From Minisyncoccota bacterium (GTDB taxonomy: Bacteria; Patescibacteriota; Minisyncoccia; Minisyncoccales; GWA2-38-27), in assembly GCA_028687715.1 (NCBI GenBank), contig JAQTZP010000001.1, positions 39,876 through 103,875 of the forward strand: 64,000 nt of DNA, read 5' to 3'. Shown piece after piece: positions 1 through 64,000 of the stretch. The position numbers and the translations under genes were made by a program. A model generated the notes under the pieces. The model was not told the DNA's origin. It saw only the letters and a program-made list of their open reading frames with translations, and made no database searches. The stretch's first letter is position 1. Every line of letters begins with the position of its first letter.

Positions 1-874
1 TGTTAATAAATTTATAGATATTGTCATATCGGCTTATATTCACCGTGTATCCGATTTTAATCATTTCTCGGTATCTAAATTTTTTTGTATGTAATATTGA
101 AATGATGCCGAAGCGCAAAAGCAGATGCTGAAGACATTTTGCAATCTGATAAGATGAGGCGGCATAGAAAATCTGAGGACATTTATTTTTAAAGTTTATG
201 CATCCGTTTCCTTGAAACATTTTTCCTATTAAATGCTTGAGCTGCTCATTGGAGAGCTGAAAGATAAAATCAGGAAAGAATTTCTCTACTGCCTTTTTAT
301 ACCTTAACCCTAAGCTGTTTATCCATTCAACCGCTTCTGATTTTTCTTTTATTGATTTTCTTTTTGAATAAACAGCTTTTGCTGATTTTGAACTGTCTAT
401 CGTGAAAGTGGTATTTTTGAATTTCTCAAGGTTTCGGCAGTAATCTTTTATTTCTTCTTCTGATTTTGAATAGAAATAAAATCCATGAGGATGGCAAAAG
501 TTTCCTTCAGCAAGAAGATAGCCTAATATTGATAATTTGTAATCTTCAATCAGAACTTTTTTTTGAGGTTCTGGAATAATTCTGGGAACAGCTATTACTT
601 GGCCGTTTTTTAATTCTTCTAAATTCCTCCAGCCCCTTGGGGTAAAGAAAGGATGATTGGAGGTCGCGGTTATTTTTCTGCCGCTTTTTGTTTTAACTTC
701 AAAGGTTGGTTTTATGCCGTTTGAAAACACACCTGATATTTTTGAAGATTTAATTTTATTATTTTCATCAAGAGAAAAAGTTTCTTTTATCAGGCTCTTA
801 TTTCTAAAAAGCTCTTTTATTTTAATTAATTTTCCATTTTCTGCATTAATGATTTCTGCTTCACCGCTTAAGCA
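1..874 (-). mobile_element. Intein inside dnaE (N-splicing region plus LAGLIDADG homing-endonuclease domain), truncated by window edge
   Basis: After GFNK the frame reads CLSGEAEIINAENGKLIKIKEL (Cys1, block A-like), then ITATSNHPFFT (block B TxxH-like), then ILGYLLAEGNF and LIGKMFQGNGC (two LAGLIDADG-like motifs). The expected SH(S/A)AAY of DnaE is missing. Confidence 0.8.
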
Positions 875-3103
875 CTTATTGAATCCGTAGCTTGCAAAAG
901 GCAGAATCCACTGCCAGAGTTTTTCAGCTATTTGTTTTCCTACTCCGTTTTGATCAGCTCCGTTTACAAACTTCTGTTCTTGGGCATGAAGAAGCTCTTT
1001 TATTTTCTTTCCTACAGCTTTTCTTAAAATATCTGCTTCAGCTAAAGTAAATCCTGCTATTTCCTGGGCTATTTTCATCAATTGTTCCTGATAAATGCAG
1101 ATTCCCTGGGTTTCTTCCAAGATAGGCTTGAGTTTTGGGTGAAGATACTGAATAGCTTTCTTTTTCTGCTTTCTGGCAATATAGTCTGGGATAAATTGAA
1201 TAGGTCCTGGCCTGTAAAGAGCCACCATGGCAGTAATGTCTTCAAAGCAGGTTGGCTTTAATAATTTCAAGTATTTTTTCATTCCATCGCTTTCTAACTG
1301 GAATACTCCTGTGGTATTGGCTCCTTGGAACAGCCTGTATGTTTTTTCATCGTCAAAAGGAATATTTTCAATATCTATTTTCTCATTTTTAAGCACGTAA
1401 ATTCTGGCTAAGGTGTCTTCAATTATTGTTAAGTTTTTAAGTCCTAAGAAGTCCATTTTTAGAAGCCCTAAGTCTTCAATAGCATGCATTTCATACTGGG
1501 TGACAATGCTTCCATCATCCTGGGTCGGGTGCTGGAGAGGGACTAAATCAGTCAAGGGCTCGGCTGATATCACAACTCCGCAGGCATGAGTTGAGGCGTG
1601 CCGGGCAACTCCTTCAAGCTTCTTTGCCAGGTCAATGAGTTTTTTAGCTTTTTCATCGCTAAAGTAGGCTTCTTTAAAATCGCTTACTTTTTTAAGAGAT
1701 TCATCTAAGCTGAAGCCGAATGGAACCATTTTAGCCATTTGGTCGCAGTAGCCGTAGGCATAGCCAAGAGCCCTTCCAACATCTCTGATTACTGCTCTTG
1801 AAGCCATTGTTCCAAAGGTGATAATCTGGGCAACATGGTTTTCTCCGTATTTTTGGGCGACATATTTAATAACTTCATCTCTTCTTCTGTCGGTAAAGTC
1901 AAGGTCAATGTCAGGCATAGATACTCTTTCAGGATTTAAAAACCTTTCAAAAAGAAGGCCGTGCTTTATCGGGTCTATGTTCGTGATATTTATAAGATAG
2001 GCGACAAGAGAACCTCCTACTGAGCCTCTGCCCGGCCCGACAATAATTCTGTTTTCTTTCGCCCAATTGACAAAGTCAGAGACAATTAAAAAATATGATG
2101 CAAAGCCGGTTTCTTTGATAACTTTAAGTTCGTATTCCAGTCTTTTTAAGATTTCTTCATCTGTTTTGTCTTTATATCTTTTTTTAAGACCTTCCAGGCA
2201 TAATTCTTTTAAATATTCATCAGGGGTTTTTCCATCAGGAACCTGATAATAGGGAAGCTTATTCTTTCCAAGCTCAAATTCAAAATTGCACATATCTTTT
2301 ATCCTCCGGGTATTTTCAACAGCTTCAGGGATGTCTTTAAAAGCTTCAATCATTTCTTCCGGCTTTCTTAATGAAAAGTCATCTGTTTTTAAGGTCAAGC
2401 GCTCTGGGTCATTGGGGCTTGCTCCGGTGTTAATAAGCATTAAGATGTCTTGAGCTTCGGCATCTTCTTTTTTTAAGTAATGGCTGTCATTGGTAGCCAC
2501 CAAAGGAATATCGTATTTTTTAGAAATAGAGATAAGCCCTTCATTTACTGTTTTCTGTTCATTTGAATTAGGATGGTGCTGAAGCTCTAAATAAAAGCTG
2601 TCTTTTCCGAAAATATCCTGATACCTTTTAGCCAGTTTTTCCGCCTCTTCCATTTCTTTTGAAAGAATCAAGCGGGGGATTTTGCCCTGGATGCAGGCGC
2701 TTAGTCCGATTAATCCTTCAGAATATTGAGATAAAAGCTCATTGTCTATTCTCGGTTTGTAGTAGAATCCTTCAAGGTGGGCTTTGGTTATCAATTTGAC
2801 TAAGTTTTTGTATCCTTTTTCATTCTTTACAAGCAGAACCAGATGGTATCTTTTGTCGTCAATATTGGGTCTGCGCTGATTCATGCCTTCAAAGGCGATA
2901 TATACTTCGGCTCCGATAATAGGCTTTATTCCCTTTGCCTTTGCTTTTTTGTAGAATTCCACGGCGCCGTAGATGGTTCCGTGGTCGGTTAAAGCAACAG
3001 AATCCATTTCTAATTCCTTGACGTAATCCAAAAGCTCGTCTATTTTAGGCAGGCCGTCTAAAAGCGAATAATGGCTGTGGACATGGAGATGAGTGAATTT
3101 CAT
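1..3103 (-). CDS. dnaE: DNA polymerase III alpha subunit (DnaE), N-terminal ~743 aa of extein followed by an intein; ORF runs off the window start
   Basis: Hand translation of the minus strand from ATG 3103: MKFTHLHVHSHYSLLDG (PHP domain). The frame stays open to position 1. Extein sequence ...WQWILPFASYGFNK ends at 875. Absent from the ORF track because there is no stop inside the window. Confidence 0.9.
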   Translation of the reverse strand, partial: MKFTHLHVHSHYSLLDGLPKIDELLDYVKELEMDSVALTDHGTIYGAVEFYKKAKAKGIKPIIGAEVYIAFEGMNQRRPNIDDKRYHLVLLVKNEKGYKNLVKLITKAHLEGFYYKPRIDNELLSQYSEGLIGLSACIQGKIPRLILSKEMEEAEKLAKRYQDIFGKDSFYLELQHHPNSNEQKTVNEGLISISKKYDIPLVATNDSHYLKKEDAEAQDILMLINTGASPNDPERLTLKTDDFSLRKPEEMIEAFKDIPEAVENTRRIKDMCNFEFELGKNKLPYYQVPDGKTPDEYLKELCLEGLKKRYKDKTDEEILKRLEYELKVIKETGFASYFLIVSDFVNWAKENRIIVGPGRGSVGGSLVAYLINITNIDPIKHGLLFERFLNPERVSMPDIDLDFTDRRRDEVIKYVAQKYGENHVAQIITFGTMASRAVIRDVGRALGYAYGYCDQMAKMVPFGFSLDESLKKVSDFKEAYFSDEKAKKLIDLAKKLEGVARHASTHACGVVISAEPLTDLVPLQHPTQDDGSIVTQYEMHAIEDLGLLKMDFLGLKNLTIIEDTLARIYVLKNEKIDIENIPFDDEKTYRLFQGANTTGVFQLESDGMKKYLKLLKPTCFEDITAMVALYRPGPIQFIPDYIARKQKKKAIQYLHPKLKPILEETQGICIYQEQLMKIAQEIAGFTLAEADILRKAVGKKIKELLHAQEQKFVNGADQNGVGKQIAEKLWQWILPFASYGFNKCLSGEAEIINAENGKLIKIKELFRNKSLIKETFSLDENNKIKSSKISGVFSNGIKPTFEVKTKSGRKITATSNHPFFTPRGWRNLEELKNGQVIAVPRIIPEPQKKVLIEDYKLSILGYLLAEGNFCHPHGFYFYSKSEEEIKDYCRNLEKFKNTTFTIDSSKSAKAVYSKRKSIKEKSEAVEWINSLGLRYKKAVEKFFPDFIFQLSNEQLKHLIGKMFQGNGCINFKNKCPQIFYAASSYQIAKCLQHLLLRFGIISILHTKKFRYREMIKIGYTVNISRYDNIYKFIN

Positions 3104-3169
3104 ATCGTTGATTATACTATCTTACTTTTTATCATTTTTAAAGTCAAACAATGTGATATTATTAATAAT

Positions 3170-3799
3170 ATGAAGCATCCTAATTTTAATGAAGAAAAAA
3201 GATTAAAAAGGAAAGGCTATAAATTTATAATAGGATTAGATGAAGTTGGAAGAGGCTGTTTAGCCGGACCTGTTTTAGCGGCTGCAGTTTATATAACTAA
3301 TAATAAGTTTAAAGATAAAGGCATCAAAGACTCAAAAAAGCTGTCTTTTAGAAAAAGAGAACAAATCTATAATGATTTAATGGCTCGTTCTGATGTCAAA
3401 TGGGGGATAGGCAGAGTTTCAGAGAAGATAATAGATAAGATAAATATCTTTGAAGCTGCAAAGCTGGCTATGAAAAAGGCTGTTTTAGATTTAGAGAGAA
3501 AGATGAATATAAAGTCTGATTTCTTGATTTTAGACGGAAACTTCAAGATAGGTATAGATACTTTGCAGAAATCAATTATCAAAGCTGATGAGAAGGTTTT
3601 ATCCTGCGCTCTTGCTTCTATTATTGCCAAGGTCAAAAGGGATAGAATTATGTCAAATTATCACAACAGATATCCAGATTATCTTTTTAATAGGAATAAA
3701 GGGTATGGGACAAAGGTTCATATCAAGCAAATTAAAAATAACGGACCCTGTTTTATCCACAGGAAAACTTTTTTTCCTGTGAAAGAAATGATAGAATAA
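3170..3799 (+). CDS. rnhB: Ribonuclease HII
   Basis: IIGLDEVGRGCLAGPVLAAAV motif. The internal ATG at 3170 is preferred, because the 3071 start would overlap the dnaE start. Confidence 0.85.
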   Translation: MKHPNFNEEKRLKRKGYKFIIGLDEVGRGCLAGPVLAAAVYITNNKFKDKGIKDSKKLSFRKREQIYNDLMARSDVKWGIGRVSEKIIDKINIFEAAKLAMKKAVLDLERKMNIKSDFLILDGNFKIGIDTLQKSIIKADEKVLSCALASIIAKVKRDRIMSNYHNRYPDYLFNRNKGYGTKVHIKQIKNNGPCFIHRKTFFPVKEMIE

Positions 3800-3827
3800 C
3801 AGAATAATACAATAAACAACTTTTTCT

Positions 3828-6584
3828 ATGAAAAAAGAAACATTATATCTATTCTTGACTATTTCAATAATAGTTGCTTTTTTTATTCCTTTTGATTCTT
3901 ATGCTCTTTTAACTCCTCAAGTTTATTTAACTGAAATTCAATTGAATAAAGATACTTTTGAACCTAATCAGGAAATAACTGGAACTGTTAATTTGTGGAA
4001 TTATGAGAATTATGTGGTAAGCGACTTGTATTTTAATTTCCAGCTTATGGGAGAAGATGTTGATAATGTCCCTACTATGGCTATTGATGAGAAAACTGGT
4101 AATGAACAATTTACTCTACTGGCAGGGGAGAAAAAACACAAAAATTTTTCATATAGATTACCTAATAATTTACCGAACGGAAAACTTAAATTAAAGGTTC
4201 AGATTATTAACAGCAGGGGAGAGGGGATAAACTGGATATATAAAGAAATTATTATTGTAGGGGGAGGAAGATTTTTAAGTATAGGCAATTGTTGGTTTTT
4301 AAAAGAAGATTTAAAGTTTCCAACTGGAACAGGAGTTTACTACGAACCAAATGCAGTTCCGGAAGTGATTTTCGATATTATTAATTACTCTTCTTCTTCA
4401 ATCTCTGCTTACCCGAAGATAATAACCTATCGAAGAAACTCTATTGAAGCTGTAAGTGAAGATAAGGGCGGAATTGTAACTTTTAACCCTGATGATAAAA
4501 AAACACAAAGGCTTTTTCTTCCAAAACTTGAAAGGCCAGAATCATATTTAACAGCAATACGTTTCTACGATAGCGAAAGCAACGAACCAATTTCTAATAT
4601 CTCTTATTTCAGATGGATAATTTCAGGAGAAGATGACGCTCAAATTTTATTTGTCAGTTCGGATAAGAATTCTTATGAAGCAGATGAAATCGCAAAAATT
4701 AAAGTGCAGATTACTGGTCCGGCAGACCCAAGAGTTTCAGTAAATAGTTCAGATACAGAGATTAAAATACTTGACCAGAATGGCAAAGTTGTTGGAGAAA
4801 TTAAAAAAGAGACAAGATTTGGAGAGCTAGAGATTGATGTGCCGATTAAATCAAAGGTAGAAAATCCTAAAATTGAAGTAAAAATCACAAGCAATGGAAA
4901 GATTTTAGATGAGTATAATTTTATTGTTAATTCAGAGCAAAAAACAACTGAGCAAATACCTTTTTGGCAGAAAGATGGTTTTTTGACTAAATTTATTTTA
5001 TTTACAATATTATTTATAGCAGTTATGATAGGATTTATTTATTATTTTAGAAATAAAAAGAATAAATTTTTATTTATTTTATTGGCTATATTCTTAGGAA
5101 GTTTAGTTTTTATTTCTAATACGAGTGTAGTTTTTTCATTAGTGGAAGTTACAGAAGGCTGTCAAGATCCACATCATGGTGGCATGATTTCCGAAATTAG
5201 CATAAGTAGTCCTATTCCAAATTTAGTAATTAATCCTGGTGGTTCAATTCCGATAAATGGTCAAGTTTCAGTGGCAGATTGCGGCAACGGCTTATTTTTT
5301 AATAAGGTAACTTTTTACATAAAACAAGATGATAATGAACTAGAACATATGATAGATTGTTGCCAAAGAACTATAGAAAATTGTTCATTAGAGGGATGGT
5401 ATGGATGTGGCTGTTCTGTTGGTTGTGATAATTGTTATGGTGCTACCAGCCTTCATTACAAAGCATGTTATCCTTATACGGCGGTGCCTACTACAGGAGG
5501 ATGGAAGATTATAAAGGATGAAAACGCTGTTTTTTGTGATCAAGTAAAAGTATTAAAAACAGAGGGCAGTAACTTTATAAAATTGGGAGAATGTTATCCA
5601 AGAGATGTTCTAGAACATGGGCCTGGTACTTATATAGAATATAATCAAACCCCAAGTGTACCGTCTAATTTGGGATTTTATGGCAAAGCTCGTTTATATA
5701 TTCAGTTTTCTGGACTCCATGCAAGTAGCACTGGTTTAAGTGAATTTATGGCTGGTTGGTCTCCTCAATATGCAATAAAGATGGGTTGGGGAATCTGGAA
5801 GTGGGGTATTGTCTATCAAGATATATATATAAATAAACCTCCTTATACCAGTTCTTTGTCTGCTGACTCTAAGTATTGTGTTTCAGAGGGTATAGGAAGA
5901 GTTGATTTTAAATGGATATATAATGATGAAGATGTTATTGATGGAAATCTTGATAATCAGACCCAATATAATATTCAAATATCCGAAGATCAAAATTTTT
6001 ATAATCCGATAGTAGATAAATACATAAATCAGAATGTTCCTCCTTATAATCAAGGAACCTCTTCTGTTGTAGTCGTTCAAACACCTTCTTCCGGTCTTCA
6101 GATAGGATACAATAAGCATTATTATTGGAGAATAAGAGTTAAAGATAGTAATGAAGCTTGGTCCGGATGGTCGGGGGTAAATGATTTTTATACTCCTTCT
6201 CATCCTTACCCCTGGCCTAATTTTTCATCCGAACAGCTTCCCAATACTCAAAGAGTTAAATTTACAGATGAAACCAAGTTTTTTGATGGGAACTCAGGGC
6301 CGAGAACCTGGAGTTGGGATTTTGGAGACTCAACAGGTTCTTCTTTGCAAAATCCTGTTCATTTTTATTCACAAAGCGGGAGTTATCTAGTTAAATTACA
6401 TGTAGTTGATTCAGACGGTTACAGCTGTCCTCTTGAACCTAGGACTATTTCTGTTTCAAGCACGGATTTATTCAATATCCCAGGCTGGCGTGAAATTCCA
6501 CCCCCTATATTTAATCAAGGATTCTTAAACACTCTTTTTTCTCAAATCTTTGGCTTTATGCCCTGGAGCTTGCTAAATATTTGA
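3828..6584 (+). CDS. Large secreted/membrane protein with Cys-rich region, FN3-like and C-terminal PKD-like domain
   Basis: N-terminal signal-like segment and two mid-protein TM helices. WSWDFGDSTGSSLQNPVHFYSQSGSYLVKLHVVDSDG matches the PKD-domain pattern. Confidence 0.5.
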   Translation: MKKETLYLFLTISIIVAFFIPFDSYALLTPQVYLTEIQLNKDTFEPNQEITGTVNLWNYENYVVSDLYFNFQLMGEDVDNVPTMAIDEKTGNEQFTLLAGEKKHKNFSYRLPNNLPNGKLKLKVQIINSRGEGINWIYKEIIIVGGGRFLSIGNCWFLKEDLKFPTGTGVYYEPNAVPEVIFDIINYSSSSISAYPKIITYRRNSIEAVSEDKGGIVTFNPDDKKTQRLFLPKLERPESYLTAIRFYDSESNEPISNISYFRWIISGEDDAQILFVSSDKNSYEADEIAKIKVQITGPADPRVSVNSSDTEIKILDQNGKVVGEIKKETRFGELEIDVPIKSKVENPKIEVKITSNGKILDEYNFIVNSEQKTTEQIPFWQKDGFLTKFILFTILFIAVMIGFIYYFRNKKNKFLFILLAIFLGSLVFISNTSVVFSLVEVTEGCQDPHHGGMISEISISSPIPNLVINPGGSIPINGQVSVADCGNGLFFNKVTFYIKQDDNELEHMIDCCQRTIENCSLEGWYGCGCSVGCDNCYGATSLHYKACYPYTAVPTTGGWKIIKDENAVFCDQVKVLKTEGSNFIKLGECYPRDVLEHGPGTYIEYNQTPSVPSNLGFYGKARLYIQFSGLHASSTGLSEFMAGWSPQYAIKMGWGIWKWGIVYQDIYINKPPYTSSLSADSKYCVSEGIGRVDFKWIYNDEDVIDGNLDNQTQYNIQISEDQNFYNPIVDKYINQNVPPYNQGTSSVVVVQTPSSGLQIGYNKHYYWRIRVKDSNEAWSGWSGVNDFYTPSHPYPWPNFSSEQLPNTQRVKFTDETKFFDGNSGPRTWSWDFGDSTGSSLQNPVHFYSQSGSYLVKLHVVDSDGYSCPLEPRTISVSSTDLFNIPGWREIPPPIFNQGFLNTLFSQIFGFMPWSLLNI

Positions 6585-6608
6585 TTATGTTGTAGATTGG
6601 ATGATTAT

Positions 6609-6893
6609 ATGGCTAATCCAAAACAAAGACACACAAAATCCAGAAGGAATAAAAGAAGGGCCCATATTTATATCCAAGAGCCTATTTTAGGTTTGTGCCC
6701 TAAATGCGGCAAAAGGGTTAGGTCTCATACAGTCTGCCAGTACTGCGGTTATTATAAAGGAATAGAGATAATTGACGTTTTCAAGAAATTGACTAAAAAA
6801 GAGAAGAAGGCCAAAGAGAAAGAAATAGCGAATCAAGAAAAAGAAGATAAGAAGGCAAAGCCTCTTACAATGGAGGAATTGTCAAAGAAATAA
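6609..6893 (+). CDS. rpmF: Ribosomal protein L32 with Lys/Glu-rich C-terminal extension
   Basis: [19 protein letters not shown] plus zinc ribbon CPKCG...CQYCGYYKG. Confidence 0.85.
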
Positions 6894-6901
6894 CTTGTAT
6901 T

Positions 6902-7327
6902 ATGGCGAGCCGTCATTTATCAAGGTCAATTGCAATGCAGAGTCTGTACGAATGGGACTTTATGGGTAAAAAGCCTGATGCTTTGGAAAAGATTGTTGAA
7001 AAAAACATTAAAGAGTTTGGTCCCGGCCTTGAAAGCGAAACATTCATTTGGGAGCTTATAAACGGGGTTATTTCTCATATTAAAGATATTGACAAGATTA
7101 TTGAAAAGGCAGCTCCGGAATGGCCTATTGAGCAGATTACAATTATAGACAGGAATGTTCTAAGAATTGGATTATACGAGCTTTTATACGAAGATAAAAA
7201 AGAAGTTCCTCCAAAAGTAGCCATTAATGAGTCAATAGAGCTGGCAAAGACATTCGGGGGAGAGAGCTCGGGCAAATTCATTAACGGAGTATTGGGAACT
7301 GTTTACAGAGAAATAGAAAAAGAATAA
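6902..7327 (+). CDS. nusB: Transcription antitermination factor NusB
   Basis: [14 protein letters not shown] ... [17 protein letters not shown]; typical NusB size. Confidence 0.8.
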
Positions 7328-7336
7328 AGAGCTATT

Positions 7337-8032
7337 ATGACTAAGGATTTTTCTTCTGTTGAAAAGAAATTAAACTTAAAATTTAAGAATAAGGATTTAT
7401 TGATTCAAGCATTTGTTCACAGGTCTTTTTTAAATGAAAATCCTGATTTCAAGATTTTTCACAATGAAAGACTGGAATTTTTAGGAGATGCAATACTGGA
7501 GCATATTGTAACAGAATATCTTTACAAAAAGTATCCCAAAGAGCCTGAAGGAGAGCTGACAATATGGAGAGCTGCTCTGGTAAACACTAAAATGCTGGCA
7601 AAAGTTGCTGAAGAGCTTGGTTTCAATGATTTTCTTCTGCTTTCCCAGGGAGAAGCTAAAGAAACAGGCAAAGCCCGCCATTATATTTTAGCTGACAGCT
7701 TTGAAGCGTTTATAGGAGCTTTTTATTTAGACCAGGGGCTTGAGAAATGCCGTGAGTTTATCAATAAAAACCTTTTAAAGGAGCTTCCTGAGATTATTGA
7801 AAGCGGTATTTACAAAGACTCAAAATCCCATTTTCAGGAAAAAGCCCAGGAGAAAAGAGGCATTACCCCGACTTACAGCGTTTTAAAAGAATCAGGTCCT
7901 GACCATAATAAGCGCTTTGTTGTCGGTGTTTTCTTGGGCAGGGAATTAATAGCAAAAGGAGAGGGTCTTTCAAAGCAGGAGGCAGAAGAAGAAGCTGCTA
8001 AAAACGCTTTAGGGAAAAAAGAATGGCAATAA
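7337..8032 (+). CDS. rnc: Ribonuclease III
   Basis: NERLEFLGDAILEHIV signature plus a C-terminal dsRBD (HNKRFVVGV...GEGLSKQEAEEEAAKNAL). Confidence 0.9.
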   Translation: MTKDFSSVEKKLNLKFKNKDLLIQAFVHRSFLNENPDFKIFHNERLEFLGDAILEHIVTEYLYKKYPKEPEGELTIWRAALVNTKMLAKVAEELGFNDFLLLSQGEAKETGKARHYILADSFEAFIGAFYLDQGLEKCREFINKNLLKELPEIIESGIYKDSKSHFQEKAQEKRGITPTYSVLKESGPDHNKRFVVGVFLGRELIAKGEGLSKQEAEEEAAKNALGKKEWQ

Positions 8033-8051
8033 TTAATTAAGTTATAATATT

Positions 8052-8492
8052 ATGCTTGTTATAAGGTTATTAAGAACAGGAAAAAGAAATCAGCCTTTTT
8101 TTAAGATTGTGGTGACCGATAAAAGAAAACCTCCCAGAGGAGGCCGTTTTAAAGAAGATGTTGGTTTTTTAAATCCTTTGACAAAAGAAAAGAAGCTTAA
8201 GGCAGAAAGGATTAAATACTGGATTTCAGTCGGAGCAAAACCCTCAAATACTATCTATAATCTTTTAGTCAAAGAAAATATATTAGAAGGCAGGAAAATA
8301 CCGGTTCACAAGAAAAAGAAATCTAAACAAGGAGAGAAAGTTCAAAGCGCAGAAAAGCCAGAATCTATGGAAAAGCCTTCTGAGGGGGAACCAGTCATTG
8401 AAAAAGAGCCTGAAGCTTCTGAACCTAAACAGCTAAAAACAGAAGAGACAGAGGTTAAAGAAGAATTAAAGCCAGAGGAGGCGGAATCTTGA
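8052..8492 (+). CDS. rpsP: Ribosomal protein S16 with long acidic/Lys-Pro-Glu C-terminal extension
   Basis: MLVIRLLRTGKRNQPFFKIVVTDKRKPPRGGRF is canonical S16. About 60 extra residues are rich in E/K/P. Confidence 0.85.
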   Translation: MLVIRLLRTGKRNQPFFKIVVTDKRKPPRGGRFKEDVGFLNPLTKEKKLKAERIKYWISVGAKPSNTIYNLLVKENILEGRKIPVHKKKKSKQGEKVQSAEKPESMEKPSEGEPVIEKEPEASEPKQLKTEETEVKEELKPEEAES

Positions 8493-8640
8493 CTTTCTGC
8501 GTAGGTATTATAAGATAAAGAAGTAGCTTTTGGCTCGTTTGATGTAATATAATGCGTCAAATAATCTCCAAAAGACAGGGGATAGAAGATGAGCAGAGGA
8601 AAGGTCGGGCTACTTTAAAAGGAATATATTTGATAGAATT

Positions 8641-8952
8641 ATGGCAAAAGAATATAACGATCAAGAATTCCTTGAGTACATTGTTAAAACCTTGGTTGAC
8701 CATCCAGATGATGTGAAAATTGACAGAAAGGTTGATGAAATGGGGGTTTTACTTTCGCTTAAAGTAAATCCTGAAGATATGGGTCAGATAATTGGTCGTT
8801 CCGGGGCAACTGCCAGGGCTATTAGATCTTTAGTTCGCATCGTTGGCTTGAAAAATCATGCCAGAGTGAACTTAAAGATTGAAGAGCCGGAAGGCGGCAG
8901 GGTTCAAGGAAAGAAAGCTTCATCTGAATCACTTGAAGATCTGAAGCTCTAA
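8641..8952 (+). CDS. KH-domain RNA-binding protein (YlqC/UPF0109-like)
   Basis: IIGRSGATARAIRSLVRI is a GxxG KH motif. Position between rpsP and trmD is the usual synteny. Confidence 0.7.
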   Translation: MAKEYNDQEFLEYIVKTLVDHPDDVKIDRKVDEMGVLLSLKVNPEDMGQIIGRSGATARAIRSLVRIVGLKNHARVNLKIEEPEGGRVQGKKASSESLEDLKL

Positions 8953-9027
8953 AACGTATTTTCGTTTACGATTATTAAAAACAATGCTACCATAATATTA
9001 ATTGGCGGCATTGTTTTTTTAACTAAA

Positions 9028-9702
9028 ATGATTAAGTTTGACATTATCACAATACTTCCTGAAACCTTTGGTTCATATTTTTCAGAAAGTTTAATAGCCA
9101 GAGCATTAAAAAAGAAGATTATAAAGATAAAGGTCCATAATTTGAGGAAATGGGCGAAAGACAAGCATAAAACTGTTGATGACAGGCCTTTTGGGGGAGG
9201 TTTAGGCATGGTTATGAAGGTTGAGCCGATTTATAGGGCTGTAAAGTCGTTAAAAGGGAAATCAAAGGCTAAAAGAAGGATAATAATGTTTACTCCCAGG
9301 GGAAAGAAGTTTGACCAAAGACTTGCGTATAAGCTTTCAAAGTTTGACCAGCTTATTTTAATATGTGGAAGATATGAAGGAGTAGACGAAAGAGTTGCAG
9401 AACATATAGCTGATATGGAATTATCAATAGGGGATTATGTGCTTATGGGAGGAGAGATTCCAGCTATGGTTTTAATAGAAACTGTATCTAGACTTATTCC
9501 CGGAGTTATCTCCAAAGAAGAGCTTTTAAAAGAAAGAATAACCAAAGATAAAGGTTTTATTGAACATGTTCAGTACACTAGACCTGAAGTTTTTGAACCT
9601 GAAAAAGGAGTAAAATGGAAGGTGCCGAAGGTTCTCCTATCGGGCAATCATAAAGAAATCGAGAAATGGAGAAAGAAATATTTAAGAGTCATTGAAAAAT
9701 AA
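9028..9702 (+). CDS. trmD: tRNA (guanine37-N1)-methyltransferase
   Basis: FDIITILPETF, DDRPFGGGLGMVMK, YEGVDERV, GGEIPAMVLIE motifs. Confidence 0.9.
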   Translation: MIKFDIITILPETFGSYFSESLIARALKKKIIKIKVHNLRKWAKDKHKTVDDRPFGGGLGMVMKVEPIYRAVKSLKGKSKAKRRIIMFTPRGKKFDQRLAYKLSKFDQLILICGRYEGVDERVAEHIADMELSIGDYVLMGGEIPAMVLIETVSRLIPGVISKEELLKERITKDKGFIEHVQYTRPEVFEPEKGVKWKVPKVLLSGNHKEIEKWRKKYLRVIEK

Positions 9703-9781
9703 GTTGTTTTGTAGTAAAACTAAAAATAGTTAAAAAACAGTAAATTTATATTAAATTCTAAACTTCTAAAAGAATAAACTA

Positions 9782-9866
9782 GGGTGCGTAGTCCCGTACG
9801 GCGCGGGAGCGGTCTGTAAAACCGTCGTCATTACTGGCCCAGGTGGTTCGACTCCACTCGCACCCA
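9782..9866 (+). tRNA. tRNA-Tyr (anticodon GTA), long variable arm, no encoded CCA
   Basis: Hand fold: acceptor GGGTGCG/CGCACCC; anticodon stem GCGGT/ACCGT with loop CTGTAAA; T arm GGTGGTTCGACTCCAC. Confidence 0.8.
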
Positions 9867-10679
9867 ATGTTATCTAAAAATAGATTAGAAAAATTATATA
9901 AAAGCGGTTTATCTATAAAAAGAATATCTGAAATTGAAAATTTCCCTTACACCACTATAAAATATTGGATGAAAAGATATAATATTCCCCGCAGATCGAG
10001 AGTGGAGGCATGTTTTTACGGATATTGGGGTAAAAACAAAGAATTTTCAAGAATCCCAAAGCTTTTAACTATCGATAAAATCAAGGATTTTTATTATCGG
10101 AAGGGTTATAGTGTTAAAGAAGTAGCGGATTTACTTGGTTATTCTCCAAAAAGCATATATAGATTTATGGATAGAAATGATCTGAAGAGAAGGTCAAGTC
10201 GCGATACAAACAATCTTATTTTTATAAGGAAAAAACCTTCTTTCACTATTAAAAATGATTTAAAATTAGAAGAAGAAAAATTAAAATTAGCTGGTGTTAT
10301 GTTATATTGGGCAGAAGGAGCTAAGGATTTAAAAGAAAGAGACTGGAATACTGTTGATTTCGCAAATAGCGATCCCGAAATGATAAAAATTTTCTTAAAA
10401 TTTTTACGTGATATTTGTGGCGTCTATGAAAAACGATTAAGGGTTCAGTTATATTGTTACGTTGATCAAGATATAAATTTTTTAAAAAATCATTGGAAGA
10501 CAACTACAGGTATATCATTAGAACAATTTAATAGACCTTATATAAGAAAAGATTTTTTACCTGAAAAAAAGGGGAAAATGAAATTTGGAGTAGTTCATAT
10601 TAGATATTCGGATAAAAAGTTATTTCTACAAATAAAAGATTGGACAAGACAGTATTTGAATAAAATGTTGCCGATGTAG
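9867..10679 (+). CDS. HTH-containing LAGLIDADG-like (homing-endonuclease-like) protein filling the tRNA-Tyr/tRNA-Thr spacer
   Basis: The ATG immediately follows the tRNA-Tyr discriminator base, and the stop lies inside the first 10 nt of tRNA-Thr. Two HTH-like segments are present (LSIKRISEIENFPYTTIKYWMKRYNI; YSVKEVADLLGYSPKSIYRFM). KLAGVMLYWAEGAKD resembles a LAGLIDADG motif. Confidence 0.5.
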   Translation: MLSKNRLEKLYKSGLSIKRISEIENFPYTTIKYWMKRYNIPRRSRVEACFYGYWGKNKEFSRIPKLLTIDKIKDFYYRKGYSVKEVADLLGYSPKSIYRFMDRNDLKRRSSRDTNNLIFIRKKPSFTIKNDLKLEEEKLKLAGVMLYWAEGAKDLKERDWNTVDFANSDPEMIKIFLKFLRDICGVYEKRLRVQLYCYVDQDINFLKNHWKTTTGISLEQFNRPYIRKDFLPEKKGKMKFGVVHIRYSDKKLFLQIKDWTRQYLNKMLPM

Positions 10680-10741
10680 TTCAGTGGTAGAACACGTTCT
10701 TGGTAAGAACGAGGCCGAGAGTTCAATTCTCTCCATCGGCT
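10670..10741 (+). tRNA. tRNA-Thr (anticodon GGT)
   Basis: Acceptor GCCGATG/CATCGGC; anticodon stem CGTTC/GAACG with loop TTGGTAA; T arm GAGAGTTCAATTCTCTC. Confidence 0.85.
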
Positions 10742-10767
10742 CTTAATAAATTAAATTCCTTAAAATT

Positions 10768-10929
10768 ATGGCAAAAAGAAAACCATTTGTTAAACTTCAG
10801 TGTCAGGAATGCAAAAGAATAAATTATTTTACTCATAAGTCAAAAAAAGCAGATGAGAAGAAATTAGAGATAAAGAAATTCTGCAACTGGTGCAGGAAGC
10901 ACACAGTCCACAAAGAGGCGAAAAGGTAA
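10768..10929 (+). CDS. rpmG: Ribosomal protein L33 (53 aa; below ORF-track cutoff)
   Basis: Hand translation: MAKRKPFVKLQCQECKRINYFTHKSKKADEKKLEIKKFCNWCRKHTVHKEAKR*. Confidence 0.85.
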   Translation: MAKRKPFVKLQCQECKRINYFTHKSKKADEKKLEIKKFCNWCRKHTVHKEAKR

Positions 10930-10949
10930 AATAAAATAGAATTAAGCTT

Positions 10950-11237
10950 ATGAAAAGAGATAATAAAGAAATAAAAATCGGTGCCTGTGGGATTTGTTGT
11001 GAGAGTTGTGGTCTCTACACGAGGGCTGTTTGTTCTGGCTGTAATAAAACCGAAGAAGGCGTGAGATTCTTGAAAAGCATCAATGCTAATTGTCCTATTT
11101 TGGAATGTGCTGTGAGAAATAAGATAGATGTGTGCTCAAGAGATTGTGAAAATTTCCCGTGTGATAAATTTAGAGATTGGCCATTGGCTAAAGAATGGCT
11201 CGAAATGTATAAAGAAAGATTAAAAAGAAAGAAATAG
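10950..11237 (+). CDS. Small Cys-rich protein, DUF3795-like (putative metal/Fe-S binding)
   Basis: GACGICCESCGLY...CSGC...CPILECA...CSRDCENFPCDKF cysteine pattern. The family name is recalled from memory. Confidence 0.5.
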   Translation: MKRDNKEIKIGACGICCESCGLYTRAVCSGCNKTEEGVRFLKSINANCPILECAVRNKIDVCSRDCENFPCDKFRDWPLAKEWLEMYKERLKRKK

Positions 11238-11283
11238 GTTGTCCCACCGTTAGGAAAAATCCGTTATAATAAAAACAGAATTT

Positions 11284-11793
11284 ATGCTTAATAAATTCGT
11301 CAAGGGGAAAGTTTATGTTTTTATTGATGCCGCTAATACGTTTTATGCCCAGCGGACTTTAGGATGGAAAATATCTTACGAAAAGTTAATGCGATACTTT
11401 AAAAAAGAATGCGGAGAAGATACCAAATGTTTTATTTATGCCGCCTATGACGAAAGCAAACAAGCCGAACAGAAGTTTTTAGATATGCTGGATATCAATG
11501 GCTATATTTTACGTACTAAAGCCATTAAGAAAATCCAGATAAGCGCTAACCGCGATAAACATAAGGGCAACTTGGATATGGAGTTAGCTTTTGAAATGGT
11601 GGATTTAACAGATAAATATGATACAGCGATATTGATGTCTGGAGATAGTGATTTTTCTGTCCCCATTGATAAGATTAAAAAGAGAAGAAAACAAATCATT
11701 GTTATATCCACACGAGGGCGGATTTCCCGTGAACTTTTGGAAAGAGCAAAGTATATTGATTTACGTAAATTAAGAGATGAAATTTCGCAATAA
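11284..11793 (+). CDS. NYN-domain (LabA/DUF88-like, PIN-like fold) protein
   Basis: KVYVFIDAANTFY...LDMELAFEMV...AILMSGDSDF...IIVISTRG matches the NYN/LabA acidic-residue pattern. Confidence 0.7.
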   Translation: MLNKFVKGKVYVFIDAANTFYAQRTLGWKISYEKLMRYFKKECGEDTKCFIYAAYDESKQAEQKFLDMLDINGYILRTKAIKKIQISANRDKHKGNLDMELAFEMVDLTDKYDTAILMSGDSDFSVPIDKIKKRRKQIIVISTRGRISRELLERAKYIDLRKLRDEISQ

Positions 11794-11837
11794 AAAAATC
11801 TGGAGCTGTCCCGAAAGACACTCCAGAGTGCTATCAC
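11792..11837 (-). ncRNA. Candidate ~45-nt RNA: consensus promoter followed directly by a UUCG-capped hairpin and U-tract, convergent on the NYN gene
   Basis: Minus strand: TTGACA (11872-11867), 17-nt spacer, TATACT (11849-11844). Hairpin 11827-11799 is UCUGGAGUGUCU-UUCG-GGACAGCUCCAGA. U7 lies at 11798-11792, overlapping the NYN stop codon. Confidence 0.45.
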
Positions 11838-11940
11838 ATTATCAGTATAACAAACCTCAAAAAGCCTGTCAAGGCCAGTTGTCCACTTTTTAAATTAAAA
11901 AAATTATCCTGTTAAAGGTCTGCCTTAAAATCCCTGTATT

Positions 11941-12003
11941 GAATTGAAAAAATTCTGCAAGTGGTGCCGGAAGCACACGGTGCATAAAGAAACGAAGAAA
12001 TAA
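11941..12003 (+). repeat. Second copy of the rpmG 3' end (coding potential retained: ELKKFCKWCRKHTVHKETKK*)
   Basis: Aligns with 10868-10929 (EIKKFCNWCRKHTVHKEAKR*), differing mostly at synonymous or conservative positions. Confidence 0.8.
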
Positions 12004-12011
12004 TAAATGAT

Positions 12012-12353
12012 ATGAGTATAATAGCTGAATACAATCCAGACTTGGCTTTGAGAAATATATCTGAGTTTAAGTCGGGAGACAGAAAAGAAGAAGAATGTAT
12101 TCCAGAAAACCTTAAAGGAGGTGAAATATACCCTTTCTTAAAGAAAGGCCAAAGGCATTACTGGTTAGAAGGTGAAATACCTTTAGTTGAAACAAAAGGA
12201 GAAGGAAAACTTTCAAGACCCAAAGCCAGTATAATAGTTTTAGAAGCTACTTACTTTCTGAAAGATAAAGAAGTTTGGACAAGAGGAAAGTATAAAGTTA
12301 TAGAATTTTTTAATGATGATCAGATCCATTTTGAGGGATTTGAAAAACTTTAG
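12012..12353 (+). CDS. Hypothetical protein (113 aa); its last codons run into the third rpmG-3' copy
   Basis: ORF only; no motif recognised. Confidence 0.4.
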   Translation: MSIIAEYNPDLALRNISEFKSGDRKEEECIPENLKGGEIYPFLKKGQRHYWLEGEIPLVETKGEGKLSRPKASIIVLEATYFLKDKEVWTRGKYKVIEFFNDDQIHFEGFEKL

Positions 12354-12392
12354 AAGTGGTATAGAAAGCACACGGTTCATAAAGAAGTAAAT
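12345..12392 (+). repeat. Third, decayed copy of the rpmG 3' end
   Basis: gaaaaactttagaagtggtatagaaagcacacggttcataaagaagtaa aligns to copy 2, but with an in-frame stop and both Cys codons lost. Confidence 0.65.
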
Positions 12393-12414
12393 AATTATAC
12401 TAATTTATCAAAAT

Positions 12415-12852
12415 ATGAGATTAATGATCTGCGGCAGTATGTATTTTGCCAAAGAGATGCTTAAAGCAAAGAAAACATTAGAAGAGCTCGGCCATGAAGT
12501 TAGGGTTCCTTCAGATGTTTATCAGTGTATTGAAAATCCTGATTTAAATATGGATTTAGAATACTGCTTGGATACTGATATTGATAAGAAGGATTTTAAT
12601 CAAGTGGCGGAAAGCGAGGGGATAGTAGTTTTGAATTATCCCAAGAATAATATCATAGGATATATAGGAGGAGCTTCTCTTATGGAAATAGGGATTGCCA
12701 GGCATCTTGGAAAGAAGATATTTTTATTGTATAATCCTCCAAGCGAGAAGGATTTAAGATACGCGCTTGAGGTAAAGGTATCAAGGCCTATAATACTTAA
12801 TGGAGATTTTAAAAACATTAATAATTATATAGATAATCGGGTCCGTAGTTAA
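12415..12852 (+). CDS. Nucleoside 2-deoxyribosyltransferase-like small Rossmannoid protein
   Basis: MRLMICGSMYF...GIVVLNY...GGASLMEIGIARHLGKKIFLL pattern. The 3' end overlaps tRNA-Trp by ~14 nt. Confidence 0.45.
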   Translation: MRLMICGSMYFAKEMLKAKKTLEELGHEVRVPSDVYQCIENPDLNMDLEYCLDTDIDKKDFNQVAESEGIVVLNYPKNNIIGYIGGASLMEIGIARHLGKKIFLLYNPPSEKDLRYALEVKVSRPIILNGDFKNINNYIDNRVRS

Positions 12853-12909
12853 ATGGTATAATTTTGGTCTCCAAAACCGAAGTTCTCTGTTCGAATCAGA
12901 GCGGACCCG
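12839..12909 (+). tRNA. tRNA-Trp (anticodon CCA)
   Basis: Acceptor GGGTCCG/CGGACCC; anticodon loop CTCCAAA; T arm CTCTGTTCGAATCAGAG. Confidence 0.85.
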
Positions 12910-12917
12910 CAGCACGA

Positions 12918-12943
12918 ACATGCCTTTTGGCGTGTATTTTTTT
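12918..12943 (+). terminator. Intrinsic terminator after tRNA-Trp
   Basis: ACATGCC-TTTT-GGCGTGT followed by ATTTTTTT. Confidence 0.6.
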
Positions 12944-12966
12944 ACATTTTAGGTTAAAATAAAATA

Positions 12967-13455
12967 ATGATAATGGAAATTAAAAAATATAAAGATAGAG
13001 TTTTAAGGAAAAAGTGCCAGGAAGTTAAAGAAATAACTCCGGAGATTTTAAAGATAATAGATGGTATGTCTGAAACGATTAAAAAAGAAAGAGGCGTTGG
13101 TTTAGCCGCTCCGCAGGTAGGAGTAAGCAAGAGAATGATAGTTATTAATCTTGATTTTATGAAATCGGGAGTTTTTGAAGTCATTAATCCTAAAATTATC
13201 AGAAAAAGCAAGGAAGAAGAAATAGGAGAAGAAGGATGTTTAAGCTTCCCCAATGTTTTTTTAGAGATTAAACGGTCCAAAGAAGTAGAGGTTATAGGCT
13301 TGGATAGATACGGCAGAAAGTTTGAAATGAAAGCCGAAGGGATATTGGCAAGGATTTTTCAGCATGAAATTGATCATTTAGACGGCATTTTATTTTTTGA
13401 CAGGCTTCCTTTTATTAAGAGGTTGAAATTCAAGATTTTTGCAAAGAAGAAATGA
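12967..13455 (+). CDS. def: Peptide deformylase
   Basis: GVGLAAPQVG, EGCLSFP and HEIDHLDG motifs. Confidence 0.9.
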   Translation: MIMEIKKYKDRVLRKKCQEVKEITPEILKIIDGMSETIKKERGVGLAAPQVGVSKRMIVINLDFMKSGVFEVINPKIIRKSKEEEIGEEGCLSFPNVFLEIKRSKEVEVIGLDRYGRKFEMKAEGILARIFQHEIDHLDGILFFDRLPFIKRLKFKIFAKKK

Positions 13456-14072
13456 ACTTAATAGATTCTTTGATAAAAGACAATTGGCTTAAAACTCCTT
13501 TGATAATAGAGGCCTTTAGAAAGATTAAAAGGGCTGATTTTCTGCCAGAGGGAATCACTGAACTGGCCGAATTAAACGAAGCAATTCCTATTGGATTCGG
13601 ACAAACCATTTCTCAGCCGCTTGTTGTTGCTTTTATGATAGAGCAGTTAAATCCTAGACCAGGCCATAAAATCTTAGATATTGGTTCTGGTTCAGGATGG
13701 ACCACTGCTTTATTGTCGTATATTGTAGGAAGTAAATCTGAAGGTAAGGTTATAGCGCTTGAGATAGTGCCGGAGCTAAAGGAATTCGGAGAGGAAAATG
13801 CATCAAAGTACGACTTTATTAAAAAAGGCATAGCTGAATTTATTTCTATTGACGGCTCCTTCGGCTATTTAAAAAAAGCTCCCTATGACGGGATAATAGC
13901 TTCCGCTAGTTCTCAGATAATTCCTGAACCTTGGAAAGAACAATTGAAAATAGGAGGAAGAATCGTTGCTCCTGTTAAATCATCTATCTGGGTCTTAGAG
14001 AAGAAATCTGAAAGAGAATTCATTGAAGCTGAATATCCTGGTTTCAGCTTCGTTCCCCTGGTTTCAAAATAA
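13452..14072 (+). CDS. pcm: Protein-L-isoaspartate O-methyltransferase
   Basis: GFGQTISQP and ILDIGSGSGW (SAM-binding) motifs. Confidence 0.8.
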   Translation: MNLIDSLIKDNWLKTPLIIEAFRKIKRADFLPEGITELAELNEAIPIGFGQTISQPLVVAFMIEQLNPRPGHKILDIGSGSGWTTALLSYIVGSKSEGKVIALEIVPELKEFGEENASKYDFIKKGIAEFISIDGSFGYLKKAPYDGIIASASSQIIPEPWKEQLKIGGRIVAPVKSSIWVLEKKSEREFIEAEYPGFSFVPLVSK

Positions 14073-15070
14073 TGAAGTATTTTAGATTTACAATTATATC
14101 ATTGGTTGTTCTGTCAGGCATAGCTTCTTTTTTTATTTGGATAGGCATTTATCTTCCAATAGATTCAAACTCAAAAGAGGAGATGGTTTTTTCAATAAAA
14201 AGAGGAGAAGGATTAAATGACATATCCTTGAATTTAGAAAAAGAGGGGATTCTAAGACGGGGTTGTCTTTTCAGATTATATGTTATTTTAACGGGAAAAC
14301 AGTCCAAACTTAAAGCTGGAAACTATATCCTTTTAAAATCAATGAGCATTGATGAAATTGCTGATAAGTTTGTCTTAGGGGACTTTATCAAGAATAAAGT
14401 TACCATAGTAGAGGGCTGGAGTCTAAAAGATATCGCTGATTATCTTGAAGAAAAAGGAATCATAAAAAAAGATGATTTTATAGCATCAGCTGGTTCTAAT
14501 AACGATTTAATCAGTAAATACAGCTTTTTGTCTGACAAGCCCGAGGGATTAAGCTTGGAAGGCTATCTTTTCCCAGATACTTATGAAATATTTGAGGGGG
14601 AGACAGCTAGTGAGATTATCAGGGATATGCTTGATAATTTTAACAGAAAACTGACAACTGAAATTAAAGAAGAGATTAAGAATCAGCAAAAAAGCATCTT
14701 TGATATTGTCACAATGGCGTCAATGATAGAGAAGGAGGTTATAACAATAGAAGATAAAAAAGTCGTTTCAGGGATTTTGTGGAAGAGGCTTAAAACAGGA
14801 ATGCCTCTTCAGGTAGACGCCACTATCTCATATATAACAGACAAGAAAACCACAGCTATCTCATTATCAGATTTAAATATTGATTCCTTTTACAACACCT
14901 ATAAGTATAAAGGGCTTCCTATAGGTCCTATTTCCAATCCGGGAATAGAAAGCATATTAGCGGCAGTTTATCCTACAGAAAGCGAATACTGGTATTATCT
15001 TTCAACTCCTGAAGGAGAAACAATTTTCAATAAGACTTTAAAAGAGCATGAGCTTGATAGGACTAAATAA
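14072..15070 (+). CDS. mltG: Endolytic murein transglycosylase MltG (YceG-like)
   Basis: N-terminal TM helix, LEGYLFPDTY, and QVDATISY near the C-terminus. Confidence 0.8.
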   Translation: MKYFRFTIISLVVLSGIASFFIWIGIYLPIDSNSKEEMVFSIKRGEGLNDISLNLEKEGILRRGCLFRLYVILTGKQSKLKAGNYILLKSMSIDEIADKFVLGDFIKNKVTIVEGWSLKDIADYLEEKGIIKKDDFIASAGSNNDLISKYSFLSDKPEGLSLEGYLFPDTYEIFEGETASEIIRDMLDNFNRKLTTEIKEEIKNQQKSIFDIVTMASMIEKEVITIEDKKVVSGILWKRLKTGMPLQVDATISYITDKKTTAISLSDLNIDSFYNTYKYKGLPIGPISNPGIESILAAVYPTESEYWYYLSTPEGETIFNKTLKEHELDRTK

Positions 15071-15742
15071 ATGAAATCTTTTACAATAATTTTAGCAATT
15101 GGTATAATAATTCTAATAAGCGTCTTTTTGGTTTATAAAATGATTAATGAAAAAGCCGCCTCAGATGAGGTTGAGAAGAGTTTGGAAAAAGCATATATGG
15201 AGAAATCACTTCAAGGTAAAAAAATAGCTATAATTATTGCTTTCAGGGACTTTAAGGACGAAGAATACTTTATCCCTAAAAACATTCTAGAATCAGCAGG
15301 CGCTTTAATTTATACCATAAGCAGTTCTTTGGGAACCGCACTGGGATCTTCAGGCGGAGAGGCAGAGATTGACAGGCTCTTAAAGGATTTGAATGTTTCA
15401 GATTACGATGCTGTTTTATTTATCGGAGGTTCTGGCGCTTCTAAATATATAGATGATAAAGACAGCCATAGAGTTATTGAGCAGGCAGTTGATAATAATA
15501 AGGTTTTAGGGGCAATCTGCATTGCTCCGGCAATCTTGGCAAAGGCTGGCGTCCTAAAAGGCAAAAAAGCAGCTGTCTGGAGCTCTTTAATGGATAAATC
15601 CGCTGTAAAGATTCTGAAAGAGGAGGGAGCTCTCTATCTTCAAGATTCAGTAGTTATCGACGGAAAGATAATTACTGCTTCTGGGCCTGATTATTCAAAA
15701 GAGTTTTCTGAAAAGGTAATTGAGGTTTTAAAAAATGAATAA
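15071..15742 (+). CDS. DJ-1/PfpI family protein with N-terminal membrane anchor
   Basis: VLFIGGSGA...LGAICIAPAILAKAGVLKGKK nucleophile-elbow Cys pattern. Confidence 0.7.
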   Translation: MKSFTIILAIGIIILISVFLVYKMINEKAASDEVEKSLEKAYMEKSLQGKKIAIIIAFRDFKDEEYFIPKNILESAGALIYTISSSLGTALGSSGGEAEIDRLLKDLNVSDYDAVLFIGGSGASKYIDDKDSHRVIEQAVDNNKVLGAICIAPAILAKAGVLKGKKAAVWSSLMDKSAVKILKEEGALYLQDSVVIDGKIITASGPDYSKEFSEKVIEVLKNE

Positions 15743-16376
15743 TTTTGATTTATTCTCAAATCTTCATTTGATATTTTTCACCATTTTCTTTTTAGTTGTT
15801 TTTGTTTTATTCCACTTTGCTGTAATTTCTTTGATACTGGCAAAAGGAAATCCTGAAAAGATATTAAAGGGCAGGAAGATTCTCAAGTCAGCCTTTATCT
15901 CTCTGTCTGTCTTTCTGTTTACTCTTTTGATTTTCTATTCAGTCTCTTATTTTATAAAAAAAGGAGAGGTTTTAGAGCCTTCAGAGGATAGTTTGAAAAA
16001 TTTGCCCCAGCTTTCATATCAGAGAACTAGTTTCCCGGAACCTCCCAATTTTATTGAAATAGGCAAGTATTATTTTTCAGGCCCTGTGCCTCTTGAGGGA
16101 AATGAAAAGCTTAAAAAGGAATCTATATTTGCGGTTTTATGCCAAAAAGACAATGACTATGCTATATTGTATATTGGAGACGGACAAAGCGGTTTAAACC
16201 TTTTGAAACATTATCAGTATAACTGCTGGCTCTCAAGCTGTTTTAACAGCAAAAAAAGCCTTTATCTGGCAGTAATTCCATTTGCTTCTGATGATTCTTT
16301 AACTATAGGAGAGTCAAAGAAAGATATAATGAGAAAAGAAATAATTAAAAATACTAATCCTGTCTGTTTTGATTAA
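15735..16376 (+). CDS. Hypothetical membrane protein
   Basis: Two predicted TM helices; no recognised motif. Confidence 0.4.
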   Translation: MNNFDLFSNLHLIFFTIFFLVVFVLFHFAVISLILAKGNPEKILKGRKILKSAFISLSVFLFTLLIFYSVSYFIKKGEVLEPSEDSLKNLPQLSYQRTSFPEPPNFIEIGKYYFSGPVPLEGNEKLKKESIFAVLCQKDNDYAILYIGDGQSGLNLLKHYQYNCWLSSCFNSKKSLYLAVIPFASDDSLTIGESKKDIMRKEIIKNTNPVCFD

Positions 16377-16400
16377 TAATTAAACTTAAAAATTAAAAAT

Positions 16401-17534
16401 ATGTGGCCATTTAGTTTAGAAAAAAGCTTAGGGTATCTCTTAATTTTCGCTATTTTAATCACCTTAATATTTCTAGGTTATATATTTATTGGATTCTTTT
16501 CAAAAAAGGTTGAAGTTTTATCTCCTAACGGAGGAGAAGAAATGGCTTTGGGGGAGATGTATAAAGTATCGTGGTCATCCAGAGGCGTAGACAGAGTGGG
16601 AATAGTCTTATTTGAAGGCACCGAGCCTAAATGGATTGCCGAAAACATTGATGCTAAGTTGGGGGAGTATAATTGGAAGATTTATCCCGGCCAGAACTAC
16701 GGAGACAACTACTGGGTTAGTGTATTCGAATATCCCTGGAAAAAGGGGAACAAGATAGATTATTCTGACGGAGCTTTTGCCATTGTTTACTCAGAATTAA
16801 GCGGCTGCGAAGCCTTATCGGTTCAGAATCAATGGCCTTATCTTCCCAGTGATTTAGATAAAGTGAGGAGGGTCTTTATCACTCAAAGCAGTTATTCCGG
16901 AAACTTAGAAGGATTGGAGGGAGCTGATAGAATCTGTATGAGCGAAGCTGTCAAACAGGGTTATGACGGATCCTGGCATGCTTTCATAGGAGGGGACAGC
17001 GATGCAGATACAGCAGTAGAAAGACTTAAAAAGACATCAAGCGGACAGACCGGTGTTTTTGTTGAGGCAAAGCAGGCTTCTTCTTTAATCAGAGGAGCCA
17101 GCTGCCATCGTCTTTTAGGCAAGGACCTAAGCGCTTTCATAGAGATTTTCTCTAACTCGTCTTTGATTAATAAGGAAAAATTAAGCCAGGAGTTTTTAAC
17201 TGATTTAGATAATATCTGGCTTGGCAGAATAAATACCAAAAGCAAAAAGAACTGCATTGGCATTTCTTCTACCTCGGCTTACCAGCCGGCGGGAGAAAAA
17301 CAAAGCTACACTTCAACCTGTCAGAACTGGACAGCCGGAGGAGAGTTTGTAGAAGGTTATCCCGGTTCTGGTTCTTTTCCAACCTGTTATACTACTTCAG
17401 GTTCAGCGATAAAAACAGTGGGTCTGGCTGGTTTAGGCATTGGATCTCTTGGAACTGGCAATGAAAAAGCTTTTACTCCTTTTGAGGGCAAGAAATGCAG
17501 TGAAAGTCATAAGCTTATCTGTATAGAAGAATAG
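16401..17534 (+). CDS. Hypothetical membrane-anchored extracytoplasmic Cys-containing protein
   Basis: N-terminal TM helix. VFITQSSYSGNLEGLEGADRICMSEA loosely recalls DUF1554-type proteins (memory only). Confidence 0.35.
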   Translation: MWPFSLEKSLGYLLIFAILITLIFLGYIFIGFFSKKVEVLSPNGGEEMALGEMYKVSWSSRGVDRVGIVLFEGTEPKWIAENIDAKLGEYNWKIYPGQNYGDNYWVSVFEYPWKKGNKIDYSDGAFAIVYSELSGCEALSVQNQWPYLPSDLDKVRRVFITQSSYSGNLEGLEGADRICMSEAVKQGYDGSWHAFIGGDSDADTAVERLKKTSSGQTGVFVEAKQASSLIRGASCHRLLGKDLSAFIEIFSNSSLINKEKLSQEFLTDLDNIWLGRINTKSKKNCIGISSTSAYQPAGEKQSYTSTCQNWTAGGEFVEGYPGSGSFPTCYTTSGSAIKTVGLAGLGIGSLGTGNEKAFTPFEGKKCSESHKLICIEE

Positions 17535-17654
17535 AGATAAAACTAATTATTGATATAATTTCTTAGTTTTATGCTATTAAAATTAGTATAAATAAATATA
17601 CTCTAAAAAGAATTGTGTCCATTTTTTGATTTTGCTATAATAAAAGAGAAGATT

Positions 17655-18551
17655 ATGTATAAATTAAAAGACCAATTTTATACAAAGCCAAAAGTAGCAG
17701 AATACTGTTTTGATAGGTTTAAAGAAATCTCAAAAGATTTAGGAATTGATTTAAATAAATATACTTTTATTGAGCCTTCAGCTGGGTGCGGTTTTTTTTA
17801 TCAATTACTGCCTAAAAAACGCAGAATAGGGATTGATATTGAACCAAAGGAATTATCGGGGGTAGATAATAAAGGAATAATAAAGTTCGATTATCTTAAA
17901 TGGCATCCGAAAAATAAAAAGAAAAAATATATAGTGATTGGAAATCCTCCTTTTGGACTAAGGGGCAATTTAGCCCTTCAATTTATTAATAAATCTTGCT
18001 TGTACGCTGATATGGTAGCATTTATTCTGCCACAGCTCTTTAATTCAGACGGTAAGGGCGTCGCTGGCAAAAGAGTTATGGGATACAGATTAGCTTATAA
18101 CGAACATCTGCCGCCCGATTCTTTTATTTATCCTAATGGTGAAGAAGTTAAAATAAATACCGTGTTTCAAGTTTGGACTAAAATAAATACTGATAGAATA
18201 AGAATAGAACAGCCTAAAACTTGTGATAGTTTTATCGAGGTCTATTCTTTGTCTGACGGCGGTCTGCCGGCAAATACAAGAAATAAAGATATGATTGGAA
18301 AATGTGATGTATATCTGCCATCAACTACTTTTTCCGGCATGAAAGCGTACAATTCTTTTTCCGAATTACCCAACAGAAGAGGTTATGGTATTGTTATTAA
18401 AAAAAATAAATATGAAATTAAAAAACTTCTTTTCAATACCAATTGGAAGCAGACAGCTTTTTTTTCAACCAATTCTGCTCTCAATTTGAGAACAAGTGTG
18501 ATTAAAGATATTTTAATAAAATCAGGTTATCACGATAAAAATTTAATATGA
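17655..18551 (+). CDS. Type II N6-adenine DNA methyltransferase (gamma-type motif order)
   Basis: QFYTKP near the N-terminus, FIEPSAGCGFF (SAM motif I), VIGNPPFG (motif IV). The internal ATG at 17655 is preferred. Confidence 0.7.
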   Translation: MYKLKDQFYTKPKVAEYCFDRFKEISKDLGIDLNKYTFIEPSAGCGFFYQLLPKKRRIGIDIEPKELSGVDNKGIIKFDYLKWHPKNKKKKYIVIGNPPFGLRGNLALQFINKSCLYADMVAFILPQLFNSDGKGVAGKRVMGYRLAYNEHLPPDSFIYPNGEEVKINTVFQVWTKINTDRIRIEQPKTCDSFIEVYSLSDGGLPANTRNKDMIGKCDVYLPSTTFSGMKAYNSFSELPNRRGYGIVIKKNKYEIKKLLFNTNWKQTAFFSTNSALNLRTSVIKDILIKSGYHDKNLI

Positions 18552-19108
18552 AAATATCGGAAATAATTTTAAAAAAGATAGAGGAGATAAAGAAAAGAAA
18601 ACCACCTCAAAAGTTTGATTGGAACGATAGTTTGTATGAAGATGTGCAGTTTTTAACGATTGATGAAAGGGGACAGCTTGGCGAGGAAATAACAGTTGAT
18701 ATTTTAAAGAAGTTTAAATGTAAAATTAAATATGATGCAGGTATAACAGGCGCGTTAAAAGGTTGGGATTTTATTTCTAACGGTTTGAAAATAGAAGTCA
18801 AACTTGCTACTATCACAGTTGGTACTGGACAATTTCAGCATGAAAATCTACATCCTCAAAGAGATTTTGACGGCATATTATTTATAGACGTTGCGCCTAA
18901 TGAAATATATCTTACCGCTGTTTGTAAAAAAGATATTAATTGGAAAAAAATACATAGACGAGAAAGTGGCGTTTATAAGTGCGACTTTACTATAAAAAAT
19001 ATACAAGATGATAAAATACCAAAATTTGTAGAATATAAGACAGGATTAATTAATTCGGAAAATGATTTTTTTGATACCTACAGATGGCTAGAGGATAATT
19101 CTAAATAA
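18548..19108 (+). CDS. Putative cognate restriction endonuclease (PD-(D/E)xK-like)
   Basis: ATGA overlap with the methyltransferase gene. GWDFISNGLKIEVKLAT fits D-x9-E-x-K. Confidence 0.45.
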   Translation: MKISEIILKKIEEIKKRKPPQKFDWNDSLYEDVQFLTIDERGQLGEEITVDILKKFKCKIKYDAGITGALKGWDFISNGLKIEVKLATITVGTGQFQHENLHPQRDFDGILFIDVAPNEIYLTAVCKKDINWKKIHRRESGVYKCDFTIKNIQDDKIPKFVEYKTGLINSENDFFDTYRWLEDNSK

Positions 19109-19118
19109 GACAGGCCTC

Positions 19119-19147
19119 TTGACAACGGCATCTTAAAAAAGTAATAT
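19119..19147 (+). promoter_or_regulatory. Sigma70-type promoter of rplJL
   Basis: TTGACA (19119-19124), 17 nt, TAATAT (19142-19147). Confidence 0.6.
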
Positions 19148-19154
19148 CTAAAAT

Positions 19155-19270
19155 ATAATAAAATAGCCAAAGACAATGGGTTTGCGCATCGCTTTAAATC
19201 CCATCGAGGCAGTTTATTCCCTTTTTATTTTAAAGGGAGATAGAGCTGTCTCGGACAGCTTTTTAAATTT
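19155..19270 (+). promoter_or_regulatory. Structured rplJ leader with terminator-like hairpin (L10-leader-like autoregulatory element)
   Basis: Hairpins ATGGGTTT...AAATCCCAT and TCCCTTT...AAAGGGA, then GAGCTGTC-TCG-GACAGCTTTTT immediately before the rplJ ATG. Confidence 0.45.
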
Positions 19271-19801
19271 ATGGCTTTAAAAAAAGAGCAAAAACAAAAA
19301 ATAATAGAGAAGATAAAGAATGTTTTAGAAAAACAGAAAATAGCAGTTTTTGTAAGCATAGCTGGACTAAAAACAAAAGATGTCTCTGATTTGAGAAAGA
19401 AGCTGAAAGAGAAGAACTGCGTTTTTGGCGTTGTTAAGAAAACCCTTCTAAATATCGCTTTTGATAAGAATTTTGAAGCAGATATCAAGAATTTAAAGGG
19501 GGAGATTGCCCTAATTTCAGGAATAGATGATGAGATTTCAGCGCCAAAGATTGCTAATAAATTCTCTCTTAATAATAAAAACTTAGAGATTTTAGGAGGC
19601 GTTTTCAATAACGAGTTTATAGGAAGAGAAAAGGTAATAATTCTGGCAAATATCCCTTCAAAACAAGAACTTCTGGCTCAGCTTGTTGGAACCATCAAGG
19701 CGCCGATATCCAATTTTACCAATGTTGTTTTTTCAAATATTAAAGGTCTTGTTTATACATTAAATTCCATTAAAAATAATAAAGAGGCGGTAAATCAATA
19801 A
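19271..19801 (+). CDS. rplJ: Ribosomal protein L10
   Basis: Position directly upstream of L7/L12; KIAVFVSIAGLKTKDVSDLRKKL pattern. Confidence 0.85.
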   Translation: MALKKEQKQKIIEKIKNVLEKQKIAVFVSIAGLKTKDVSDLRKKLKEKNCVFGVVKKTLLNIAFDKNFEADIKNLKGEIALISGIDDEISAPKIANKFSLNNKNLEILGGVFNNEFIGREKVIILANIPSKQELLAQLVGTIKAPISNFTNVVFSNIKGLVYTLNSIKNNKEAVNQ

Positions 19802-19840
19802 ATAAAGAGCTCCTTTATTTAGAATTTATTGCTTAAATTT

Positions 19841-20269
19841 ATGGCAGAAGAAAAAGAAGAGGTTGAAGTTCCCAAGAAATTTAAATCGCTAGTAGAGGAA
19901 ATTGAAAAAATGTCTGTTTTAGATATGTCAGAGCTTGTTAAAGTTTTAGAGAAGAAATTTGGAGTTTCAGCCGCTATGCCTATGGCAGTAGCAGGAGCTG
20001 GGCAGGCTTCGGTCCAAGCCGAAGGAGCTGGTTCAGGCGAGCCGGCAAAAAGCTCTTTTACCATTGAGCTGAAAGACGCAGGAGAGAAAAAGATTGAAGT
20101 AATTAAAGTTATAAGGGATGTAGTCGGCAAAGGACTGAAAGAGGCAAAGGATATGGTTGATGCAGCAGCCAGCGGTCCTCAAATAGTAAAGGAAAATGTA
20201 AAGAAAGAAGAAGCAGAAGAGATTAAAAAGAAATTTGAAGCAGCCGGAGCAAAGGTTGAATTGAAGTAA
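19841..20269 (+). CDS. rplL: Ribosomal protein L7/L12
   Basis: MSVLDMSELVKVLEKKFGVSA, Ala/Gly hinge, and KVIRDVVGKGLKEAKDMVD...AAGAKVELK. Confidence 0.9.
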   Translation: MAEEKEEVEVPKKFKSLVEEIEKMSVLDMSELVKVLEKKFGVSAAMPMAVAGAGQASVQAEGAGSGEPAKSSFTIELKDAGEKKIEVIKVIRDVVGKGLKEAKDMVDAAASGPQIVKENVKKEEAEEIKKKFEAAGAKVELK

Positions 20270-20277
20270 TATAAAAG

Positions 20278-20308
20278 GCACTTTTCATCTTAAAGTGCTT
20301 TTTATTTT
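20278..20308 (+). terminator. Intrinsic terminator after rplL
   Basis: GCACTTT-loop-AAAGTGC followed by TTTTTATTTT. Confidence 0.7.
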
Positions 20309-20310
20309 GG

Positions 20311-22332
20311 CTACAATTCTATTTGATATATTTTGTTATCTGATAAAACCCAGATTATTTTCCCATCATCTGATATATCAAAATCCTTTAGGTTATAAAA
20401 CTTATCGCTTTGAAACTGCTTTATAATTCTTTTGTTTTTATCAGCCACAATTATACGTTTTGTTTCAGGCTCTAAAAGATAAAGATAGCTCAGTCCTGGC
20501 TTTGTTTTAATCTTGGCTATTTCTTGGATATTTGGGAAGACATCAAAGATAAATGATTCCTGGTAGTCTCCTTTAAAATAGCGGTAAATTGAGTTATCGC
20601 TGTTTAAAACCCATATTGATTCGTCAATTGATAAGGATTTCGGCTCTTTTTTATCAGATATCTGATTTTTAAGCCAGATTTGAGGCTGGTTCCAATTTAA
20701 CCCATTGTAGGAGTATTTTATAATCTCTCCGTTGATATCAATAAAATAGAGGTTAAAATTATACGAGGCAAACAGCATATAATCTGGTTTTTCTTTTAGC
20801 AGAGTTTCTTTCTGCCAAACTCCATTTTTTAAGAAAATCAGATTATTGGGTCTTGAGAAAAAATAGATAGAGCTTGAAGCGCTTCCCATTTCTAAGTTAT
20901 TTTCAAGATTAGTCAAATCAACTCTTTCTCCTTTTGAATTTAATTTTAAAACCAAAGAAGAGTTATGACTAAAAAGATAAAAATTGGACCCAAGCGATAA
21001 AATTGATGATGGATTAAAACCGAGTTCATTTGCGTCTAAATCCGCTATTGGTTTAGGATTTTCAATTTCAGTAAAATTATTTAAATCATAAAGCTGTGTC
21101 TCAATATCATTTTTCAAAGAGGCTATTTCTGGTTTTGATTTTCCTTTGATATATGGCGTTATTTCCAAAAGAGCTGCTTTTAAAACAGAGATAGCTTCAT
21201 CTTGATTATCAGCGTTTATAAGGTTTTGGGCAAAGCTTAATTTCTCTTCTGCTTCTTTTAAAACAGAATTGATAATCTTTGTTTCTTGATAGTCTTTATT
21301 CTTCTTAAATATTATAAATCCTAAGATTAGAATGGCTAAAAGAACAATAATCAATATCAGCTTCTTTCTAAATTCAGGGTTTTTAATCAGCTCTTTTATA
21401 TTTGATGAATAAGAAAAATAACCTTTTGTTTTTAAAGATTTTGAACTGCGGACCTTTTTAACATCCTTTTGTCTTTTGAAAAAAGATAGAGGATGGATTT
21501 TCAAAGACAGCTTTCTGAAATAACCAACGATATTTTTAAATCTCTGATATATTTTAATATCTCTTATTCTTTTTAGATATTTTTTAAAACCTGCTAAATA
21601 GATATTTTCTTTTTGTCTTGAGACGATTTCTTTTATGCCTTTTAAGTTTATTCTCTCTTTTTTTAAGCTTATTAGGAAACAAATTCCTGAAACATCAGCT
21701 CCTTTTCCTTTGGTAAATAATTCTTGGGGCAGAATTTCCTTTAAGGTCTTTCTGTCTATGGTTTTTGTCCTGGCTATCTTTCCTATTATTTTCTCTTCTA
21801 TGAAAAAATCAAAGATGTCTTTAGTTAGAACTAAGATTAAATCATTTTCCATTAAGCCCCCTGAAACGATATTGAAAAACACTTTTAAAGGATAAGGCTC
21901 TATTTCCTGGAGCTCCAGCCCTTTTCCGATATCATTTATTTTTCCTCCTCTTAAAAGAAGTATCTTTATATCCCCGGTTTTGATAAAGTGAAGGCTGAAT
22001 TGGTCTAAAGATAAAGCCGCAAAGCTTAGGTTTCCCAGCCAGCTTATATTCTCCTTTTTTACTTCTTCGGCCAAAAAGTCATTTGCTGATTTAGATCCTT
22101 CAATCAGAGCTTTAGAGCCGGATTTATAAGAGAGGCTGTAGTATTTCTTTTTTATCGCAGAGGCTAAATTATCTAAAAACCTTAAATTCTGGGGCAGGGT
22201 GTTTTTAAGATCTCCTACCATGTATAAACTGCCTAGTTTTCTTTCATAAGAATTTTCCGGTTCATAAATAAAGCTATCAAAGATTCTGTCTTCTTTTATT
22301 TTAGGATTAAAATGGAATTCAAAAATCTGCAT
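20311..22332 (-). CDS. Hypothetical membrane protein: N-terminal PP2C/SpoIIE-like-looking domain, one TM helix, C-terminal repeat (beta-propeller-like) region
   Basis: GSLYMVGDL...FAALSL...GDIKILLLRGG resembles a degenerate PP2C fold. TM helix LILIIVLLAILILGFIIF. Confidence 0.35.
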   Translation of the reverse strand: MQIFEFHFNPKIKEDRIFDSFIYEPENSYERKLGSLYMVGDLKNTLPQNLRFLDNLASAIKKKYYSLSYKSGSKALIEGSKSANDFLAEEVKKENISWLGNLSFAALSLDQFSLHFIKTGDIKILLLRGGKINDIGKGLELQEIEPYPLKVFFNIVSGGLMENDLILVLTKDIFDFFIEEKIIGKIARTKTIDRKTLKEILPQELFTKGKGADVSGICFLISLKKERINLKGIKEIVSRQKENIYLAGFKKYLKRIRDIKIYQRFKNIVGYFRKLSLKIHPLSFFKRQKDVKKVRSSKSLKTKGYFSYSSNIKELIKNPEFRKKLILIIVLLAILILGFIIFKKNKDYQETKIINSVLKEAEEKLSFAQNLINADNQDEAISVLKAALLEITPYIKGKSKPEIASLKNDIETQLYDLNNFTEIENPKPIADLDANELGFNPSSILSLGSNFYLFSHNSSLVLKLNSKGERVDLTNLENNLEMGSASSSIYFFSRPNNLIFLKNGVWQKETLLKEKPDYMLFASYNFNLYFIDINGEIIKYSYNGLNWNQPQIWLKNQISDKKEPKSLSIDESIWVLNSDNSIYRYFKGDYQESFIFDVFPNIQEIAKIKTKPGLSYLYLLEPETKRIIVADKNKRIIKQFQSDKFYNLKDFDISDDGKIIWVLSDNKIYQIEL

Positions 22333-22434
22333 ATTATTCTATTATACGGAATTTGGGGGAAAAATAAAACTCAAGTTTCTATTTTATGATATAATTTATT
22401 AATAAGGCAATTCTATGAAAAGAGGGATTAATTT

Positions 22435-24846
22435 TTGAGAAAATATATGAAATTTATAAGAGATAAATTTCAGAAAACCAAAAAGGCAGTTAAGAAAAAA
22501 ACAATAAGGCATGACGAAGAAATAATCAAGAATCTATTTTTGGGAATTGCTTCGTTTGTTTTTCTTGCGGTTATTGTTTTTCTATTCCAAGAAGAATCAA
22601 GATTTAGGCATAATTTTTTGGCATCTGTAAGTTTGACTTTGCAGAAATCTGCTCCAAGCCCCAATGTTTTCTTTGCTTCGGCTCCTGATATTTCTCAAGG
22701 ATTGCCTTCTAATAAAGTCTATCCTCAAGGCAAGATATTTCCGTTTTCAGGCATCGGCGGAAATGCAAGCATTGATAAGGCAAATATGTTTACCATGGCA
22801 GGACCCTATTATGCCCAAGATCAATCATATTATTTAGAGAGAGCTAAAGAGGCGGGGTTAAAATACATTTTTTCCGTAGGGTATAATATAAGGATGAATA
22901 TCGATAATTACGATATGCCTCCATTTAATTTGTCAGAAGAGCAGGTTGTTGAAGAAATTCGCAGCCAAATATCTCCCTATTTGCTAGATGATGCCATTTC
23001 CTGGTGGTATTTATTGCCTGAAGAATCAAGGTGGTGGCGCTCTAAAGAAATTGAATATATTAGAATTGCCTCTAATGCGATTCATAGTATCGATCCGAAG
23101 AAAAGGCCTGTTTGGATGTATGAGCCCTGCCATCGTTCTTCAGACAATCTTTCTAAAATGATTCCTTATTTAGATATTGAAGGAAAGGGAATGTATACAA
23201 ATCATGTTGATATGAAAGAATCCAGGATTTTTTGCACTTGGACTATAGAACAGGAAAAAGAAGCTATAAATATTGCCAATCGAAATGCTGTCCCGATTGC
23301 CGTTCCTGAGTTATTTGGAAATATAGTTGGAGCGGATGAATACAATCTTATTCCGAATTGGGTGCGCCACGATGTTTATTCCGCTTTGATAGCGGGAGCA
23401 AAAGGAATTGTCATTTACAAAACATATAATTCAAACACTTCTTATTACAGAGAATACTACGATGCTTATGCAAAAATAGCTAATGAATTAAACGGTAGCC
23501 TTAATTTGGGCCAGGTATTTTTATTTGGACAAAAGCGCAATGATTTAGAAGTTACAGTAATTCAGGGACCCAATACAGTTAATTTTCTCTTTCCTGCCGG
23601 TGATGTTGAATCTCCAATAATTTATCCTTCTGTTAATTTTCTTGATATAGCTTACGGAAATAATCGTTATCTTTTTTTAGTGAATTCTGCCAACGAGCCT
23701 GTTCAGACAGCAGTTCGCGGATTTCCCTTATCGCAAACTATAATTAGAGATATTTTTAACAAAAATAGCATTGTAAATAGTTCTAACGGAAGCTTTAATC
23801 TTAATCTTGCTTCGTTTGAAGTAAAAGCTTTTAAATTTGAGAAGTCTGAACCAGAAGAGCCTGAACCAGAAATTCCAGATTGTCCTTCAGATGATAATAT
23901 CTGTACAACAGAGACATATTCTAATGGAAGATGCATTTCATATTATAACACCAGCACTTGCGATGACAACAATCCCTGCACTGAAAATGACAAATGTCAA
24001 AATGGGATATGTTTTGGAACAGCGATTGACTGCAATGATAATAACTCCTGTACGGTTGACAGCTGTGTAAACGGAGCCTGCCAGCATATCTTTGACAGCA
24101 GCTTCTTCGGCTGTCAATGCATTTTAAATTCAGATTGCAATGATAATAACATTTGCACCAGCGAAGTCTGTATTAATGGAAGTTGCGTCTTTTTAAACAA
24201 TAATAATTCCTGCGATGACAACAATCCCTGCACTGAAAATGACAAATGTCAAAATGGGATATGTTTTGGAGATTTAAAAGACTGCAATGATAACATCAGC
24301 TGTACAGAGGATTTCTGTTCTGGAGGAGTATGCATTCATTCAAGCGAAAAGTGCGGCTGTTTGAGCGATAGCGAGTGCAACAGCAATAATACCTGCGTAA
24401 ATGACTTTTGCAATCCAACAACGATGAAATGCGATAAGACATTTAACACTAATTTATGCAATGATAATAATCCGTTTACTATAAATGACAGGTGCCATGA
24501 AGGCTTTTGTTTTGGCGAATTGATATGCAATTTTAACTCCAGATGCGATGCCGAAAAAGGAGAAAGCTGTCTTAATTGTTCCTTTGACTGCGGTTTCTGT
24601 ACGGTCTATGAATCTTCGGCAGATAATAAAAATATTACTAAAACTGCTGCTAAAAGAACAATAAGCGAAGAAGATAAATCTCTTTTTTCCGAAGGCATTA
24701 AAAGAGAAAAGTCAGCGCCTTTTTCTTCTTTAAAAGCGCTCAAAGATTTAGTTATAGAATTCTTTAAAAGCTTGGAAGGAAAAATAATTCTATTCAGCTC
24801 AATAGCAATTTTTATAATTATACAAATCATCCTTATGGTATTATAA
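22435..24846 (+). CDS. Large surface protein with tandem Cys-rich CxDxNxCTxDxCxxGxC repeats and C-terminal TM anchor
   Basis: N-terminal TM/signal segment. At least 7 Cys-rich repeat units between aa ~490 and 700. C-terminal helix ILFSSIAIFIIIQIILMVL. Confidence 0.5.
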   Translation: MRKYMKFIRDKFQKTKKAVKKKTIRHDEEIIKNLFLGIASFVFLAVIVFLFQEESRFRHNFLASVSLTLQKSAPSPNVFFASAPDISQGLPSNKVYPQGKIFPFSGIGGNASIDKANMFTMAGPYYAQDQSYYLERAKEAGLKYIFSVGYNIRMNIDNYDMPPFNLSEEQVVEEIRSQISPYLLDDAISWWYLLPEESRWWRSKEIEYIRIASNAIHSIDPKKRPVWMYEPCHRSSDNLSKMIPYLDIEGKGMYTNHVDMKESRIFCTWTIEQEKEAINIANRNAVPIAVPELFGNIVGADEYNLIPNWVRHDVYSALIAGAKGIVIYKTYNSNTSYYREYYDAYAKIANELNGSLNLGQVFLFGQKRNDLEVTVIQGPNTVNFLFPAGDVESPIIYPSVNFLDIAYGNNRYLFLVNSANEPVQTAVRGFPLSQTIIRDIFNKNSIVNSSNGSFNLNLASFEVKAFKFEKSEPEEPEPEIPDCPSDDNICTTETYSNGRCISYYNTSTCDDNNPCTENDKCQNGICFGTAIDCNDNNSCTVDSCVNGACQHIFDSSFFGCQCILNSDCNDNNICTSEVCINGSCVFLNNNNSCDDNNPCTENDKCQNGICFGDLKDCNDNISCTEDFCSGGVCIHSSEKCGCLSDSECNSNNTCVNDFCNPTTMKCDKTFNTNLCNDNNPFTINDRCHEGFCFGELICNFNSRCDAEKGESCLNCSFDCGFCTVYESSADNKNITKTAAKRTISEEDKSLFSEGIKREKSAPFSSLKALKDLVIEFFKSLEGKIILFSSIAIFIIIQIILMVL

Positions 24847-24856
24847 TAAATATCTG

Positions 24857-24931
24857 GGGCAATTAGCTCAGCGGCAGAGCGCATCGTTCACATCGATGAG
24901 GACGCAGGTTCAAATCCTGCATTGCCCACCA
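24857..24931 (+). tRNA. tRNA-Val (anticodon CAC), CCA encoded
   Basis: Acceptor GGGCAAT/ATTGCCC; anticodon stem CATCG/CGATG with loop TTCACAT; T arm GCAGGTTCAAATCCTGC; ACCA end. Confidence 0.85.
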
Positions 24932-25068
24932 AGACCAGATTCCTCGGCACCAAAATTGTTTTATTTTTGGATTTTCTGGTATAATAAAGTAAAAGTCGGA
25001 GAAATAAAAATAACTAACCCACAAAATCGGGTATCGCATCTACCAGATTTGTGGCATAATGAAAACAT

Positions 25069-25836
25069 ATGACAACACCATTTTTCTGGTTAATCGGAGT
25101 AATTGTTTTTTTTGTCCTCATTGGCTTGAGGGTAGTTGATCAATATGAACGGGGCGTTATCTTAACTCTTGGAAAATATACAGGTACAAGGCAACCGGGT
25201 TTAACCTGGATATTGATCGGTGTTCAAAGAATAATTAAGGTTGATTTGCGTATCGCAACCGTTGATATTCCGCAGCAGGAGGTTATTACAAAAGATAATG
25301 TAACTGTTGGGATTAATGCCGTTGTTTATTTCCGAGTAGACAGCGCAGAAAAAGCGGTTTTGGAAGTTCAAGATTTTCGCCACGCTGTTGCTCTCTACGC
25401 TCAGGCGGCATTGCGGGATGTAATTGGCGGAATAGAATTAGACTTTCTGCTTTCCGAGAGAGATAAAATTGCTGAAGAAATAAAAAAGATCGTTGATGTG
25501 GCAACTGACCCTTGGGGTATTGATGTTTCTATAATTAAAATTCAGGATATTGAACTTCCAGCCGATATGAAGCGAGTAATGGCTAAGCAGGCAGAGGCTG
25601 AACGAGAAAGAAGGGCAATTATTATCCGAGCAGAAGGAGAATACATAGCATCTCAAAAACTATCCCAAGCGGCGCAGGTTCTTAGTTCTGTGCCTGGAGG
25701 AATCTCAATGCGAACTCTTCAAACGATTGAAAAGATTAACCCTGACCCTTCAAAAACCGTACTCTTTGCCTTGCCGATTGAGTTTATGGAAGGGATTAAA
25801 TCCCTTTCCAGTTTTCTAAAAGAAAAAGGTAAATAA
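25069..25836 (+). CDS. SPFH/band-7 (stomatin/prohibitin-like) membrane protein
   Basis: N-terminal TM helix, VVDQYERGVILTLGKY...PGLTWI, and QAEAERERRAIIIRAEGE. Confidence 0.85.
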   Translation: MTTPFFWLIGVIVFFVLIGLRVVDQYERGVILTLGKYTGTRQPGLTWILIGVQRIIKVDLRIATVDIPQQEVITKDNVTVGINAVVYFRVDSAEKAVLEVQDFRHAVALYAQAALRDVIGGIELDFLLSERDKIAEEIKKIVDVATDPWGIDVSIIKIQDIELPADMKRVMAKQAEAERERRAIIIRAEGEYIASQKLSQAAQVLSSVPGGISMRTLQTIEKINPDPSKTVLFALPIEFMEGIKSLSSFLKEKGK

Positions 25837-25850
25837 ATAGAATCTTAAAG

Positions 25851-26111
25851 ATGTTAATAAACATATTAAAAAGATTGTTTATTCCGGATTTTGCGTTCTT
25901 TCAAGATATTCAAGATATTACTAAAGAAAATCTTGAATTGATGAAAAGGCGCCGTGGTATAAGAAATTACAACGAATGGCTTAAAAATAAAAGGGCATGT
26001 TTAGAAGCGATTAAAAAAGAACGAGAAAAAAAATCATTAAAGATTCCTGAATCTTATAGCGAAAAAATCAACTTGCTTGAGGAAGAAATTAAAGAAACTG
26101 GATGGTTTTAA
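25851..26111 (+). CDS. Hypothetical protein (86 aa)
   Basis: ORF only. Confidence 0.35.
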   Translation: MLINILKRLFIPDFAFFQDIQDITKENLELMKRRRGIRNYNEWLKNKRACLEAIKKEREKKSLKIPESYSEKINLLEEEIKETGWF

Positions 26112-26921
26112 TTACTTAACTTCTTTAAGAAATTGTTCTGCAAGATCAGCGGTATCCTTGCTGCTTTGGTAAAAAGATTTCCAGACAACTACAATATCAG
26201 CGTCATTAAATATCGCCCGCTGCGCCTCTTTTAACGTATCTCCGCCGGCGATGGCAATAAGAATATTATAACTTCCCTTGATTCTCCTGATTTCGTGCAG
26301 GGGAATTTGTTTCTCTTTGTTAAGTCTTTCCTCATCTACGCCGCGGTGAAGAACGACTACTCGTGGCACTTTTTTTAATTGGCGCAAGACCGAAAGAGGA
26401 TACTCAACATTCATCATATCCACTATTGCGTCTAATCCTAAATCTTCGCACTTTTGAATAAAAGCATTAAGGGATTCAATAGGTGAATGCCCGAGCGCCA
26501 CCGCGGCATCTGCGCCAGCGGCTGCGGCTATTTCAACTTCTGTTTCGCCTCTGTCCATCATCTTTAAGTCCGCTACAACATAGGGGATTATTTCTGATTC
26601 TGGCAATGGCTTTTGAGCTGTTTTCGGCTGAGAATAATTTTTTACAGCAGCTTTCAAAAATAACGAAACTAACGAATTCGAGCCTGAAAAAGATGTTGCT
26701 GGTTCTAGCGTTTGCCCCCAAATACGCTGTTTATACCATTGCTTAATTTGTCTTATTCCCTCCTTTCCATAGCGTTTAATAAGCGGCGTTCCCGCTTCAA
26801 TCAAAATTCTGTCGCTAATGGGGACTTGAGCGATTATTTTGTGCGCTTCTTCAAGCGTACTGTTGAGTGCAATTTGAAGATAACGTTTTCTAGGACTAAG
26901 TTTTGATATTATTTTATTCAT
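26112..26921 (-). CDS. OMP-decarboxylase-family protein, 3-hexulose-6-phosphate synthase-like, with an internal ~45-aa insertion
   Basis: YLQIALN...ILIEAGTPLIKRYG, VADLKMMDRGETEVEIAAAAGAD, VLHRGVDE and IAIAGG line up with the HPS/KGPDC pattern. Confidence 0.55.
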   Translation of the reverse strand: MNKIISKLSPRKRYLQIALNSTLEEAHKIIAQVPISDRILIEAGTPLIKRYGKEGIRQIKQWYKQRIWGQTLEPATSFSGSNSLVSLFLKAAVKNYSQPKTAQKPLPESEIIPYVVADLKMMDRGETEVEIAAAAGADAAVALGHSPIESLNAFIQKCEDLGLDAIVDMMNVEYPLSVLRQLKKVPRVVVLHRGVDEERLNKEKQIPLHEIRRIKGSYNILIAIAGGDTLKEAQRAIFNDADIVVVWKSFYQSSKDTADLAEQFLKEVK

Positions 26922-26984
26922 ATCTTACTGTACTTTTATTATATTAAGAATTCAAAAATAAAACAATCTCGTAAAATAATCAAT

Positions 26985-27060
26985 GGGCGGGAGGCAGCGG
27001 CTTTTTCCTAAAGTCGAGAATTTCTGATAAAATAAGTTCGAGCGGAGTCATATAGATACA
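26985..27060 (+). repeat. Degenerate fourth copy (D) of the junction element: half hairpin plus promoter-like TGATAAAAT plus AGTTCGAGC
   Basis: gggcgggaggcagcggctttttcc...gaatttctgataaaataagttcgagcggagtcatata aligns with copies B and C (58360-58420; 61665-61735). Confidence 0.5.
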
Positions 27061-27135
27061 TATTAATAATTTTGACAAATTATAAGCGGGTAGTATTATT
27101 AATCAATACAGCTCTTTTTTTCAAAGGAGAATCAG

Positions 27136-27360
27136 ATGAACTGGAAGCTGGCGGAAAAAGAAATTAATGTATTGGGCATAAAAAAAGAAAATAATGAGCT
27201 ATACGTGTTTTTATATGATGATGGAAATAAAGCAAAGATTATAGAGGTATTTCGCCGTTTTGCTTCAAATCCGGAACTCAGCTTTACTTCTTATGACGCA
27301 TATCGTTTAACTTGTAGAATCAATAGGCGTAGAAGTTATCGCAGGAAAAGGTTTAGATAG
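27136..27360 (+). CDS. Hypothetical small protein with Arg-rich tail (74 aa)
   Basis: GGAG RBS 7 nt upstream of the ATG; no recognised motif. Confidence 0.4.
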   Translation: MNWKLAEKEINVLGIKKENNELYVFLYDDGNKAKIIEVFRRFASNPELSFTSYDAYRLTCRINRRRSYRRKRFR

Positions 27361-27406
27361 TCAAGCACCTTATAAATCGGAGATTATTCTCCGCATTTTT
27401 TTATTT

Positions 27407-27604
27407 AATAAAATGCCCCTTTGAACTGGTCAAAGGGGCCGAGGGCGTATTGCCGGGGGACTAGGCAGAAGAACAACACGTCCTGTTCGCCGGTCCAAAT
27501 AACTATTCAGACCGGCCTTAGAAAGGCAGTTTGAGCCGCATTTCCTTTCTCCTAATTAGTCCAAGGAGCGGGACGTGCGATTACTCCTAACAAAAGGTGC
27601 AGAT
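27407..27604 (-). ncRNA. Orphan structured RNA candidate (~200 nt) of unassigned class
   Basis: Minus-strand promoter: TTGACT (27638-27633), 16 nt, TATAAT (27616-27611). G+C-rich body with several stems. Terminator GCCCCUUUGA-CCAGU-UCAAAGGGGC (27439-27415) followed by AUUUUAUU. Confidence 0.55.
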
Positions 27605-27694
27605 TATTTAATTATAGAGAAACCAGATAGCGAGTCAAGGGGTTTCTATCCACAGACAACTTGGTAGTTTTTTTTATTATGTTATAATTATTTA

Positions 27695-28081
27695 ATGGAA
27701 AGAGTAATTTTTTATAACTATTTAGTCTGGCATTTTATTGATATTCCCAAAAAGATTATAAAGGGGTGGAGCAACTTTCTTTACTTTAACTTCAATTATT
27801 TCTCAATCCCTGTGCTCATTATGACTTTATTCTCCCATTACAGAAGATATTATTATCCCTATGGAGATAAGTTGGATCCTTGGCGCTATGTTGAGGCTTT
27901 TGTTTTCAATAATATTCTTTCAAGGTTTATTGGAATGCTTTTTAGGAGCATTTTTATTATTTTAGGACTTATTATCGAAACCTTGATATTTATCATAGGA
28001 CTATTATTTTTATTAACCTGGCTTTTATCTCCTGTTTTAAGTATTTCCCTTTTCTTATTCGGGATAAATACTGCTTTTTAA
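27695..28081 (+). CDS. Hypothetical multi-pass membrane protein
   Basis: Hydrophobic helices; immediately upstream of the Clp-like ATPase. Confidence 0.45.
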   Translation: MERVIFYNYLVWHFIDIPKKIIKGWSNFLYFNFNYFSIPVLIMTLFSHYRRYYYPYGDKLDPWRYVEAFVFNNILSRFIGMLFRSIFIILGLIIETLIFIIGLLFLLTWLLSPVLSISLFLFGINTAF

Positions 28082-28082
28082 T

Positions 28083-30611
28083 ATGCTGAACTTCGATTTA
28101 AAAAACTCATCAATTTATCCTGCTTTGCGCTGGAGCTTTTATTTTAAAATAATAAGAGTTTTAAAAACAGCATCTTTTTTGATTTTCCTTTTCTTAGTTC
28201 CTTTATTAATTCAGGAATTGATGATAAAAGGTTTTTCAGATGTAAAATCAGAGTTTTTTTTAGGACTTTCAGCTGTTTTATTTTCTTTGACGTATATCTT
28301 TTGGGTTCAAGAGCTGTTTTTCAACTCAAAATTAAAAAGGCCCAGATTAAAAACTACAATTGATGAAGCTTTAGCCTGCCTAAATAAATATAATTTAGAT
28401 AAATATAATTTGGCAGAGTTTTTAAGCCTGGAAGCAGCTCAAGCAGTTGATAAAGCCCTAAATTATTCCAAGGTTAATTCAAGCTGTCTTTTGTATTTTC
28501 TAATAAATGATAATGACAAGCTTGATTTTGTTTTCCGCAGGCTTCTTTTGGATAAAGAAAGCATAAAAGAAAGGCTGAAAAGAGAAATGGGCAATAGCAA
28601 AGACAATAATTTAGAAAGTTTTGAAAGAGCTGTAATTTATTCTTTGAAAACAGCTCAGAAAAAAGAACATCTTAGGGTTGAGATAGGGGATATGCTTGTT
28701 GCTTTAAGCCAGTGCGATAACGTCTTTAAAAAAATCCTTGTAGAGTCTGACCTTAAAAGCGATGATATTGAGAATTTGACCTGGTGGTTTGAAAATATCC
28801 AGCAGAGGAAAATAAAAAGAAGAAGATTCTGGGATTACGATAATTTAGTAAGGAAAGGAACTTTAGCCAAAGAGTGGGCCAGCGGCTATACTATAACTTT
28901 GGATAGATATTCAACGGATATAACAGAGAGTATAAGGAAAAGCCTGCCTGATATTATCGGCCATGAAGAAGAAGTAAGATTAATGGAAAGAATTTTATCC
29001 AGGGGCCAGATCAGCAATGTTTTAATAGTAGGAGAGCCGGGCACAGGAAGAAAAAGCATGGTTTACGCTTTGGCTGAAAAAAGCCTTCTGGGGCAGGGTC
29101 TGGCTCAAGTGAATTATAAAAGGATTGTTGAGCTTGATATTTCCTCTATTTCAGCTGAATTCAATAATATTGAAGAAGTTGAATCTGTTTTAAATAAGAT
29201 TTTTGAGGAATCAGCAGCAGCCGGCAATGTTATTTTAGTCATTAACGAATTTCATAATTATATAGGCCAGGGTTTTAGGCCTGGAATTCTTGATATATCA
29301 GGCATTTTAGTCCCTTATCTTTCTCTTCCTGGTTTTCAGGTAGTGGCAATTACCAGCTACGAAGGTCTTCACAGATATATTGAAAAGAATCCTTCAATTT
29401 TGTCTCTTTTTGAAAAGCTTGAGGTTTCTGAAATAACTACAAGAGAAACTTTGATGCTTTTGGAGAATCTTAGTTTAGTCTTAGAAAGAAAATACAAAAA
29501 GATAATTTCTTATCAGACATTAAGAGAGATAATCTCTTTAACTGACAGATATATGCCTAATTTTTCTTTTCCTGAAAAAGCAATGGAGGTTTTGGAAGAA
29601 ACCGTAATTTATACAGCAAGCGCTGTAAAAGATAAGATAGTTCTACCCAAACATGCTTCAAAAGTAATAAGCAGAAAATCAGAGATTCCAATAGGAGAAA
29701 TAGAATCAAAAGAGAGAGAAGTTCTGCTTAATTTAGAAGAATTGATGCATCGGAGGATTATCAACCAAGAAGAAGCAGTAAGAGAGGTTTCTACTGCTTT
29801 GCGCCGGGCAAGGTCTGATATTGCCATTAAATCAGGGCCTATGGGGTGTTTTTTGTTCTTAGGTCCGACAGGGGTTGGAAAAACAGAAACTGCCAAGGCG
29901 ATAACAGAGATTTATTTCGGTTCTGAAAAGAAAATAATAAGGCTTGATATGTCGGAATTCCAGAATATCAAAGATATCCCTCGTTTGATAGGCTCTAATT
30001 TTGAACCAGGGCTTTTGACTACTCCGGTCAGGGAAAATCCTTTTTCTTTGGTTCTTTTAGATGAGATTGAAAAGGCAAATCTTAATATCTTGAATTTATT
30101 CCTTCAGGTTTTAGATGAAGGTTTTTTAACAGACGGAGCCGGTAAAAAGGTTGTCTTTAAAAACACTATAATAATTGCAACAAGCAATGCGGGTTATAAA
30201 GTGATTTTAGAAGCTCTTAAGGAAAAAAGCGATTGGTCTAAGGTAAAACAGAGGCTTTTGGATTATCTATTTAAAAATAGGATATTCAGGCCTGAATTTA
30301 TAAACAGGTTTGACGGAGTGGTAGTTTTTACTCCTTTGAGCAAGAAAAACCTTTTAGATATTGCTAATTTAATGCTATCTAAATTAAAAAAGAATCTTGA
30401 AGAAAAAGGAATAGATTTTTCTATAACAGACTCTTTGAAATCAAAGATTGCGGAGTTAGGCTATAATCCTGTTTTCGGCGCCAGAGAAATGAGAAGGGTA
30501 GTTCAGGATAAGGTTGAGAATATTTTCGCTGAGGCGCTCTTAAAGGGAGAGTTAAAAAGAGGAATGAGGGTTGAGGTAAATCCCAAAGATTTTAAATTAA
30601 TCATTAAATAG
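28083..30611 (+). CDS. ClpA/ClpB/ClpC-family AAA+ ATPase with N-terminal TM helices and atypical first nucleotide-binding domain
   Basis: NBD2: FLFLGPTGVGKTETAKA, LVLLDEIEKA, GAREMRRVV. NBD1 deviates: GEPGTGRKS (Walker A) and VILVINEFH (Walker B position). Confidence 0.75.
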   Translation: MLNFDLKNSSIYPALRWSFYFKIIRVLKTASFLIFLFLVPLLIQELMIKGFSDVKSEFFLGLSAVLFSLTYIFWVQELFFNSKLKRPRLKTTIDEALACLNKYNLDKYNLAEFLSLEAAQAVDKALNYSKVNSSCLLYFLINDNDKLDFVFRRLLLDKESIKERLKREMGNSKDNNLESFERAVIYSLKTAQKKEHLRVEIGDMLVALSQCDNVFKKILVESDLKSDDIENLTWWFENIQQRKIKRRRFWDYDNLVRKGTLAKEWASGYTITLDRYSTDITESIRKSLPDIIGHEEEVRLMERILSRGQISNVLIVGEPGTGRKSMVYALAEKSLLGQGLAQVNYKRIVELDISSISAEFNNIEEVESVLNKIFEESAAAGNVILVINEFHNYIGQGFRPGILDISGILVPYLSLPGFQVVAITSYEGLHRYIEKNPSILSLFEKLEVSEITTRETLMLLENLSLVLERKYKKIISYQTLREIISLTDRYMPNFSFPEKAMEVLEETVIYTASAVKDKIVLPKHASKVISRKSEIPIGEIESKEREVLLNLEELMHRRIINQEEAVREVSTALRRARSDIAIKSGPMGCFLFLGPTGVGKTETAKAITEIYFGSEKKIIRLDMSEFQNIKDIPRLIGSNFEPGLLTTPVRENPFSLVLLDEIEKANLNILNLFLQVLDEGFLTDGAGKKVVFKNTIIIATSNAGYKVILEALKEKSDWSKVKQRLLDYLFKNRIFRPEFINRFDGVVVFTPLSKKNLLDIANLMLSKLKKNLEEKGIDFSITDSLKSKIAELGYNPVFGAREMRRVVQDKVENIFAEALLKGELKRGMRVEVNPKDFKLIIK

Positions 30612-30620
30612 CATAAAAAT

Positions 30621-30803
30621 ATGAATCAGGGTCCGAAATTCAACAATAATAATTTTAATTTTGTTTCTAATCAGAATTATTCTGAATTAAAGCCTAAAAA
30701 TTATGGTTCTTCTAAGATATTGAAAATAATTATTGGATTATTAATTGTAATTGTTATCGGAACAGGGATTTTTCTTATTATAAGCTGGAATATTTCTCTT
30801 TAG
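30621..30803 (+). CDS. Small membrane protein (60 aa)
   Basis: Single TM helix ILKIIIGLLIVIVIGTGIFLII. Confidence 0.35.
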   Translation: MNQGPKFNNNNFNFVSNQNYSELKPKNYGSSKILKIIIGLLIVIVIGTGIFLIISWNISL

Positions 30804-30929
30804 TAAAAATAGATTTTAAAAGCAAGACACCTTTTTAATATATAAAGGTGTCTTTAATTTTAATATATATGTTAATTTTCTGTGGAAAAGCCTTGATTTT
30901 AAGTTTAAATCTACGGCCTTTTATTTTTA

Positions 30930-31020
30930 TTGACTTAATGTCATAAAGTGGGTTATAAAGAAAGTGTAGTGGGATATTGTGGAAAACTATGGGAAAACAC
31001 TCAAAAACTGGGGAAAACTA
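30930..31020 (+). promoter_or_regulatory. mraZ/dcw promoter with array of GTGG(G/A)-type direct repeats (putative MraZ operator)
   Basis: TTGACT (30930-30935), 17 nt, TTATAA. Repeats: GTGGG 30948, GTGGGA 30969, GTGGAAAAC 30979, TGGGAAAAC 30990, TGGGGAAAAC 31009. Confidence 0.55.
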
Positions 31021-31034
31021 ACTTTAAAACACTT

Positions 31035-31457
31035 ATGTTTATCGGAGAATACCATTATACAATTGATACGAAAAAAAGATTGTCTTTGCCGAATAAATTC
31101 AGAAAAGAAATAGGAGCAAAAGTTATCATAACAAAAGGATTAGAAAACTGCTTGGTGGTTTATCCGATAAAAGAGTGGGAAGTAAAATCTGAAAAAGTAG
31201 GGAATCTTCCTGACAGCCAGACCGAGGCAAGAGGATATTCAAGAATAATCTTGTCAGGAGCTATGGAAATTGAGATTGATAAGCTGGGAAGAATCCTTAT
31301 ACCTGATTATTTAAAAAAATACGCAGATTTAAAAAAGAATATTGTTATTTGCGGACTATTCAATAAATTAGAAATCTGGGACCAGGAGAAATGGGAAGAG
31401 TATAAATCAAAGACAGAAGAGGAGGTTGAGGAGCTTGCTTCAAGATTGGGGATATAG
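31035..31457 (+). CDS. mraZ: Transcriptional regulator MraZ
   Basis: MFIGEYHYTIDTKKRLSLPNKFR and a second LGRILIPDYLKKYA half (two SpoVT/AbrB-like repeats). The internal ATG is preferred over the track start at 30948. Confidence 0.85.
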   Translation: MFIGEYHYTIDTKKRLSLPNKFRKEIGAKVIITKGLENCLVVYPIKEWEVKSEKVGNLPDSQTEARGYSRIILSGAMEIEIDKLGRILIPDYLKKYADLKKNIVICGLFNKLEIWDQEKWEEYKSKTEEEVEELASRLGI

Positions 31458-31460
31458 CTT

Positions 31461-32351
31461 ATGGTCCATAATCCTGTTTTAAAAAAAGAAGTGATTGAGG
31501 TGCTTAATCCTAAATCTAATGAGAATTTTATTGATTCAACAGCAGGAGAAGGAGGACACAGTATTTTAATCCTCGAAAAGAACAAGCCGAACGGCAGGGT
31601 TCTGGCAATAGACTGGGATTTAAAGCAGATTGAGAACATTAAATTTAAAATAAAAGAAGACAGCGATTTAAGCAAGAGATTGATTTTAGCAAATGGTTCT
31701 TATCTAAATTTGAGAGAAATCGCTGAGAATAATGGTTTTAGAGATGCAGATGGGGTTTTATTCGATCTTGGAATGTCTTCCTGGCATTTGGAAAAATCAG
31801 GCAGGGGATTCTCATTTTTAAAAGATGAGCCCTTGGATATGAGGTTTGATCCAAATAACGATTTGACTGCTGAGAAAATCATAAATAGATATCCTATAAA
31901 AGAAATTGAGAGGATTTTAAAAGAATATGGAGAAGAAAGACTTTATAAAAGAATTGCTGAAGGTATTTGCAGAAATAGAGAAATAAAGTCTGTAAAGACC
32001 ACATTTGAGCTGGTGGGGATTATAAGAAGAGCGGTTCCATTAAGATATCAGAATAAAAGAATTAATCCTGCCACCCGCACTTTTCAGGCTTTAAGAATCG
32101 CTGTCAATGACGAGTTGAATAATTTAAAAGAAGCCCTTTATGGCGCAGTAGATATTTTAAAGCCAAAAGGCAGGCTGGTTGTAATATCATTTCATTCGCT
32201 TGAAGACAGAATAGTTAAAAACTTTTTAAAAGAATTAGATAATAAAAAAATTAAAATATTAATAAAAAAGCCGATAACCCCTGATAAAGAAGAAATTAAA
32301 ATTAATCGCAGGTCCCGCAGCGCAAAGCTGAGAGCCGCGGTAAAGATTTAA
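31461..32351 (+). CDS. rsmH: 16S rRNA (cytosine1402-N4)-methyltransferase
   Basis: HNPVLKKEV, DSTAGEGGHS, FDLGMSSWHLE, ISFHSLEDRIVK. Confidence 0.9.
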   Translation: MVHNPVLKKEVIEVLNPKSNENFIDSTAGEGGHSILILEKNKPNGRVLAIDWDLKQIENIKFKIKEDSDLSKRLILANGSYLNLREIAENNGFRDADGVLFDLGMSSWHLEKSGRGFSFLKDEPLDMRFDPNNDLTAEKIINRYPIKEIERILKEYGEERLYKRIAEGICRNREIKSVKTTFELVGIIRRAVPLRYQNKRINPATRTFQALRIAVNDELNNLKEALYGAVDILKPKGRLVVISFHSLEDRIVKNFLKELDNKKIKILIKKPITPDKEEIKINRRSRSAKLRAAVKI

Positions 32352-32355
32352 TAAT

Positions 32356-32703
32356 ATGACCAGCAGAGTAAAAACTTTAGCGCTAAGCAATAATTTATCA
32401 GTATTGTTTTTCAACACCAGGATTATTTTAAGCATTTTTTACATCCTCTCCCTTTTTATATTCTCAGGACTCTTGATTTTTTACGTCTTTCAGGTAAGCG
32501 CTGAAGCTTCAGAAAGATATCAGGTTGAAGATTATCAGAAAAAGCTCAATGAGATTTCAAAAGAAGAGGCTGATTTAGAGATTGTTTTAATGAACGGCAA
32601 TTCTCTAGACAATGTTGTAACTTTAGCCAGCGAATTAAACTTTGAGAAAATAGATAAAATTCATTATGTAAGAGTTCTTGAGAATAAAGTTGTAGCAAAG
32701 TAG
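32356..32703 (+). CDS. FtsL-like cell-division membrane protein
   Basis: Single TM helix plus coiled region; positioned between rsmH and ftsI. Confidence 0.45.
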   Translation: MTSRVKTLALSNNLSVLFFNTRIILSIFYILSLFIFSGLLIFYVFQVSAEASERYQVEDYQKKLNEISKEEADLEIVLMNGNSLDNVVTLASELNFEKIDKIHYVRVLENKVVAK

Positions 32704-32707
32704 AGAA

Positions 32708-34357
32708 ATGAAAAACTGGAGGCTTAATTTTATTCTTCTTCTTTTTCTTATCTTAGGGGCGGCTGTTATTGGCCGTCTTGTTCTTATTCAAGTTTTAAAA
32801 GATGACTACTATAAAGCTCTTGCCCAGGGCCAGCAGAAATTATTTAAAACATTAAAAGGGGAGCGGGGCAGTATTTTTTTCAAAGACGGGACAATTCTGG
32901 CAACGAACATAAAAGTCAAGAAAACATATGTTTCTCCTATTGAGATTGAAAACAAAGAGGAGACTGCTGAAAATCTTTCAATGATTTTATCTTTAGAGAA
33001 GTCAGAGATTATTGAAAAGATAAATAAAGAAAATATGTTTGAGGAAATTAAAACAGGATTAACTGATTTTGAGGTTGAAGAGCTGAATAAATTGAAAATA
33101 CCTGGGGTCTATATCACTGAAGAAAGCGTCAGGAGATATCCTCAACAATTTATGGCTTCTCAAGTCGTTGGTTTTTTAGGAGGAGAGGGGATAGGCCAAT
33201 ATGGAGTAGAAGGATATTACGATGATATTCTTCAAGGAAAAGAGATTTTAGGGAAAGAAACAATGGGTGTTTTGGCAAAAGGAGCTGATATCTTTTTAAC
33301 GCTTGATTATAATATCCAGTATATGGCTGAGAAAGCTTTGGAGGGAGCTAAGAAAGAGTTAAACATCGAAGGCGGGACAATTATAGTTGTAGAGCCGGAT
33401 TCAGGCAGAATCCTGGCAATGGCTAATTATCCAAACTTTGATCCTAATAATTACTCTGAAGTAACTGAATTTCAGGCCTTTCAAAATTCAGCTGTTCAAA
33501 AGCTTTATGAGCCTGGTTCTGTGTTTAAAGTAATTACTATGGCCGGGGCCTTAGATAAAGACAAAATAAACCCCCAGACTAGTTATGTTGACACAGGACA
33601 GGTAAAAATCACTGAAAAGTATACTATTACAAATTATAATAGAAGAGCCTACGGCCAGCAGACAATGACTGAGGTTTTAGAAAAGTCCATCAATACCGGA
33701 GCTGTTTTTGCCGAGAGACAATTGGGTAATGAGTTCTTTTTAGACTATGTAAAAAGATTTGGCTTTTTTGAATCAACGGGAATTGATCTTCAAGGAGAAG
33801 TATTTTCTTCAAACGAGGAGCTTAAAAAGGGTTATGAGATAAATTTTGCCACTGCTTCTTTCGGTCAAGGAATTGAAGTGACGCCAGTTCAAATAATAAA
33901 GGCTTTCTGCGCTATTGCCAACGGAGGCAGATTGATAAATCCCCATATAGTTGAAAAGATTATTAATAATGGAGAAATAGAAGAGATTAAAGCTGAGGCA
34001 GAAAGAAGCAGTGTTATTTCTTCAAAGGCTTTATCTCAGCTTACTGCAATGATGATAAGCGCCGTAGAAAACGGGTTTTCTAAAAAAGCCAAGGTGCCTG
34101 GCTATTATATTGCCGGAAAAACAGGAACTTCTCAGATTTCCTGGTCTTCTTTAAAAGTTAATAAAGAAGGCTATTCAGATAAAACCTGGCAGAGTTTTAT
34201 TGGCTTTGGACCCGCTTACAGCGCTAAGTTTCTAATCCTTATAAAGCTTGATAATCCAGAAGCTAATACTGCCGAGTACTCAGCAGTCCCTATTTTCAGA
34301 GAGCTTTCCAAATCAATCATAGATTATCTTCAGATACCTCCTGATTATATAGAATAA
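32708..34357 (+). CDS. ftsI: Penicillin-binding protein (FtsI/PBP2-type transpeptidase)
   Basis: N-terminal TM helix; SVFK (SxxK), SIN (SxN) and KTGT motifs. Confidence 0.85.
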   Translation: MKNWRLNFILLLFLILGAAVIGRLVLIQVLKDDYYKALAQGQQKLFKTLKGERGSIFFKDGTILATNIKVKKTYVSPIEIENKEETAENLSMILSLEKSEIIEKINKENMFEEIKTGLTDFEVEELNKLKIPGVYITEESVRRYPQQFMASQVVGFLGGEGIGQYGVEGYYDDILQGKEILGKETMGVLAKGADIFLTLDYNIQYMAEKALEGAKKELNIEGGTIIVVEPDSGRILAMANYPNFDPNNYSEVTEFQAFQNSAVQKLYEPGSVFKVITMAGALDKDKINPQTSYVDTGQVKITEKYTITNYNRRAYGQQTMTEVLEKSINTGAVFAERQLGNEFFLDYVKRFGFFESTGIDLQGEVFSSNEELKKGYEINFATASFGQGIEVTPVQIIKAFCAIANGGRLINPHIVEKIINNGEIEEIKAEAERSSVISSKALSQLTAMMISAVENGFSKKAKVPGYYIAGKTGTSQISWSSLKVNKEGYSDKTWQSFIGFGPAYSAKFLILIKLDNPEANTAEYSAVPIFRELSKSIIDYLQIPPDYIE

Positions 34358-34388
34358 TATGCTCTCTTTAATAAATAGAATACTATTA

Positions 34389-35138
34389 TTATAAATTATA
34401 TTCATCAAGCGGTTCTGGAATTATAACTTTAAGTTCATTATTTTTAACTTTGTCTTTTATTTCTTCTAAATCATTTCTTCTGAAATCCCTTTGTAAATGA
34501 GTCAGCGCCAAGTATTTTATGTTATTTCCTTCTGCCATTTTTACTAAATCCATAATACAGGCGTGGCCTATTATTTTTTTATCATATAAATATGCTTCAT
34601 GTATTAATAAATCACAATTTCTGTATAGTTTTTCTGTATTTTCATTAAACATTCCGTCTCCGCTATAAGATATTGATTTTTCTTTATTTTTTGTCCTTAT
34701 CGCTAAATTGTTCCCGGAATGAACAGTGTCAGCAAAAGATAATTCTAAATCATTAAATTTTATTCGAGTGTTTTTATCAACTTCTATAAATTTTATTTTA
34801 AATTTAAAATTCTTAGAAAAGCCAGGATAAGCAAATTCCATAACCCTTTCAAAATTATCTTTAAATCCGTTTTGACAGATAATAGTTATTGGTTTCTTTC
34901 TTTCTTCTTCCCACATTCTCATAAATAAAGCCGTCAAACCAAAATAATGGTCTGCGTGCTGATGGCTGATATAAACAGCGTCTAAAAGATTTTGGTCTGG
35001 ATTATACTTCCACAATTGCTTTGGTATGTCATATCCGCAGTCTAAAAGCAGTTTTGTCTTTTCTGTTATTATAAGGTGGGAATTATTCGGCAGATTTTCA
35101 TCAAATGCTTCACCTACTCCTAAAAATACAATTTTCAT
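34389..35138 (-). CDS. Metallo-beta-lactamase-fold hydrolase (RNase Z/BN-like)
   Basis: MKIVFLGVGEAF, LLLDCG, ISHQHADHYFG. The internal ATG at 35138 is preferred over 35225. Confidence 0.65.
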   Translation of the reverse strand: MKIVFLGVGEAFDENLPNNSHLIITEKTKLLLDCGYDIPKQLWKYNPDQNLLDAVYISHQHADHYFGLTALFMRMWEEERKKPITIICQNGFKDNFERVMEFAYPGFSKNFKFKIKFIEVDKNTRIKFNDLELSFADTVHSGNNLAIRTKNKEKSISYSGDGMFNENTEKLYRNCDLLIHEAYLYDKKIIGHACIMDLVKMAEGNNIKYLALTHLQRDFRRNDLEEIKDKVKNNELKVIIPEPLDEYNL

Positions 35139-35252
35139 AGTTACGCTGTATAAAAGAATATCATTGGAGTTGAAAATAATATCTTTATCATATTTCTGTT
35201 TTCCTACAGTGCAAACTATTGACAAAATATAATAGTTTGCTAAAGTGAAAAT

Positions 35253-35293
35253 GTCATACCTCTGGAGATCCTTCGGGATCTCCGGATTTTTTT
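35253..35293 (+). ncRNA. Second copy of the promoter-plus-UUCG-hairpin micro RNA, convergent on the second NYN gene
   Basis: TTGACA (35219-35224), 16 nt, TAAAGT (35241-35246). Hairpin UCUGGAGAUCC-UUCG-GGAUCUCCGGA (35261-35286) followed by U7 (35287-35293). Confidence 0.45.
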
Positions 35294-35314
35294 ATTACAT
35301 AGAAATTTGTTCTT

Positions 35315-35801
35315 TTAGTTTTTTAAGTTTATATACTTTGCTCTCTCTATAAGTTTCCGTGAAATATGACCTTTAGTAGACATCACAATAACCCACTTGT
35401 TTTGCCTTTTTAATTCATCGACTAAAGCTGTGAAATCGCTGTCACCAGACATTAAAATAAAAGTATCAAAATTATTTGTATTCTTTAAAGCATCAATAAT
35501 TAATTCAGCGTATAAATCGCCTTTTCTTTCATAAACATTAGGGGCAATTTTAATCATTTTTACTTCTTTTGACGTAATCTTATATCCATAACTCTATCAT
35601 TCTATTAAGAAATTTTGCTTGTTTATGGTCCTTGCCTATTTTTCCTGTATAAAGATAAAGTTCTACAAGTTCACATTCTTGTTCAAAATATGTCTTTAAT
35701 TTCTGATAATCTATTCTCCAGCCCAAATTTTTCTGCGAATAGAGAATATTTGCCGCATCTATAAATACACAAACTTTGCCTTTAACAAATTTGCTTATCA
35801 T
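35315..35801 (-). pseudogene. NYN-domain gene, paralog of 11284..11793, split by a frameshift into 73-aa and 80-aa ORFs
   Basis: N-terminal ORF: MISKFVKGKVCVFIDAANILY. A frame change lies near 35580 (...NRMIELWI* against GYKITSKEVKMIKI in another frame). C-terminal ORF: ...FILMSGDSDF...VIVMSTKG. Confidence 0.65.
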
Positions 35802-35857
35802 AAAATCTGATTTAAATTATAACATAAAAACCGAGGAAAATCTCGGTTTTTTTCTTG

Positions 35858-35930
35858 CGGCCCCAACGGGAGTCGAACCCGTGTTACATGGTTGAGAACC
35901 ATGCGTCCTAAGCCGCTAGACGATGGGGCC
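35858..35930 (-). tRNA. tRNA-Glu (anticodon CTC)
   Basis: Reverse complement: GGCCCCA...CATGG-TTCTCAA-CCATG...ACGGGTTCGACTCCCGT-TGGGGCC-G. Confidence 0.85.
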
Positions 35931-36022
35931 AAGGGCTGAATTTATTATAATCTTATCATAAAATCTGCGCTCTGTCGATTACAAAGGGTTGTTATCTAAC
36001 TCTTTTCTATTATAATAGAGTA

Positions 36023-38662
36023 ATGTATTCAATAATTGGTTCAGCGAATTGGCATAATTTAGATTGGCAGGAAACTGCCAGGATTTTAGGTACTGATGTT
36101 AAAAGGGGACTTTCTGAAGACGAAGCTAAAAATAGACAAAAAGAATTCGGCAGGAATCTGCTTCCTAAAGAGAAGCCTTTGTCAAAATTATTGATTCTTT
36201 TAGGCCAGTTCAAAAGCCCTTTGATTTATATCCTTGTCATTGCCGGCTTTATCTGCCTTTTTCTGAAATCTATCGCAGACGCTGTTGTTATTTTCGGCGC
36301 TGTCTTTATAAACACCATTGTCGGATATATTCAGGAGTATAAGGCTTCAAATGCCTTAAAGGAGCTTAAAAAGGCGGTACGGGCAGAAGCAGAAGTAGTA
36401 AGAGATGGAAATACCAAGATGATAGATTCAGAAGACGTTATTCCAGGCGATATCATTATTTTAAAAGCAGGAGATAAAGTTCCGGCAGATGCCAGGGTGT
36501 TTGAGAGTTATGAACTTAAGACCAATGAAATGGCTTTAAGCGGGGAGTGGCTTCCTGCAGATAAGAAAATAAGCAGTTTGGCGATAGAGACTCCCTTAGC
36601 TGACAGAGATAATATGGTTTATACAGGCACAGTTGTTGAATACGGAAAGGCTAAGGCTATTGCTGTTGCCATTGGTTCTGAAACAGAAATGGGCAAGGTG
36701 GCTAAAATGGTAAAAGAGACCAAAGAAGGAAAAACTCCTCTTCAGAAAAAAATATCCTATTTCTCTAAAATAATCTCAGCAGTTATTTTTCTAATCTGTA
36801 TCTTAATTTTAATAGAAGGCATTCTGACCGGGAATGATTTTTTAGAGATTTTTACGGTTTCTATTGCCGTAGCAGTAGCAGCTATTCCTGAAGGGCTTCC
36901 GATAGCTATGACCGTGATACTGGCAATAGGAATGCACAGGATTCTAAAAAAGAAAGGGCTGGTTAGAAAGCTCTTAGCAGCTGAAACGCTTGGAGGGACA
37001 AGCATTATCTGCACTGACAAGACCAGAACGCTTACTGAAGGGAAAATGATGGTTTCTGAAGTAATTGCCGGAGCTCAGTTCTTTAATAAAAACGATGCGA
37101 ATAAACTTCTTGTTTTAAAAATGGCTGCGTTAAATAATGAGGCTTTTATTGAAAACCCCGAGGAAACGACTAAAAAATGGATTATCCAGGGCAGGCCTAC
37201 TGACAAGGCCCTGCTTTTGGCGGGCATGGAGGCTGGATTTAATAAAAAAGAGCTGGAAAAACAGCTTTTGCCTGTCGCTGAGGTTCCTTTCGATTCAAAG
37301 GAAAAATATATGGCCCGCGCTTTTGAGATTAATAAAAGAGAAGATATTATTTATGTTTCAGGCGCTCCTGAAAAGATATTAAAGATGTCAAAATATGTAA
37401 TATTTTCCAGTAAGGAAAAACTACTTAATAAGAAATCAAGAAAAGAAATAGAGGATAAAATAAACGGGCTTGCTAAAAAGGGATTAAGAATAATCGGCTT
37501 TTCATATAAGAAAGTTAAAAATGTGAGAGACCTTTTCAACGATTTAGTCTTTGTAGGTTTGATTGCCCTAAAAGACCCTATCAGAAAGGAAGCTAAAGGA
37601 GCTATAGAGGCTTCAAGAAAAGCCGGAATGAAGCCCATTATTGTTACCGGCGACCATAAATTAACAGCAAAAGTGGTGGCAGAAGAGCTTGGATTTAAAA
37701 TAAATGGAAATAATATAATAGAAGGAAAAGATTTGGATATTCTTTCCGATAAAGAATTAAAAGAAAGATTAAAAGAGATAGAGATTTATGCCAGAGTTGA
37801 ACCTCGCCATAAAATGAGGATTATTGAAGCTTGGCAGGATCAAGGCGAGATAGTGGCAATGACCGGAGACGGAATCAATGACACTCCTGCTTTAAAAAAG
37901 GCTGATATAGGGATAGCTCTTGGCTCCGGAACTGAAGTTGCCAAAGGAGCCTCTGATTTAGTGCTTCTAAGCGATAATTTCAATGTTATTGTTGCTGCGA
38001 TAAAAGAAGGAAGAAAGATTATTGATAATGTCAGAAAAGTTATAACGTATCTTCTTTCTGATTCGTTCACTGAAACTATTTTAGTCAGTGGTGCTTTATT
38101 CTTCGGCTATCCTCTGCCAATTACCGCTGTTCAGATTCTTTGGGTCAATATTGTTGAGGATGGACTGCCTGACCTTGCTTTGGCTTTTGAGCCTGCTGAA
38201 AAAGATGTAATGAAGCTTAAGCCTGAAGATTATAAAAAAGAGCTTTTAACAAAAGAGATGAAAATCCTTATCTTTCTAATAGGGTTAGTCACAGATATAA
38301 TCTTATTAGGGTTATTCTTTGTTCTCTTTAATTATTCCGGATACGAAATAGGGCATATAAGGTCAGTAATCTTTGCCGCCTTGACAATCGATTCTCTTTT
38401 CACGGTTTTTTCTCTAAAAAGCCTGAGAAAGAATATATGGCAGATAGATATTTTCTCAAACAAGCTTTTGGTTTTTTCCTGGATATTCGGAGTTTTAATG
38501 ATTTTATCAGCCCTTTATATCCCAGTTTTAAATTCTTTTTTGAAAACTCAGCCCCTTAATTTCTACGATATGGTTTTTGTTTTTTCTTTAGGAATAATCC
38601 ATCTATTTTTAGTTGAGATGACAAAGTGGCTATTTATTGTAAAACCAGATAGAATTAAATAA
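36023..38662 (+). CDS. P-type cation-transporting ATPase (Ca2+/P2-like) with DKTRT in place of DKTGT
   Basis: TGE-type actuator region, ICTDKTRTLT, MTGDGINDTPALKKADIGIA, about 10 TM helices. Confidence 0.85.
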   Translation: MYSIIGSANWHNLDWQETARILGTDVKRGLSEDEAKNRQKEFGRNLLPKEKPLSKLLILLGQFKSPLIYILVIAGFICLFLKSIADAVVIFGAVFINTIVGYIQEYKASNALKELKKAVRAEAEVVRDGNTKMIDSEDVIPGDIIILKAGDKVPADARVFESYELKTNEMALSGEWLPADKKISSLAIETPLADRDNMVYTGTVVEYGKAKAIAVAIGSETEMGKVAKMVKETKEGKTPLQKKISYFSKIISAVIFLICILILIEGILTGNDFLEIFTVSIAVAVAAIPEGLPIAMTVILAIGMHRILKKKGLVRKLLAAETLGGTSIICTDKTRTLTEGKMMVSEVIAGAQFFNKNDANKLLVLKMAALNNEAFIENPEETTKKWIIQGRPTDKALLLAGMEAGFNKKELEKQLLPVAEVPFDSKEKYMARAFEINKREDIIYVSGAPEKILKMSKYVIFSSKEKLLNKKSRKEIEDKINGLAKKGLRIIGFSYKKVKNVRDLFNDLVFVGLIALKDPIRKEAKGAIEASRKAGMKPIIVTGDHKLTAKVVAEELGFKINGNNIIEGKDLDILSDKELKERLKEIEIYARVEPRHKMRIIEAWQDQGEIVAMTGDGINDTPALKKADIGIALGSGTEVAKGASDLVLLSDNFNVIVAAIKEGRKIIDNVRKVITYLLSDSFTETILVSGALFFGYPLPITAVQILWVNIVEDGLPDLALAFEPAEKDVMKLKPEDYKKELLTKEMKILIFLIGLVTDIILLGLFFVLFNYSGYEIGHIRSVIFAALTIDSLFTVFSLKSLRKNIWQIDIFSNKLLVFSWIFGVLMILSALYIPVLNSFLKTQPLNFYDMVFVFSLGIIHLFLVEMTKWLFIVKPDRIK

Positions 38663-38664
38663 AT

Positions 38665-39627
38665 ATGCTTTTTATATACATTCTAATTTTTATACTTTCT
38701 TGTTTTCTTTTGTTTTTTTCGGGTTCTAGAATAATAAAATCCTTGATAAATCTTGCCGTATTTTTGAATTGGCGTGAGTTTGTAGTCGCCTTTTTTGTTA
38801 TGGCTTTTGCTGCTTCTCTGCCTAATTTATTTGTCGGAATAACTTCTGCCCTTAACGGGATTCCTCAGCTTTCTTTTGGAGATGTGGCGGGCAACAACAT
38901 AGTAGCTTTAACCTTAGCAGTGGCATTTGCCTCTTTCTTTTCTAAAAAGGGCGGGGGACTGATGGCTAAAAGCAAAGCAATTCAGACAACTTCTTTTTTT
39001 ACTATTATTTCTGCTGTTATGCCTTTTCTTCTAATTTCAGACGGCGAACTTTCAAGATTAGACGGCATTATCCTTATAGGCTTCTTTTTTCTTTTTGTTT
39101 TTTGGCTTTTTTCAAAGAAAGAGAGGTTCATTAAATTTTATAAGAATAATTCTGGCGTTAAAGATGTTAAGTTTTTCTTAAAAGACTTAATAAATATTAT
39201 TTTAGGATTATTAATTTTAATTCTTTCTGCTCAAGGGATTGTTATCTCAGCTAAGTTTATTTCAATAAGTCTAAATCTATCAATAGTTTTGGTAGGTATT
39301 TTAATTACCGGTTTTGGAAGTGCATTGCCGGAGATTTATTTTGCGGTAATATCAGCAAGAAAAGGAGAGGGCTGGATGGTTTTAGGCGATTTGATGGGAG
39401 CAGTGATAATTCCAGCTACCTTAGTCTTAGGCATTGTAAGTTTGATTTGTCCTATTAAAGCAGAAAGCCTGCCTTCTTTTGCCATAGCCAGGATTTTTCT
39501 TATAATCTCAGCTGTTTTCTTCTTGATAGCAGTAAGAACTGATAAAAAAATAACCAAGAAAGAAGGCGTATTTCTTCTTTTAATCTATATTCTATTTATA
39601 ATAACCGAGCTTTACTTTAAGGATTAA
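38665..39627 (+). CDS. Ca2+/Na+ antiporter family (CaCA, YrbG-like) membrane protein
   Basis: Two alpha-repeat-like motifs: GDVAGNNIVALTL and GFGSALPE...GDLMGAVI. Confidence 0.7.
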   Translation: MLFIYILIFILSCFLLFFSGSRIIKSLINLAVFLNWREFVVAFFVMAFAASLPNLFVGITSALNGIPQLSFGDVAGNNIVALTLAVAFASFFSKKGGGLMAKSKAIQTTSFFTIISAVMPFLLISDGELSRLDGIILIGFFFLFVFWLFSKKERFIKFYKNNSGVKDVKFFLKDLINIILGLLILILSAQGIVISAKFISISLNLSIVLVGILITGFGSALPEIYFAVISARKGEGWMVLGDLMGAVIIPATLVLGIVSLICPIKAESLPSFAIARIFLIISAVFFLIAVRTDKKITKKEGVFLLLIYILFIITELYFKD

Positions 39628-39720
39628 AAAGCGTCTTTGGCAAGATCAAGATAATATAGATGAAAATCTAAATTAATAGAAATCATTGATTTTTATCATA
39701 AATTATTATAATTTTAACTT

Positions 39721-40749
39721 ATGGAAGAAATAATAATCTTTTTTTTAGCTTTTGTTATCATTGCTTTATCAGCAGTAATTTTTATTATCCTAAAGAAGCC
39801 TAAAGAAGACGACCAGCCGCTTCTTATGCTGCAGGAGCAGTTAAACCATATTGGACAACTGATGGACAATAAGCTGTCTGAGTCAAGCAGGACCATAGAA
39901 AACCAATTTACTCAAAGCGCGAATATCATAAGGGATGTTACAGAAAAATTAACCAGGCTTGATGAAACCAACAAGCAGGTTGTAAGTTTTGCCGACCAGC
40001 TTAAAAATCTTCAGGATATTTTGAAAAACCCTAAGCAAAGAGGCGTTTTAGGGGAGTATTATCTTGAGACAGTATTAAAGAATGTTCTGCCTCCGGGGTC
40101 ATACAAGATGCAGCATCAGTTCAAAGATGGATTGGTTGTTGACGCTGTTGTTTTAATAGACAAAAAGGTTATTCCCATAGATTCAAAGTTCTCATTGGAG
40201 AATTACAATAGGATGATTGAGACCCGCAATCCTGAAGAAAAAGAGAGATATGAAAAATCTTTTATCTCTGACCTTAAAATAAGGATTGATGAGACTTCGA
40301 AATATATAAAGCCTGAAGAGAAAACAATGGATTTCGCTTTTATGTTTATTCCTTCTGAAGCAGTTTATTACGACCTTTTAATCAATAAAGTAGGAGCTAT
40401 TGCTGATGAAACCAGCAACCTGTTGAATTATGCCTTAAGAAAGAAAGTAATAGTTGTTTCTCCGACTTCTTTTTTAGCTTACCTTCAAACAGTTCTTCAA
40501 GGATTAAGAGGCCAGAGAATTTCAGAGCAGGCCCAGGAGGTAATAAAGAGGGTGGAAAGACTGGGAAAGCATATAGCAGTTTATAATGAATTTGTAAAAA
40601 GGCTTGGGGCAAATCTTTCAACAACTGTTTCAAGCTACAATAAATCTTACAAAGAGCTTGCCAAGATAGATAAAGATGTGGTAAGAATTACAGATGGGAA
40701 GCCTTCAATTAAAATAAAGGAGGTTGAAGGCCCTTTATTAGAAGATTAA
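39721..40749 (+). CDS. rmuC: DNA recombination protein RmuC
   Basis: N-terminal TM helix, coiled coil, GVLGEYYLETVL, DAVVLIDKKVIPIDSKF, AFMFIPSEAVYY. Confidence 0.8.
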   Translation: MEEIIIFFLAFVIIALSAVIFIILKKPKEDDQPLLMLQEQLNHIGQLMDNKLSESSRTIENQFTQSANIIRDVTEKLTRLDETNKQVVSFADQLKNLQDILKNPKQRGVLGEYYLETVLKNVLPPGSYKMQHQFKDGLVVDAVVLIDKKVIPIDSKFSLENYNRMIETRNPEEKERYEKSFISDLKIRIDETSKYIKPEEKTMDFAFMFIPSEAVYYDLLINKVGAIADETSNLLNYALRKKVIVVSPTSFLAYLQTVLQGLRGQRISEQAQEVIKRVERLGKHIAVYNEFVKRLGANLSTTVSSYNKSYKELAKIDKDVVRITDGKPSIKIKEVEGPLLED

Positions 40750-40763
40750 TTTAATTAAAATAT

Positions 40764-41078
40764 ATGCTGGCAGTAATTAAAACAGGGGGCAAGCAATATC
40801 TTGTTTCGCCCAAGGAAAAAATAAAGATTGAGAAAATTAAAGGAGACAGCGGCAGGGAAGTATCTTTTAAAGAAGTCTTATTATTAGAGAAGAATAAGAA
40901 AATAGAGATTGGAACTCCTTTGGTAAAAGGGGCTAAAGTCATTGGAAAGATATTGAATCAGGGAAAAGATAAGAAAGTGATTGTTTTTAAACATAAATCA
41001 AAGACTAGATACAGAAAGAAAAAAGGCCATCGTCAGCCTTTTACCGAGATAGAGATTACTTCTATTGAGACTGAATAA
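40764..41078 (+). CDS. rplU: Ribosomal protein L21
   Basis: MLAVIKTGGKQYLVSPKEKIKIEKI ... KKKGHRQPFTEIEI. Confidence 0.9.
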   Translation: MLAVIKTGGKQYLVSPKEKIKIEKIKGDSGREVSFKEVLLLEKNKKIEIGTPLVKGAKVIGKILNQGKDKKVIVFKHKSKTRYRKKKGHRQPFTEIEITSIETE

Positions 41079-41105
41079 AACCCGAGAATTATTCTCGGGT
41101 TTTTT
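41079..41105 (+). terminator. Intrinsic terminator after rplU
   Basis: CCCGAGAAT-T-ATTCTCGGG followed by TTTTTT. Confidence 0.75.
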
Positions 41106-41226
41106 AGAATTTGGTGAATAATATTCTTTTTTAACTGTAAAACAAAAGCCCTTTGCAAATCGTTGAGACGAAATGCAAAGGGTTAAAAGTCCAAGGCCAA
41201 AGAGCAAAAGCTCAAAGTCCAAAGGA

Positions 41227-41745
41227 CTAACTTGAAGATACCTGCGAGACAGCCGATAAGCTCCCGACAAGCCAGTCGTCGACGAGCCAGCCGTCGATCC
41301 AGGGGAAGAGATCACCACCGCAGCGGTAAAGGTACAGCACGCTCCGGCGGCTAAACGGCGGCTGAAGCACAAGACCAGGAAAGTCGATGAAGGTAATCCC
41401 CTTGGTCTTGTAAAGCTGCTCCAGGACGCTGGCTTTCTTCTCCTCTTTCTCCTGGTAATCATTCCAGAGAGAAAGGAACGCCCGACCGCCCAGACGCACT
41501 TTACCGCCAACCTTCAGATGCTTCAATCTCTCTTCCCCGGTAATCGATGACTCGCCCTCTTTCAGGCAAGTCTCGAAATCCACCGTGGACCAGTCCAGTT
41601 CATTGATGCCGTCCTCGCGTTCATCGCGCTCAATGACCTTCCAGTCCTTGCCGACGAATTCAGCGGGGTTAAAGTTGGGGGCCAGCTTAAGGACGAACGA
41701 CGTAACGGTAGCCGTCATCTCACACCATCCTTTCTTTTCCTGCAC
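41227..41745 (-). CDS. G+C-rich hypothetical protein, paralog of 44645..45229 (start may be the internal ATG at 41718)
   Basis: Shares WK/R-V/I...LDWSTVDF/VDFSKVDF...LW.DY...SVLE..Y..KGI...F.G pattern with 44645..45229. Own terminator CCCTTTGCA...TGCAAAGGG plus CTTTTGTTTT on the minus strand (41176-41140). Confidence 0.55.
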   Translation of the reverse strand: MQEKKGWCEMTATVTSFVLKLAPNFNPAEFVGKDWKVIERDEREDGINELDWSTVDFETCLKEGESSITGEERLKHLKVGGKVRLGGRAFLSLWNDYQEKEEKKASVLEQLYKTKGITFIDFPGLVLQPPFSRRSVLYLYRCGGDLFPWIDGWLVDDWLVGSLSAVSQVSSS

Positions 41746-42025
41746 GCTTTTAGTCTCAGAACACCCGAGATTTTAAGCAATGCACTAGGATACATCTTTT
41801 AAAACACCTCTTAATGTTTTACACCTCTTAATGTTTTAAAAGATATATCCTATTCGCAAGTATTATATTAACTATATAAAGAACTATGTCTTAGATATTA
41901 GCACATATTAGCGTTTGTGTCAATGGAAATGTTTGGGGCTTATTATCTAGTCCCTAGGAACGTCTTAGCAGCAAAGGGGCGGTTTCGTACGATGCGATTC
42001 CGCCCCGCTTTTTTTTATTTCCCCC

Positions 42026-42679
42026 TTATTTTCTTCCCTCAAAAGCGCTTGATAATGTTTCTTCATCAGCATATTCAAGCTCTCCTCCTGTAGGCAGTCC
42101 TTTGGCTAAGCGGGTTATTTTAGGCATTTCCTTATTGTTCGGCATCTGAACTGATTTCAGTCTTCTTTCAATGTATAGAGCTGTTGTATCTCCTTCAGTG
42201 GTAGGATTAGTGGCAATGATGATTTCTTTAAAGTCAGCATCTGAAAGGCCAAAGGTTTTTGGGGTTTTAATTCTTTCTTCCAGCTCCTTGACCCTTATCT
42301 TCTCTAATTCTTCTTCTCTTAATCCTGAAACAGCTCCTCCTAAGATAAAATATATTCCTTTATACTTCTTAGTCTTTTCAATAGAGATTAAATCGCTTTC
42401 TTTTTCTACTAAACACAACAGACCTCTGTTTCTGGTTTTATCTCTGCATATAGGGCATAAGGCTTCATTTTCAGACAGCTCTATTAAGTCATAGGGATTA
42501 AAGCAGAAAGCGCATATTTTAATCATTTTTTTAAGATTAGTCATTTCATTAATTAATTCATTAAATTTATCCTGGGGCATTTTAATAAGGTAGTAAACAA
42601 AACGGCTCGCTGTCCGCGGCCCTACAGTTGGAAACTTTGAAAATAAATCTATAACTTTTTGGATAAGAGGGGATATCAT
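42026..42679 (-). CDS. recR: Recombination protein RecR
   Basis: FPTVGPRTASRFVYYL, zinc finger CAFCFN...CPIC, Toprim region, GGELEYADEETL. Confidence 0.9.
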   Translation of the reverse strand: MISPLIQKVIDLFSKFPTVGPRTASRFVYYLIKMPQDKFNELINEMTNLKKMIKICAFCFNPYDLIELSENEALCPICRDKTRNRGLLCLVEKESDLISIEKTKKYKGIYFILGGAVSGLREEELEKIRVKELEERIKTPKTFGLSDADFKEIIIATNPTTEGDTTALYIERRLKSVQMPNNKEMPKITRLAKGLPTGGELEYADEETLSSAFEGRK

Positions 42680-42691
42680 TATTTTTAATTA

Positions 42692-44089
42692 TCAGCCTGT
42701 AGCGTATTCATCTTGATTTAATTCTTCCTGTGGATATTCGTGCTTTTCAAGGTTTCTAAATGAAGCCCTTTGTTCGTCAAAATAAAGCTCAATTTTTCCA
42801 ACAGGTCCGTTTCTGTGCTTGGCAATGATTATATCAGCGATATTTTTTCTTGTTGTGTCTTCCCTGTATCTGTCTTCTCTGTAGATAAACAAAACAACAT
42901 CTGCGTCCTGTTCTAAAGAGCCCGATTCCCGCAGATCAGCTAAGCGGGGAACCTGAGGAGTTCTTTGTTCTACTGCTCTTGATAATTGGGACAGGGCTAA
43001 AACAGGGATATTAAGCTCTCTGGCTAAGATTTTTAAAGACCTGGATATTTCAGTAACCTGCTGGACCGGGCTGGCTGAAGGGTTTCTCGGCTCCATCAAT
43101 TGGAGATAGTCAATGATAAGCATTCCCAGACCCTTGTCAGCCTGAAGTCTTCTTGCCATTGCTCTCATCTGCAGGATATTTGATGAGGCGGCGTCATCGA
43201 TATAGATTGGGGCTTCAGACAGAATGCCCATAGACTGCTGGATTCTGGAGAAGTCGTTTTCTTCGCCCTCGCTTGAAAGTCTGCCTGTTCTTATCTTCCA
43301 TAAGTCAACATTGGAAAAATGAGATATCAGCCTGTCTACTATCTGGTCATTAGACATCTCCAAACTAAAGATTCCCACTGGTATTTTTTTTAAAGCAGCA
43401 ATATTTGCAGCAAAGTTCAAGGCCAGGCTTGATTTTCCCATAGACGGTCTTGAGGCTAAGATTATTAAGTCGGATTTTTGAAAGCCTGCCAGGATTTTAT
43501 CTAAATCATTAAATCCGCTGGGAACCCCCCTTAAGTCTCCTTGATGCTTTGATAATCGGTCAATTCTTTCAAAAGCCTCTTCAAGAGAATCTTTTACAAG
43601 GAGAAATTTCTGGGTCAGGCTTCCCTGGGCAATACTGAATATTTTCTGTTCTGCTTTATCTAAAAGAATATCAATATCTTCTTCTTCATTATGGCCGATT
43701 GAATCAATTTCCTTGCTGGCTTCAATTAAGTCTCTTAGAAGCCTTTTTCTATGGACTATTTTAGCGTAATTAGAAATATGGGTTGAGGTTGGGACAAAGT
43801 TTACAAGCTCTGTTAAATAGCTGGTTCCTCCTATTTCTTCTAAGAGGTTTTTTTCTTTCAGTCTGCCCGAGACAGCTAATAGGTCAATAGGCTCTTGCCT
43901 TTCAAACAGCTCTATGACTGTTTGATATATTTCCTGATGATTCTTTCTGTAGAAATCTTTTACCGAAAGAAAATCAGCAACTTTTATAATCGCATTTTTA
44001 TCAATAAGAAGAGCGCCTAAAACCGATTTCTCGGCTTCAATGCTTTGAGGGGGGATAATAGACTCTTTGTTTTTTAAATTATTCTCCAT
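42692..44089 (-). CDS. dnaB: Replicative DNA helicase DnaB
   Basis: PPQSIEAEKSVLGALL, GFNDLD, ASRPSMGKSSLALN, IIDYLQLM, LSQLSRAVEQR. Confidence 0.9.
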   Translation of the reverse strand: MENNLKNKESIIPPQSIEAEKSVLGALLIDKNAIIKVADFLSVKDFYRKNHQEIYQTVIELFERQEPIDLLAVSGRLKEKNLLEEIGGTSYLTELVNFVPTSTHISNYAKIVHRKRLLRDLIEASKEIDSIGHNEEEDIDILLDKAEQKIFSIAQGSLTQKFLLVKDSLEEAFERIDRLSKHQGDLRGVPSGFNDLDKILAGFQKSDLIILASRPSMGKSSLALNFAANIAALKKIPVGIFSLEMSNDQIVDRLISHFSNVDLWKIRTGRLSSEGEENDFSRIQQSMGILSEAPIYIDDAASSNILQMRAMARRLQADKGLGMLIIDYLQLMEPRNPSASPVQQVTEISRSLKILARELNIPVLALSQLSRAVEQRTPQVPRLADLRESGSLEQDADVVLFIYREDRYREDTTRKNIADIIIAKHRNGPVGKIELYFDEQRASFRNLEKHEYPQEELNQDEYATG

Positions 44090-44228
44090 ACCTTATCTAT
44101 AACAGAAAGCAAAACTGCTGACAAGATATTGACAATTACGATAAAATATGTTATATAATTAGTAGTGATAAGGACCCCCAGAGTCCTTTTTGCAAAACAG
44201 GCTTTTGGCATACAGGAGGAAGGACGCC

Positions 44229-44483
44229 ATGGCCATTATCGCGGGACGTGCAAACGGCAGGGGTGCGGGTTTGCGGCTTGTTCTGCCTGATTTCAGGCTG
44301 GAGCAGGTCAAAGAAGAGGTTCGGATTCACGGCAGGGTGGCCTTGGACAACAGGGTCAATCGGGCCAAGATGTCCGAACAGGAAGCCACTCGTCTTCGCG
44401 AGATCGCGGAGGGGCTTGAGCGTGAGGCAGAGCGGCTTTACGAAGAGGCCCGTCTGGTACGGCGGGCGATTACATCAAAATGA
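44229..44483 (+). CDS. G+C-rich small hypothetical protein (84 aa from the ATG at 44229), coiled-coil C-terminus
   Basis: RBS caggaggaagg precedes the ATG at 44229. Upstream promoter has TTGACA at 44130. Terminator GCCCTGACA...TGTCAGGGC plus TTTTTTA at 44509-44549. Confidence 0.45.
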   Translation: MAIIAGRANGRGAGLRLVLPDFRLEQVKEEVRIHGRVALDNRVNRAKMSEQEATRLREIAEGLEREAERLYEEARLVRRAITSK

Positions 44484-44644
44484 ATCATGCTCAGTGACCC
44501 AACGAGAAGCCCTGACAGCTTTAATTAAGAGTTGTCAGGGCATTTTTTATTTCTTTGACACAAAGAAGATAAAGGTATATAAGGTTAATTAGCAAGATGG
44601 AGGACGTCCTCTATCGTTTAAACAAGCCTTGAGGAGAGAGTCTG

Positions 44645-45229
44645 ATGATGAATAAGCAGGTGATTGAATTAATTATAAAGCTCTTAGAAAATCTTTCTGG
44701 CGAAGAACATAAGAAATGGGAGCTGGGGCTTAGAAGAATGATTCTTGGACTTAATCCCTGGGAGGATCTTAGAATTAAAACTCGTCCTTTTGACCCTGAT
44801 AAGTTTTTGTGGATTAGTTGGAGGATTGTACCTGAAGAGCAGGATCAGAAGTCTGCTAGTCTCCAAGAAGTGGATTTCTCAAAAGTTGATTTCGCAGGCC
44901 GCTTAAAAGAGAAAGAGAATTTAATAAGCTGCAGACTGATGCTCAATCTTCTTAGGAAATCCAACCGCATCCTCTACGGAGCCAGCGTCTTTATGGGATT
45001 GTGGATGGATTACGAGCTTACCAAAGAAGACAGCGTTTTGGAGTTTATCTATAGGGAGAAGGGGATTGAATCTTTCTGTTTTCTCGGCGATGTTATTGAA
45101 GATCCATCGGGCGAGCAGAGAATTTTGTCTTTACGCCGCAATAAAATTAATGGGGAATGGTTATGGCAGTATTTCAAGCTTGATGAACCTCACTCTATTG
45201 CCGTAGTTTCCAAAGAAGAATCTTCTTAG
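44645..45229 (+). CDS. Hypothetical protein, paralog of 41227..41745
   Basis: See the paralog entry. Own promoter-like TTGACA at 44556, and a GAGGACGTCCTC palindrome in the leader. Confidence 0.5.
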   Translation: MMNKQVIELIIKLLENLSGEEHKKWELGLRRMILGLNPWEDLRIKTRPFDPDKFLWISWRIVPEEQDQKSASLQEVDFSKVDFAGRLKEKENLISCRLMLNLLRKSNRILYGASVFMGLWMDYELTKEDSVLEFIYREKGIESFCFLGDVIEDPSGEQRILSLRRNKINGEWLWQYFKLDEPHSIAVVSKEESS

Positions 45230-45285
45230 AAGCGCTCTTTCTTTCTCAAAGCTTCGGCCTCTCTTTATATCTTTAGAGGGGCTTT

Positions 45286-46686
45286 TTATTTCTTATTCAG
45301 CTTTGGTCCTTGTTCAGTGTCTTCAATTATATAACCTAATTCTTCTATTTTCTTTCTTATCTCATCAGCTTTCTCCCAATTTCTTTCTTTTCTGCATCTT
45401 TCTCTTTGACTTAGGAGTTTTTTAATAAAGTAAGCAGGTTTTTCTTCTTTTATTTTATTAAAATCAATAATTTCAAATACCTTATTTATCTCTTTGAAAA
45501 ATTCAAATGTCTTTTTGGATTCCTTTTTAGAAATCAAGTTTTTATCAATCATAATATTTAACTTTCTTATAAAAGCGAATAAAGAGGCTAAGGCTTCAGG
45601 GGTGTTAAAATCATCGTCTAGATTGCTGTAGAATTCTTCTTTAGTCTTTTTAAATAATCCATTAAATTCTTTGCAGTTCTTAACGTAAGAGATTTTTATA
45701 CTTTTTAGCTTCTTTAGAAACTCTTCAATCTTTTTAAGAGCTGAATTTGATTCGTTTATTGATTTTTCAGAATAATCAAAAGGAGAGCGCCATAGATTTT
45801 TTAGAACTAAAAATCTTAATTCTGTATACGAATGCCTTTTGAAAAAATCTCCTATGGTTATAAAGTTATTCAGCGATTTAGACATCTTTTTCCCCTCAAT
45901 TGTTAGAAATCCTGTGTGCATCCAGTACTTTACCATAGGTGATTTATTTGAAACAGCTTCCATCTGGGCTATTTCTGCTTCGTGATGGGGAAATATAAGG
46001 TCATAGGCTCCTCCATGAATATCGTATTGAGAACCGAAGTATTTCTCGGTGATTGCCGTATCTTCAATATGCCAGCCAGGCCGTCCTTCTCCCCAGGGAC
46101 TTTTCCATTTAGGCTCTCCTTCCTTTGAAAACTTCCATAGGCAGAAATCTCCTTTGTTTTTTTTATCCTTATTGTCATCAATCCTTGAAACCGCATCATA
46201 ACTATCAGAGACTTTTCTTTTTGAGAGCTTTCCGTAACTTTTAAACTTAGAAATATCGTAATAGATTCCGTCTTTTATCCTGTATCCGTATCCTTTTTCA
46301 ATAAGCCTATTTATCTGGCTTATTATCTCTTTGATATAGTCTGTGGCTTTGGCGTATTTATCTACGCTGTTAATCTTTAAGTTTTTCATATCTTTTAGAT
46401 ATTCTTTTTCAAAAAACAGAGAAAGTTCTTTTGGCGAGACTTTTTTCTCTTTTGCTCTGATAATTATTTTATCATCTATGTCAGTGATATTCTGAAGATA
46501 GAAAACCTTAAATCCCTTGTGTTTTAAATATTTTACAAAAGCGTCAAAGATAATATAGGTTCTGGCGTGGCCTATATGGGAAAAATCGTAAGTAGTAGGC
46601 CCGCAGACAAAAAGCCTTGCCTTTTTCCCTTTCTCCAGCTTAAAGATTTCTTTTTTCCTGCTTATGGTGTTATATATCTTAAGCAT
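45286..46686 (-). CDS. cysS: Cysteinyl-tRNA synthetase
   Basis: HIGHARTY and KMSKSLNN class I signatures; CGPTTYD. Confidence 0.9.
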   Translation of the reverse strand: MLKIYNTISRKKEIFKLEKGKKARLFVCGPTTYDFSHIGHARTYIIFDAFVKYLKHKGFKVFYLQNITDIDDKIIIRAKEKKVSPKELSLFFEKEYLKDMKNLKINSVDKYAKATDYIKEIISQINRLIEKGYGYRIKDGIYYDISKFKSYGKLSKRKVSDSYDAVSRIDDNKDKKNKGDFCLWKFSKEGEPKWKSPWGEGRPGWHIEDTAITEKYFGSQYDIHGGAYDLIFPHHEAEIAQMEAVSNKSPMVKYWMHTGFLTIEGKKMSKSLNNFITIGDFFKRHSYTELRFLVLKNLWRSPFDYSEKSINESNSALKKIEEFLKKLKSIKISYVKNCKEFNGLFKKTKEEFYSNLDDDFNTPEALASLFAFIRKLNIMIDKNLISKKESKKTFEFFKEINKVFEIIDFNKIKEEKPAYFIKKLLSQRERCRKERNWEKADEIRKKIEELGYIIEDTEQGPKLNKK

Positions 46687-46784
46687 AATGGATATTAACT
46701 CATTTTAGCATAATTTAAATCTTTTCAAAGACTTTCCTTTATGTTAGGATTAAGAAATCATTAACTTTTAAAATAATAAAAACT

Positions 46785-47393
46785 ATGAAGAAATCTGATA
46801 TTGTCATATCTTTTTTAATAGGCGAGATAGTTGCTTTATACTTTATAAGCTTTTTGAAAGACATTCCTTTTTTCCAAACAGGCATAACAGCCCTTGTCCT
46901 AAAGAGCCTTCCAATTGTTTTTCCTCTGCTTAGCGTTTTCTGTCTTTGGATAGCCTATTTGATAGGGAAGAAGATATTATTTGTGTTCCAGCTTGCCAAA
47001 TTCTGTTTAATAGGAGCTCTAGCAACTATTTTTGACCTTGGAACTTTAGCTCTTTTTATCTCACTGACAAGCACTGCTTCAGGATTAGGATACTCATTCT
47101 TTAAAGGAGTTTCTTTTATCATAGCTACTATAGCTAAATATTTTGCAGACAAGTTTTGGGCTTTTGAAAAAAAGGAAACTCACAATATGACAAAAGAGTT
47201 CACTCAATTCTTTATAGTTACAATAATCGGTCTTGCTATTAATGTCGGTGCTGCCTCTTTTATAGTAAACCAGATAGGGCCTCAATTCGGCCTGCCGTCT
47301 AATGCCTGGGCTAATATAGGGGGCATAGGAGCAGTTTTTATAACCTTTATCTGGAACTTTATAGGTTATAAATTTATTGTATTTAAGAAATAA
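46785..47393 (+). CDS. GtrA-like membrane protein
   Basis: Four to five TM helices and KYFADKFWAFEKK / NFIGYKFIVFKK GtrA-type motifs. Confidence 0.65.
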   Translation: MKKSDIVISFLIGEIVALYFISFLKDIPFFQTGITALVLKSLPIVFPLLSVFCLWIAYLIGKKILFVFQLAKFCLIGALATIFDLGTLALFISLTSTASGLGYSFFKGVSFIIATIAKYFADKFWAFEKKETHNMTKEFTQFFIVTIIGLAINVGAASFIVNQIGPQFGLPSNAWANIGGIGAVFITFIWNFIGYKFIVFKK

Positions 47394-47396
47394 CTT

Positions 47397-48515
47397 ATGG
47401 GTAATTTAGTCCTATACCGCAAATACAGGCCCCAGACCTTTAAAGAGATTGTAGGCCAGGAGCATGTTGTTAAAACCCTAACCAACGCCCTGAAGCACAA
47501 GCTGATTTCTCATGCCTATATCTTTTCAGGGCCGAGAGGGAGCGGGAAAACAACGCTTGCCAGGATAATGGCAAAGTCTGTTAACTGCGAAAACAGAAAA
47601 GATCAAGAATTTGAACCCTGCAACAAATGCTCTTCCTGCTCGGAGATTATAACCGGCAGGTCTCTTGATTTAATAGAGATTGACGCTGCTTCCCACAGAG
47701 GGATTGATGAGATAAGAGAATTAAGGGAAGGCATCAGGTTTTCTCCCGTAAAATCAAAATACAAAGTCTTTATAATAGACGAGTCTCATCAGCTGACTAA
47801 AGAAGCAGCGAATGCTCTGCTTAAGACATTGGAAGAGCCTCCTTCCCACGCTATTTTTATTTTAGCCACAACAGAAATTCATAAGATGATTCCAACAATA
47901 ATATCAAGATGCCAGAGGTTTGATTTCAGAAAATTGAAGTTAGAAGAGATAGTAAGCCGTCTTGAGTTTATTGCCAAAAAAGAAAAAGCAAGGATTGAGA
48001 GGTCGGCTCTTGAACTTATAGCCCTAAATTCAGGCGGGGCTGTAAGAGACGCGGAAAGCTTATTAGACCAGACTCTTGCCTTTAGCGGAGCTTTAACAGA
48101 CTCTCAAGCAATAAAATCAGAGGATATAAAGGATTTGTTGGGAATAGCCGATACTAGCGTTATAAGTCAATTTACAGATTTTTTAATTGATAAAAATTCA
48201 AAAGAGGCTGTTAGATTCTTAAATGATAATTTTGAGAAAGGGAAAGATCCCCAGGAGTTTATAAAGTATCTGATAAATTATCTTAGGCAGATTATAATAT
48301 CAAAGATTAATCCTGAATTTGTAAACCCAATAATTTTAGGATTAACAAAAGAAGAGCGTGAAAAACTTCAATTTCAGGCAGAGAGGTTTGAAACTAAAGA
48401 GCTTCATTACGCCTTAAATCTTTTTATGGAAGCAGAGAACAAGATGAAGTATTCCTCAATACCGCAGCTTCCTTTGGAATTAGCTATTATTGACATTACA
48501 ATTAAAGAATCGTAA
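47397..48515 (+). CDS. dnaX: DNA polymerase III gamma/tau subunit
   Basis: LYRKYRPQTF, GPRGSGKTT, zinc module CENRKDQEFEPCNKCSSC, IIDESHQLT, SRCQRF. Confidence 0.9.
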   Translation: MGNLVLYRKYRPQTFKEIVGQEHVVKTLTNALKHKLISHAYIFSGPRGSGKTTLARIMAKSVNCENRKDQEFEPCNKCSSCSEIITGRSLDLIEIDAASHRGIDEIRELREGIRFSPVKSKYKVFIIDESHQLTKEAANALLKTLEEPPSHAIFILATTEIHKMIPTIISRCQRFDFRKLKLEEIVSRLEFIAKKEKARIERSALELIALNSGGAVRDAESLLDQTLAFSGALTDSQAIKSEDIKDLLGIADTSVISQFTDFLIDKNSKEAVRFLNDNFEKGKDPQEFIKYLINYLRQIIISKINPEFVNPIILGLTKEEREKLQFQAERFETKELHYALNLFMEAENKMKYSSIPQLPLELAIIDITIKES

Positions 48516-48526
48516 GAATATCTTAT

Positions 48527-48597
48527 TGCCGGGTCGTCTAATGGTAGGACATCACCCTTTGGAGGTGACTATCTTGGTTCGAATCCAAGCCCGGCAG
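48527..48597 (+). tRNA. tRNA-Gln (anticodon TTG)
   Basis: Acceptor TGCCGGG/CCCGGCA; anticodon stem TCACC/GGTGA with loop CTTTGGA; T arm CTTGGTTCGAATCCAAG. Confidence 0.85.
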
Positions 48598-49143
48598 CAA
48601 AGTTAGAGTGCAATCTGAGAAACCGAGATTTTTATTCAAACTGTGGTGTTGTCTCCGAGTAATCCAAAGAAATATTCTATATTGTTAAAAAATTAAAACT
48701 AAAGGTTTAAAAGAAAAACCCAGCATGGACGAACCATACAAGGGTTTTTTTCGTAGTAATCATCTTCATTATAGCAAAACATAAAAATGTATCAATAGTA
48801 TGTTGCCGAAAGGATAGATTAGCAAGGTTTATGAATATTATTTTACAGAATCTCGATTTAGGAATGAAGCGATTCGTGCTTTTGAAGAATTTTTTGACTG
48901 TTCAGATTTGCGTGAAAAGGGGACTGTAAACGTAAAAACTGATCCCGTTAGAGCGACCGAATTTTATTTATAATAAAGAAGTGATAAAATTTAAAAGAGA
49001 GAGGAAATAGAAATCGCTAAGCAAGCGATTTTTTAGTTATAATGATTCGGGTATTGACAGCCTATAGTTATGGGTGTATATTCATAATAGATGGTCAATT
49101 CAAAGGTCGGGCTGTCTGTTAAATAATAATAATCTATAAAAAT

Positions 49144-49383
49144 ATGCCAAGACGAAATGGAACTGGGCCTTTGGGAATGGGAGCTGGCACCGGCTGGGGC
49201 TTAGGTCCCTGCGGAATGGGTTTTAGGCGGGGATTTGGTGGTGGCTTCGGCAGACTCTGGAGATTTGGTTATCAAGTGCCGCCAAAAGAAGAAAAGCAAA
49301 TGTTAGAAGAAGAAGCTAAGATTCTGGAAGATGATTTAAAAGCAGTCAAAGAGCGTCTTTCTGAACTTAAGGCCCAAAAATAA
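49144..49383 (+). CDS. DUF5320-like Gly-rich small protein
   Basis: MPRRNGTGPLGMGAGTGWGLGPCG...coiled tail. Classic partner of DUF134 genes (from memory). Confidence 0.55.
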   Translation: MPRRNGTGPLGMGAGTGWGLGPCGMGFRRGFGGGFGRLWRFGYQVPPKEEKQMLEEEAKILEDDLKAVKERLSELKAQK

Positions 49384-49478
49384 AGAAGGCTTAAGAGCCC
49401 AGCCCTTCTTTTCAGGAGGGCTGGGGGAGCCTTCTTATTTAAACAATATCAGTTAATTTAGGTTATTTCAATAGATTT

Positions 49479-49757
49479 ATGCCAAGACCAAGACTCTACA
49501 GAAGAATACAATTTAATCCTAATGTTACCTACTTTAAGCCTCAGGGAGTGCCGATGAGGAATCTTGAAATTGTGGAGTTAACTACTGAAGAAGTAGAAGC
49601 TTTGAGATTGAGGAACATAAATGGCTTGGAGCAGGAAGAGGCTGCCAAGAAGATGAATACTTCGCAGAGCACTTATCAGAGGATTTTATCTTCTGCTTAT
49701 AAAAAAATAAGTGAAGCTTTAATAGAAGGAAAGGCTATTAGGATTATAAAGAGGTAA
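49479..49757 (+). CDS. DUF134/UPF0251 family HTH protein
   Basis: MPRPRLYRRI...YFKPQGVP...LTTEEVEALRLRNINGLEQEEAAKKMNTSQSTYQRIL. Confidence 0.65.
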   Translation: MPRPRLYRRIQFNPNVTYFKPQGVPMRNLEIVELTTEEVEALRLRNINGLEQEEAAKKMNTSQSTYQRILSSAYKKISEALIEGKAIRIIKR

Positions 49758-49852
49758 TTATTGAAATTTGTTTGTATTCAGGCGATTTAGTTTCAGTTTT
49801 TTTCTTTTTATAGTAAGATATATTAAAGATAGAATAATCTTAAACCTACTTT

Positions 49853-50704
49853 ATGTCTAAATTATTAAACCGAGGAGTATCTACAGCTTTAGCAATAGGG
49901 ATTATTGCTGTTTTAGCTGTCGTATTTTTAATAAGCCTAATAGCTTATGAATATTATATCCAGCAAAAAGATAATATTATTGAAGAGGAGACAGCTGATT
50001 TTTCATCTTTAGATAAAGATGAACTGCTTGGGAAGCTTTTTCCAAATCTTTCTTTTGAAAACGGAACAGCTGATTTATCGGATAAAATAGATTATCCGCT
50101 TAATCTCTATCTAAAAGATTCAATAGAAGACTATTTCATAGATTCCAGTCAAAAAAATCTGCTTCTTGTTGCGAATCTTGATGGAGTTGCTCACGCAGGG
50201 GGATTATACCATGCCTATTTGGGATTGTTTGACAAAGACGGAAATCTTTTAACCCCGAGCTCTCCTTTCCCAAGTGTTAATTATGACAATCCTTATGGAG
50301 ATGATTATTATGATTTCTTTTTAGATGAAGCCCAGTTTTCAGCAGATGAAGGGGGGTTTGGGTTTTACGATTGCAAGGGGATAAAATACATCTTATTTAT
50401 TTCTCACGGATGCCCTAATGGAACCTGCTGCAATGGAGGGGCGAGATTGTTTAGGATAAATAATGGCGCATTTGAAGATGTTCAGACTATTGATAATGAT
50501 TCTTTGGTTGAGATAAATAACGGCGTTTTATCAAAAGTTATTCCATTTACAGATGCTGCTGCTAGTGATTCTTATGCTTTCAGGTTAACATTATCCGATG
50601 ATAAAATTCTAGTTAAAAGAGTACCTACAATCTCTAATACAGGCTGTCCTGAAAGCAATTATAAAGAGTTAAAATGGAATAAAGACAGCTGTATGTTTGA
50701 ATGA
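49853..50704 (+). CDS. Hypothetical secreted/anchored protein
   Basis: N-terminal TM/signal segment; no recognised motif. Confidence 0.4.
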   Translation: MSKLLNRGVSTALAIGIIAVLAVVFLISLIAYEYYIQQKDNIIEEETADFSSLDKDELLGKLFPNLSFENGTADLSDKIDYPLNLYLKDSIEDYFIDSSQKNLLLVANLDGVAHAGGLYHAYLGLFDKDGNLLTPSSPFPSVNYDNPYGDDYYDFFLDEAQFSADEGGFGFYDCKGIKYILFISHGCPNGTCCNGGARLFRINNGAFEDVQTIDNDSLVEINNGVLSKVIPFTDAAASDSYAFRLTLSDDKILVKRVPTISNTGCPESNYKELKWNKDSCMFE

Positions 50705-50796
50705 TTATTTGTTATAAGATAATTAATAAAACAGGGGTTTTCAACAGCCCTGTTTTAATTTGTAAAATAGTTTAAAAAATACTACAATAGCATATT

Positions 50797-51492
50797 ATGG
50801 ATTTACAGCCTAATTTAGGCAAGAATTTAACTATTGAAGTTTCTGGCAAAAAATACGCCAGATATCCGATAAGAACACACCTGATTACTCCAAGCGATAA
50901 AGATTTGGCGGAAATAGTTAAAAAATACGCATATAATTATCTTAAAAAAGGAGATATTGTTTTTATTGGCGAGAAGGTTGTTTCAATCATCCAGGGCAGA
51001 GCTTATCCTATAGATGCTGTAAAGCCTTCAAAATTAGCTCAGTTTTTAGTTCGCTTTGTCAGTAAGACTCCTGTTGGAATAGGATTAGGCTCTCCTCAAA
51101 CAATGCAGCTTGCAATTGAAGAAGTAGGCGTTTTAAGAATCCTTGTAGCTTCTTTTTTCGCAGCCCTTACAAAGCCTTTTGGCATAAAGGGAATGTTCTA
51201 CATTATAGCCGGCAATAAAGCCAGAGGCATTGACGGAGCAGTTGAATACGCTATTCCTCCATATAATAGTTATGTAAGCAAGATACCTAAAGAACCCCAG
51301 AAAACAGCCCAGATGATAAGCGAAAAGATTAGCTATCCAGTGGCAATTGTTGATGTCTGCGACAGGGGTTCAAGGGTCTTGGGAGCAAGCAGGGGAGTGA
51401 ATAAAAGGCTTGTTGCCAGATGTCTTAGGGATAATCCATTGTGTCAGTCATCAGAACAGACCCCAATAGGAATAATCAGAGAATTGGATTAG
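50797..51492 (+). CDS. CofE-like (F420-0:gamma-glutamyl ligase fold) protein
   Basis: PIRTHLITPSDKDLAEIV...KGDIVFIGEKVVSIIQGRAY resembles the CofE N-terminal pattern. Confidence 0.4.
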   Translation: MDLQPNLGKNLTIEVSGKKYARYPIRTHLITPSDKDLAEIVKKYAYNYLKKGDIVFIGEKVVSIIQGRAYPIDAVKPSKLAQFLVRFVSKTPVGIGLGSPQTMQLAIEEVGVLRILVASFFAALTKPFGIKGMFYIIAGNKARGIDGAVEYAIPPYNSYVSKIPKEPQKTAQMISEKISYPVAIVDVCDRGSRVLGASRGVNKRLVARCLRDNPLCQSSEQTPIGIIRELD

Positions 51493-51495
51493 GTT

Positions 51496-53157
51496 ATGAT
51501 TAAAAGAGTTTTAAACGGCCAATTCCTTAATACCCAGACAGAAAATATTACTAAAGCCTCATTTATCTTGGGAGCTGCTTATCTTCTAAGCGGTGTTTTG
51601 GGCCTTGTAAGGGACGGGCTTTTAGCAGGCAGATTTGGAGCTGGTTCTGATTTGGATGTCTACTATGCGGCATTTAGAATTCCAGACTTTATTTCAATGG
51701 TTTTAATAATGGGTTCTATTTCTGCTGCCATTATTCCTATTTTCAGCGAGTATCTGGTCCGTTCTAAAGAAGAAGCCTGGAAGTTCTTCTCAAACCTGTT
51801 AAACCTGTTTTTATTCTCTTTGATAATAATATGCCTTATTTTGATTGTCTTTACGCCCCAGCTTATCTCTCTAATAGTGCCTGGGTTTTCTGCGGCTCAG
51901 AAAGAAACAGCTGTTTTTTTAACAAGGATTATGTTTTTAAGCCCCATTCTTTTGGGGATAAGCAATGTCATCTCCGGAGTTCTTTTGGTCTTTAAAAGGT
52001 TTTTAGTGACATCTTTAAGTCCTATTCTGTATAATCTTGGCATAATAATAGGCATTTTATTCTTTGTTCCTAAATTAGGAGTAAAAGGTCTTGGATGGGG
52101 AGTGGTTTTAGGAGGGGCTCTCCATCTTTTAATTCAACTGCCTGTTCTTTTTTCTTTGGGATTTAAAGTTAATAGGATATTTAATTTCTCAGAACCAGGA
52201 TTTTTAAAAACTATAAAGCTCACTATTCCCAGAGCCTTTGGTTTGGCAGTCTCCCAGATAAACCTAATTGCAGTCACAGTAATCGGTTCAACTCTTGCAG
52301 CAGGAAGCATCGCTGTTTTTAATTTTGCCAATAACTTTCAAGGCCTGCCTATAACCTTTATCGCTGTTTCTTTCTCCACTGCTGCTTTTCCTTTTTTAGC
52401 CCAATATTATTCCCAGAAGAATAGAGAAAAGCTTGTTGAAGAGTTTTCTAATGTATTCAGGCAGATTCTTTTTCTGATAATCCCTTTAAGCGTCCTGATA
52501 TTTGTTCTAAGGGCTCAGATAGTCAGGATAATTTTAGGCAGGGGCAAGTTCGGCTGGTTTGACACCCGTCTTACAGCAGCTTGTTTGGGAGTCTTTGCTT
52601 TAAGCATTTTTGCCTACGGTCTTTCTCTTTTAATCTCTAAGACGTTCTATGCTTTTCAAAATACCAAGATACCGGCAATAATAAGCTCTTTTTGCGTGTT
52701 TTTAAATATAGGGTTATCTATTCTGTTTGTTTGGCTTTCGAGCTTTGAAAACATATTTAGGATATATGTTGTTGATTTCCTTGACCTTGGAGGCCTAAAA
52801 GACATCTCTGTTGTCGGACTGCCTTTGGCATTTTCGCTGTCAGGCATAGTTCAGTTTATTCTGCTTTTGTTTTTTCTATACAAAAAGATAGGGGATTTTA
52901 AATCAAAAGAGATATTTGATTTTTTCATCAGGATATTTTTAGCAGGACTGCTCATGGGAATTGCTTCATACATTACGCTTTATTATATAAGCGGTTTCGT
53001 GAATATGCAGACATTTATCGGACTTTTCATCCAAGCAGGCTCTGCCGGTTTCTTAGGTATCATCGTCTATATCCTTTTTTCGCTATTAATAGACTTAAAA
53101 GATTTAAGAACTATTACTTTTTCTATTTTTAAGAAGTTTAGAAGAAATGGACAATAA
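51496..53157 (+). CDS. murJ: Lipid II flippase MurJ (MviN)
   Basis: About 14 TM helices. N-terminal LLSGVLGLVRDGLLAGRFGAGSDLDVYYAAFRIPDF is typical of MurJ. Confidence 0.8.
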   Translation: MIKRVLNGQFLNTQTENITKASFILGAAYLLSGVLGLVRDGLLAGRFGAGSDLDVYYAAFRIPDFISMVLIMGSISAAIIPIFSEYLVRSKEEAWKFFSNLLNLFLFSLIIICLILIVFTPQLISLIVPGFSAAQKETAVFLTRIMFLSPILLGISNVISGVLLVFKRFLVTSLSPILYNLGIIIGILFFVPKLGVKGLGWGVVLGGALHLLIQLPVLFSLGFKVNRIFNFSEPGFLKTIKLTIPRAFGLAVSQINLIAVTVIGSTLAAGSIAVFNFANNFQGLPITFIAVSFSTAAFPFLAQYYSQKNREKLVEEFSNVFRQILFLIIPLSVLIFVLRAQIVRIILGRGKFGWFDTRLTAACLGVFALSIFAYGLSLLISKTFYAFQNTKIPAIISSFCVFLNIGLSILFVWLSSFENIFRIYVVDFLDLGGLKDISVVGLPLAFSLSGIVQFILLLFFLYKKIGDFKSKEIFDFFIRIFLAGLLMGIASYITLYYISGFVNMQTFIGLFIQAGSAGFLGIIVYILFSLLIDLKDLRTITFSIFKKFRRNGQ

Positions 53158-54952
53158 AGAGATTAGAAATTTCGTTATTATCAGCCATATAGACCACGGA
53201 AAATCCACTTTAGCTGACAGATTCTTAGAATTAACAGGGGCAATCTCAAAAGATAAGATGAAGCCCCAGTTTTTAGATATGATGGATTTAGAAAGAGAAA
53301 AGGGGATTACTATAAAGATGCAGCCGGTAAGGATGCTTGTCAAAGATGCCTCAGGCAGAGAAATTATTCTCAATCTTATTGATACCCCAGGCCATGTTGA
53401 TTTCTCCTACGAGGTTTCCCGGTCTTTAGCCGCAGTTGAAGGAGCGGTTCTTTTAGTTGATGCAACCAAAGGAATTCAAGCCCAGACTTTGGCTAATTTA
53501 GAGCTGGCTGAAAATCAGAACCTAACGATTATTCCAGTGGTAAATAAAATAGATCTATCCCAGGCTCAGATTGAGAAAACAGAAAAAGAACTGGCCCAGC
53601 TTTTGAATATAGAAGCAGGAAAGATAGTAAAGATTTCTGCCAAGTCAGGCTTAAATGTGGAAAAGATACTTAATTTGATAATAACTGATATTGATGCGCC
53701 TGATAAAGATAATATCTATAAGCCTTTTAGAGCCCTTATATTCGATTCAGATTATGACCCGTATAAAGGAATAATCGCTTATGTCAGAGTAGTAGACGGA
53801 GAGATAAAATTAGGAGATAAAATAAGGCTGATGGCTCAGGAAGCAGAAGGGGATTCAAAAGAACTCGGGTATTTCACTCCTCAAATGTCTTCTGAGGATA
53901 GATTATCTGCTGGAGAAATAGGATATATTGCTACCGGCATCAAGGAACCTGATAAGATAAGAGTAGGCGATACGATAATTCTTTTAAAAGATAAAGATAA
54001 TCCTGAAGTTATTGCCCTGTCGGGGTATAAAGAGATAAGGCCTATGGTTTTTGCCAGTTTTTATCCAGAGAGCGCTGATGATTTTAATCTATTGAGGGAT
54101 TCGCTTAAGAAATTAAAACTCAATGACCCTTCTTTGACTTTTGAACCAGAAACAAAAGAGGCTTTGGGCAGAGGCTTCCGCTGCGGATTCTTGGGAACTC
54201 TCCATACCGAGATTATTTCTGAAAGGCTTAAAAGAGAATTTGGCTTAAATCTTGTTATTTCAAGCCCTTCGGTAGTTTATAGGGTAATTGATAACAAAGG
54301 ACAGGAAAAGTTCATCTATTCCGCTTCAAGCTGGCCTGAATCTTCTTTTATCAAAGAGTCTGAAGAGCCCTGGGTTTATTTAGAGGTTATAAGTCCTGTA
54401 AGCTATATCGGTTCTTTGAATGAGGTTTTAAAGAATCTAAGAGGAAGCTACATTGATACAAAGTATTTAGGCGAAGAAAAAGTCATACTATCTTATGAAG
54501 TTCCTTTAAGGGAGATTATTACAAACCTTTATGACAAGATAAAAAGCGCAACCCAGGGCTATGCTTCAATGAGCTATAAAGTGATTGATTACAGACCCAG
54601 CAATTTGGTTAAATTAGAGGTTCTAATTGCAGGTGAAAAAGAAGAGGCATTTTCAAAAATAGTAAGTGAAGAGCAATCCTATAAAGAAGCCAGAGCTTTG
54701 GTTTTAAAGATTAAAGAGTTTTTACCGAGCCAGCAGTTTTCTGTTTCAATCCAAGCTTTGGTTGGAGGAAAGATTATTGCCAGGGAAACTTTAAAGGCTC
54801 AGAGAAAAGATGTGACAGGATATTTATACGGAGGGGATTACACCCGAAAAAGGAAGCTTTTGGAAAAGCAGAAAAAAGGCAAGAAGAAATTAAAAGAAAT
54901 AGGGAAGATAAAAGTCCCTCCAAAAGTATTTTTAGAAGTTTTCAGAGGATAG
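53147..54952 (+). CDS. lepA: Elongation factor 4 (LepA)
   Basis: IRNFVIISHIDHGKSTLADR, DTPGHVDF, NKIDL, and a LepA-specific C-terminal region. Confidence 0.9.
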   Translation: MDNKEIRNFVIISHIDHGKSTLADRFLELTGAISKDKMKPQFLDMMDLEREKGITIKMQPVRMLVKDASGREIILNLIDTPGHVDFSYEVSRSLAAVEGAVLLVDATKGIQAQTLANLELAENQNLTIIPVVNKIDLSQAQIEKTEKELAQLLNIEAGKIVKISAKSGLNVEKILNLIITDIDAPDKDNIYKPFRALIFDSDYDPYKGIIAYVRVVDGEIKLGDKIRLMAQEAEGDSKELGYFTPQMSSEDRLSAGEIGYIATGIKEPDKIRVGDTIILLKDKDNPEVIALSGYKEIRPMVFASFYPESADDFNLLRDSLKKLKLNDPSLTFEPETKEALGRGFRCGFLGTLHTEIISERLKREFGLNLVISSPSVVYRVIDNKGQEKFIYSASSWPESSFIKESEEPWVYLEVISPVSYIGSLNEVLKNLRGSYIDTKYLGEEKVILSYEVPLREIITNLYDKIKSATQGYASMSYKVIDYRPSNLVKLEVLIAGEKEEAFSKIVSEEQSYKEARALVLKIKEFLPSQQFSVSIQALVGGKIIARETLKAQRKDVTGYLYGGDYTRKRKLLEKQKKGKKKLKEIGKIKVPPKVFLEVFRG

Positions 54953-55085
54953 CGCTGATGTTTTAAAATTGCCTTAAAAATGTTAAAATAAAGGCGCTAT
55001 AAGAAAAACAATCATTCCCAAGGTCACTATTGTTGCTGATACTATCCAGACTATTCTAATTAGTTTTTGATTCTTCATATTATCT

Positions 55086-55496
55086 ATGGTAGCAAAATTT
55101 AGAAAAATTAAAAAGAAGGGATTGAAAAAGAATTCTTCTTTTTCAATCCTTATAACCCTTATTCTAGTTTCAGCAATAGTTCTTTTGATAAATACAAACG
55201 TGAAGATAGGCAGTAAAAGGCAGGAGTTAATATCAAGAGCCAATTCTTTAAAAGAACAGATTGAAAACATAGAGGAGAAAAACAGCATTTTAAAAGAAAG
55301 TATTTCTCGGGCAGAAACTAATGATTATGTAGAAAAGATTGCCAGAGAGCAGCTTGGCATGAAAAAGCCAGGAGAAGAAGTAGTGGTTATAAATAAGGAA
55401 AAGAATGAAAAGGAATCTGTGGAATCAAAGAGCAGTCAAGTTAATAATTCATGGAGCTTTAAAGCAATCTGGGATTGGCTTAAAAGCAGGTTTTGA
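55086..55496 (+). CDS. Septum formation initiator (FtsB/DivIC family)
   Basis: TM helix plus coiled coil; YVEKIAREQLGMKKPGEEVVVI is the family-typical end. Confidence 0.6.
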   Translation: MVAKFRKIKKKGLKKNSSFSILITLILVSAIVLLINTNVKIGSKRQELISRANSLKEQIENIEEKNSILKESISRAETNDYVEKIAREQLGMKKPGEEVVVINKEKNEKESVESKSSQVNNSWSFKAIWDWLKSRF

Positions 55497-55504
55497 TTCA
55501 TTAT

Positions 55505-55578
55505 GCGAGGTTAGTATACTGGCATTATGCAACCTTCCCAAGGTTGAGAAGCGGGTTCGATTCCCGTACCTCGCTCCA
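55505..55578 (+). tRNA. tRNA-Gly (anticodon CCC), CCA encoded
   Basis: Acceptor GCGAGGT/ACCTCGC; anticodon stem CAACC/GGTTG with loop TTCCCAA; T arm GCGGGTTCGATTCCCGT. Confidence 0.8.
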
Positions 55579-55692
55579 CAATCAAACTTTTTTCGCTTTT
55601 CTTGAAATTTTTCGTGGCGGCGCTTTGCGCCGCCCGCGAAAATTTGGGAAAATTTCCAGAAAGTCAGATTATTGTGCGTTTATACAACCTCA

Positions 55693-55868
55693 CTCGAACT
55701 CATTTTATCAAAAATTCTTGAGAAAAACAATTGTCCCGCCCCGCTTGTGCGGGGCGGGACAGAAAACCCAAAAGTCGCTCGGGCGGGGCGGGAAGAAAAA
55801 GGGGTGTGGGGAAAATGAATTCCCGCCCCCGCCCTCGCTTTCTATGCGGGAAAAATTTATTTTTTAAA
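55693..55868 (-). repeat. Junction element copy A (two GC-rich hairpins, T-tract, promoter-like box); perfect inverted copy of 58231..58406
   Basis: Base-by-base comparison with the reverse complement of 58231-58406: 176/176 identical. Hairpin 1 is GTCCCGCCCCGC-TTGT-GCGGGGCGGGAC. Hairpin 2 is GGGCGGGGCGGGAA...TTCCCGCCCCCGCCC. Confidence 0.9.
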
Positions 55869-56318
55869 AATCATTTTAATCCTCGGCTCACCGTCTCCAA
55901 AATAATTTTCCTTTGGTTTTCCGACTTGTTTAAATCCAAAAAATTTATATATATGCATCGCTGCTGCATTGTCTGGATGTGTAAGCAGTTCAACTATTTT
56001 TACTTCTTTCAAATCTTCGAGTAAAATTTTTATGGCTTCTTTTCCAATTCCTTGGCCCTTATATTTTGAATTAACACAGAGCCCACTAATATATGCTGTA
56101 TTTTTATTTTTCATCTCATATGAAATATCACCCACGATTTCACCGTCCATAATAATGGCATAAACCATTGCATTTCCTTTTGCCAGCTCATCCAGCCATT
56201 CTTTTTCAGTCAGCATTGCTGAATATGTTTTTGAAGACGCAGTTTTTTCAATTTCAATCAATGTTGGAATGTCTTCCTCCTCAATTTTTCGTAAACTGAT
56301 TTTTAATTTATTTTTCAT
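55857..56318 (-). CDS. GNAT family N-acetyltransferase
   Basis: CVNSKYKGQGIGKEAIKILLE (acetyl-CoA loop Q/RxxGxG/A). The last 4 codons lie inside repeat A. Confidence 0.8.
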   Translation of the reverse strand: MKNKLKISLRKIEEEDIPTLIEIEKTASSKTYSAMLTEKEWLDELAKGNAMVYAIIMDGEIVGDISYEMKNKNTAYISGLCVNSKYKGQGIGKEAIKILLEDLKEVKIVELLTHPDNAAAMHIYKFFGFKQVGKPKENYFGDGEPRIKMIFKK

Positions 56319-56322
56319 AGGA

Positions 56323-56715
56323 TTACCTATTCAGTAAGAAATTTTTAATCTCTGGAGATATGTCTTGAATTTTCTGGTATTTAATTATTAAGTCGGCAAT
56401 CCCCCTTGTTGTGTCCTTAATTTGTGTTTCGTGTTTCATAATAACAATAACTTTTTTACCAAAAGCGTAAGCAATCCCGGCCTCATATGCCCTACCAGTC
56501 GGCTTGTCTGTCATATCGATCAAAAGAGCATCAGATTTTTTAATTTCGTCTTTTGTTTTTTGCATTAAATCTTTTGGATTATCAAAAACTTTTTGATAAT
56601 TTTCTACATCTCGTATAAAACAAAAGTCTTCAAAACCTGCGGTTTTTACTAAAGAACAAAGACTCTCTATATTTTGTTTGCTATCACCAAAAGATGCGGT
56701 AATAAAAATTCTCAT
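56323..56715 (-). CDS. Nucleoside 2-deoxyribosyltransferase-like small Rossmannoid protein
   Basis: MRIFITASF...ALLIDMTDKPTGRAYEAGIAYAFGKKVIVIMKH. Confidence 0.5.
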   Translation of the reverse strand: MRIFITASFGDSKQNIESLCSLVKTAGFEDFCFIRDVENYQKVFDNPKDLMQKTKDEIKKSDALLIDMTDKPTGRAYEAGIAYAFGKKVIVIMKHETQIKDTTRGIADLIIKYQKIQDISPEIKNFLLNR

Positions 56716-56716
56716 T

Positions 56717-57265
56717 TTATTTTTTTGAAATTAAACTCAAAAGTAAGGGAAACTTTTTGTATGGCTGATTAAACATATTAGAACCCATATGGCCTTCGTG
56801 TTTTATAATTTGCGTGCCACCAAGATTGTCAAAAAATAACCTACCTTGTTTATCGTTGTATTGCCATGGGTCATCATCTGAATTTATGTAATAGAATTCT
56901 TCTGCTTTGTCTTTTATTTTTGCCCAATCAAAATCATCAACGCTGTTTTCACTGTCTGCATTTTTCCGTAATGCTTTAGCATAACCAGATACCAAAATCG
57001 CCTGTTTGATTTTTACATCCAGTTTTTCTAAAACACTTGGAATTATTTGAGCGCCGGCCGAATGCCCAATAATAACTGTTTCAGAAGTAAACTCCCAATT
57101 TTCCAAAATAAAAGGCAACCAATCTTTGCGATTTGGTTTGTCGCTTGCAGGAAGTTGCGGAAGCCAGACTTTATATCCTATTTTTTCTAATTCCTCTTTA
57201 AGCCAAGGAAACCAAAAATCGGTTGGTTTGTCTTTTGTTCCGTGTAATATAATTGCGTTTTTCAT
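56717..57265 (-). CDS. Alpha/beta serine hydrolase (YdeN/RBBP9-like)
   Basis: AIILHGT..., nucleophile elbow IIGHSAGA, C-terminal HEGHMG. Confidence 0.65.
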   Translation of the reverse strand: MKNAIILHGTKDKPTDFWFPWLKEELEKIGYKVWLPQLPASDKPNRKDWLPFILENWEFTSETVIIGHSAGAQIIPSVLEKLDVKIKQAILVSGYAKALRKNADSENSVDDFDWAKIKDKAEEFYYINSDDDPWQYNDKQGRLFFDNLGGTQIIKHEGHMGSNMFNQPYKKFPLLLSLISKK

Positions 57266-57344
57266 AATTATTTTATCCTACCAAAAAATTGTGCTAATTA
57301 AAAGTTAAAGCCCCGTCGATTGCTCGTACGGGGCTCTTGCGATG

Positions 57345-57995
57345 TCAGCTGCAGCGCAGGCACTTCTTGCGATTGTGCCGGGACAGAATCCTTACCGTAC
57401 TAGACGGAGTTGGAATCTGCGATTCGATTTCGTAGACACAATTGAAGACGATGCCACAGCTTTTGCACTTTCCGACTTGCTCACTACTATCAGGTACAGG
57501 ACCCTGAACAGACTTGTTCCACCCTGGAGCGTGGGTTTCGCAAAGTCCGCCACCGGGCGTGGGTGTGTCGCAGAGTGCACACGTGCACTGGCAACTCTCC
57601 AAGTGTTCGTAACAGACGTAACAAATACACTTGCAGAAAGCAGTATCACGGTTGCACTTGTAGCACCAGGCAGGATCGTCGTAATCGTCATCATCATAGC
57701 CGTCGTCCGGCTCGATGATAGAACGGTTTTCTTCGATTGCCCGGAATTCCTCCTGCATCCACTTCCACTCTTGGTCGGTGATTTGGCCAGAGATCAGGTG
57801 AGCTGAGTTAAAGTCACCTGCCTCGGGACAATTACCACCAGTCACCTTTTTCAAGGCGCAGTCGTAGCACAACGGCTCGTCCTGCTTACGCCCAAGAGCG
57901 TACCCCCAATATGTGATTTCGTCGGAATCATTCCTCTCAAAGAACTTGTTGCAAATTTTACACTTCTGGCTTGAAACTTTCTTCTGCTTCGACAT
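57345..57995 (-). CDS. G+C-rich Cys-rich protein (216 aa) with several CxxC pairs and an acidic DDGYDDDDYDD patch
   Basis: KCKICNKFF...CYDC, WCYKCNRDTAFCKCICYVCYEHLESCQCTCALCD, KCKSCG, KKCLRCS. Own promoter (TTGACA-17-TAATAT at 58178-58150, minus strand). Terminator AGCCCCGT...ACGGGGCT (57310-57336). Confidence 0.6.
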   Translation of the reverse strand: MSKQKKVSSQKCKICNKFFERNDSDEITYWGYALGRKQDEPLCYDCALKKVTGGNCPEAGDFNSAHLISGQITDQEWKWMQEEFRAIEENRSIIEPDDGYDDDDYDDPAWCYKCNRDTAFCKCICYVCYEHLESCQCTCALCDTPTPGGGLCETHAPGWNKSVQGPVPDSSEQVGKCKSCGIVFNCVYEIESQIPTPSSTVRILSRHNRKKCLRCS

Positions 57996-58230
57996 TTCTC
58001 AATCTCCTTTTACCGGGTTTGTAAACAAACTGACGATAATTGGAGATATACCCGCTTGCTCCTTTCGGAGGGGTGAAGGGCTGAACCAATCTCTCTTGAT
58101 CCTGATTCCCAACAGACCAAGAGAATATATCTAAATTTGCTCCGTAATTATATTATCATATTATTAAATATATGTCAATAGTGTGTGGTCTAAACAGTGT
58201 GGGTGGCCACAACAACACAATAAAAAAATA

Positions 58231-58406
58231 TTTAAAAAATAAATTTTTCCCGCATAGAAAGCGAGGGCGGGGGCGGGAATTCATTTTCCCCACACCCCTT
58301 TTTCTTCCCGCCCCGCCCGAGCGACTTTTGGGTTTTCTGTCCCGCCCCGCACAAGCGGGGCGGGACAATTGTTTTTCTCAAGAATTTTTGATAAAATGAG
58401 TTCGAG
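58231..58406 (+). repeat. Junction element copy B (archetype orientation: hairpin 2, hairpin 1 plus T-tract, TTGTTT-17-TAAAAT, ATGAGTTCGAG)
   Basis: Identical to the reverse complement of 55693-55868. Lies in the divergent region between the Cys-rich gene and the kinase-like gene. Confidence 0.9.
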
Positions 58407-58514
58407 CAGAATTGTATATATGCTCCAGTATATTTACAACCACGCTTTAAATAAGACGTTGTTGTCTTATTTAAAGATCGTTCTTTCACAACAAAAATAA
58501 GGAGGACTCTGAAA

Positions 58515-59144
58515 ATGATCGTGCAAAAGTCTCTGTTCGTTACTTTTGAGGGCCCCAACGGCATCGGGAAGACTACCGTTATCAAAGATGTCGCGCAAAA
58601 ACTGAGCGTTTTGGGATGCAGTCTTCTGTGTACTAAAGAACCCACCGGTTCGTCGCTTGGTGACTTCTTGAGAAAAGCAGAGGAGTTATACGGGAGAGAA
58701 GTTCTCGCCTGTATTGCGGCGGCGGATCGATATTTTCACATAGAAAAAGAAATCGCACCAGCGTTAGCGACAGGTAGAATCGTTCTTTCCGACCGATACG
58801 TCGAATCGTCACTGGTACTTCAACGTCTTGACGGGTGTTCGCTCGAATTTATCTGGAGCATTAACTCGCAAATTCTTGTTCCTGATTTAAGCATCATTTT
58901 CTTCGCTGATCCTGTGATCATCGGACAACGACTCGTAACTAAGAGAACAAAGTTGAGTCGTTTTGAGCGCGATGAAACGAGAAAGCAAGAAATGTTCTTC
59001 TACCACGAAGCGGCAGAGTTCATCGCTCAAAAAGGATTTCATGTCCTTTTGTTGGAGAACGAAAAACAATCAGTGGGTGATACTTCTGAATACATTGTGG
59101 TTGAAGTCCAAAGGCTACTCAAAAAAAAGGAGGAAGCATCATGA
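58515..59144 (+). CDS. Thymidylate-kinase-family P-loop protein (dTMP-kinase-like)
   Basis: LFVTFEGPNGIGKTT (P-loop), TKEPTGSSLG, SDRYVESSLVLQ (DRY/DRH-like). AAGGAGG RBS. Confidence 0.65.
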   Translation: MIVQKSLFVTFEGPNGIGKTTVIKDVAQKLSVLGCSLLCTKEPTGSSLGDFLRKAEELYGREVLACIAAADRYFHIEKEIAPALATGRIVLSDRYVESSLVLQRLDGCSLEFIWSINSQILVPDLSIIFFADPVIIGQRLVTKRTKLSRFERDETRKQEMFFYHEAAEFIAQKGFHVLLLENEKQSVGDTSEYIVVEVQRLLKKKEEAS

Positions 59145-60211
59145 AAAAACCGATCATTTCCGTTAACCAAATGATGTCCTGTTATTTCCGTACTTCAGTT
59201 CAATCACCTTACCGGAAAGCGCTCGTGCAGATTACCGAATGGTGCAATCTGCATTGTTCGCATTGCTTTGTCTCGGCCGGACAATACGGTGACACCATGT
59301 CGCTGGAAAGTGTCCGTGATATTCTTGTGCCTCGTCTCAAAGAATGTCGCGTGCTGAACGTAACGCTTACTGGCGGCGAGCCATTCGCGCACCCTAACGT
59401 CATCGAGATTGTATCGCTTTGCAAAGATGCTGGCATGAAAGTTGGCATCTGTACGAACGCAACTTGCATTAGCGAAGATCAGATGAAAGCGCTCGCAGCG
59501 TTGGGAGCACATTGCAACGTCAGTTTGGACGGTTTCTCTCCGGAGAGTCATGGCAGGTTTCGCGGCGATAAAGCGTCGTTTGCAACCACCATTTCAACCA
59601 TTGAGATGGTGGCCAGATACGGTTTGTTGCAAGGGTTTTTGGTGACTCCTAACAATCTCGCCGAGGTCGAGGAGTATGCAAAGATTTGCGAGTTCGCTAC
59701 GGTAAACGGTGCAACGTATGTGTTGATGAATCCGCTTTCGTCCATGGGAAGAGGCGTAAAGACGGCGGGAAAGCTCGGAGTTTCCAACGAGGTAATGCGT
59801 CAGATTGCCAACGTAACTTCACAGTTCGCGGACAAAGTCGAGATAGTACCTATCCGATTTCCGAACGAAAAGAAGTTGCCGCTTACGGGATGCGAAGCGG
59901 GCAATATTATCTACGTTTTTACCCTCGGCGAACTCACGGTATGTCCCTATCTAGTGTTTTCAGCACGGACGCCGCAGAGTCAACACAAGGCAGAAGAATT
60001 TATCGTTGGCAATATCTTTCGCGATGCCAATATTGCCGTTCGCCTTGATGAATACAAACTCCTTGAGCGGTATCGTCTCGGTGGTAATCCGACATGCGGA
60101 GGATGTCGTCTTAACGCCGAGTGCGGCAAAGGATGTCCCGCAGCGATCATTTCCTCTGGCAAGCGAATAGAGGAAATGGACGCAGAGGTGTGTCCGGTCT
60201 TCATTCGGTAA
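59141..60211 (+). CDS. Radical SAM enzyme with C-terminal SPASM/twitch-type auxiliary-cluster domain
   Basis: CNLHCSHCF (CxxxCxxC), LTGGEPFAHP. C-terminal GCEAG...CPY...CGGCRLNAECGKGCPA...C. ATGA overlap with the kinase-like gene. Confidence 0.8.
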   Translation: MKKPIISVNQMMSCYFRTSVQSPYRKALVQITEWCNLHCSHCFVSAGQYGDTMSLESVRDILVPRLKECRVLNVTLTGGEPFAHPNVIEIVSLCKDAGMKVGICTNATCISEDQMKALAALGAHCNVSLDGFSPESHGRFRGDKASFATTISTIEMVARYGLLQGFLVTPNNLAEVEEYAKICEFATVNGATYVLMNPLSSMGRGVKTAGKLGVSNEVMRQIANVTSQFADKVEIVPIRFPNEKKLPLTGCEAGNIIYVFTLGELTVCPYLVFSARTPQSQHKAEEFIVGNIFRDANIAVRLDEYKLLERYRLGGNPTCGGCRLNAECGKGCPAAIISSGKRIEEMDAEVCPVFIR

Positions 60212-60217
60212 ACATAA

Positions 60218-60256
60218 CCCGCAGTGGAATTTTAACATTCTACTGCGGGATTTTTT
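60218..60256 (+). terminator. Intrinsic terminator after the radical SAM gene
   Basis: CCCGCAGT-loop-ACTGCGGG followed by ATTTTTT. Confidence 0.75.
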
Positions 60257-60277
60257 ATGGTAAAATAAAAAAATAAT

Positions 60278-61021
60278 ATGAATAATCTATCAATTTTTAT
60301 CTGGAATATAGCAAATCCGTCGTTTGAGCGTGCCGTTAAACAGGCAGAATGGATTCGCAGGAGAAAAGAAGACATTTTTGTCTTAACCGAGATAAAAGTA
60401 AGTAGCGGATGTTTGTTTCTTAAAAAATATTTCCAAGCATATGGGTATTACGTACTCTTCCCCGATATTGAAGATAGGGAATACGGAGTAATGATTTTGA
60501 GTAAGATTCCCCTGTCAGGGGGGACTCTTCAATATATGGATTTTATCCCATCGCGAGCTATGTATGGGAAGTTTTCATTTTTTGATAAAGATATAGAGAT
60601 TGGAGGTATTTATGTTCCTTCCCGCGATGCAAGCGAGAAGAAAATCAAAAAGAAGAAACTTTTTCTACAAACTCTTTTAGATGCTCTCCAAAAATCGAAC
60701 TTAGACAATCCGCGTATCGTTTGCGGAGATTTTAATATACTTGAACCTAATCATAATCCGCATTATCCTTTCTTCAAAGATTGGGAATATGATTTTTACA
60801 GTCAATTATCGAAACATCAATTAAGTGACGCGTGGCGTTTTTTGTATCCATCCAAACAAGAATATAGTTGGATTGGAAAAACGGGTGATGGATATCGATA
60901 TGATTATTGTTTTGTTTCAAATGTTTTATTGCCGTCGATAAAAAATTCGTTTTACCTCCATGAGCCAAGACTTCAAAAATTAAGCGACCATTCCGCGCTT
61001 ATTACTGAATTACATTTATGA
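60278..61021 (+). CDS. Endonuclease/exonuclease/phosphatase (EEP, ExoIII-like) family protein
   Basis: IFIWNIAN...DIFVLTEIK...CGDFNI...SDHSALITEL. Confidence 0.7.
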   Translation: MNNLSIFIWNIANPSFERAVKQAEWIRRRKEDIFVLTEIKVSSGCLFLKKYFQAYGYYVLFPDIEDREYGVMILSKIPLSGGTLQYMDFIPSRAMYGKFSFFDKDIEIGGIYVPSRDASEKKIKKKKLFLQTLLDALQKSNLDNPRIVCGDFNILEPNHNPHYPFFKDWEYDFYSQLSKHQLSDAWRFLYPSKQEYSWIGKTGDGYRYDYCFVSNVLLPSIKNSFYLHEPRLQKLSDHSALITELHL

Positions 61022-61617
61022 TTGAAGTAGAAAAAAAGTTTATATTGAACGAGCAAGATAAAAAGCGATTAACAAAGAACGCTCAATTTCTCAATGAGCG
61101 CATTTTTACTGATATTTATTACGATACAGAAATTTTTTCTCTAACATCAAAAGATAAATGGTTTCGTTCTCGTGAGGGCAGATTTGAGCTGAAACTCCCT
61201 CTACACGACGGAGTCGACAGATTAGCTGACCAATACGATGAGTTAGAAGATGAGCAGAAAATAAGAGAAGCTCTAAATCTGCCCTCTAACGGAAATCTTG
61301 CTGATGATTTGATAAAAGCCGGATATTCACCATTTTGCACTTGTAAAACTAATCGAAGAAAGTATAAGAAAGAGCCATTTATTATTAACCTTGATATTAT
61401 TGATTTTCAAGATTTTACCTACAACATCGGAGAAATTGAGTTGATGATTAGCAATAAATCTGAAATTGAAGATGCGAGTAAAAAGATAATGTATTTTGCA
61501 AAGACACAGAATCTTGTAGTCACACCAGTGCGGGGGAAAATTATTGAATATTTAAAACGTGCAAAACCAAATCACTATCAGACTCTTGTGAAGAGAGGGG
61601 TTGTTGAGGATTTTTAA
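61018..61617 (+). CDS. CYTH-domain (triphosphate tunnel metalloenzyme) protein
   Basis: MIEVEKKFIL (ExExK signature) and later RFELKLP, IGEIELM beta-strand acidic/basic pattern. ATGA overlap with the EEP gene. Confidence 0.7.
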   Translation: MIEVEKKFILNEQDKKRLTKNAQFLNERIFTDIYYDTEIFSLTSKDKWFRSREGRFELKLPLHDGVDRLADQYDELEDEQKIREALNLPSNGNLADDLIKAGYSPFCTCKTNRRKYKKEPFIINLDIIDFQDFTYNIGEIELMISNKSEIEDASKKIMYFAKTQNLVVTPVRGKIIEYLKRAKPNHYQTLVKRGVVEDF

Positions 61618-61620
61618 CCC

Positions 61621-61740
61621 TCTTTTTGCCCGCGAACCGACAGGTTTTCCTGCCCGCCCCCGCCGTTCGGCGGGACGGGACGTTGTTTTTTATAGGAATT
61701 CTTAATAAAATGAGTTCGAGCGTAGTTGTGAATATACTCC
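61621..61740 (+). repeat. Junction element copy C (diverged: single imperfect GC hairpin plus T-tract, TTGTTT-17-TAAAAT, ATGAGTTCGAGC)
   Basis: GCCCGCCCCCGCC-GTTC-GGCGGGACGGGAC followed by GTTGTTTTTT, then cttaataaaatgagttcgagcgtagttgtgaatatactcc. Aligns with copy B. Confidence 0.7.
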
Positions 61741-61824
61741 ATAATCAAACTTAACTCTTTTTCAGATACTTTTTGATGGACTTCCATTTTTAAACCCATA
61801 TTTTATTATTAAATAAAAATAATA

Positions 61825-63018
61825 ATGTTTAAGAAATCAATAATCTTAATTATTCTTTTTATTATTCTCTTAGGATTAATTTTAGTCTACATAGATAAAT
61901 CTGAGTTAGGCTATGTAGGAAAAGATAACCTGAATAACGAATTAACAGATGAAGAGCTTAAAGAGAAAATAGGGCAGATGATAATGACGGGTTTTAGGGG
62001 TACTGAAATTTTAGAGGGTTCTGATGCGTATAATATGATTAAAGATGTTAAAGTCGGAGGCGTAGTGCTTTTTGACTACGATGTTTTCTCAAATAGTTTC
62101 CCTAGGAATATCGTAGATTATGACCAGACTAAAAAACTTATCTCTGATATTCAAAGCTATTCTTCAATTCCTCTGTTTGTAGCTGTTGACGCAGAAGGCG
62201 GCAAGGTAAACCGCTTAAAAGAAGAATATGGATTTACAGCTGTTCTTTCAGCAGAAGAAATGGGCCGGGATAAAACATTAAAAACTACAGATAAAGAATC
62301 TTTAAAATTAGCTCTGGAGCTGAAAGAATTAGGGTTTAATATGAATCTTGCCCCAGTTGTTGATTTGAATATCAACCCTTCTAATCCGATTATTGGAGCC
62401 TTGGGCCGTTCTTTTTCTCAAGATAAAGAAGAAACTGCAAAACAGGCAGAAGTATTTATAGAAAACCATCTTAAAAATGGCATCGTATGCGTCGCAAAGC
62501 ATTTCCCGGGCCAGGGGAGCGCGGAAGAGGATACTCATTTGGGCTTAGCGGATATAACAGAGAGCTATAAAGAGGAGGAGTTTTTTCCTTATTATTATCT
62601 TAATGAAAAGGGATTGTTAAAGGCAGTTATGGCAGCTCATACAATAAATAGAAATATTGATAATGATTACCCCGCAGCCTTATCTTCTGTTTTCTTGGAA
62701 GATATTTTAAGGAATCAAATCGGGTTTGGTGGAGTTATTATCTCAGACGATATGCAAATGTCAGCAATAACCAATAACTATAATTTAGATGAGGCGGTGA
62801 TTAAAGCTGTAAATGCGGGAATAGACATAATTCTTATCTCTAACAATACTTCATACGGCTATGATAAAGACATAGCGCATAAAGTTAGAGATATAATCTT
62901 TAATGCTGTAAGAGACAACAGAATTAAAGAAGATAGAGTTATAGAGTCGTATAACCGCATTTTAGATTTAAAAAGAGAGTTTAGAATAATCCTATTCAAA
63001 ACTAGTTATTTTTGTTAG
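61825..63018 (+). CDS. nagZ: Glycoside hydrolase family 3 beta-N-acetylhexosaminidase (NagZ-like) with N-terminal anchor
   Basis: VAVDAEGGKVNRL, NLAPVVDL, KHFPGQGS..DTH, ISDDMQM. Confidence 0.75.
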   Translation: MFKKSIILIILFIILLGLILVYIDKSELGYVGKDNLNNELTDEELKEKIGQMIMTGFRGTEILEGSDAYNMIKDVKVGGVVLFDYDVFSNSFPRNIVDYDQTKKLISDIQSYSSIPLFVAVDAEGGKVNRLKEEYGFTAVLSAEEMGRDKTLKTTDKESLKLALELKELGFNMNLAPVVDLNINPSNPIIGALGRSFSQDKEETAKQAEVFIENHLKNGIVCVAKHFPGQGSAEEDTHLGLADITESYKEEEFFPYYYLNEKGLLKAVMAAHTINRNIDNDYPAALSSVFLEDILRNQIGFGGVIISDDMQMSAITNNYNLDEAVIKAVNAGIDIILISNNTSYGYDKDIAHKVRDIIFNAVRDNRIKEDRVIESYNRILDLKREFRIILFKTSYFC

Positions 63019-63034
63019 AATAATAAAATATCCC

Positions 63035-63106
63035 GCCAACGTAGCTCAGCGGCAGAGCAGGGCTTTCGTAAAGCTCAGGTCGTCGGTTCAAGTCCGACCG
63101 TTGGCT
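63035..63106 (+). tRNA. tRNA-Thr (anticodon CGT)
   Basis: Acceptor GCCAACG/CGTTGGC; anticodon stem GGGCT/AGCTC with loop TTCGTAA; T arm GTCGGTTCAAGTCCGAC. Confidence 0.85.
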
Positions 63107-63182
63107 CTTTTTGACTAATTAATCTATCCGTGTTAATTTAAATTCAGTTCCTTTTAGGTTTCTCTTCTTGGAGGGCTGTTAA

Positions 63183-63938
63183 ATGCCTGAATTGCCAAAG
63201 GCTGGTTTTTCTCTTGGATGGGTTTTTGATACTAGCCCGGCAGATGTAACTCTTGTTAGTATCTTGAACTTTTTGTACTACAAAGGAGTTGATGCTGTTG
63301 AGTTTTGTTTCAATTTGACCAGATTAAGGCATTTCTCTTTATTTTTAACAGAAGAATTGATAAAGAGAATAGAAAGGTTTGATTATGTTTCTCTGCATCT
63401 TCCTGATATAATAGGCGAAGCTGATGATGAGCTTACAATAGAAGTTATAAAGAGAGCTGTTTCCTTAAAGAGAAGATTTAGAGTTGATATGGTGGTTATT
63501 CATCCTGACAGCGTTAAAGATTGGGATTCTTTAGAGAATCTTGCCAGAGAGAGTCTCCTTCCGGTTGCGATTGAATTTCCTATGAATAAGAATAAAGAAA
63601 AGGGCAGAAAGCTTGAAGAATTAAGGGCTGTGTGCGAGCGGTATTTTCATTTTAACTATGTATTGGATGTTCAGCATGCCTATGAAAATGATAAAAGCGG
63701 AGAATTAGCGATTTGTTCTGCCAGGTTGATGGGGTCTCGGCTGGCTCATCTTCATGTGAGCGGCCAGACTCAATCATCAAGTCATTCTTATCTGTTTCGC
63801 GCAGACAATAGAGCTGAAATTAAAAGAGTAATTAAGGATCCTTCTTTGTCAGGCGTTTTAAGGATTTCAGAGGGTGAGTTTAAATGCTGCGATTATCAGG
63901 TAGCTAAAGAACTAAAGTGCTTGAAAGAGAAACAATAA
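63183..63938 (+). CDS. Hypothetical protein, possibly xylose-isomerase-like TIM barrel (AP endonuclease 2 / sugar-phosphate isomerase superfamily)
   Basis: SLHLPD, VVIHPD, DVQHAY and HLHVSG spacing resembles that superfamily. Terminator AGAGCC...GGCTCTTTTTT at 63941-63967. Confidence 0.3.
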   Translation: MPELPKAGFSLGWVFDTSPADVTLVSILNFLYYKGVDAVEFCFNLTRLRHFSLFLTEELIKRIERFDYVSLHLPDIIGEADDELTIEVIKRAVSLKRRFRVDMVVIHPDSVKDWDSLENLARESLLPVAIEFPMNKNKEKGRKLEELRAVCERYFHFNYVLDVQHAYENDKSGELAICSARLMGSRLAHLHVSGQTQSSSHSYLFRADNRAEIKRVIKDPSLSGVLRISEGEFKCCDYQVAKELKCLKEKQ

Positions 63939-64000
63939 AAGAGCCGTAAAATTCAGGCTCTTTTTTCCTTGTTTATGTTTTTAAATTATGTTAAATTATA

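Follow-up and report, generated by a model that had tools for sequence, protein, structure and literature searches.

The stretch of DNA analysed here, hereafter called the window, comprises 64,000 nucleotides from a Minisyncoccota bacterium and contains four copies (A to D) of a short repeated element, three of them in a variable island between the genes for tRNA-Gly(ccc) and tRNA-Thr(cgt) (Table 1). A survey of ORFs and Pfam matches placed the copies at the boundaries of gene cassettes, as had been stated in a preliminary description of this DNA. The cassette between copies B and C has a GC content of 43-48 %, compared with about 35 % for the window. The sequence of copy C is identical in two Logan assemblies. 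Copy D occupies a divergent intergenic region ahead of a 74-aa ORF; tRNA-Val(cac), encoded on the same strand, is 2.1 kb upstream of the copy. In three related loci (L121, L126 and L130) tRNA-Thr follows tRNA-Gly after 3-7 nt, so that the corresponding region of the window is an insertion, and other relatives carry different accessory genes at this spot. Judged from these genomes, tRNA-Thr(cgt) is the ancestral immediate neighbour of tRNA-Gly.

Table 1 Features of the island and of copy D in the window. E1 and E2 are putative elements; -35, -10 and hairpin assignments are predictions.
Feature	Position	Strand	Basis or remark
Copy D, decayed	26985-27063	+	Two mismatches in 26 in the core; no hairpin; end decayed to CATAT
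tRNA-Gly(ccc)	55505-55578	+	ARAGORN and Rfam; 3' end CGCTCCA
Imperfect palindrome, tRNA-Gly to copy A	55579-55671		Centre is hairpin GGCGGCGC-TTTG-CGCCGCC
Copy A, tRNA-proximal terminal repeat of E2	55672-55878	-	Pattern and profile matches, terminator scan
Copy A, conserved right half	55672-55699	-	Ends CACAA
Copy A, -10	55702-55707	-	
Copy A, -35	55725-55730	-	
Copy A, hairpin 2	55732-55761	-	
Copy A, hairpin 1	~55783-55837	-	
E2 cargo	55857-57995	-	ORFs and Pfam matches: GNAT acetyltransferase, nucleoside 2-deoxyribosyltransferase-like protein, serine hydrolase, 216-aa protein of unassigned function
Copy B, distal terminal repeat of E2	58221-58427	+	
Copy B, hairpin 1	58262-58322	+	
Copy B, hairpin 2	58338-58367	+	
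Copy B, -35 TTGTTT	58369-58374	+	
Copy B, TG-extended -10 TGATAAAAT	58389-58397	+	TAAAAT at 58392-58397
Copy B, GTTCGAG	58400-58406	+	
Copy B, TTGTATA	58412-58418	+	
Copy B, end GCTCCA	58422-58427	+	
GTATATTTACAA, inverted copy of the TTGTAAATATAC block	58428-58439	-	Direct reading of the sequence
E1 cargo	58515-61617	+	ORFs and Pfam: thymidylate-kinase-like, radical SAM (partial pVip match), endonuclease/exonuclease/phosphatase-family and CYTH proteins
Copy C, distal terminal repeat of E1	61621-61741	+	
Copy C, hairpin (single)	61653-61679	+	
Copy C, -35 TTGTTT	61683-61688	+	
Copy C, -10 TAAAAT	61706-61711	+	
Copy C, GTTCGAG	61714-61720	+	
Copy C, end ACTCCA	61736-61741	+	Followed by tRNA-trailer-like TAATCAAACTT
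tRNA-Thr(cgt)	63035-63107	+	Far edge of the 7.4-kb variable island

The 26-nt core pattern GAATTNTTGATAAAATGAGTTCGAGC, with up to three mismatches tolerated, had exactly four matches in the window, at 55717 on the reverse strand (A) and at 58382 (B), 61696 (C) and 27018 (D) on the forward strand. No match was obtained in 100 dinucleotide-preserving shuffles of the window, i.e. zero copies are expected by chance compared with the four seen, confirming that the repeated element is real, and nhmmer with a profile of the core returned the same four copies from the window and none besides. The string ATGAGTTCGAGC is exact in copies B and C, has a final T in copy A and reads ATAAGTTCGAGC in copy D. 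The conserved module extends a further 20 nt beyond this string, to a C.CCA end; this extension, the mutual inversion of A and B and the tRNA-Gly gene beside A go beyond the preliminary description. There, A and B had been called perfect copies. They are nearly identical, but the 203-nt inverted repeat which they form (55676-55878, reverse strand, and 58221-58423) is 95 % complementary, not perfect.

The arrangement of hairpins, T-tract, promoter-like hexamers and conserved string, previously ascribed to all four copies, was found in A, B and C, whereas folding of copy D gave no significant hairpin (z = +0.5). Hairpins 1 and 2 of copy B fold at -28.4 kcal/mol (z = -2.4) and -31.2 kcal/mol (z = -8.2), respectively, and the hairpin of copy C at -24.2 kcal/mol (z = -3.2). 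The T-tract had been called terminator-like, and the terminator scan did list A and B as such, but a gap of 5 nt lies between stem and T-run in B and C, whose hairpins are therefore not textbook terminators. The hexamers TTGTTT and TAAAAT with their spacer of 17 nt were confirmed in B and C, in each case with a TG two bases upstream of the -10 box. The module has the layout of sigma-70 hexamers, with A and T at positions 2 and 6 of the -10 box, and agrees with the consensus at 8 of 12 positions, so that it is unlisted under the 9-of-12 rule of the promoter scan; the extended -10 consensus is weakly enriched in the window (5 matches, 2 expected). A further -10 box, TAwAnA at +30 to +35, is a less likely candidate for a second promoter, as the last position is A in 77 of 110 copies from other genomes and a -35 box is lacking. 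Taken together, the hairpins and hexamers suggest that the module may have both terminator and promoter activity, and the arrangement of inner hairpins and outward promoter is consistent with the earlier notion of a portable terminator-promoter insulator.

The element is not confined to this island. A pattern scan with the 22-mer TTYYTRATAAAATRAGTTCGAG from the core found it in at least 117 stretches of genome_contigs from other genomes, where about one chance match is expected; almost all of these belong to Patescibacteria from numerous classes, and the match is often at a contig end. Conservation within the 22-mer is partly built in, this being the search pattern, but in 110 non-redundant copies conservation was also found beyond it, at T-7, A-5, A-1, C22, T27, T30, A31, A33 (110 of 110 copies), C38 and C40, and T-16, G-14 and the spacing of the two hexamers were likewise kept. 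In relatives the module consists of a conserved core of about 58 nt and lineage-specific hairpins, together about 120-200 nt. The 22-mer had zero matches among the viral contigs of IMG/VR, leaving a phage origin unsupported. Literature searches on the sequence of the element, on promoters and repeats of CPR bacteria and on serine recombinases in Patescibacteria or Parcubacteria found nothing relevant. Subfamilies of the core are common to several genomes.

Hairpin sequences vary between lineages with their pairing kept: the terminal repeats of copy B and of the related locus L201 have a nearly identical hairpin 1, and a hairpin 2 which differs by compensatory changes. Folding of the hairpin regions upstream is more stable on the plus strand in 66 loci, compared with 22 for the other strand (p = 2e-8), and G-U pairs are more numerous on the plus strand. 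This asymmetry favours a role at the RNA level, as a terminator would have, and could partly reflect a G+T-rich composition. Together with the short ORFs that begin at a conserved ATG in A, B and C, earlier offered as a possible leader peptide, it could be taken to indicate a gene for a structured non-coding RNA or for a leader peptide. Such a gene is most improbable: at the Rfam gathering thresholds neither the window nor 16 further loci gave a match to the element, and even at E ≤ 1 there was only a chance-level overlap, with Pxr, at 26 bits against a threshold of 80 bits. Base-pair covariation is absent from the conserved core, the ATG is ATA in 63 of the 110 copies, and the short peptides are not conserved, differing in both length and sequence. 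Two further candidates were discarded. The first was a C-terminal peptide on the minus strand (..ARTHFIKNS*), its frame being a by-product of DNA conservation and copy D lying in a divergent intergenic region. The second was a tRNA remnant or tmRNA-like 3' domain, for which there is no T-stem complement, ARAGORN is negative and the spacing is 4 nt too long.

The core is closely associated with large serine recombinase (LSR) genes. All 19 loci with an LSR match, truncated LSR copies included, contain the core, and every full-length LSR gene has it 300-450 nt upstream on the same strand, in degenerate form in L095. In LSR loci picked independently of the core (L200, L201, L203 and L204) the order is core, inverted repeat, LSR gene, inverted repeat, tRNA gene; the LSR gene is thus bracketed by inverted repeats of its own (70-147 nt), which abut the tRNA 3' end. 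The proteins have Resolvase, Recombinase and Zn_ribbon_recom domains, and their C-terminal part matches the A118 integrase structure 4KIS (E = 2.4e-12). With tblastn no LSR was found in the window or in L120-L199, so that for this genome the link to the recombinase is by homology of the repeats only. The promoter region of the LSR gene itself has the same GAATTTTTGnTAtAATG form as the module.

In favour of mobility, identity among the LSRs remains at 74 % or more over upwards of 120 clusters drawn from different candidate phyla. Those of L201 and L204 share 71 % identity, compared with 33 % for the adjacent DivIC proteins, and the window and L201 have a nearly identical hairpin 1 in their terminal repeats although their DivIC proteins share 36 % identity. 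LSR conservation is at about the level of RF-1, and could therefore also reflect old vertical inheritance. One LSR protein (P0101, 22 contigs) was at a single chromosomal site in all of the ten places listed, and so provides no direct evidence of recent movement or transposition.

The cores also lie close to tRNA genes, which occur within 300 nt of about 27 % of copies, compared with roughly 3 % expected by our own estimate. Where a tRNA gene lies within 300 nt upstream of the core, it is on the strand of the core in 6 of 6 cases. This enrichment, and the strict adjacency of core and LSR gene whenever the latter is present, speak against a short non-autonomous repeat, similar to REP/BIME or MITE elements, that spreads by itself into intergenic regions and terminators and has no relation to the recombinase. 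A repeat of this kind would agree with the multi-copy, assembly-breaking occurrence of the element, with its presence in all four types of intergenic context, with solo copies of about 125 nt (for example between tRNA-Ile and tRNA-Val in L111) and with the shared subfamilies. It is nonetheless improbable, as there is no associated transposase. The resemblance to MITEs noted earlier does not hold either: the left end of a single copy (A/T-rich, then hairpin 1) is unrelated to its right end (TTGTAwA...CCA), so that the two are not mutual inverted repeats, and A, B and C show no target-site duplication.

In relatives, perfect inverted terminal repeats with outward-facing cores flank the cargo (197 nt in L201, 119 nt in L200 and about 180 nt in L077), and terminal repeats around the cargo are found also in L074 and L204. 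The left inverted repeat begins at module position +36 to +38, and repeat boundaries overall fall at +36 to +41. In most loci the right inverted repeat extends 3-5 nt into a tRNA gene (Gly, Lys, Tyr, Arg or Ala); in L062, L065 and L200 it abuts an apparent tRNA 3' fragment, with the nearest intact tRNA 56-180 nt beyond. The last 4-7 nt of the core are identical to the 3' end of the adjacent tRNA in 12 of 12 LSR loci, the core ending in CTCCA where the tRNA discriminator is U and in CACCA where it is A. L201 and L204 have their recombinase-containing element at the same DivIC-tRNA-Gly(ccc) site as the window, and in L201 the distal core is 11 nt upstream of tRNA-Thr(cgt).

The inverted repeats around both the cargo and the LSR gene raise the possibility that the LSR is a DNA invertase that flips the cargo or its own gene between them, i.e. 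a phase-variation switch beside tRNA genes with the core as inversion site. Cargo genes do point toward the proximal copy in some elements (E2 of the window, L201 and L204) and away from it in others (L077 and L200), and in some sources these proteins are named 'DNA invertase Pin-like'. Such a switch is rather unlikely. The domain architecture and the A118 match are those of the integrase/transposase type, not of the small Hin/Gin invertases, and the entire unit is an insertion relative to related genomes, with partial tRNA copies at its junctions. As the promoters face outward, they would not be switched by flipping. The orientation of the LSR gene relative to the proximal core is uniform in all of about 16 assembled loci, so that neither inversion nor a circular form is directly indicated.

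A purely regulatory function, in which a conserved terminator and strong promoter for tRNA genes and other units was copied by ordinary recombination and the LSR link is incidental, the LSR gene simply making use of this promoter, was also considered. The near-consensus extended -10 promoter (TTG, 17 nt, TGATAAAAT) and the upstream hairpin with T-run would fit this explanation, as would the span of the conserved module, approximately that of an RNA polymerase footprint. In many loci tRNA genes or start codons lie 0-30 nt past the module end. However, 108 cores are followed by a gene within 700 nt, and 41 of them point at the 3' end of a convergent gene or tRNA, which the promoter of those copies cannot serve, and nine cores are antisense between two co-directional genes. 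The spacer and the 20 nt past the -10 box are conserved without base-pair covariation, copies within one genome are identical as far as a sharp end, and the core end tracks the discriminator of the adjacent tRNA, with the repeat boundaries exactly there. The distribution is moreover patchy, with the core in only 1 of the 17 closest LepA-neighbourhood loci (L128), which also rules out a universal CPR promoter. An exclusively regulatory role is consequently judged unlikely.

Considering the observed architecture and distribution of the repeats, their association with LSR and tRNA genes, the identities at the junctions and the insertion relative to other genomes, the junction element is probably the conserved terminal module of LSR-associated, cargo-carrying integrative elements of Patescibacteria which insert at the 3' (CCA) ends of tRNA genes. 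The comparative data thereby support the suggestion in the preliminary description that it may be a recombination site marking cassette junctions, and the family of gene-carrying mobile elements appears to be previously undescribed. As in attachment sites, the core coincides with the edge of the inserted DNA, has a few terminal nucleotides in common with the host target, and is next to the LSR gene and accompanies it in different loci. The right half of the core may be read as the element-side arm of the attachment site on which the LSR would act. Its last ~27 nt (GTTCGAG, 5-6 variable nt, TTGTAwA...C.CCA) would be the P arm, mimicking the T-loop, discriminator and CCA of a tRNA, and the repeat boundaries would place the crossover in the shared C(T/A)CC. 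The distance from GTTCGA to the CCA end is 28 nt in the core, compared with 24 nt in tRNAs, so that the GTTCGA block would correspond to the tRNA T-loop displaced by 4 bp, GTTCGA being assumed to be a motif bound by the LSR. In the A118/LI integrase system the zinc-ribbon-domain motif of attP is 5 bp more distant from the centre than that of attB (PMC3783163). Dyad symmetry across copies is weak, with its best centre in the promoter spacer and not at CCA; copy B with the block that follows it forms the pseudo-palindrome TTGTATATATGC-TCCA-GTATATTTACAA (58411-58439).

The full element would consist of a recombinase segment and a cargo segment, separated by two inverted copies of a unit of hairpins, core, CCA and trailer. 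Integration would split one copy of this unit, giving rise to the paired perfect inverted repeats and the sharp boundary at CCA. On the inner side, the one or two GC-rich hairpins with the T-run would stop transcription leaving the cargo, and the sigma-70-type promoter (TTG, 17 nt, TGaTAAAAT), which makes up the left half of the core, would read out of the element. In line with such a promoter, same-strand tRNA genes begin 0-14 nt past the module end in 8 loci. The distal promoter would then drive host genes cut off by the insertion, nagZ and tRNA-Thr in the window and, for example, tRNA-Thr or coaD-prfA-ftsEX in relatives, whereas that of the proximal copy would read toward the recombinase gene.

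Read in this way, the interval from tRNA-Gly(ccc) to tRNA-Thr(cgt) in the window may be occupied by two tandem LSR-less elements. The tRNA-Gly gene would be the integration target, its CGCTCCA end representing the host-side junction arm. E2 would be composed of copy A, the GNAT cargo and copy B, and the older E1 of a 12-nt remnant, the kinase/radical-SAM cargo and copy C, with the recombinase lost from both. The remnant, tentatively that of the proximal repeat of E1, would be the block at 58428-58439, for which the scan listed promoter-like hexamers on the reverse strand. The folding energy of the palindrome that separates tRNA-Gly from copy A is -36.4 kcal/mol (z = -4.8), and each of its arms is similar to the initial ~45 nt of the inverted-repeat arms in L201, L077 and L023 (CAATCAAAC/GTAATAAAAC ... 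CGTGGCGGCGC). This similarity identifies the palindrome as what is left of the inverted-repeat pair around the recombinase gene of relatives, that gene having been deleted here. Copy D would be an older, decayed copy downstream of tRNA-Val.

The enzyme has the Resolvase, Recombinase and Zn-ribbon architecture of the large serine integrases (A118/LI, phiC31 and Bxb1, which recombine attP with attB, TnpX of Tn4451 and CcrAB of SCCmec), and as in those systems the insertion is bounded by a short sequence common to the target. The positions of the conserved blocks relative to the junction are compatible with recombinase-domain and zinc-ribbon-domain motifs, those on the element side lying further out than those on the host side. 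Unlike in those systems, the target appears to be the generic 3' end of several different tRNAs (T-loop and CCA) rather than one gene, a second intact and inverted element-side site is kept, long perfect inverted repeats enclose the recombinase gene as well as the cargo, and an outward promoter and a terminator hairpin are joined to the site. Phage genes are absent, and no recombination directionality factor was identified.

The tycheposons of Prochlorococcus and similar tRNA-targeting islands insert at tRNA 3' ends and form tandem cargo arrays with att remnants or partial tRNAs; their cargo is accessory or defence-like and the islands are variable. The elements described here share the location at tRNA 3' ends, the tandem cassettes, the type of cargo and the variable island, but their repeats are a distinct module of about 58 nt that mimics the T-loop and CCA rather than partial tRNAs, the inverted-repeat architecture differs, and the hosts are Patescibacteria. 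Integron attC sites, to which the repeat had been likened, resemble it as structured, imperfectly palindromic repeats at cassette boundaries with external promoters and variable but paired stems. An attC identity was rejected, since a GTTRRRY core is lacking (in GTTCGAG a pyrimidine stands in place of R), the copies occur in both orientations and not as a co-oriented array, primary sequence is conserved outside the hairpins, and the enzyme is a serine recombinase, with neither IntI or another tyrosine integrase nor attI present. Insertion sequences and Correia-type repeats likewise are multi-copy and assembly-breaking and have terminal repeats with a complete outward promoter able to drive host genes; the ends described here, however, are associated both with tRNA 3' ends and with a serine recombinase, with no DDE or HUH transposase and no target-site duplications. 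The predicted circle, with two unique segments and two long inverted repeats each containing a recombinase target, is similar to the yeast 2-micron plasmid with its FLP/FRT system. It differs in having a serine instead of a tyrosine recombinase and in being integrated in a bacterial chromosome, and both circle and flipping are here deduced, not observed.

A wider interpretation is put forward tentatively, and is considered doubtful as a whole. According to this the elements would be a superphylum-wide, undescribed group of serine-recombinase elements of Patescibacteria, whose att site mimics T-loop and CCA so that almost any tRNA gene could be a landing site. They would keep an inverted spare site in a layout like that of the 2-micron plasmid, carry defence and surface-protein genes in insulated cassettes, form the counterpart of integrons and tycheposons, and be a main route of gene flux. 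Gene gain and loss are little understood in the tiny genomes of CPR/Patescibacteria. If the junction element is indeed an LSR-associated terminal module, a single motif of about 58 nt could flag the borders of mobile cargo, defence genes included, throughout the group and would explain many contig breaks, and the recombinase family indicated by it would be very large, with at least 8000 protein clusters. The predicted natural sites, similar to tRNA ends, would inform how attachment sites are recognised and be a source of integrases with defined sites, and the outward promoter carried by the element would illustrate how insertion into a tRNA operon is possible with the downstream genes kept active. 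A 14-bp palindrome, TCAnGAATTnnTGA, is present in the promoter spacer and repeated in the trailer, and was considered as an operator for a transcription factor.

The preliminary description of copy C of the junction element, a GC-rich hairpin followed by a T-run, TTGTTT-17-TAAAAT and then ATGAGTTCGAGC, was confirmed. The 26-nt core GAATTNTTGATAAAATGAGTTCGAGC, which contains the -10 box and GTTCGAG, was matched with at most three mismatches at four places in the window, copies A to D, whereas the same pattern gave no match in 100 shuffles of the window. A profile search returned the four copies again and no further one. When open reading frames and domain matches were checked, the genes between the copies agreed with those listed earlier. 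The loop of hairpin 1 was common to several genomes as TTTTCCCCACACCCCTTTTT or its complement AAAGGGGTnnnGGGGAAAA, and recurs in L074, L077, L200, L204, L095, L040 and L017 (L-numbers denote loci from other genomes). Its orientation relative to the core varied, being C-rich in the window and L201 and G-rich in L074, L077, L200 and L204. Either flip-flop of the loop between the two stem arms or a small, separate palindromic insert may underlie this.

Features of the junction element and its surroundings (positions in the window unless a locus is named)
Feature	Position (strand)	Folding energy (kcal/mol)	Remarks
Core of D	27018 (+)		no significant hairpin on folding
Core of A	55717 (-)
Core of B	58382 (+)
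Core of C	61696 (+)
Copy C, whole element	61621-61752	-24.2 (hairpin)
A/B inverted repeat	55676-55878 and 58221-58423		203 nt, 95 % complementary
B hairpin 1		-28.4
B hairpin 2		-31.2	z = -8.2
Hairpin 1 loop	58279-58303
Spacer palindrome	58378-58391		14 bp, module -7 to +6
tRNA-Gly(ccc)			directly adjoins A
Imperfect palindrome, tRNA-Gly to A	55579-55671	-36.4
A-B interval			GNAT acetyltransferase, deoxyribosyltransferase-like protein, serine hydrolase, unknown protein
B-C interval (operon)	58515-61617		thymidylate-kinase-like, radical SAM, endonuclease/exonuclease/phosphatase (EEP)-family and CYTH proteins
nagZ			next gene after C
tRNA-Thr(cgt)			beyond nagZ
Second GGCACCA, then AAATTG...	24932-24975		about 20 nt past the CCA end of tRNA-Val(cac)
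803-aa ORF	22435-24846		DNA repeats at 23890-24318
Ribosomal protein L10 leader (Rfam)	19149-19274		46.5 bits, gathering score 44
Inverted repeats of the recombinase unit	L077 4447-4583 / 6138-6274
Truncated core at tRNA-Thr	L044 ~542-620		core ends at module +35/+36
Insert at tRNA-Gly/tRNA-Thr junction	L125 3750-4733		bPH_2 and Schlafen/AlbA_2 protein
Insert at tRNA-Gly/tRNA-Thr junction	L129 2681-4058		RNase_T-family exonuclease and small protein, sub-threshold DUF2116 match

A cross-genome search gave matches beyond chance: the degenerate 22-mer TTYYTRATAAAATRAGTTCGAG, for which about one chance match was expected in the 596-Gb genome collection, was matched in at least 117 stretches. Almost all of the matches listed were from Patescibacteria, including many Parcubacteria candidate phyla, Microgenomates (Roizman-, Shapiro-, Ames- and Gottesmanbacteria) and Berkelbacteria. 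Many lay 10-350 nt from a contig end, which is the signature of an assembly-breaking repeat. The 22-mer had no match in IMG/VR viral contigs and the element none in Rfam, and literature searches on it found nothing. The element is not universal; among the 17 closest LepA neighbourhoods (LepA identity to the window 54-67 %), the core was present only in L128.

Numbered from the first T of the 22-mer, the conserved module of 110 non-redundant copies extends from about -16 to +42, with the consensus T(G/T)G ... TCAgGAA TTTTTGATAAAATrAGTTCGAG C.... T(T/C)(G/A)TA(A/T)A ... C.C(C)A. The invariance of the 22-mer is by construction, this being the search pattern, while conservation of the flanks (A33 in 110 of 110 copies, T30 in 106 of 110) is independent of it. 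No base-pair covariation was found inside the core, and therefore the primary sequence, not an RNA structure, is conserved. The upstream hairpins vary in sequence by lineage with pairing kept. Copies inside one genome have the same sequence from about -160 up to an abrupt end at +38 to +41.

At some of the loci, about 350 nt of conserved non-coding DNA separate the core from a downstream ORF starting MQKFFLYARKSTD, which encodes a large serine recombinase (LSR) with Resolvase, Recombinase and Zn_ribbon_recom domains; its C-terminal part matched the A118 integrase structure 4KIS (E = 2.4e-12). Homologues detected with tblastn were confined to core-bearing loci, the core always upstream and on the same strand, and none was found in the window or in 80 LepA loci. 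To remove the ascertainment bias of core-based selection, a reverse search was started from the LSR protein. This gave at least 7999 homologues at E <= 1e-30 (8000 candidates scored), of which the best 120 were at least 74 % identical, came from several candidate phyla and were often on contigs of 1.8-2.0 kb. All four contexts chosen by protein (L200, L201, L203 and L204) shared one gene order: core, inverted-repeat arm (135-137 nt), LSR, second arm and a tRNA on the opposite strand. The LSR ORFs of L077, L023, L041, L020, L200, L201 and L203 stay open across the right inverted repeat and extend into the tRNA. Annotated lengths of the listed LSR proteins vary from 437 to 604 aa. LSR-LSR homology ends at about residue 462, exactly at the repeat start, and the gene's 3' end recurs in the left repeat as its reverse complement.

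Beside the LSR unit lies variable cargo, bracketed by perfect inverted terminal repeats which each end in an outward-facing core. These are 197 nt long in L201 and 119 nt in L200 (both 100 % complementary), about 180 nt in L077, and present also in L074 and L204; the A/B pair corresponds to them in the window. In L201 and L204 the element is at the chromosomal site that it has in the window, immediately past DivIC and tRNA-Gly(ccc), the distal core lying 11 nt upstream of tRNA-Thr(cgt) in L201 and facing coaD-prfA-ftsE in L204.

In 12 loci the left inverted repeat of the LSR unit starts at module +36 to +38. For most of these loci, the right repeat extends 3-5 nt into the 3' end of a tRNA (Gly, Lys, Tyr, Arg or Ala); the exceptions are L062, L200 and apparently L065, where it meets a tRNA 3' fragment and an intact tRNA is 56-180 nt beyond. 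The last 4-7 nt of the core equalled those of the adjacent tRNA in 12 of 12 loci. The core ends in CTCCA where the discriminator is U and in CACCA where it is A, so that the A/T polymorphism at module position 39 is accounted for by the core end following the discriminator base. GTTCGA, the block of the core that varies least, is the tRNA T-loop sequence; its distance from the CCA end is 28 nt in the core versus 24 nt in tRNAs. The zinc-ribbon domain of the A118/LI integrase recognises a motif at attP half-site positions 16-24, found 5 bp nearer the centre in attB, and the inner ~12 bp are read by the recombinase domain (PMC3783163). The core pattern, conserved GTTCGAG(C), 4-5 variable positions and conserved TTGTAwA...C.C up to the junction, would fit the core as element-side half-site and the tRNA end as the matching host-side half-site. 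Dyad symmetry of the proposed site is weak overall, but copy B has the pseudo-palindrome TTGTATATATGC-TCCA-GTATATTTACAA at its junction. In L044 a truncated core stands head-to-head with a tRNA-Thr 3' end (...CGTAAATA|TGGAGCC...) without a spacer, which may be an unoccupied or rearranged junction.

The layout on the tRNA strand is tRNA-CC / trailer (the sequence past the CCA end) / LSR (reverse) / trailer' / CC-core (reverse) / hairpins / cargo / hairpins / core-CC / host. It would result if a circular element with two inverted [hairpins-core-CC-trailer] copies integrated through the CC of one of them. Such integration would account for the exact meeting of the two repeat pairs at CC, for the one copy left intact (the other having been used), for the outward-facing cores and for the finding that six of six tRNAs located up to 300 nt upstream of a core were on its strand.

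Two tandem LSR-less elements, E1 and E2, are proposed between tRNA-Gly(ccc) and tRNA-Thr(cgt) in the window. In E2, A would be the inverted proximal repeat and B the distal one, with the GNAT genes as cargo. The arms of the imperfect palindrome next to tRNA-Gly are similar to the initial ~45 nt of the LSR-unit repeats, and the palindrome could be the scar of recombinase deletion through the repeat hairpins. A 12-nt inverted copy of the TTGTAAATATAC block abuts the end of B; it may be a remnant of the proximal repeat of the older element E1, which would have the kinase/radical-SAM/EEP/CYTH operon as cargo and C as distal repeat. D is a decayed copy in the orientation of tRNA-Val and 2.1 kb downstream of it. 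The second GGCACCA after tRNA-Val resembles a tRNA-end/trailer junction in duplicate; it could be the scar of an old attachment site that goes with D.

The relatives L121, L126 and L130 have MurJ-LepA-DivIC-tRNA-Gly-tRNA-Thr followed by an AP-endonuclease-family gene, with 3-7 nt between the tRNAs where the window has 7.4 kb. Even where relatives lack the core element, this junction is a hotspot of variation, as in L125 and L129. Between L201 and L204 the LSR is 71 % identical, versus 33 % for the adjacent DivIC and 66 % for RF-1. Between the window and L201, DivIC is 36 % identical, while in the non-coding terminal repeats hairpin 1 is almost identical and hairpin 2 differs by compensatory changes. 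The LSR and DivIC identities, with the near-identical repeats, argue for horizontal spread of the element, although an unusually constrained old gene is a possible alternative.

The promoter-like hexamers of the module are near-consensus and the predicted promoter points outward; the LSR gene's own promoter region has the same form, GAATTTTTGnTAtAATG. A same-strand tRNA gene begins 0-14 nt past the module end in eight loci, and directly downstream of distal cores are host genes or tRNAs severed by the insertion from their upstream promoter. Where a core has a downstream neighbour, this is a co-directional gene in 67 cases and a convergent gene or tRNA, met at its 3' end, in 41; nine cores are antisense between two co-directional genes. 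The convergent and antisense contexts do not fit a simple promoter. About 27 % of cores have a tRNA gene within 300 nt, in several arrangements, compared with about 3 % (our own estimate) for a random intergenic position. The hairpins lie on the cargo side of every terminal repeat, and in their region the outward-reading strand is the better-folding one (66 loci versus 22, p = 2e-8) and also has more G-U pairs. These features are consistent with termination of cargo transcripts, despite the 5-nt gap between stem and T-run.

The promoter spacer contains the palindrome TCAnGAATTnnTGA, which could be an operator for some protein. Its near-copy TTTCAGGAATTTTT lies in the trailer, about 12-25 nt past the CCA end, in L023, L077 and L204. 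In L069 and L056 the trailer switches to core at the stretch common to both, a pattern that would be compatible with deletion or duplication through recombination of the palindrome copies. A second recurrent core location, without a tRNA, is next to the RNase Y gene (rny): in three genomes (L057, L060 and L072) the core is just downstream of its 3' end and convergent with it.

The closest known kind is the integrative element driven by a large serine integrase, and the layout of islands at tRNA genes resembles that of tycheposons. Unlike in known LSR elements, the attachment site here mimics a tRNA end and seems to accept several tRNAs, an inverted spare copy of the site is kept, giving the double inverted-repeat layout, a predicted terminator-promoter module is fused to the site, and the host group is different. 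Judged from sequence, the element is filed as a putative LSR-type integrative element with these four differences, the window itself being without a recombinase. The earlier anatomy and the idea of a cassette junction or recombination site were supported; the attC, MITE and leader-peptide readings found no support.

The operon between B and C has a GC content of 43-48 % (window ~35 %). Its radical SAM protein matched PADLOC pVip (prokaryotic viperin) models over the radical-SAM core only, and its kinase had weak matches to VakA and PDC-M51B. The operon may thus form a cassette for viperin-like defence or for nucleotide modification in which the partners are unusual. The 803-aa protein, whose Cys-rich C-terminal region consists of tandem CNDNN..C.. 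repeats, is probably secreted or at the surface.
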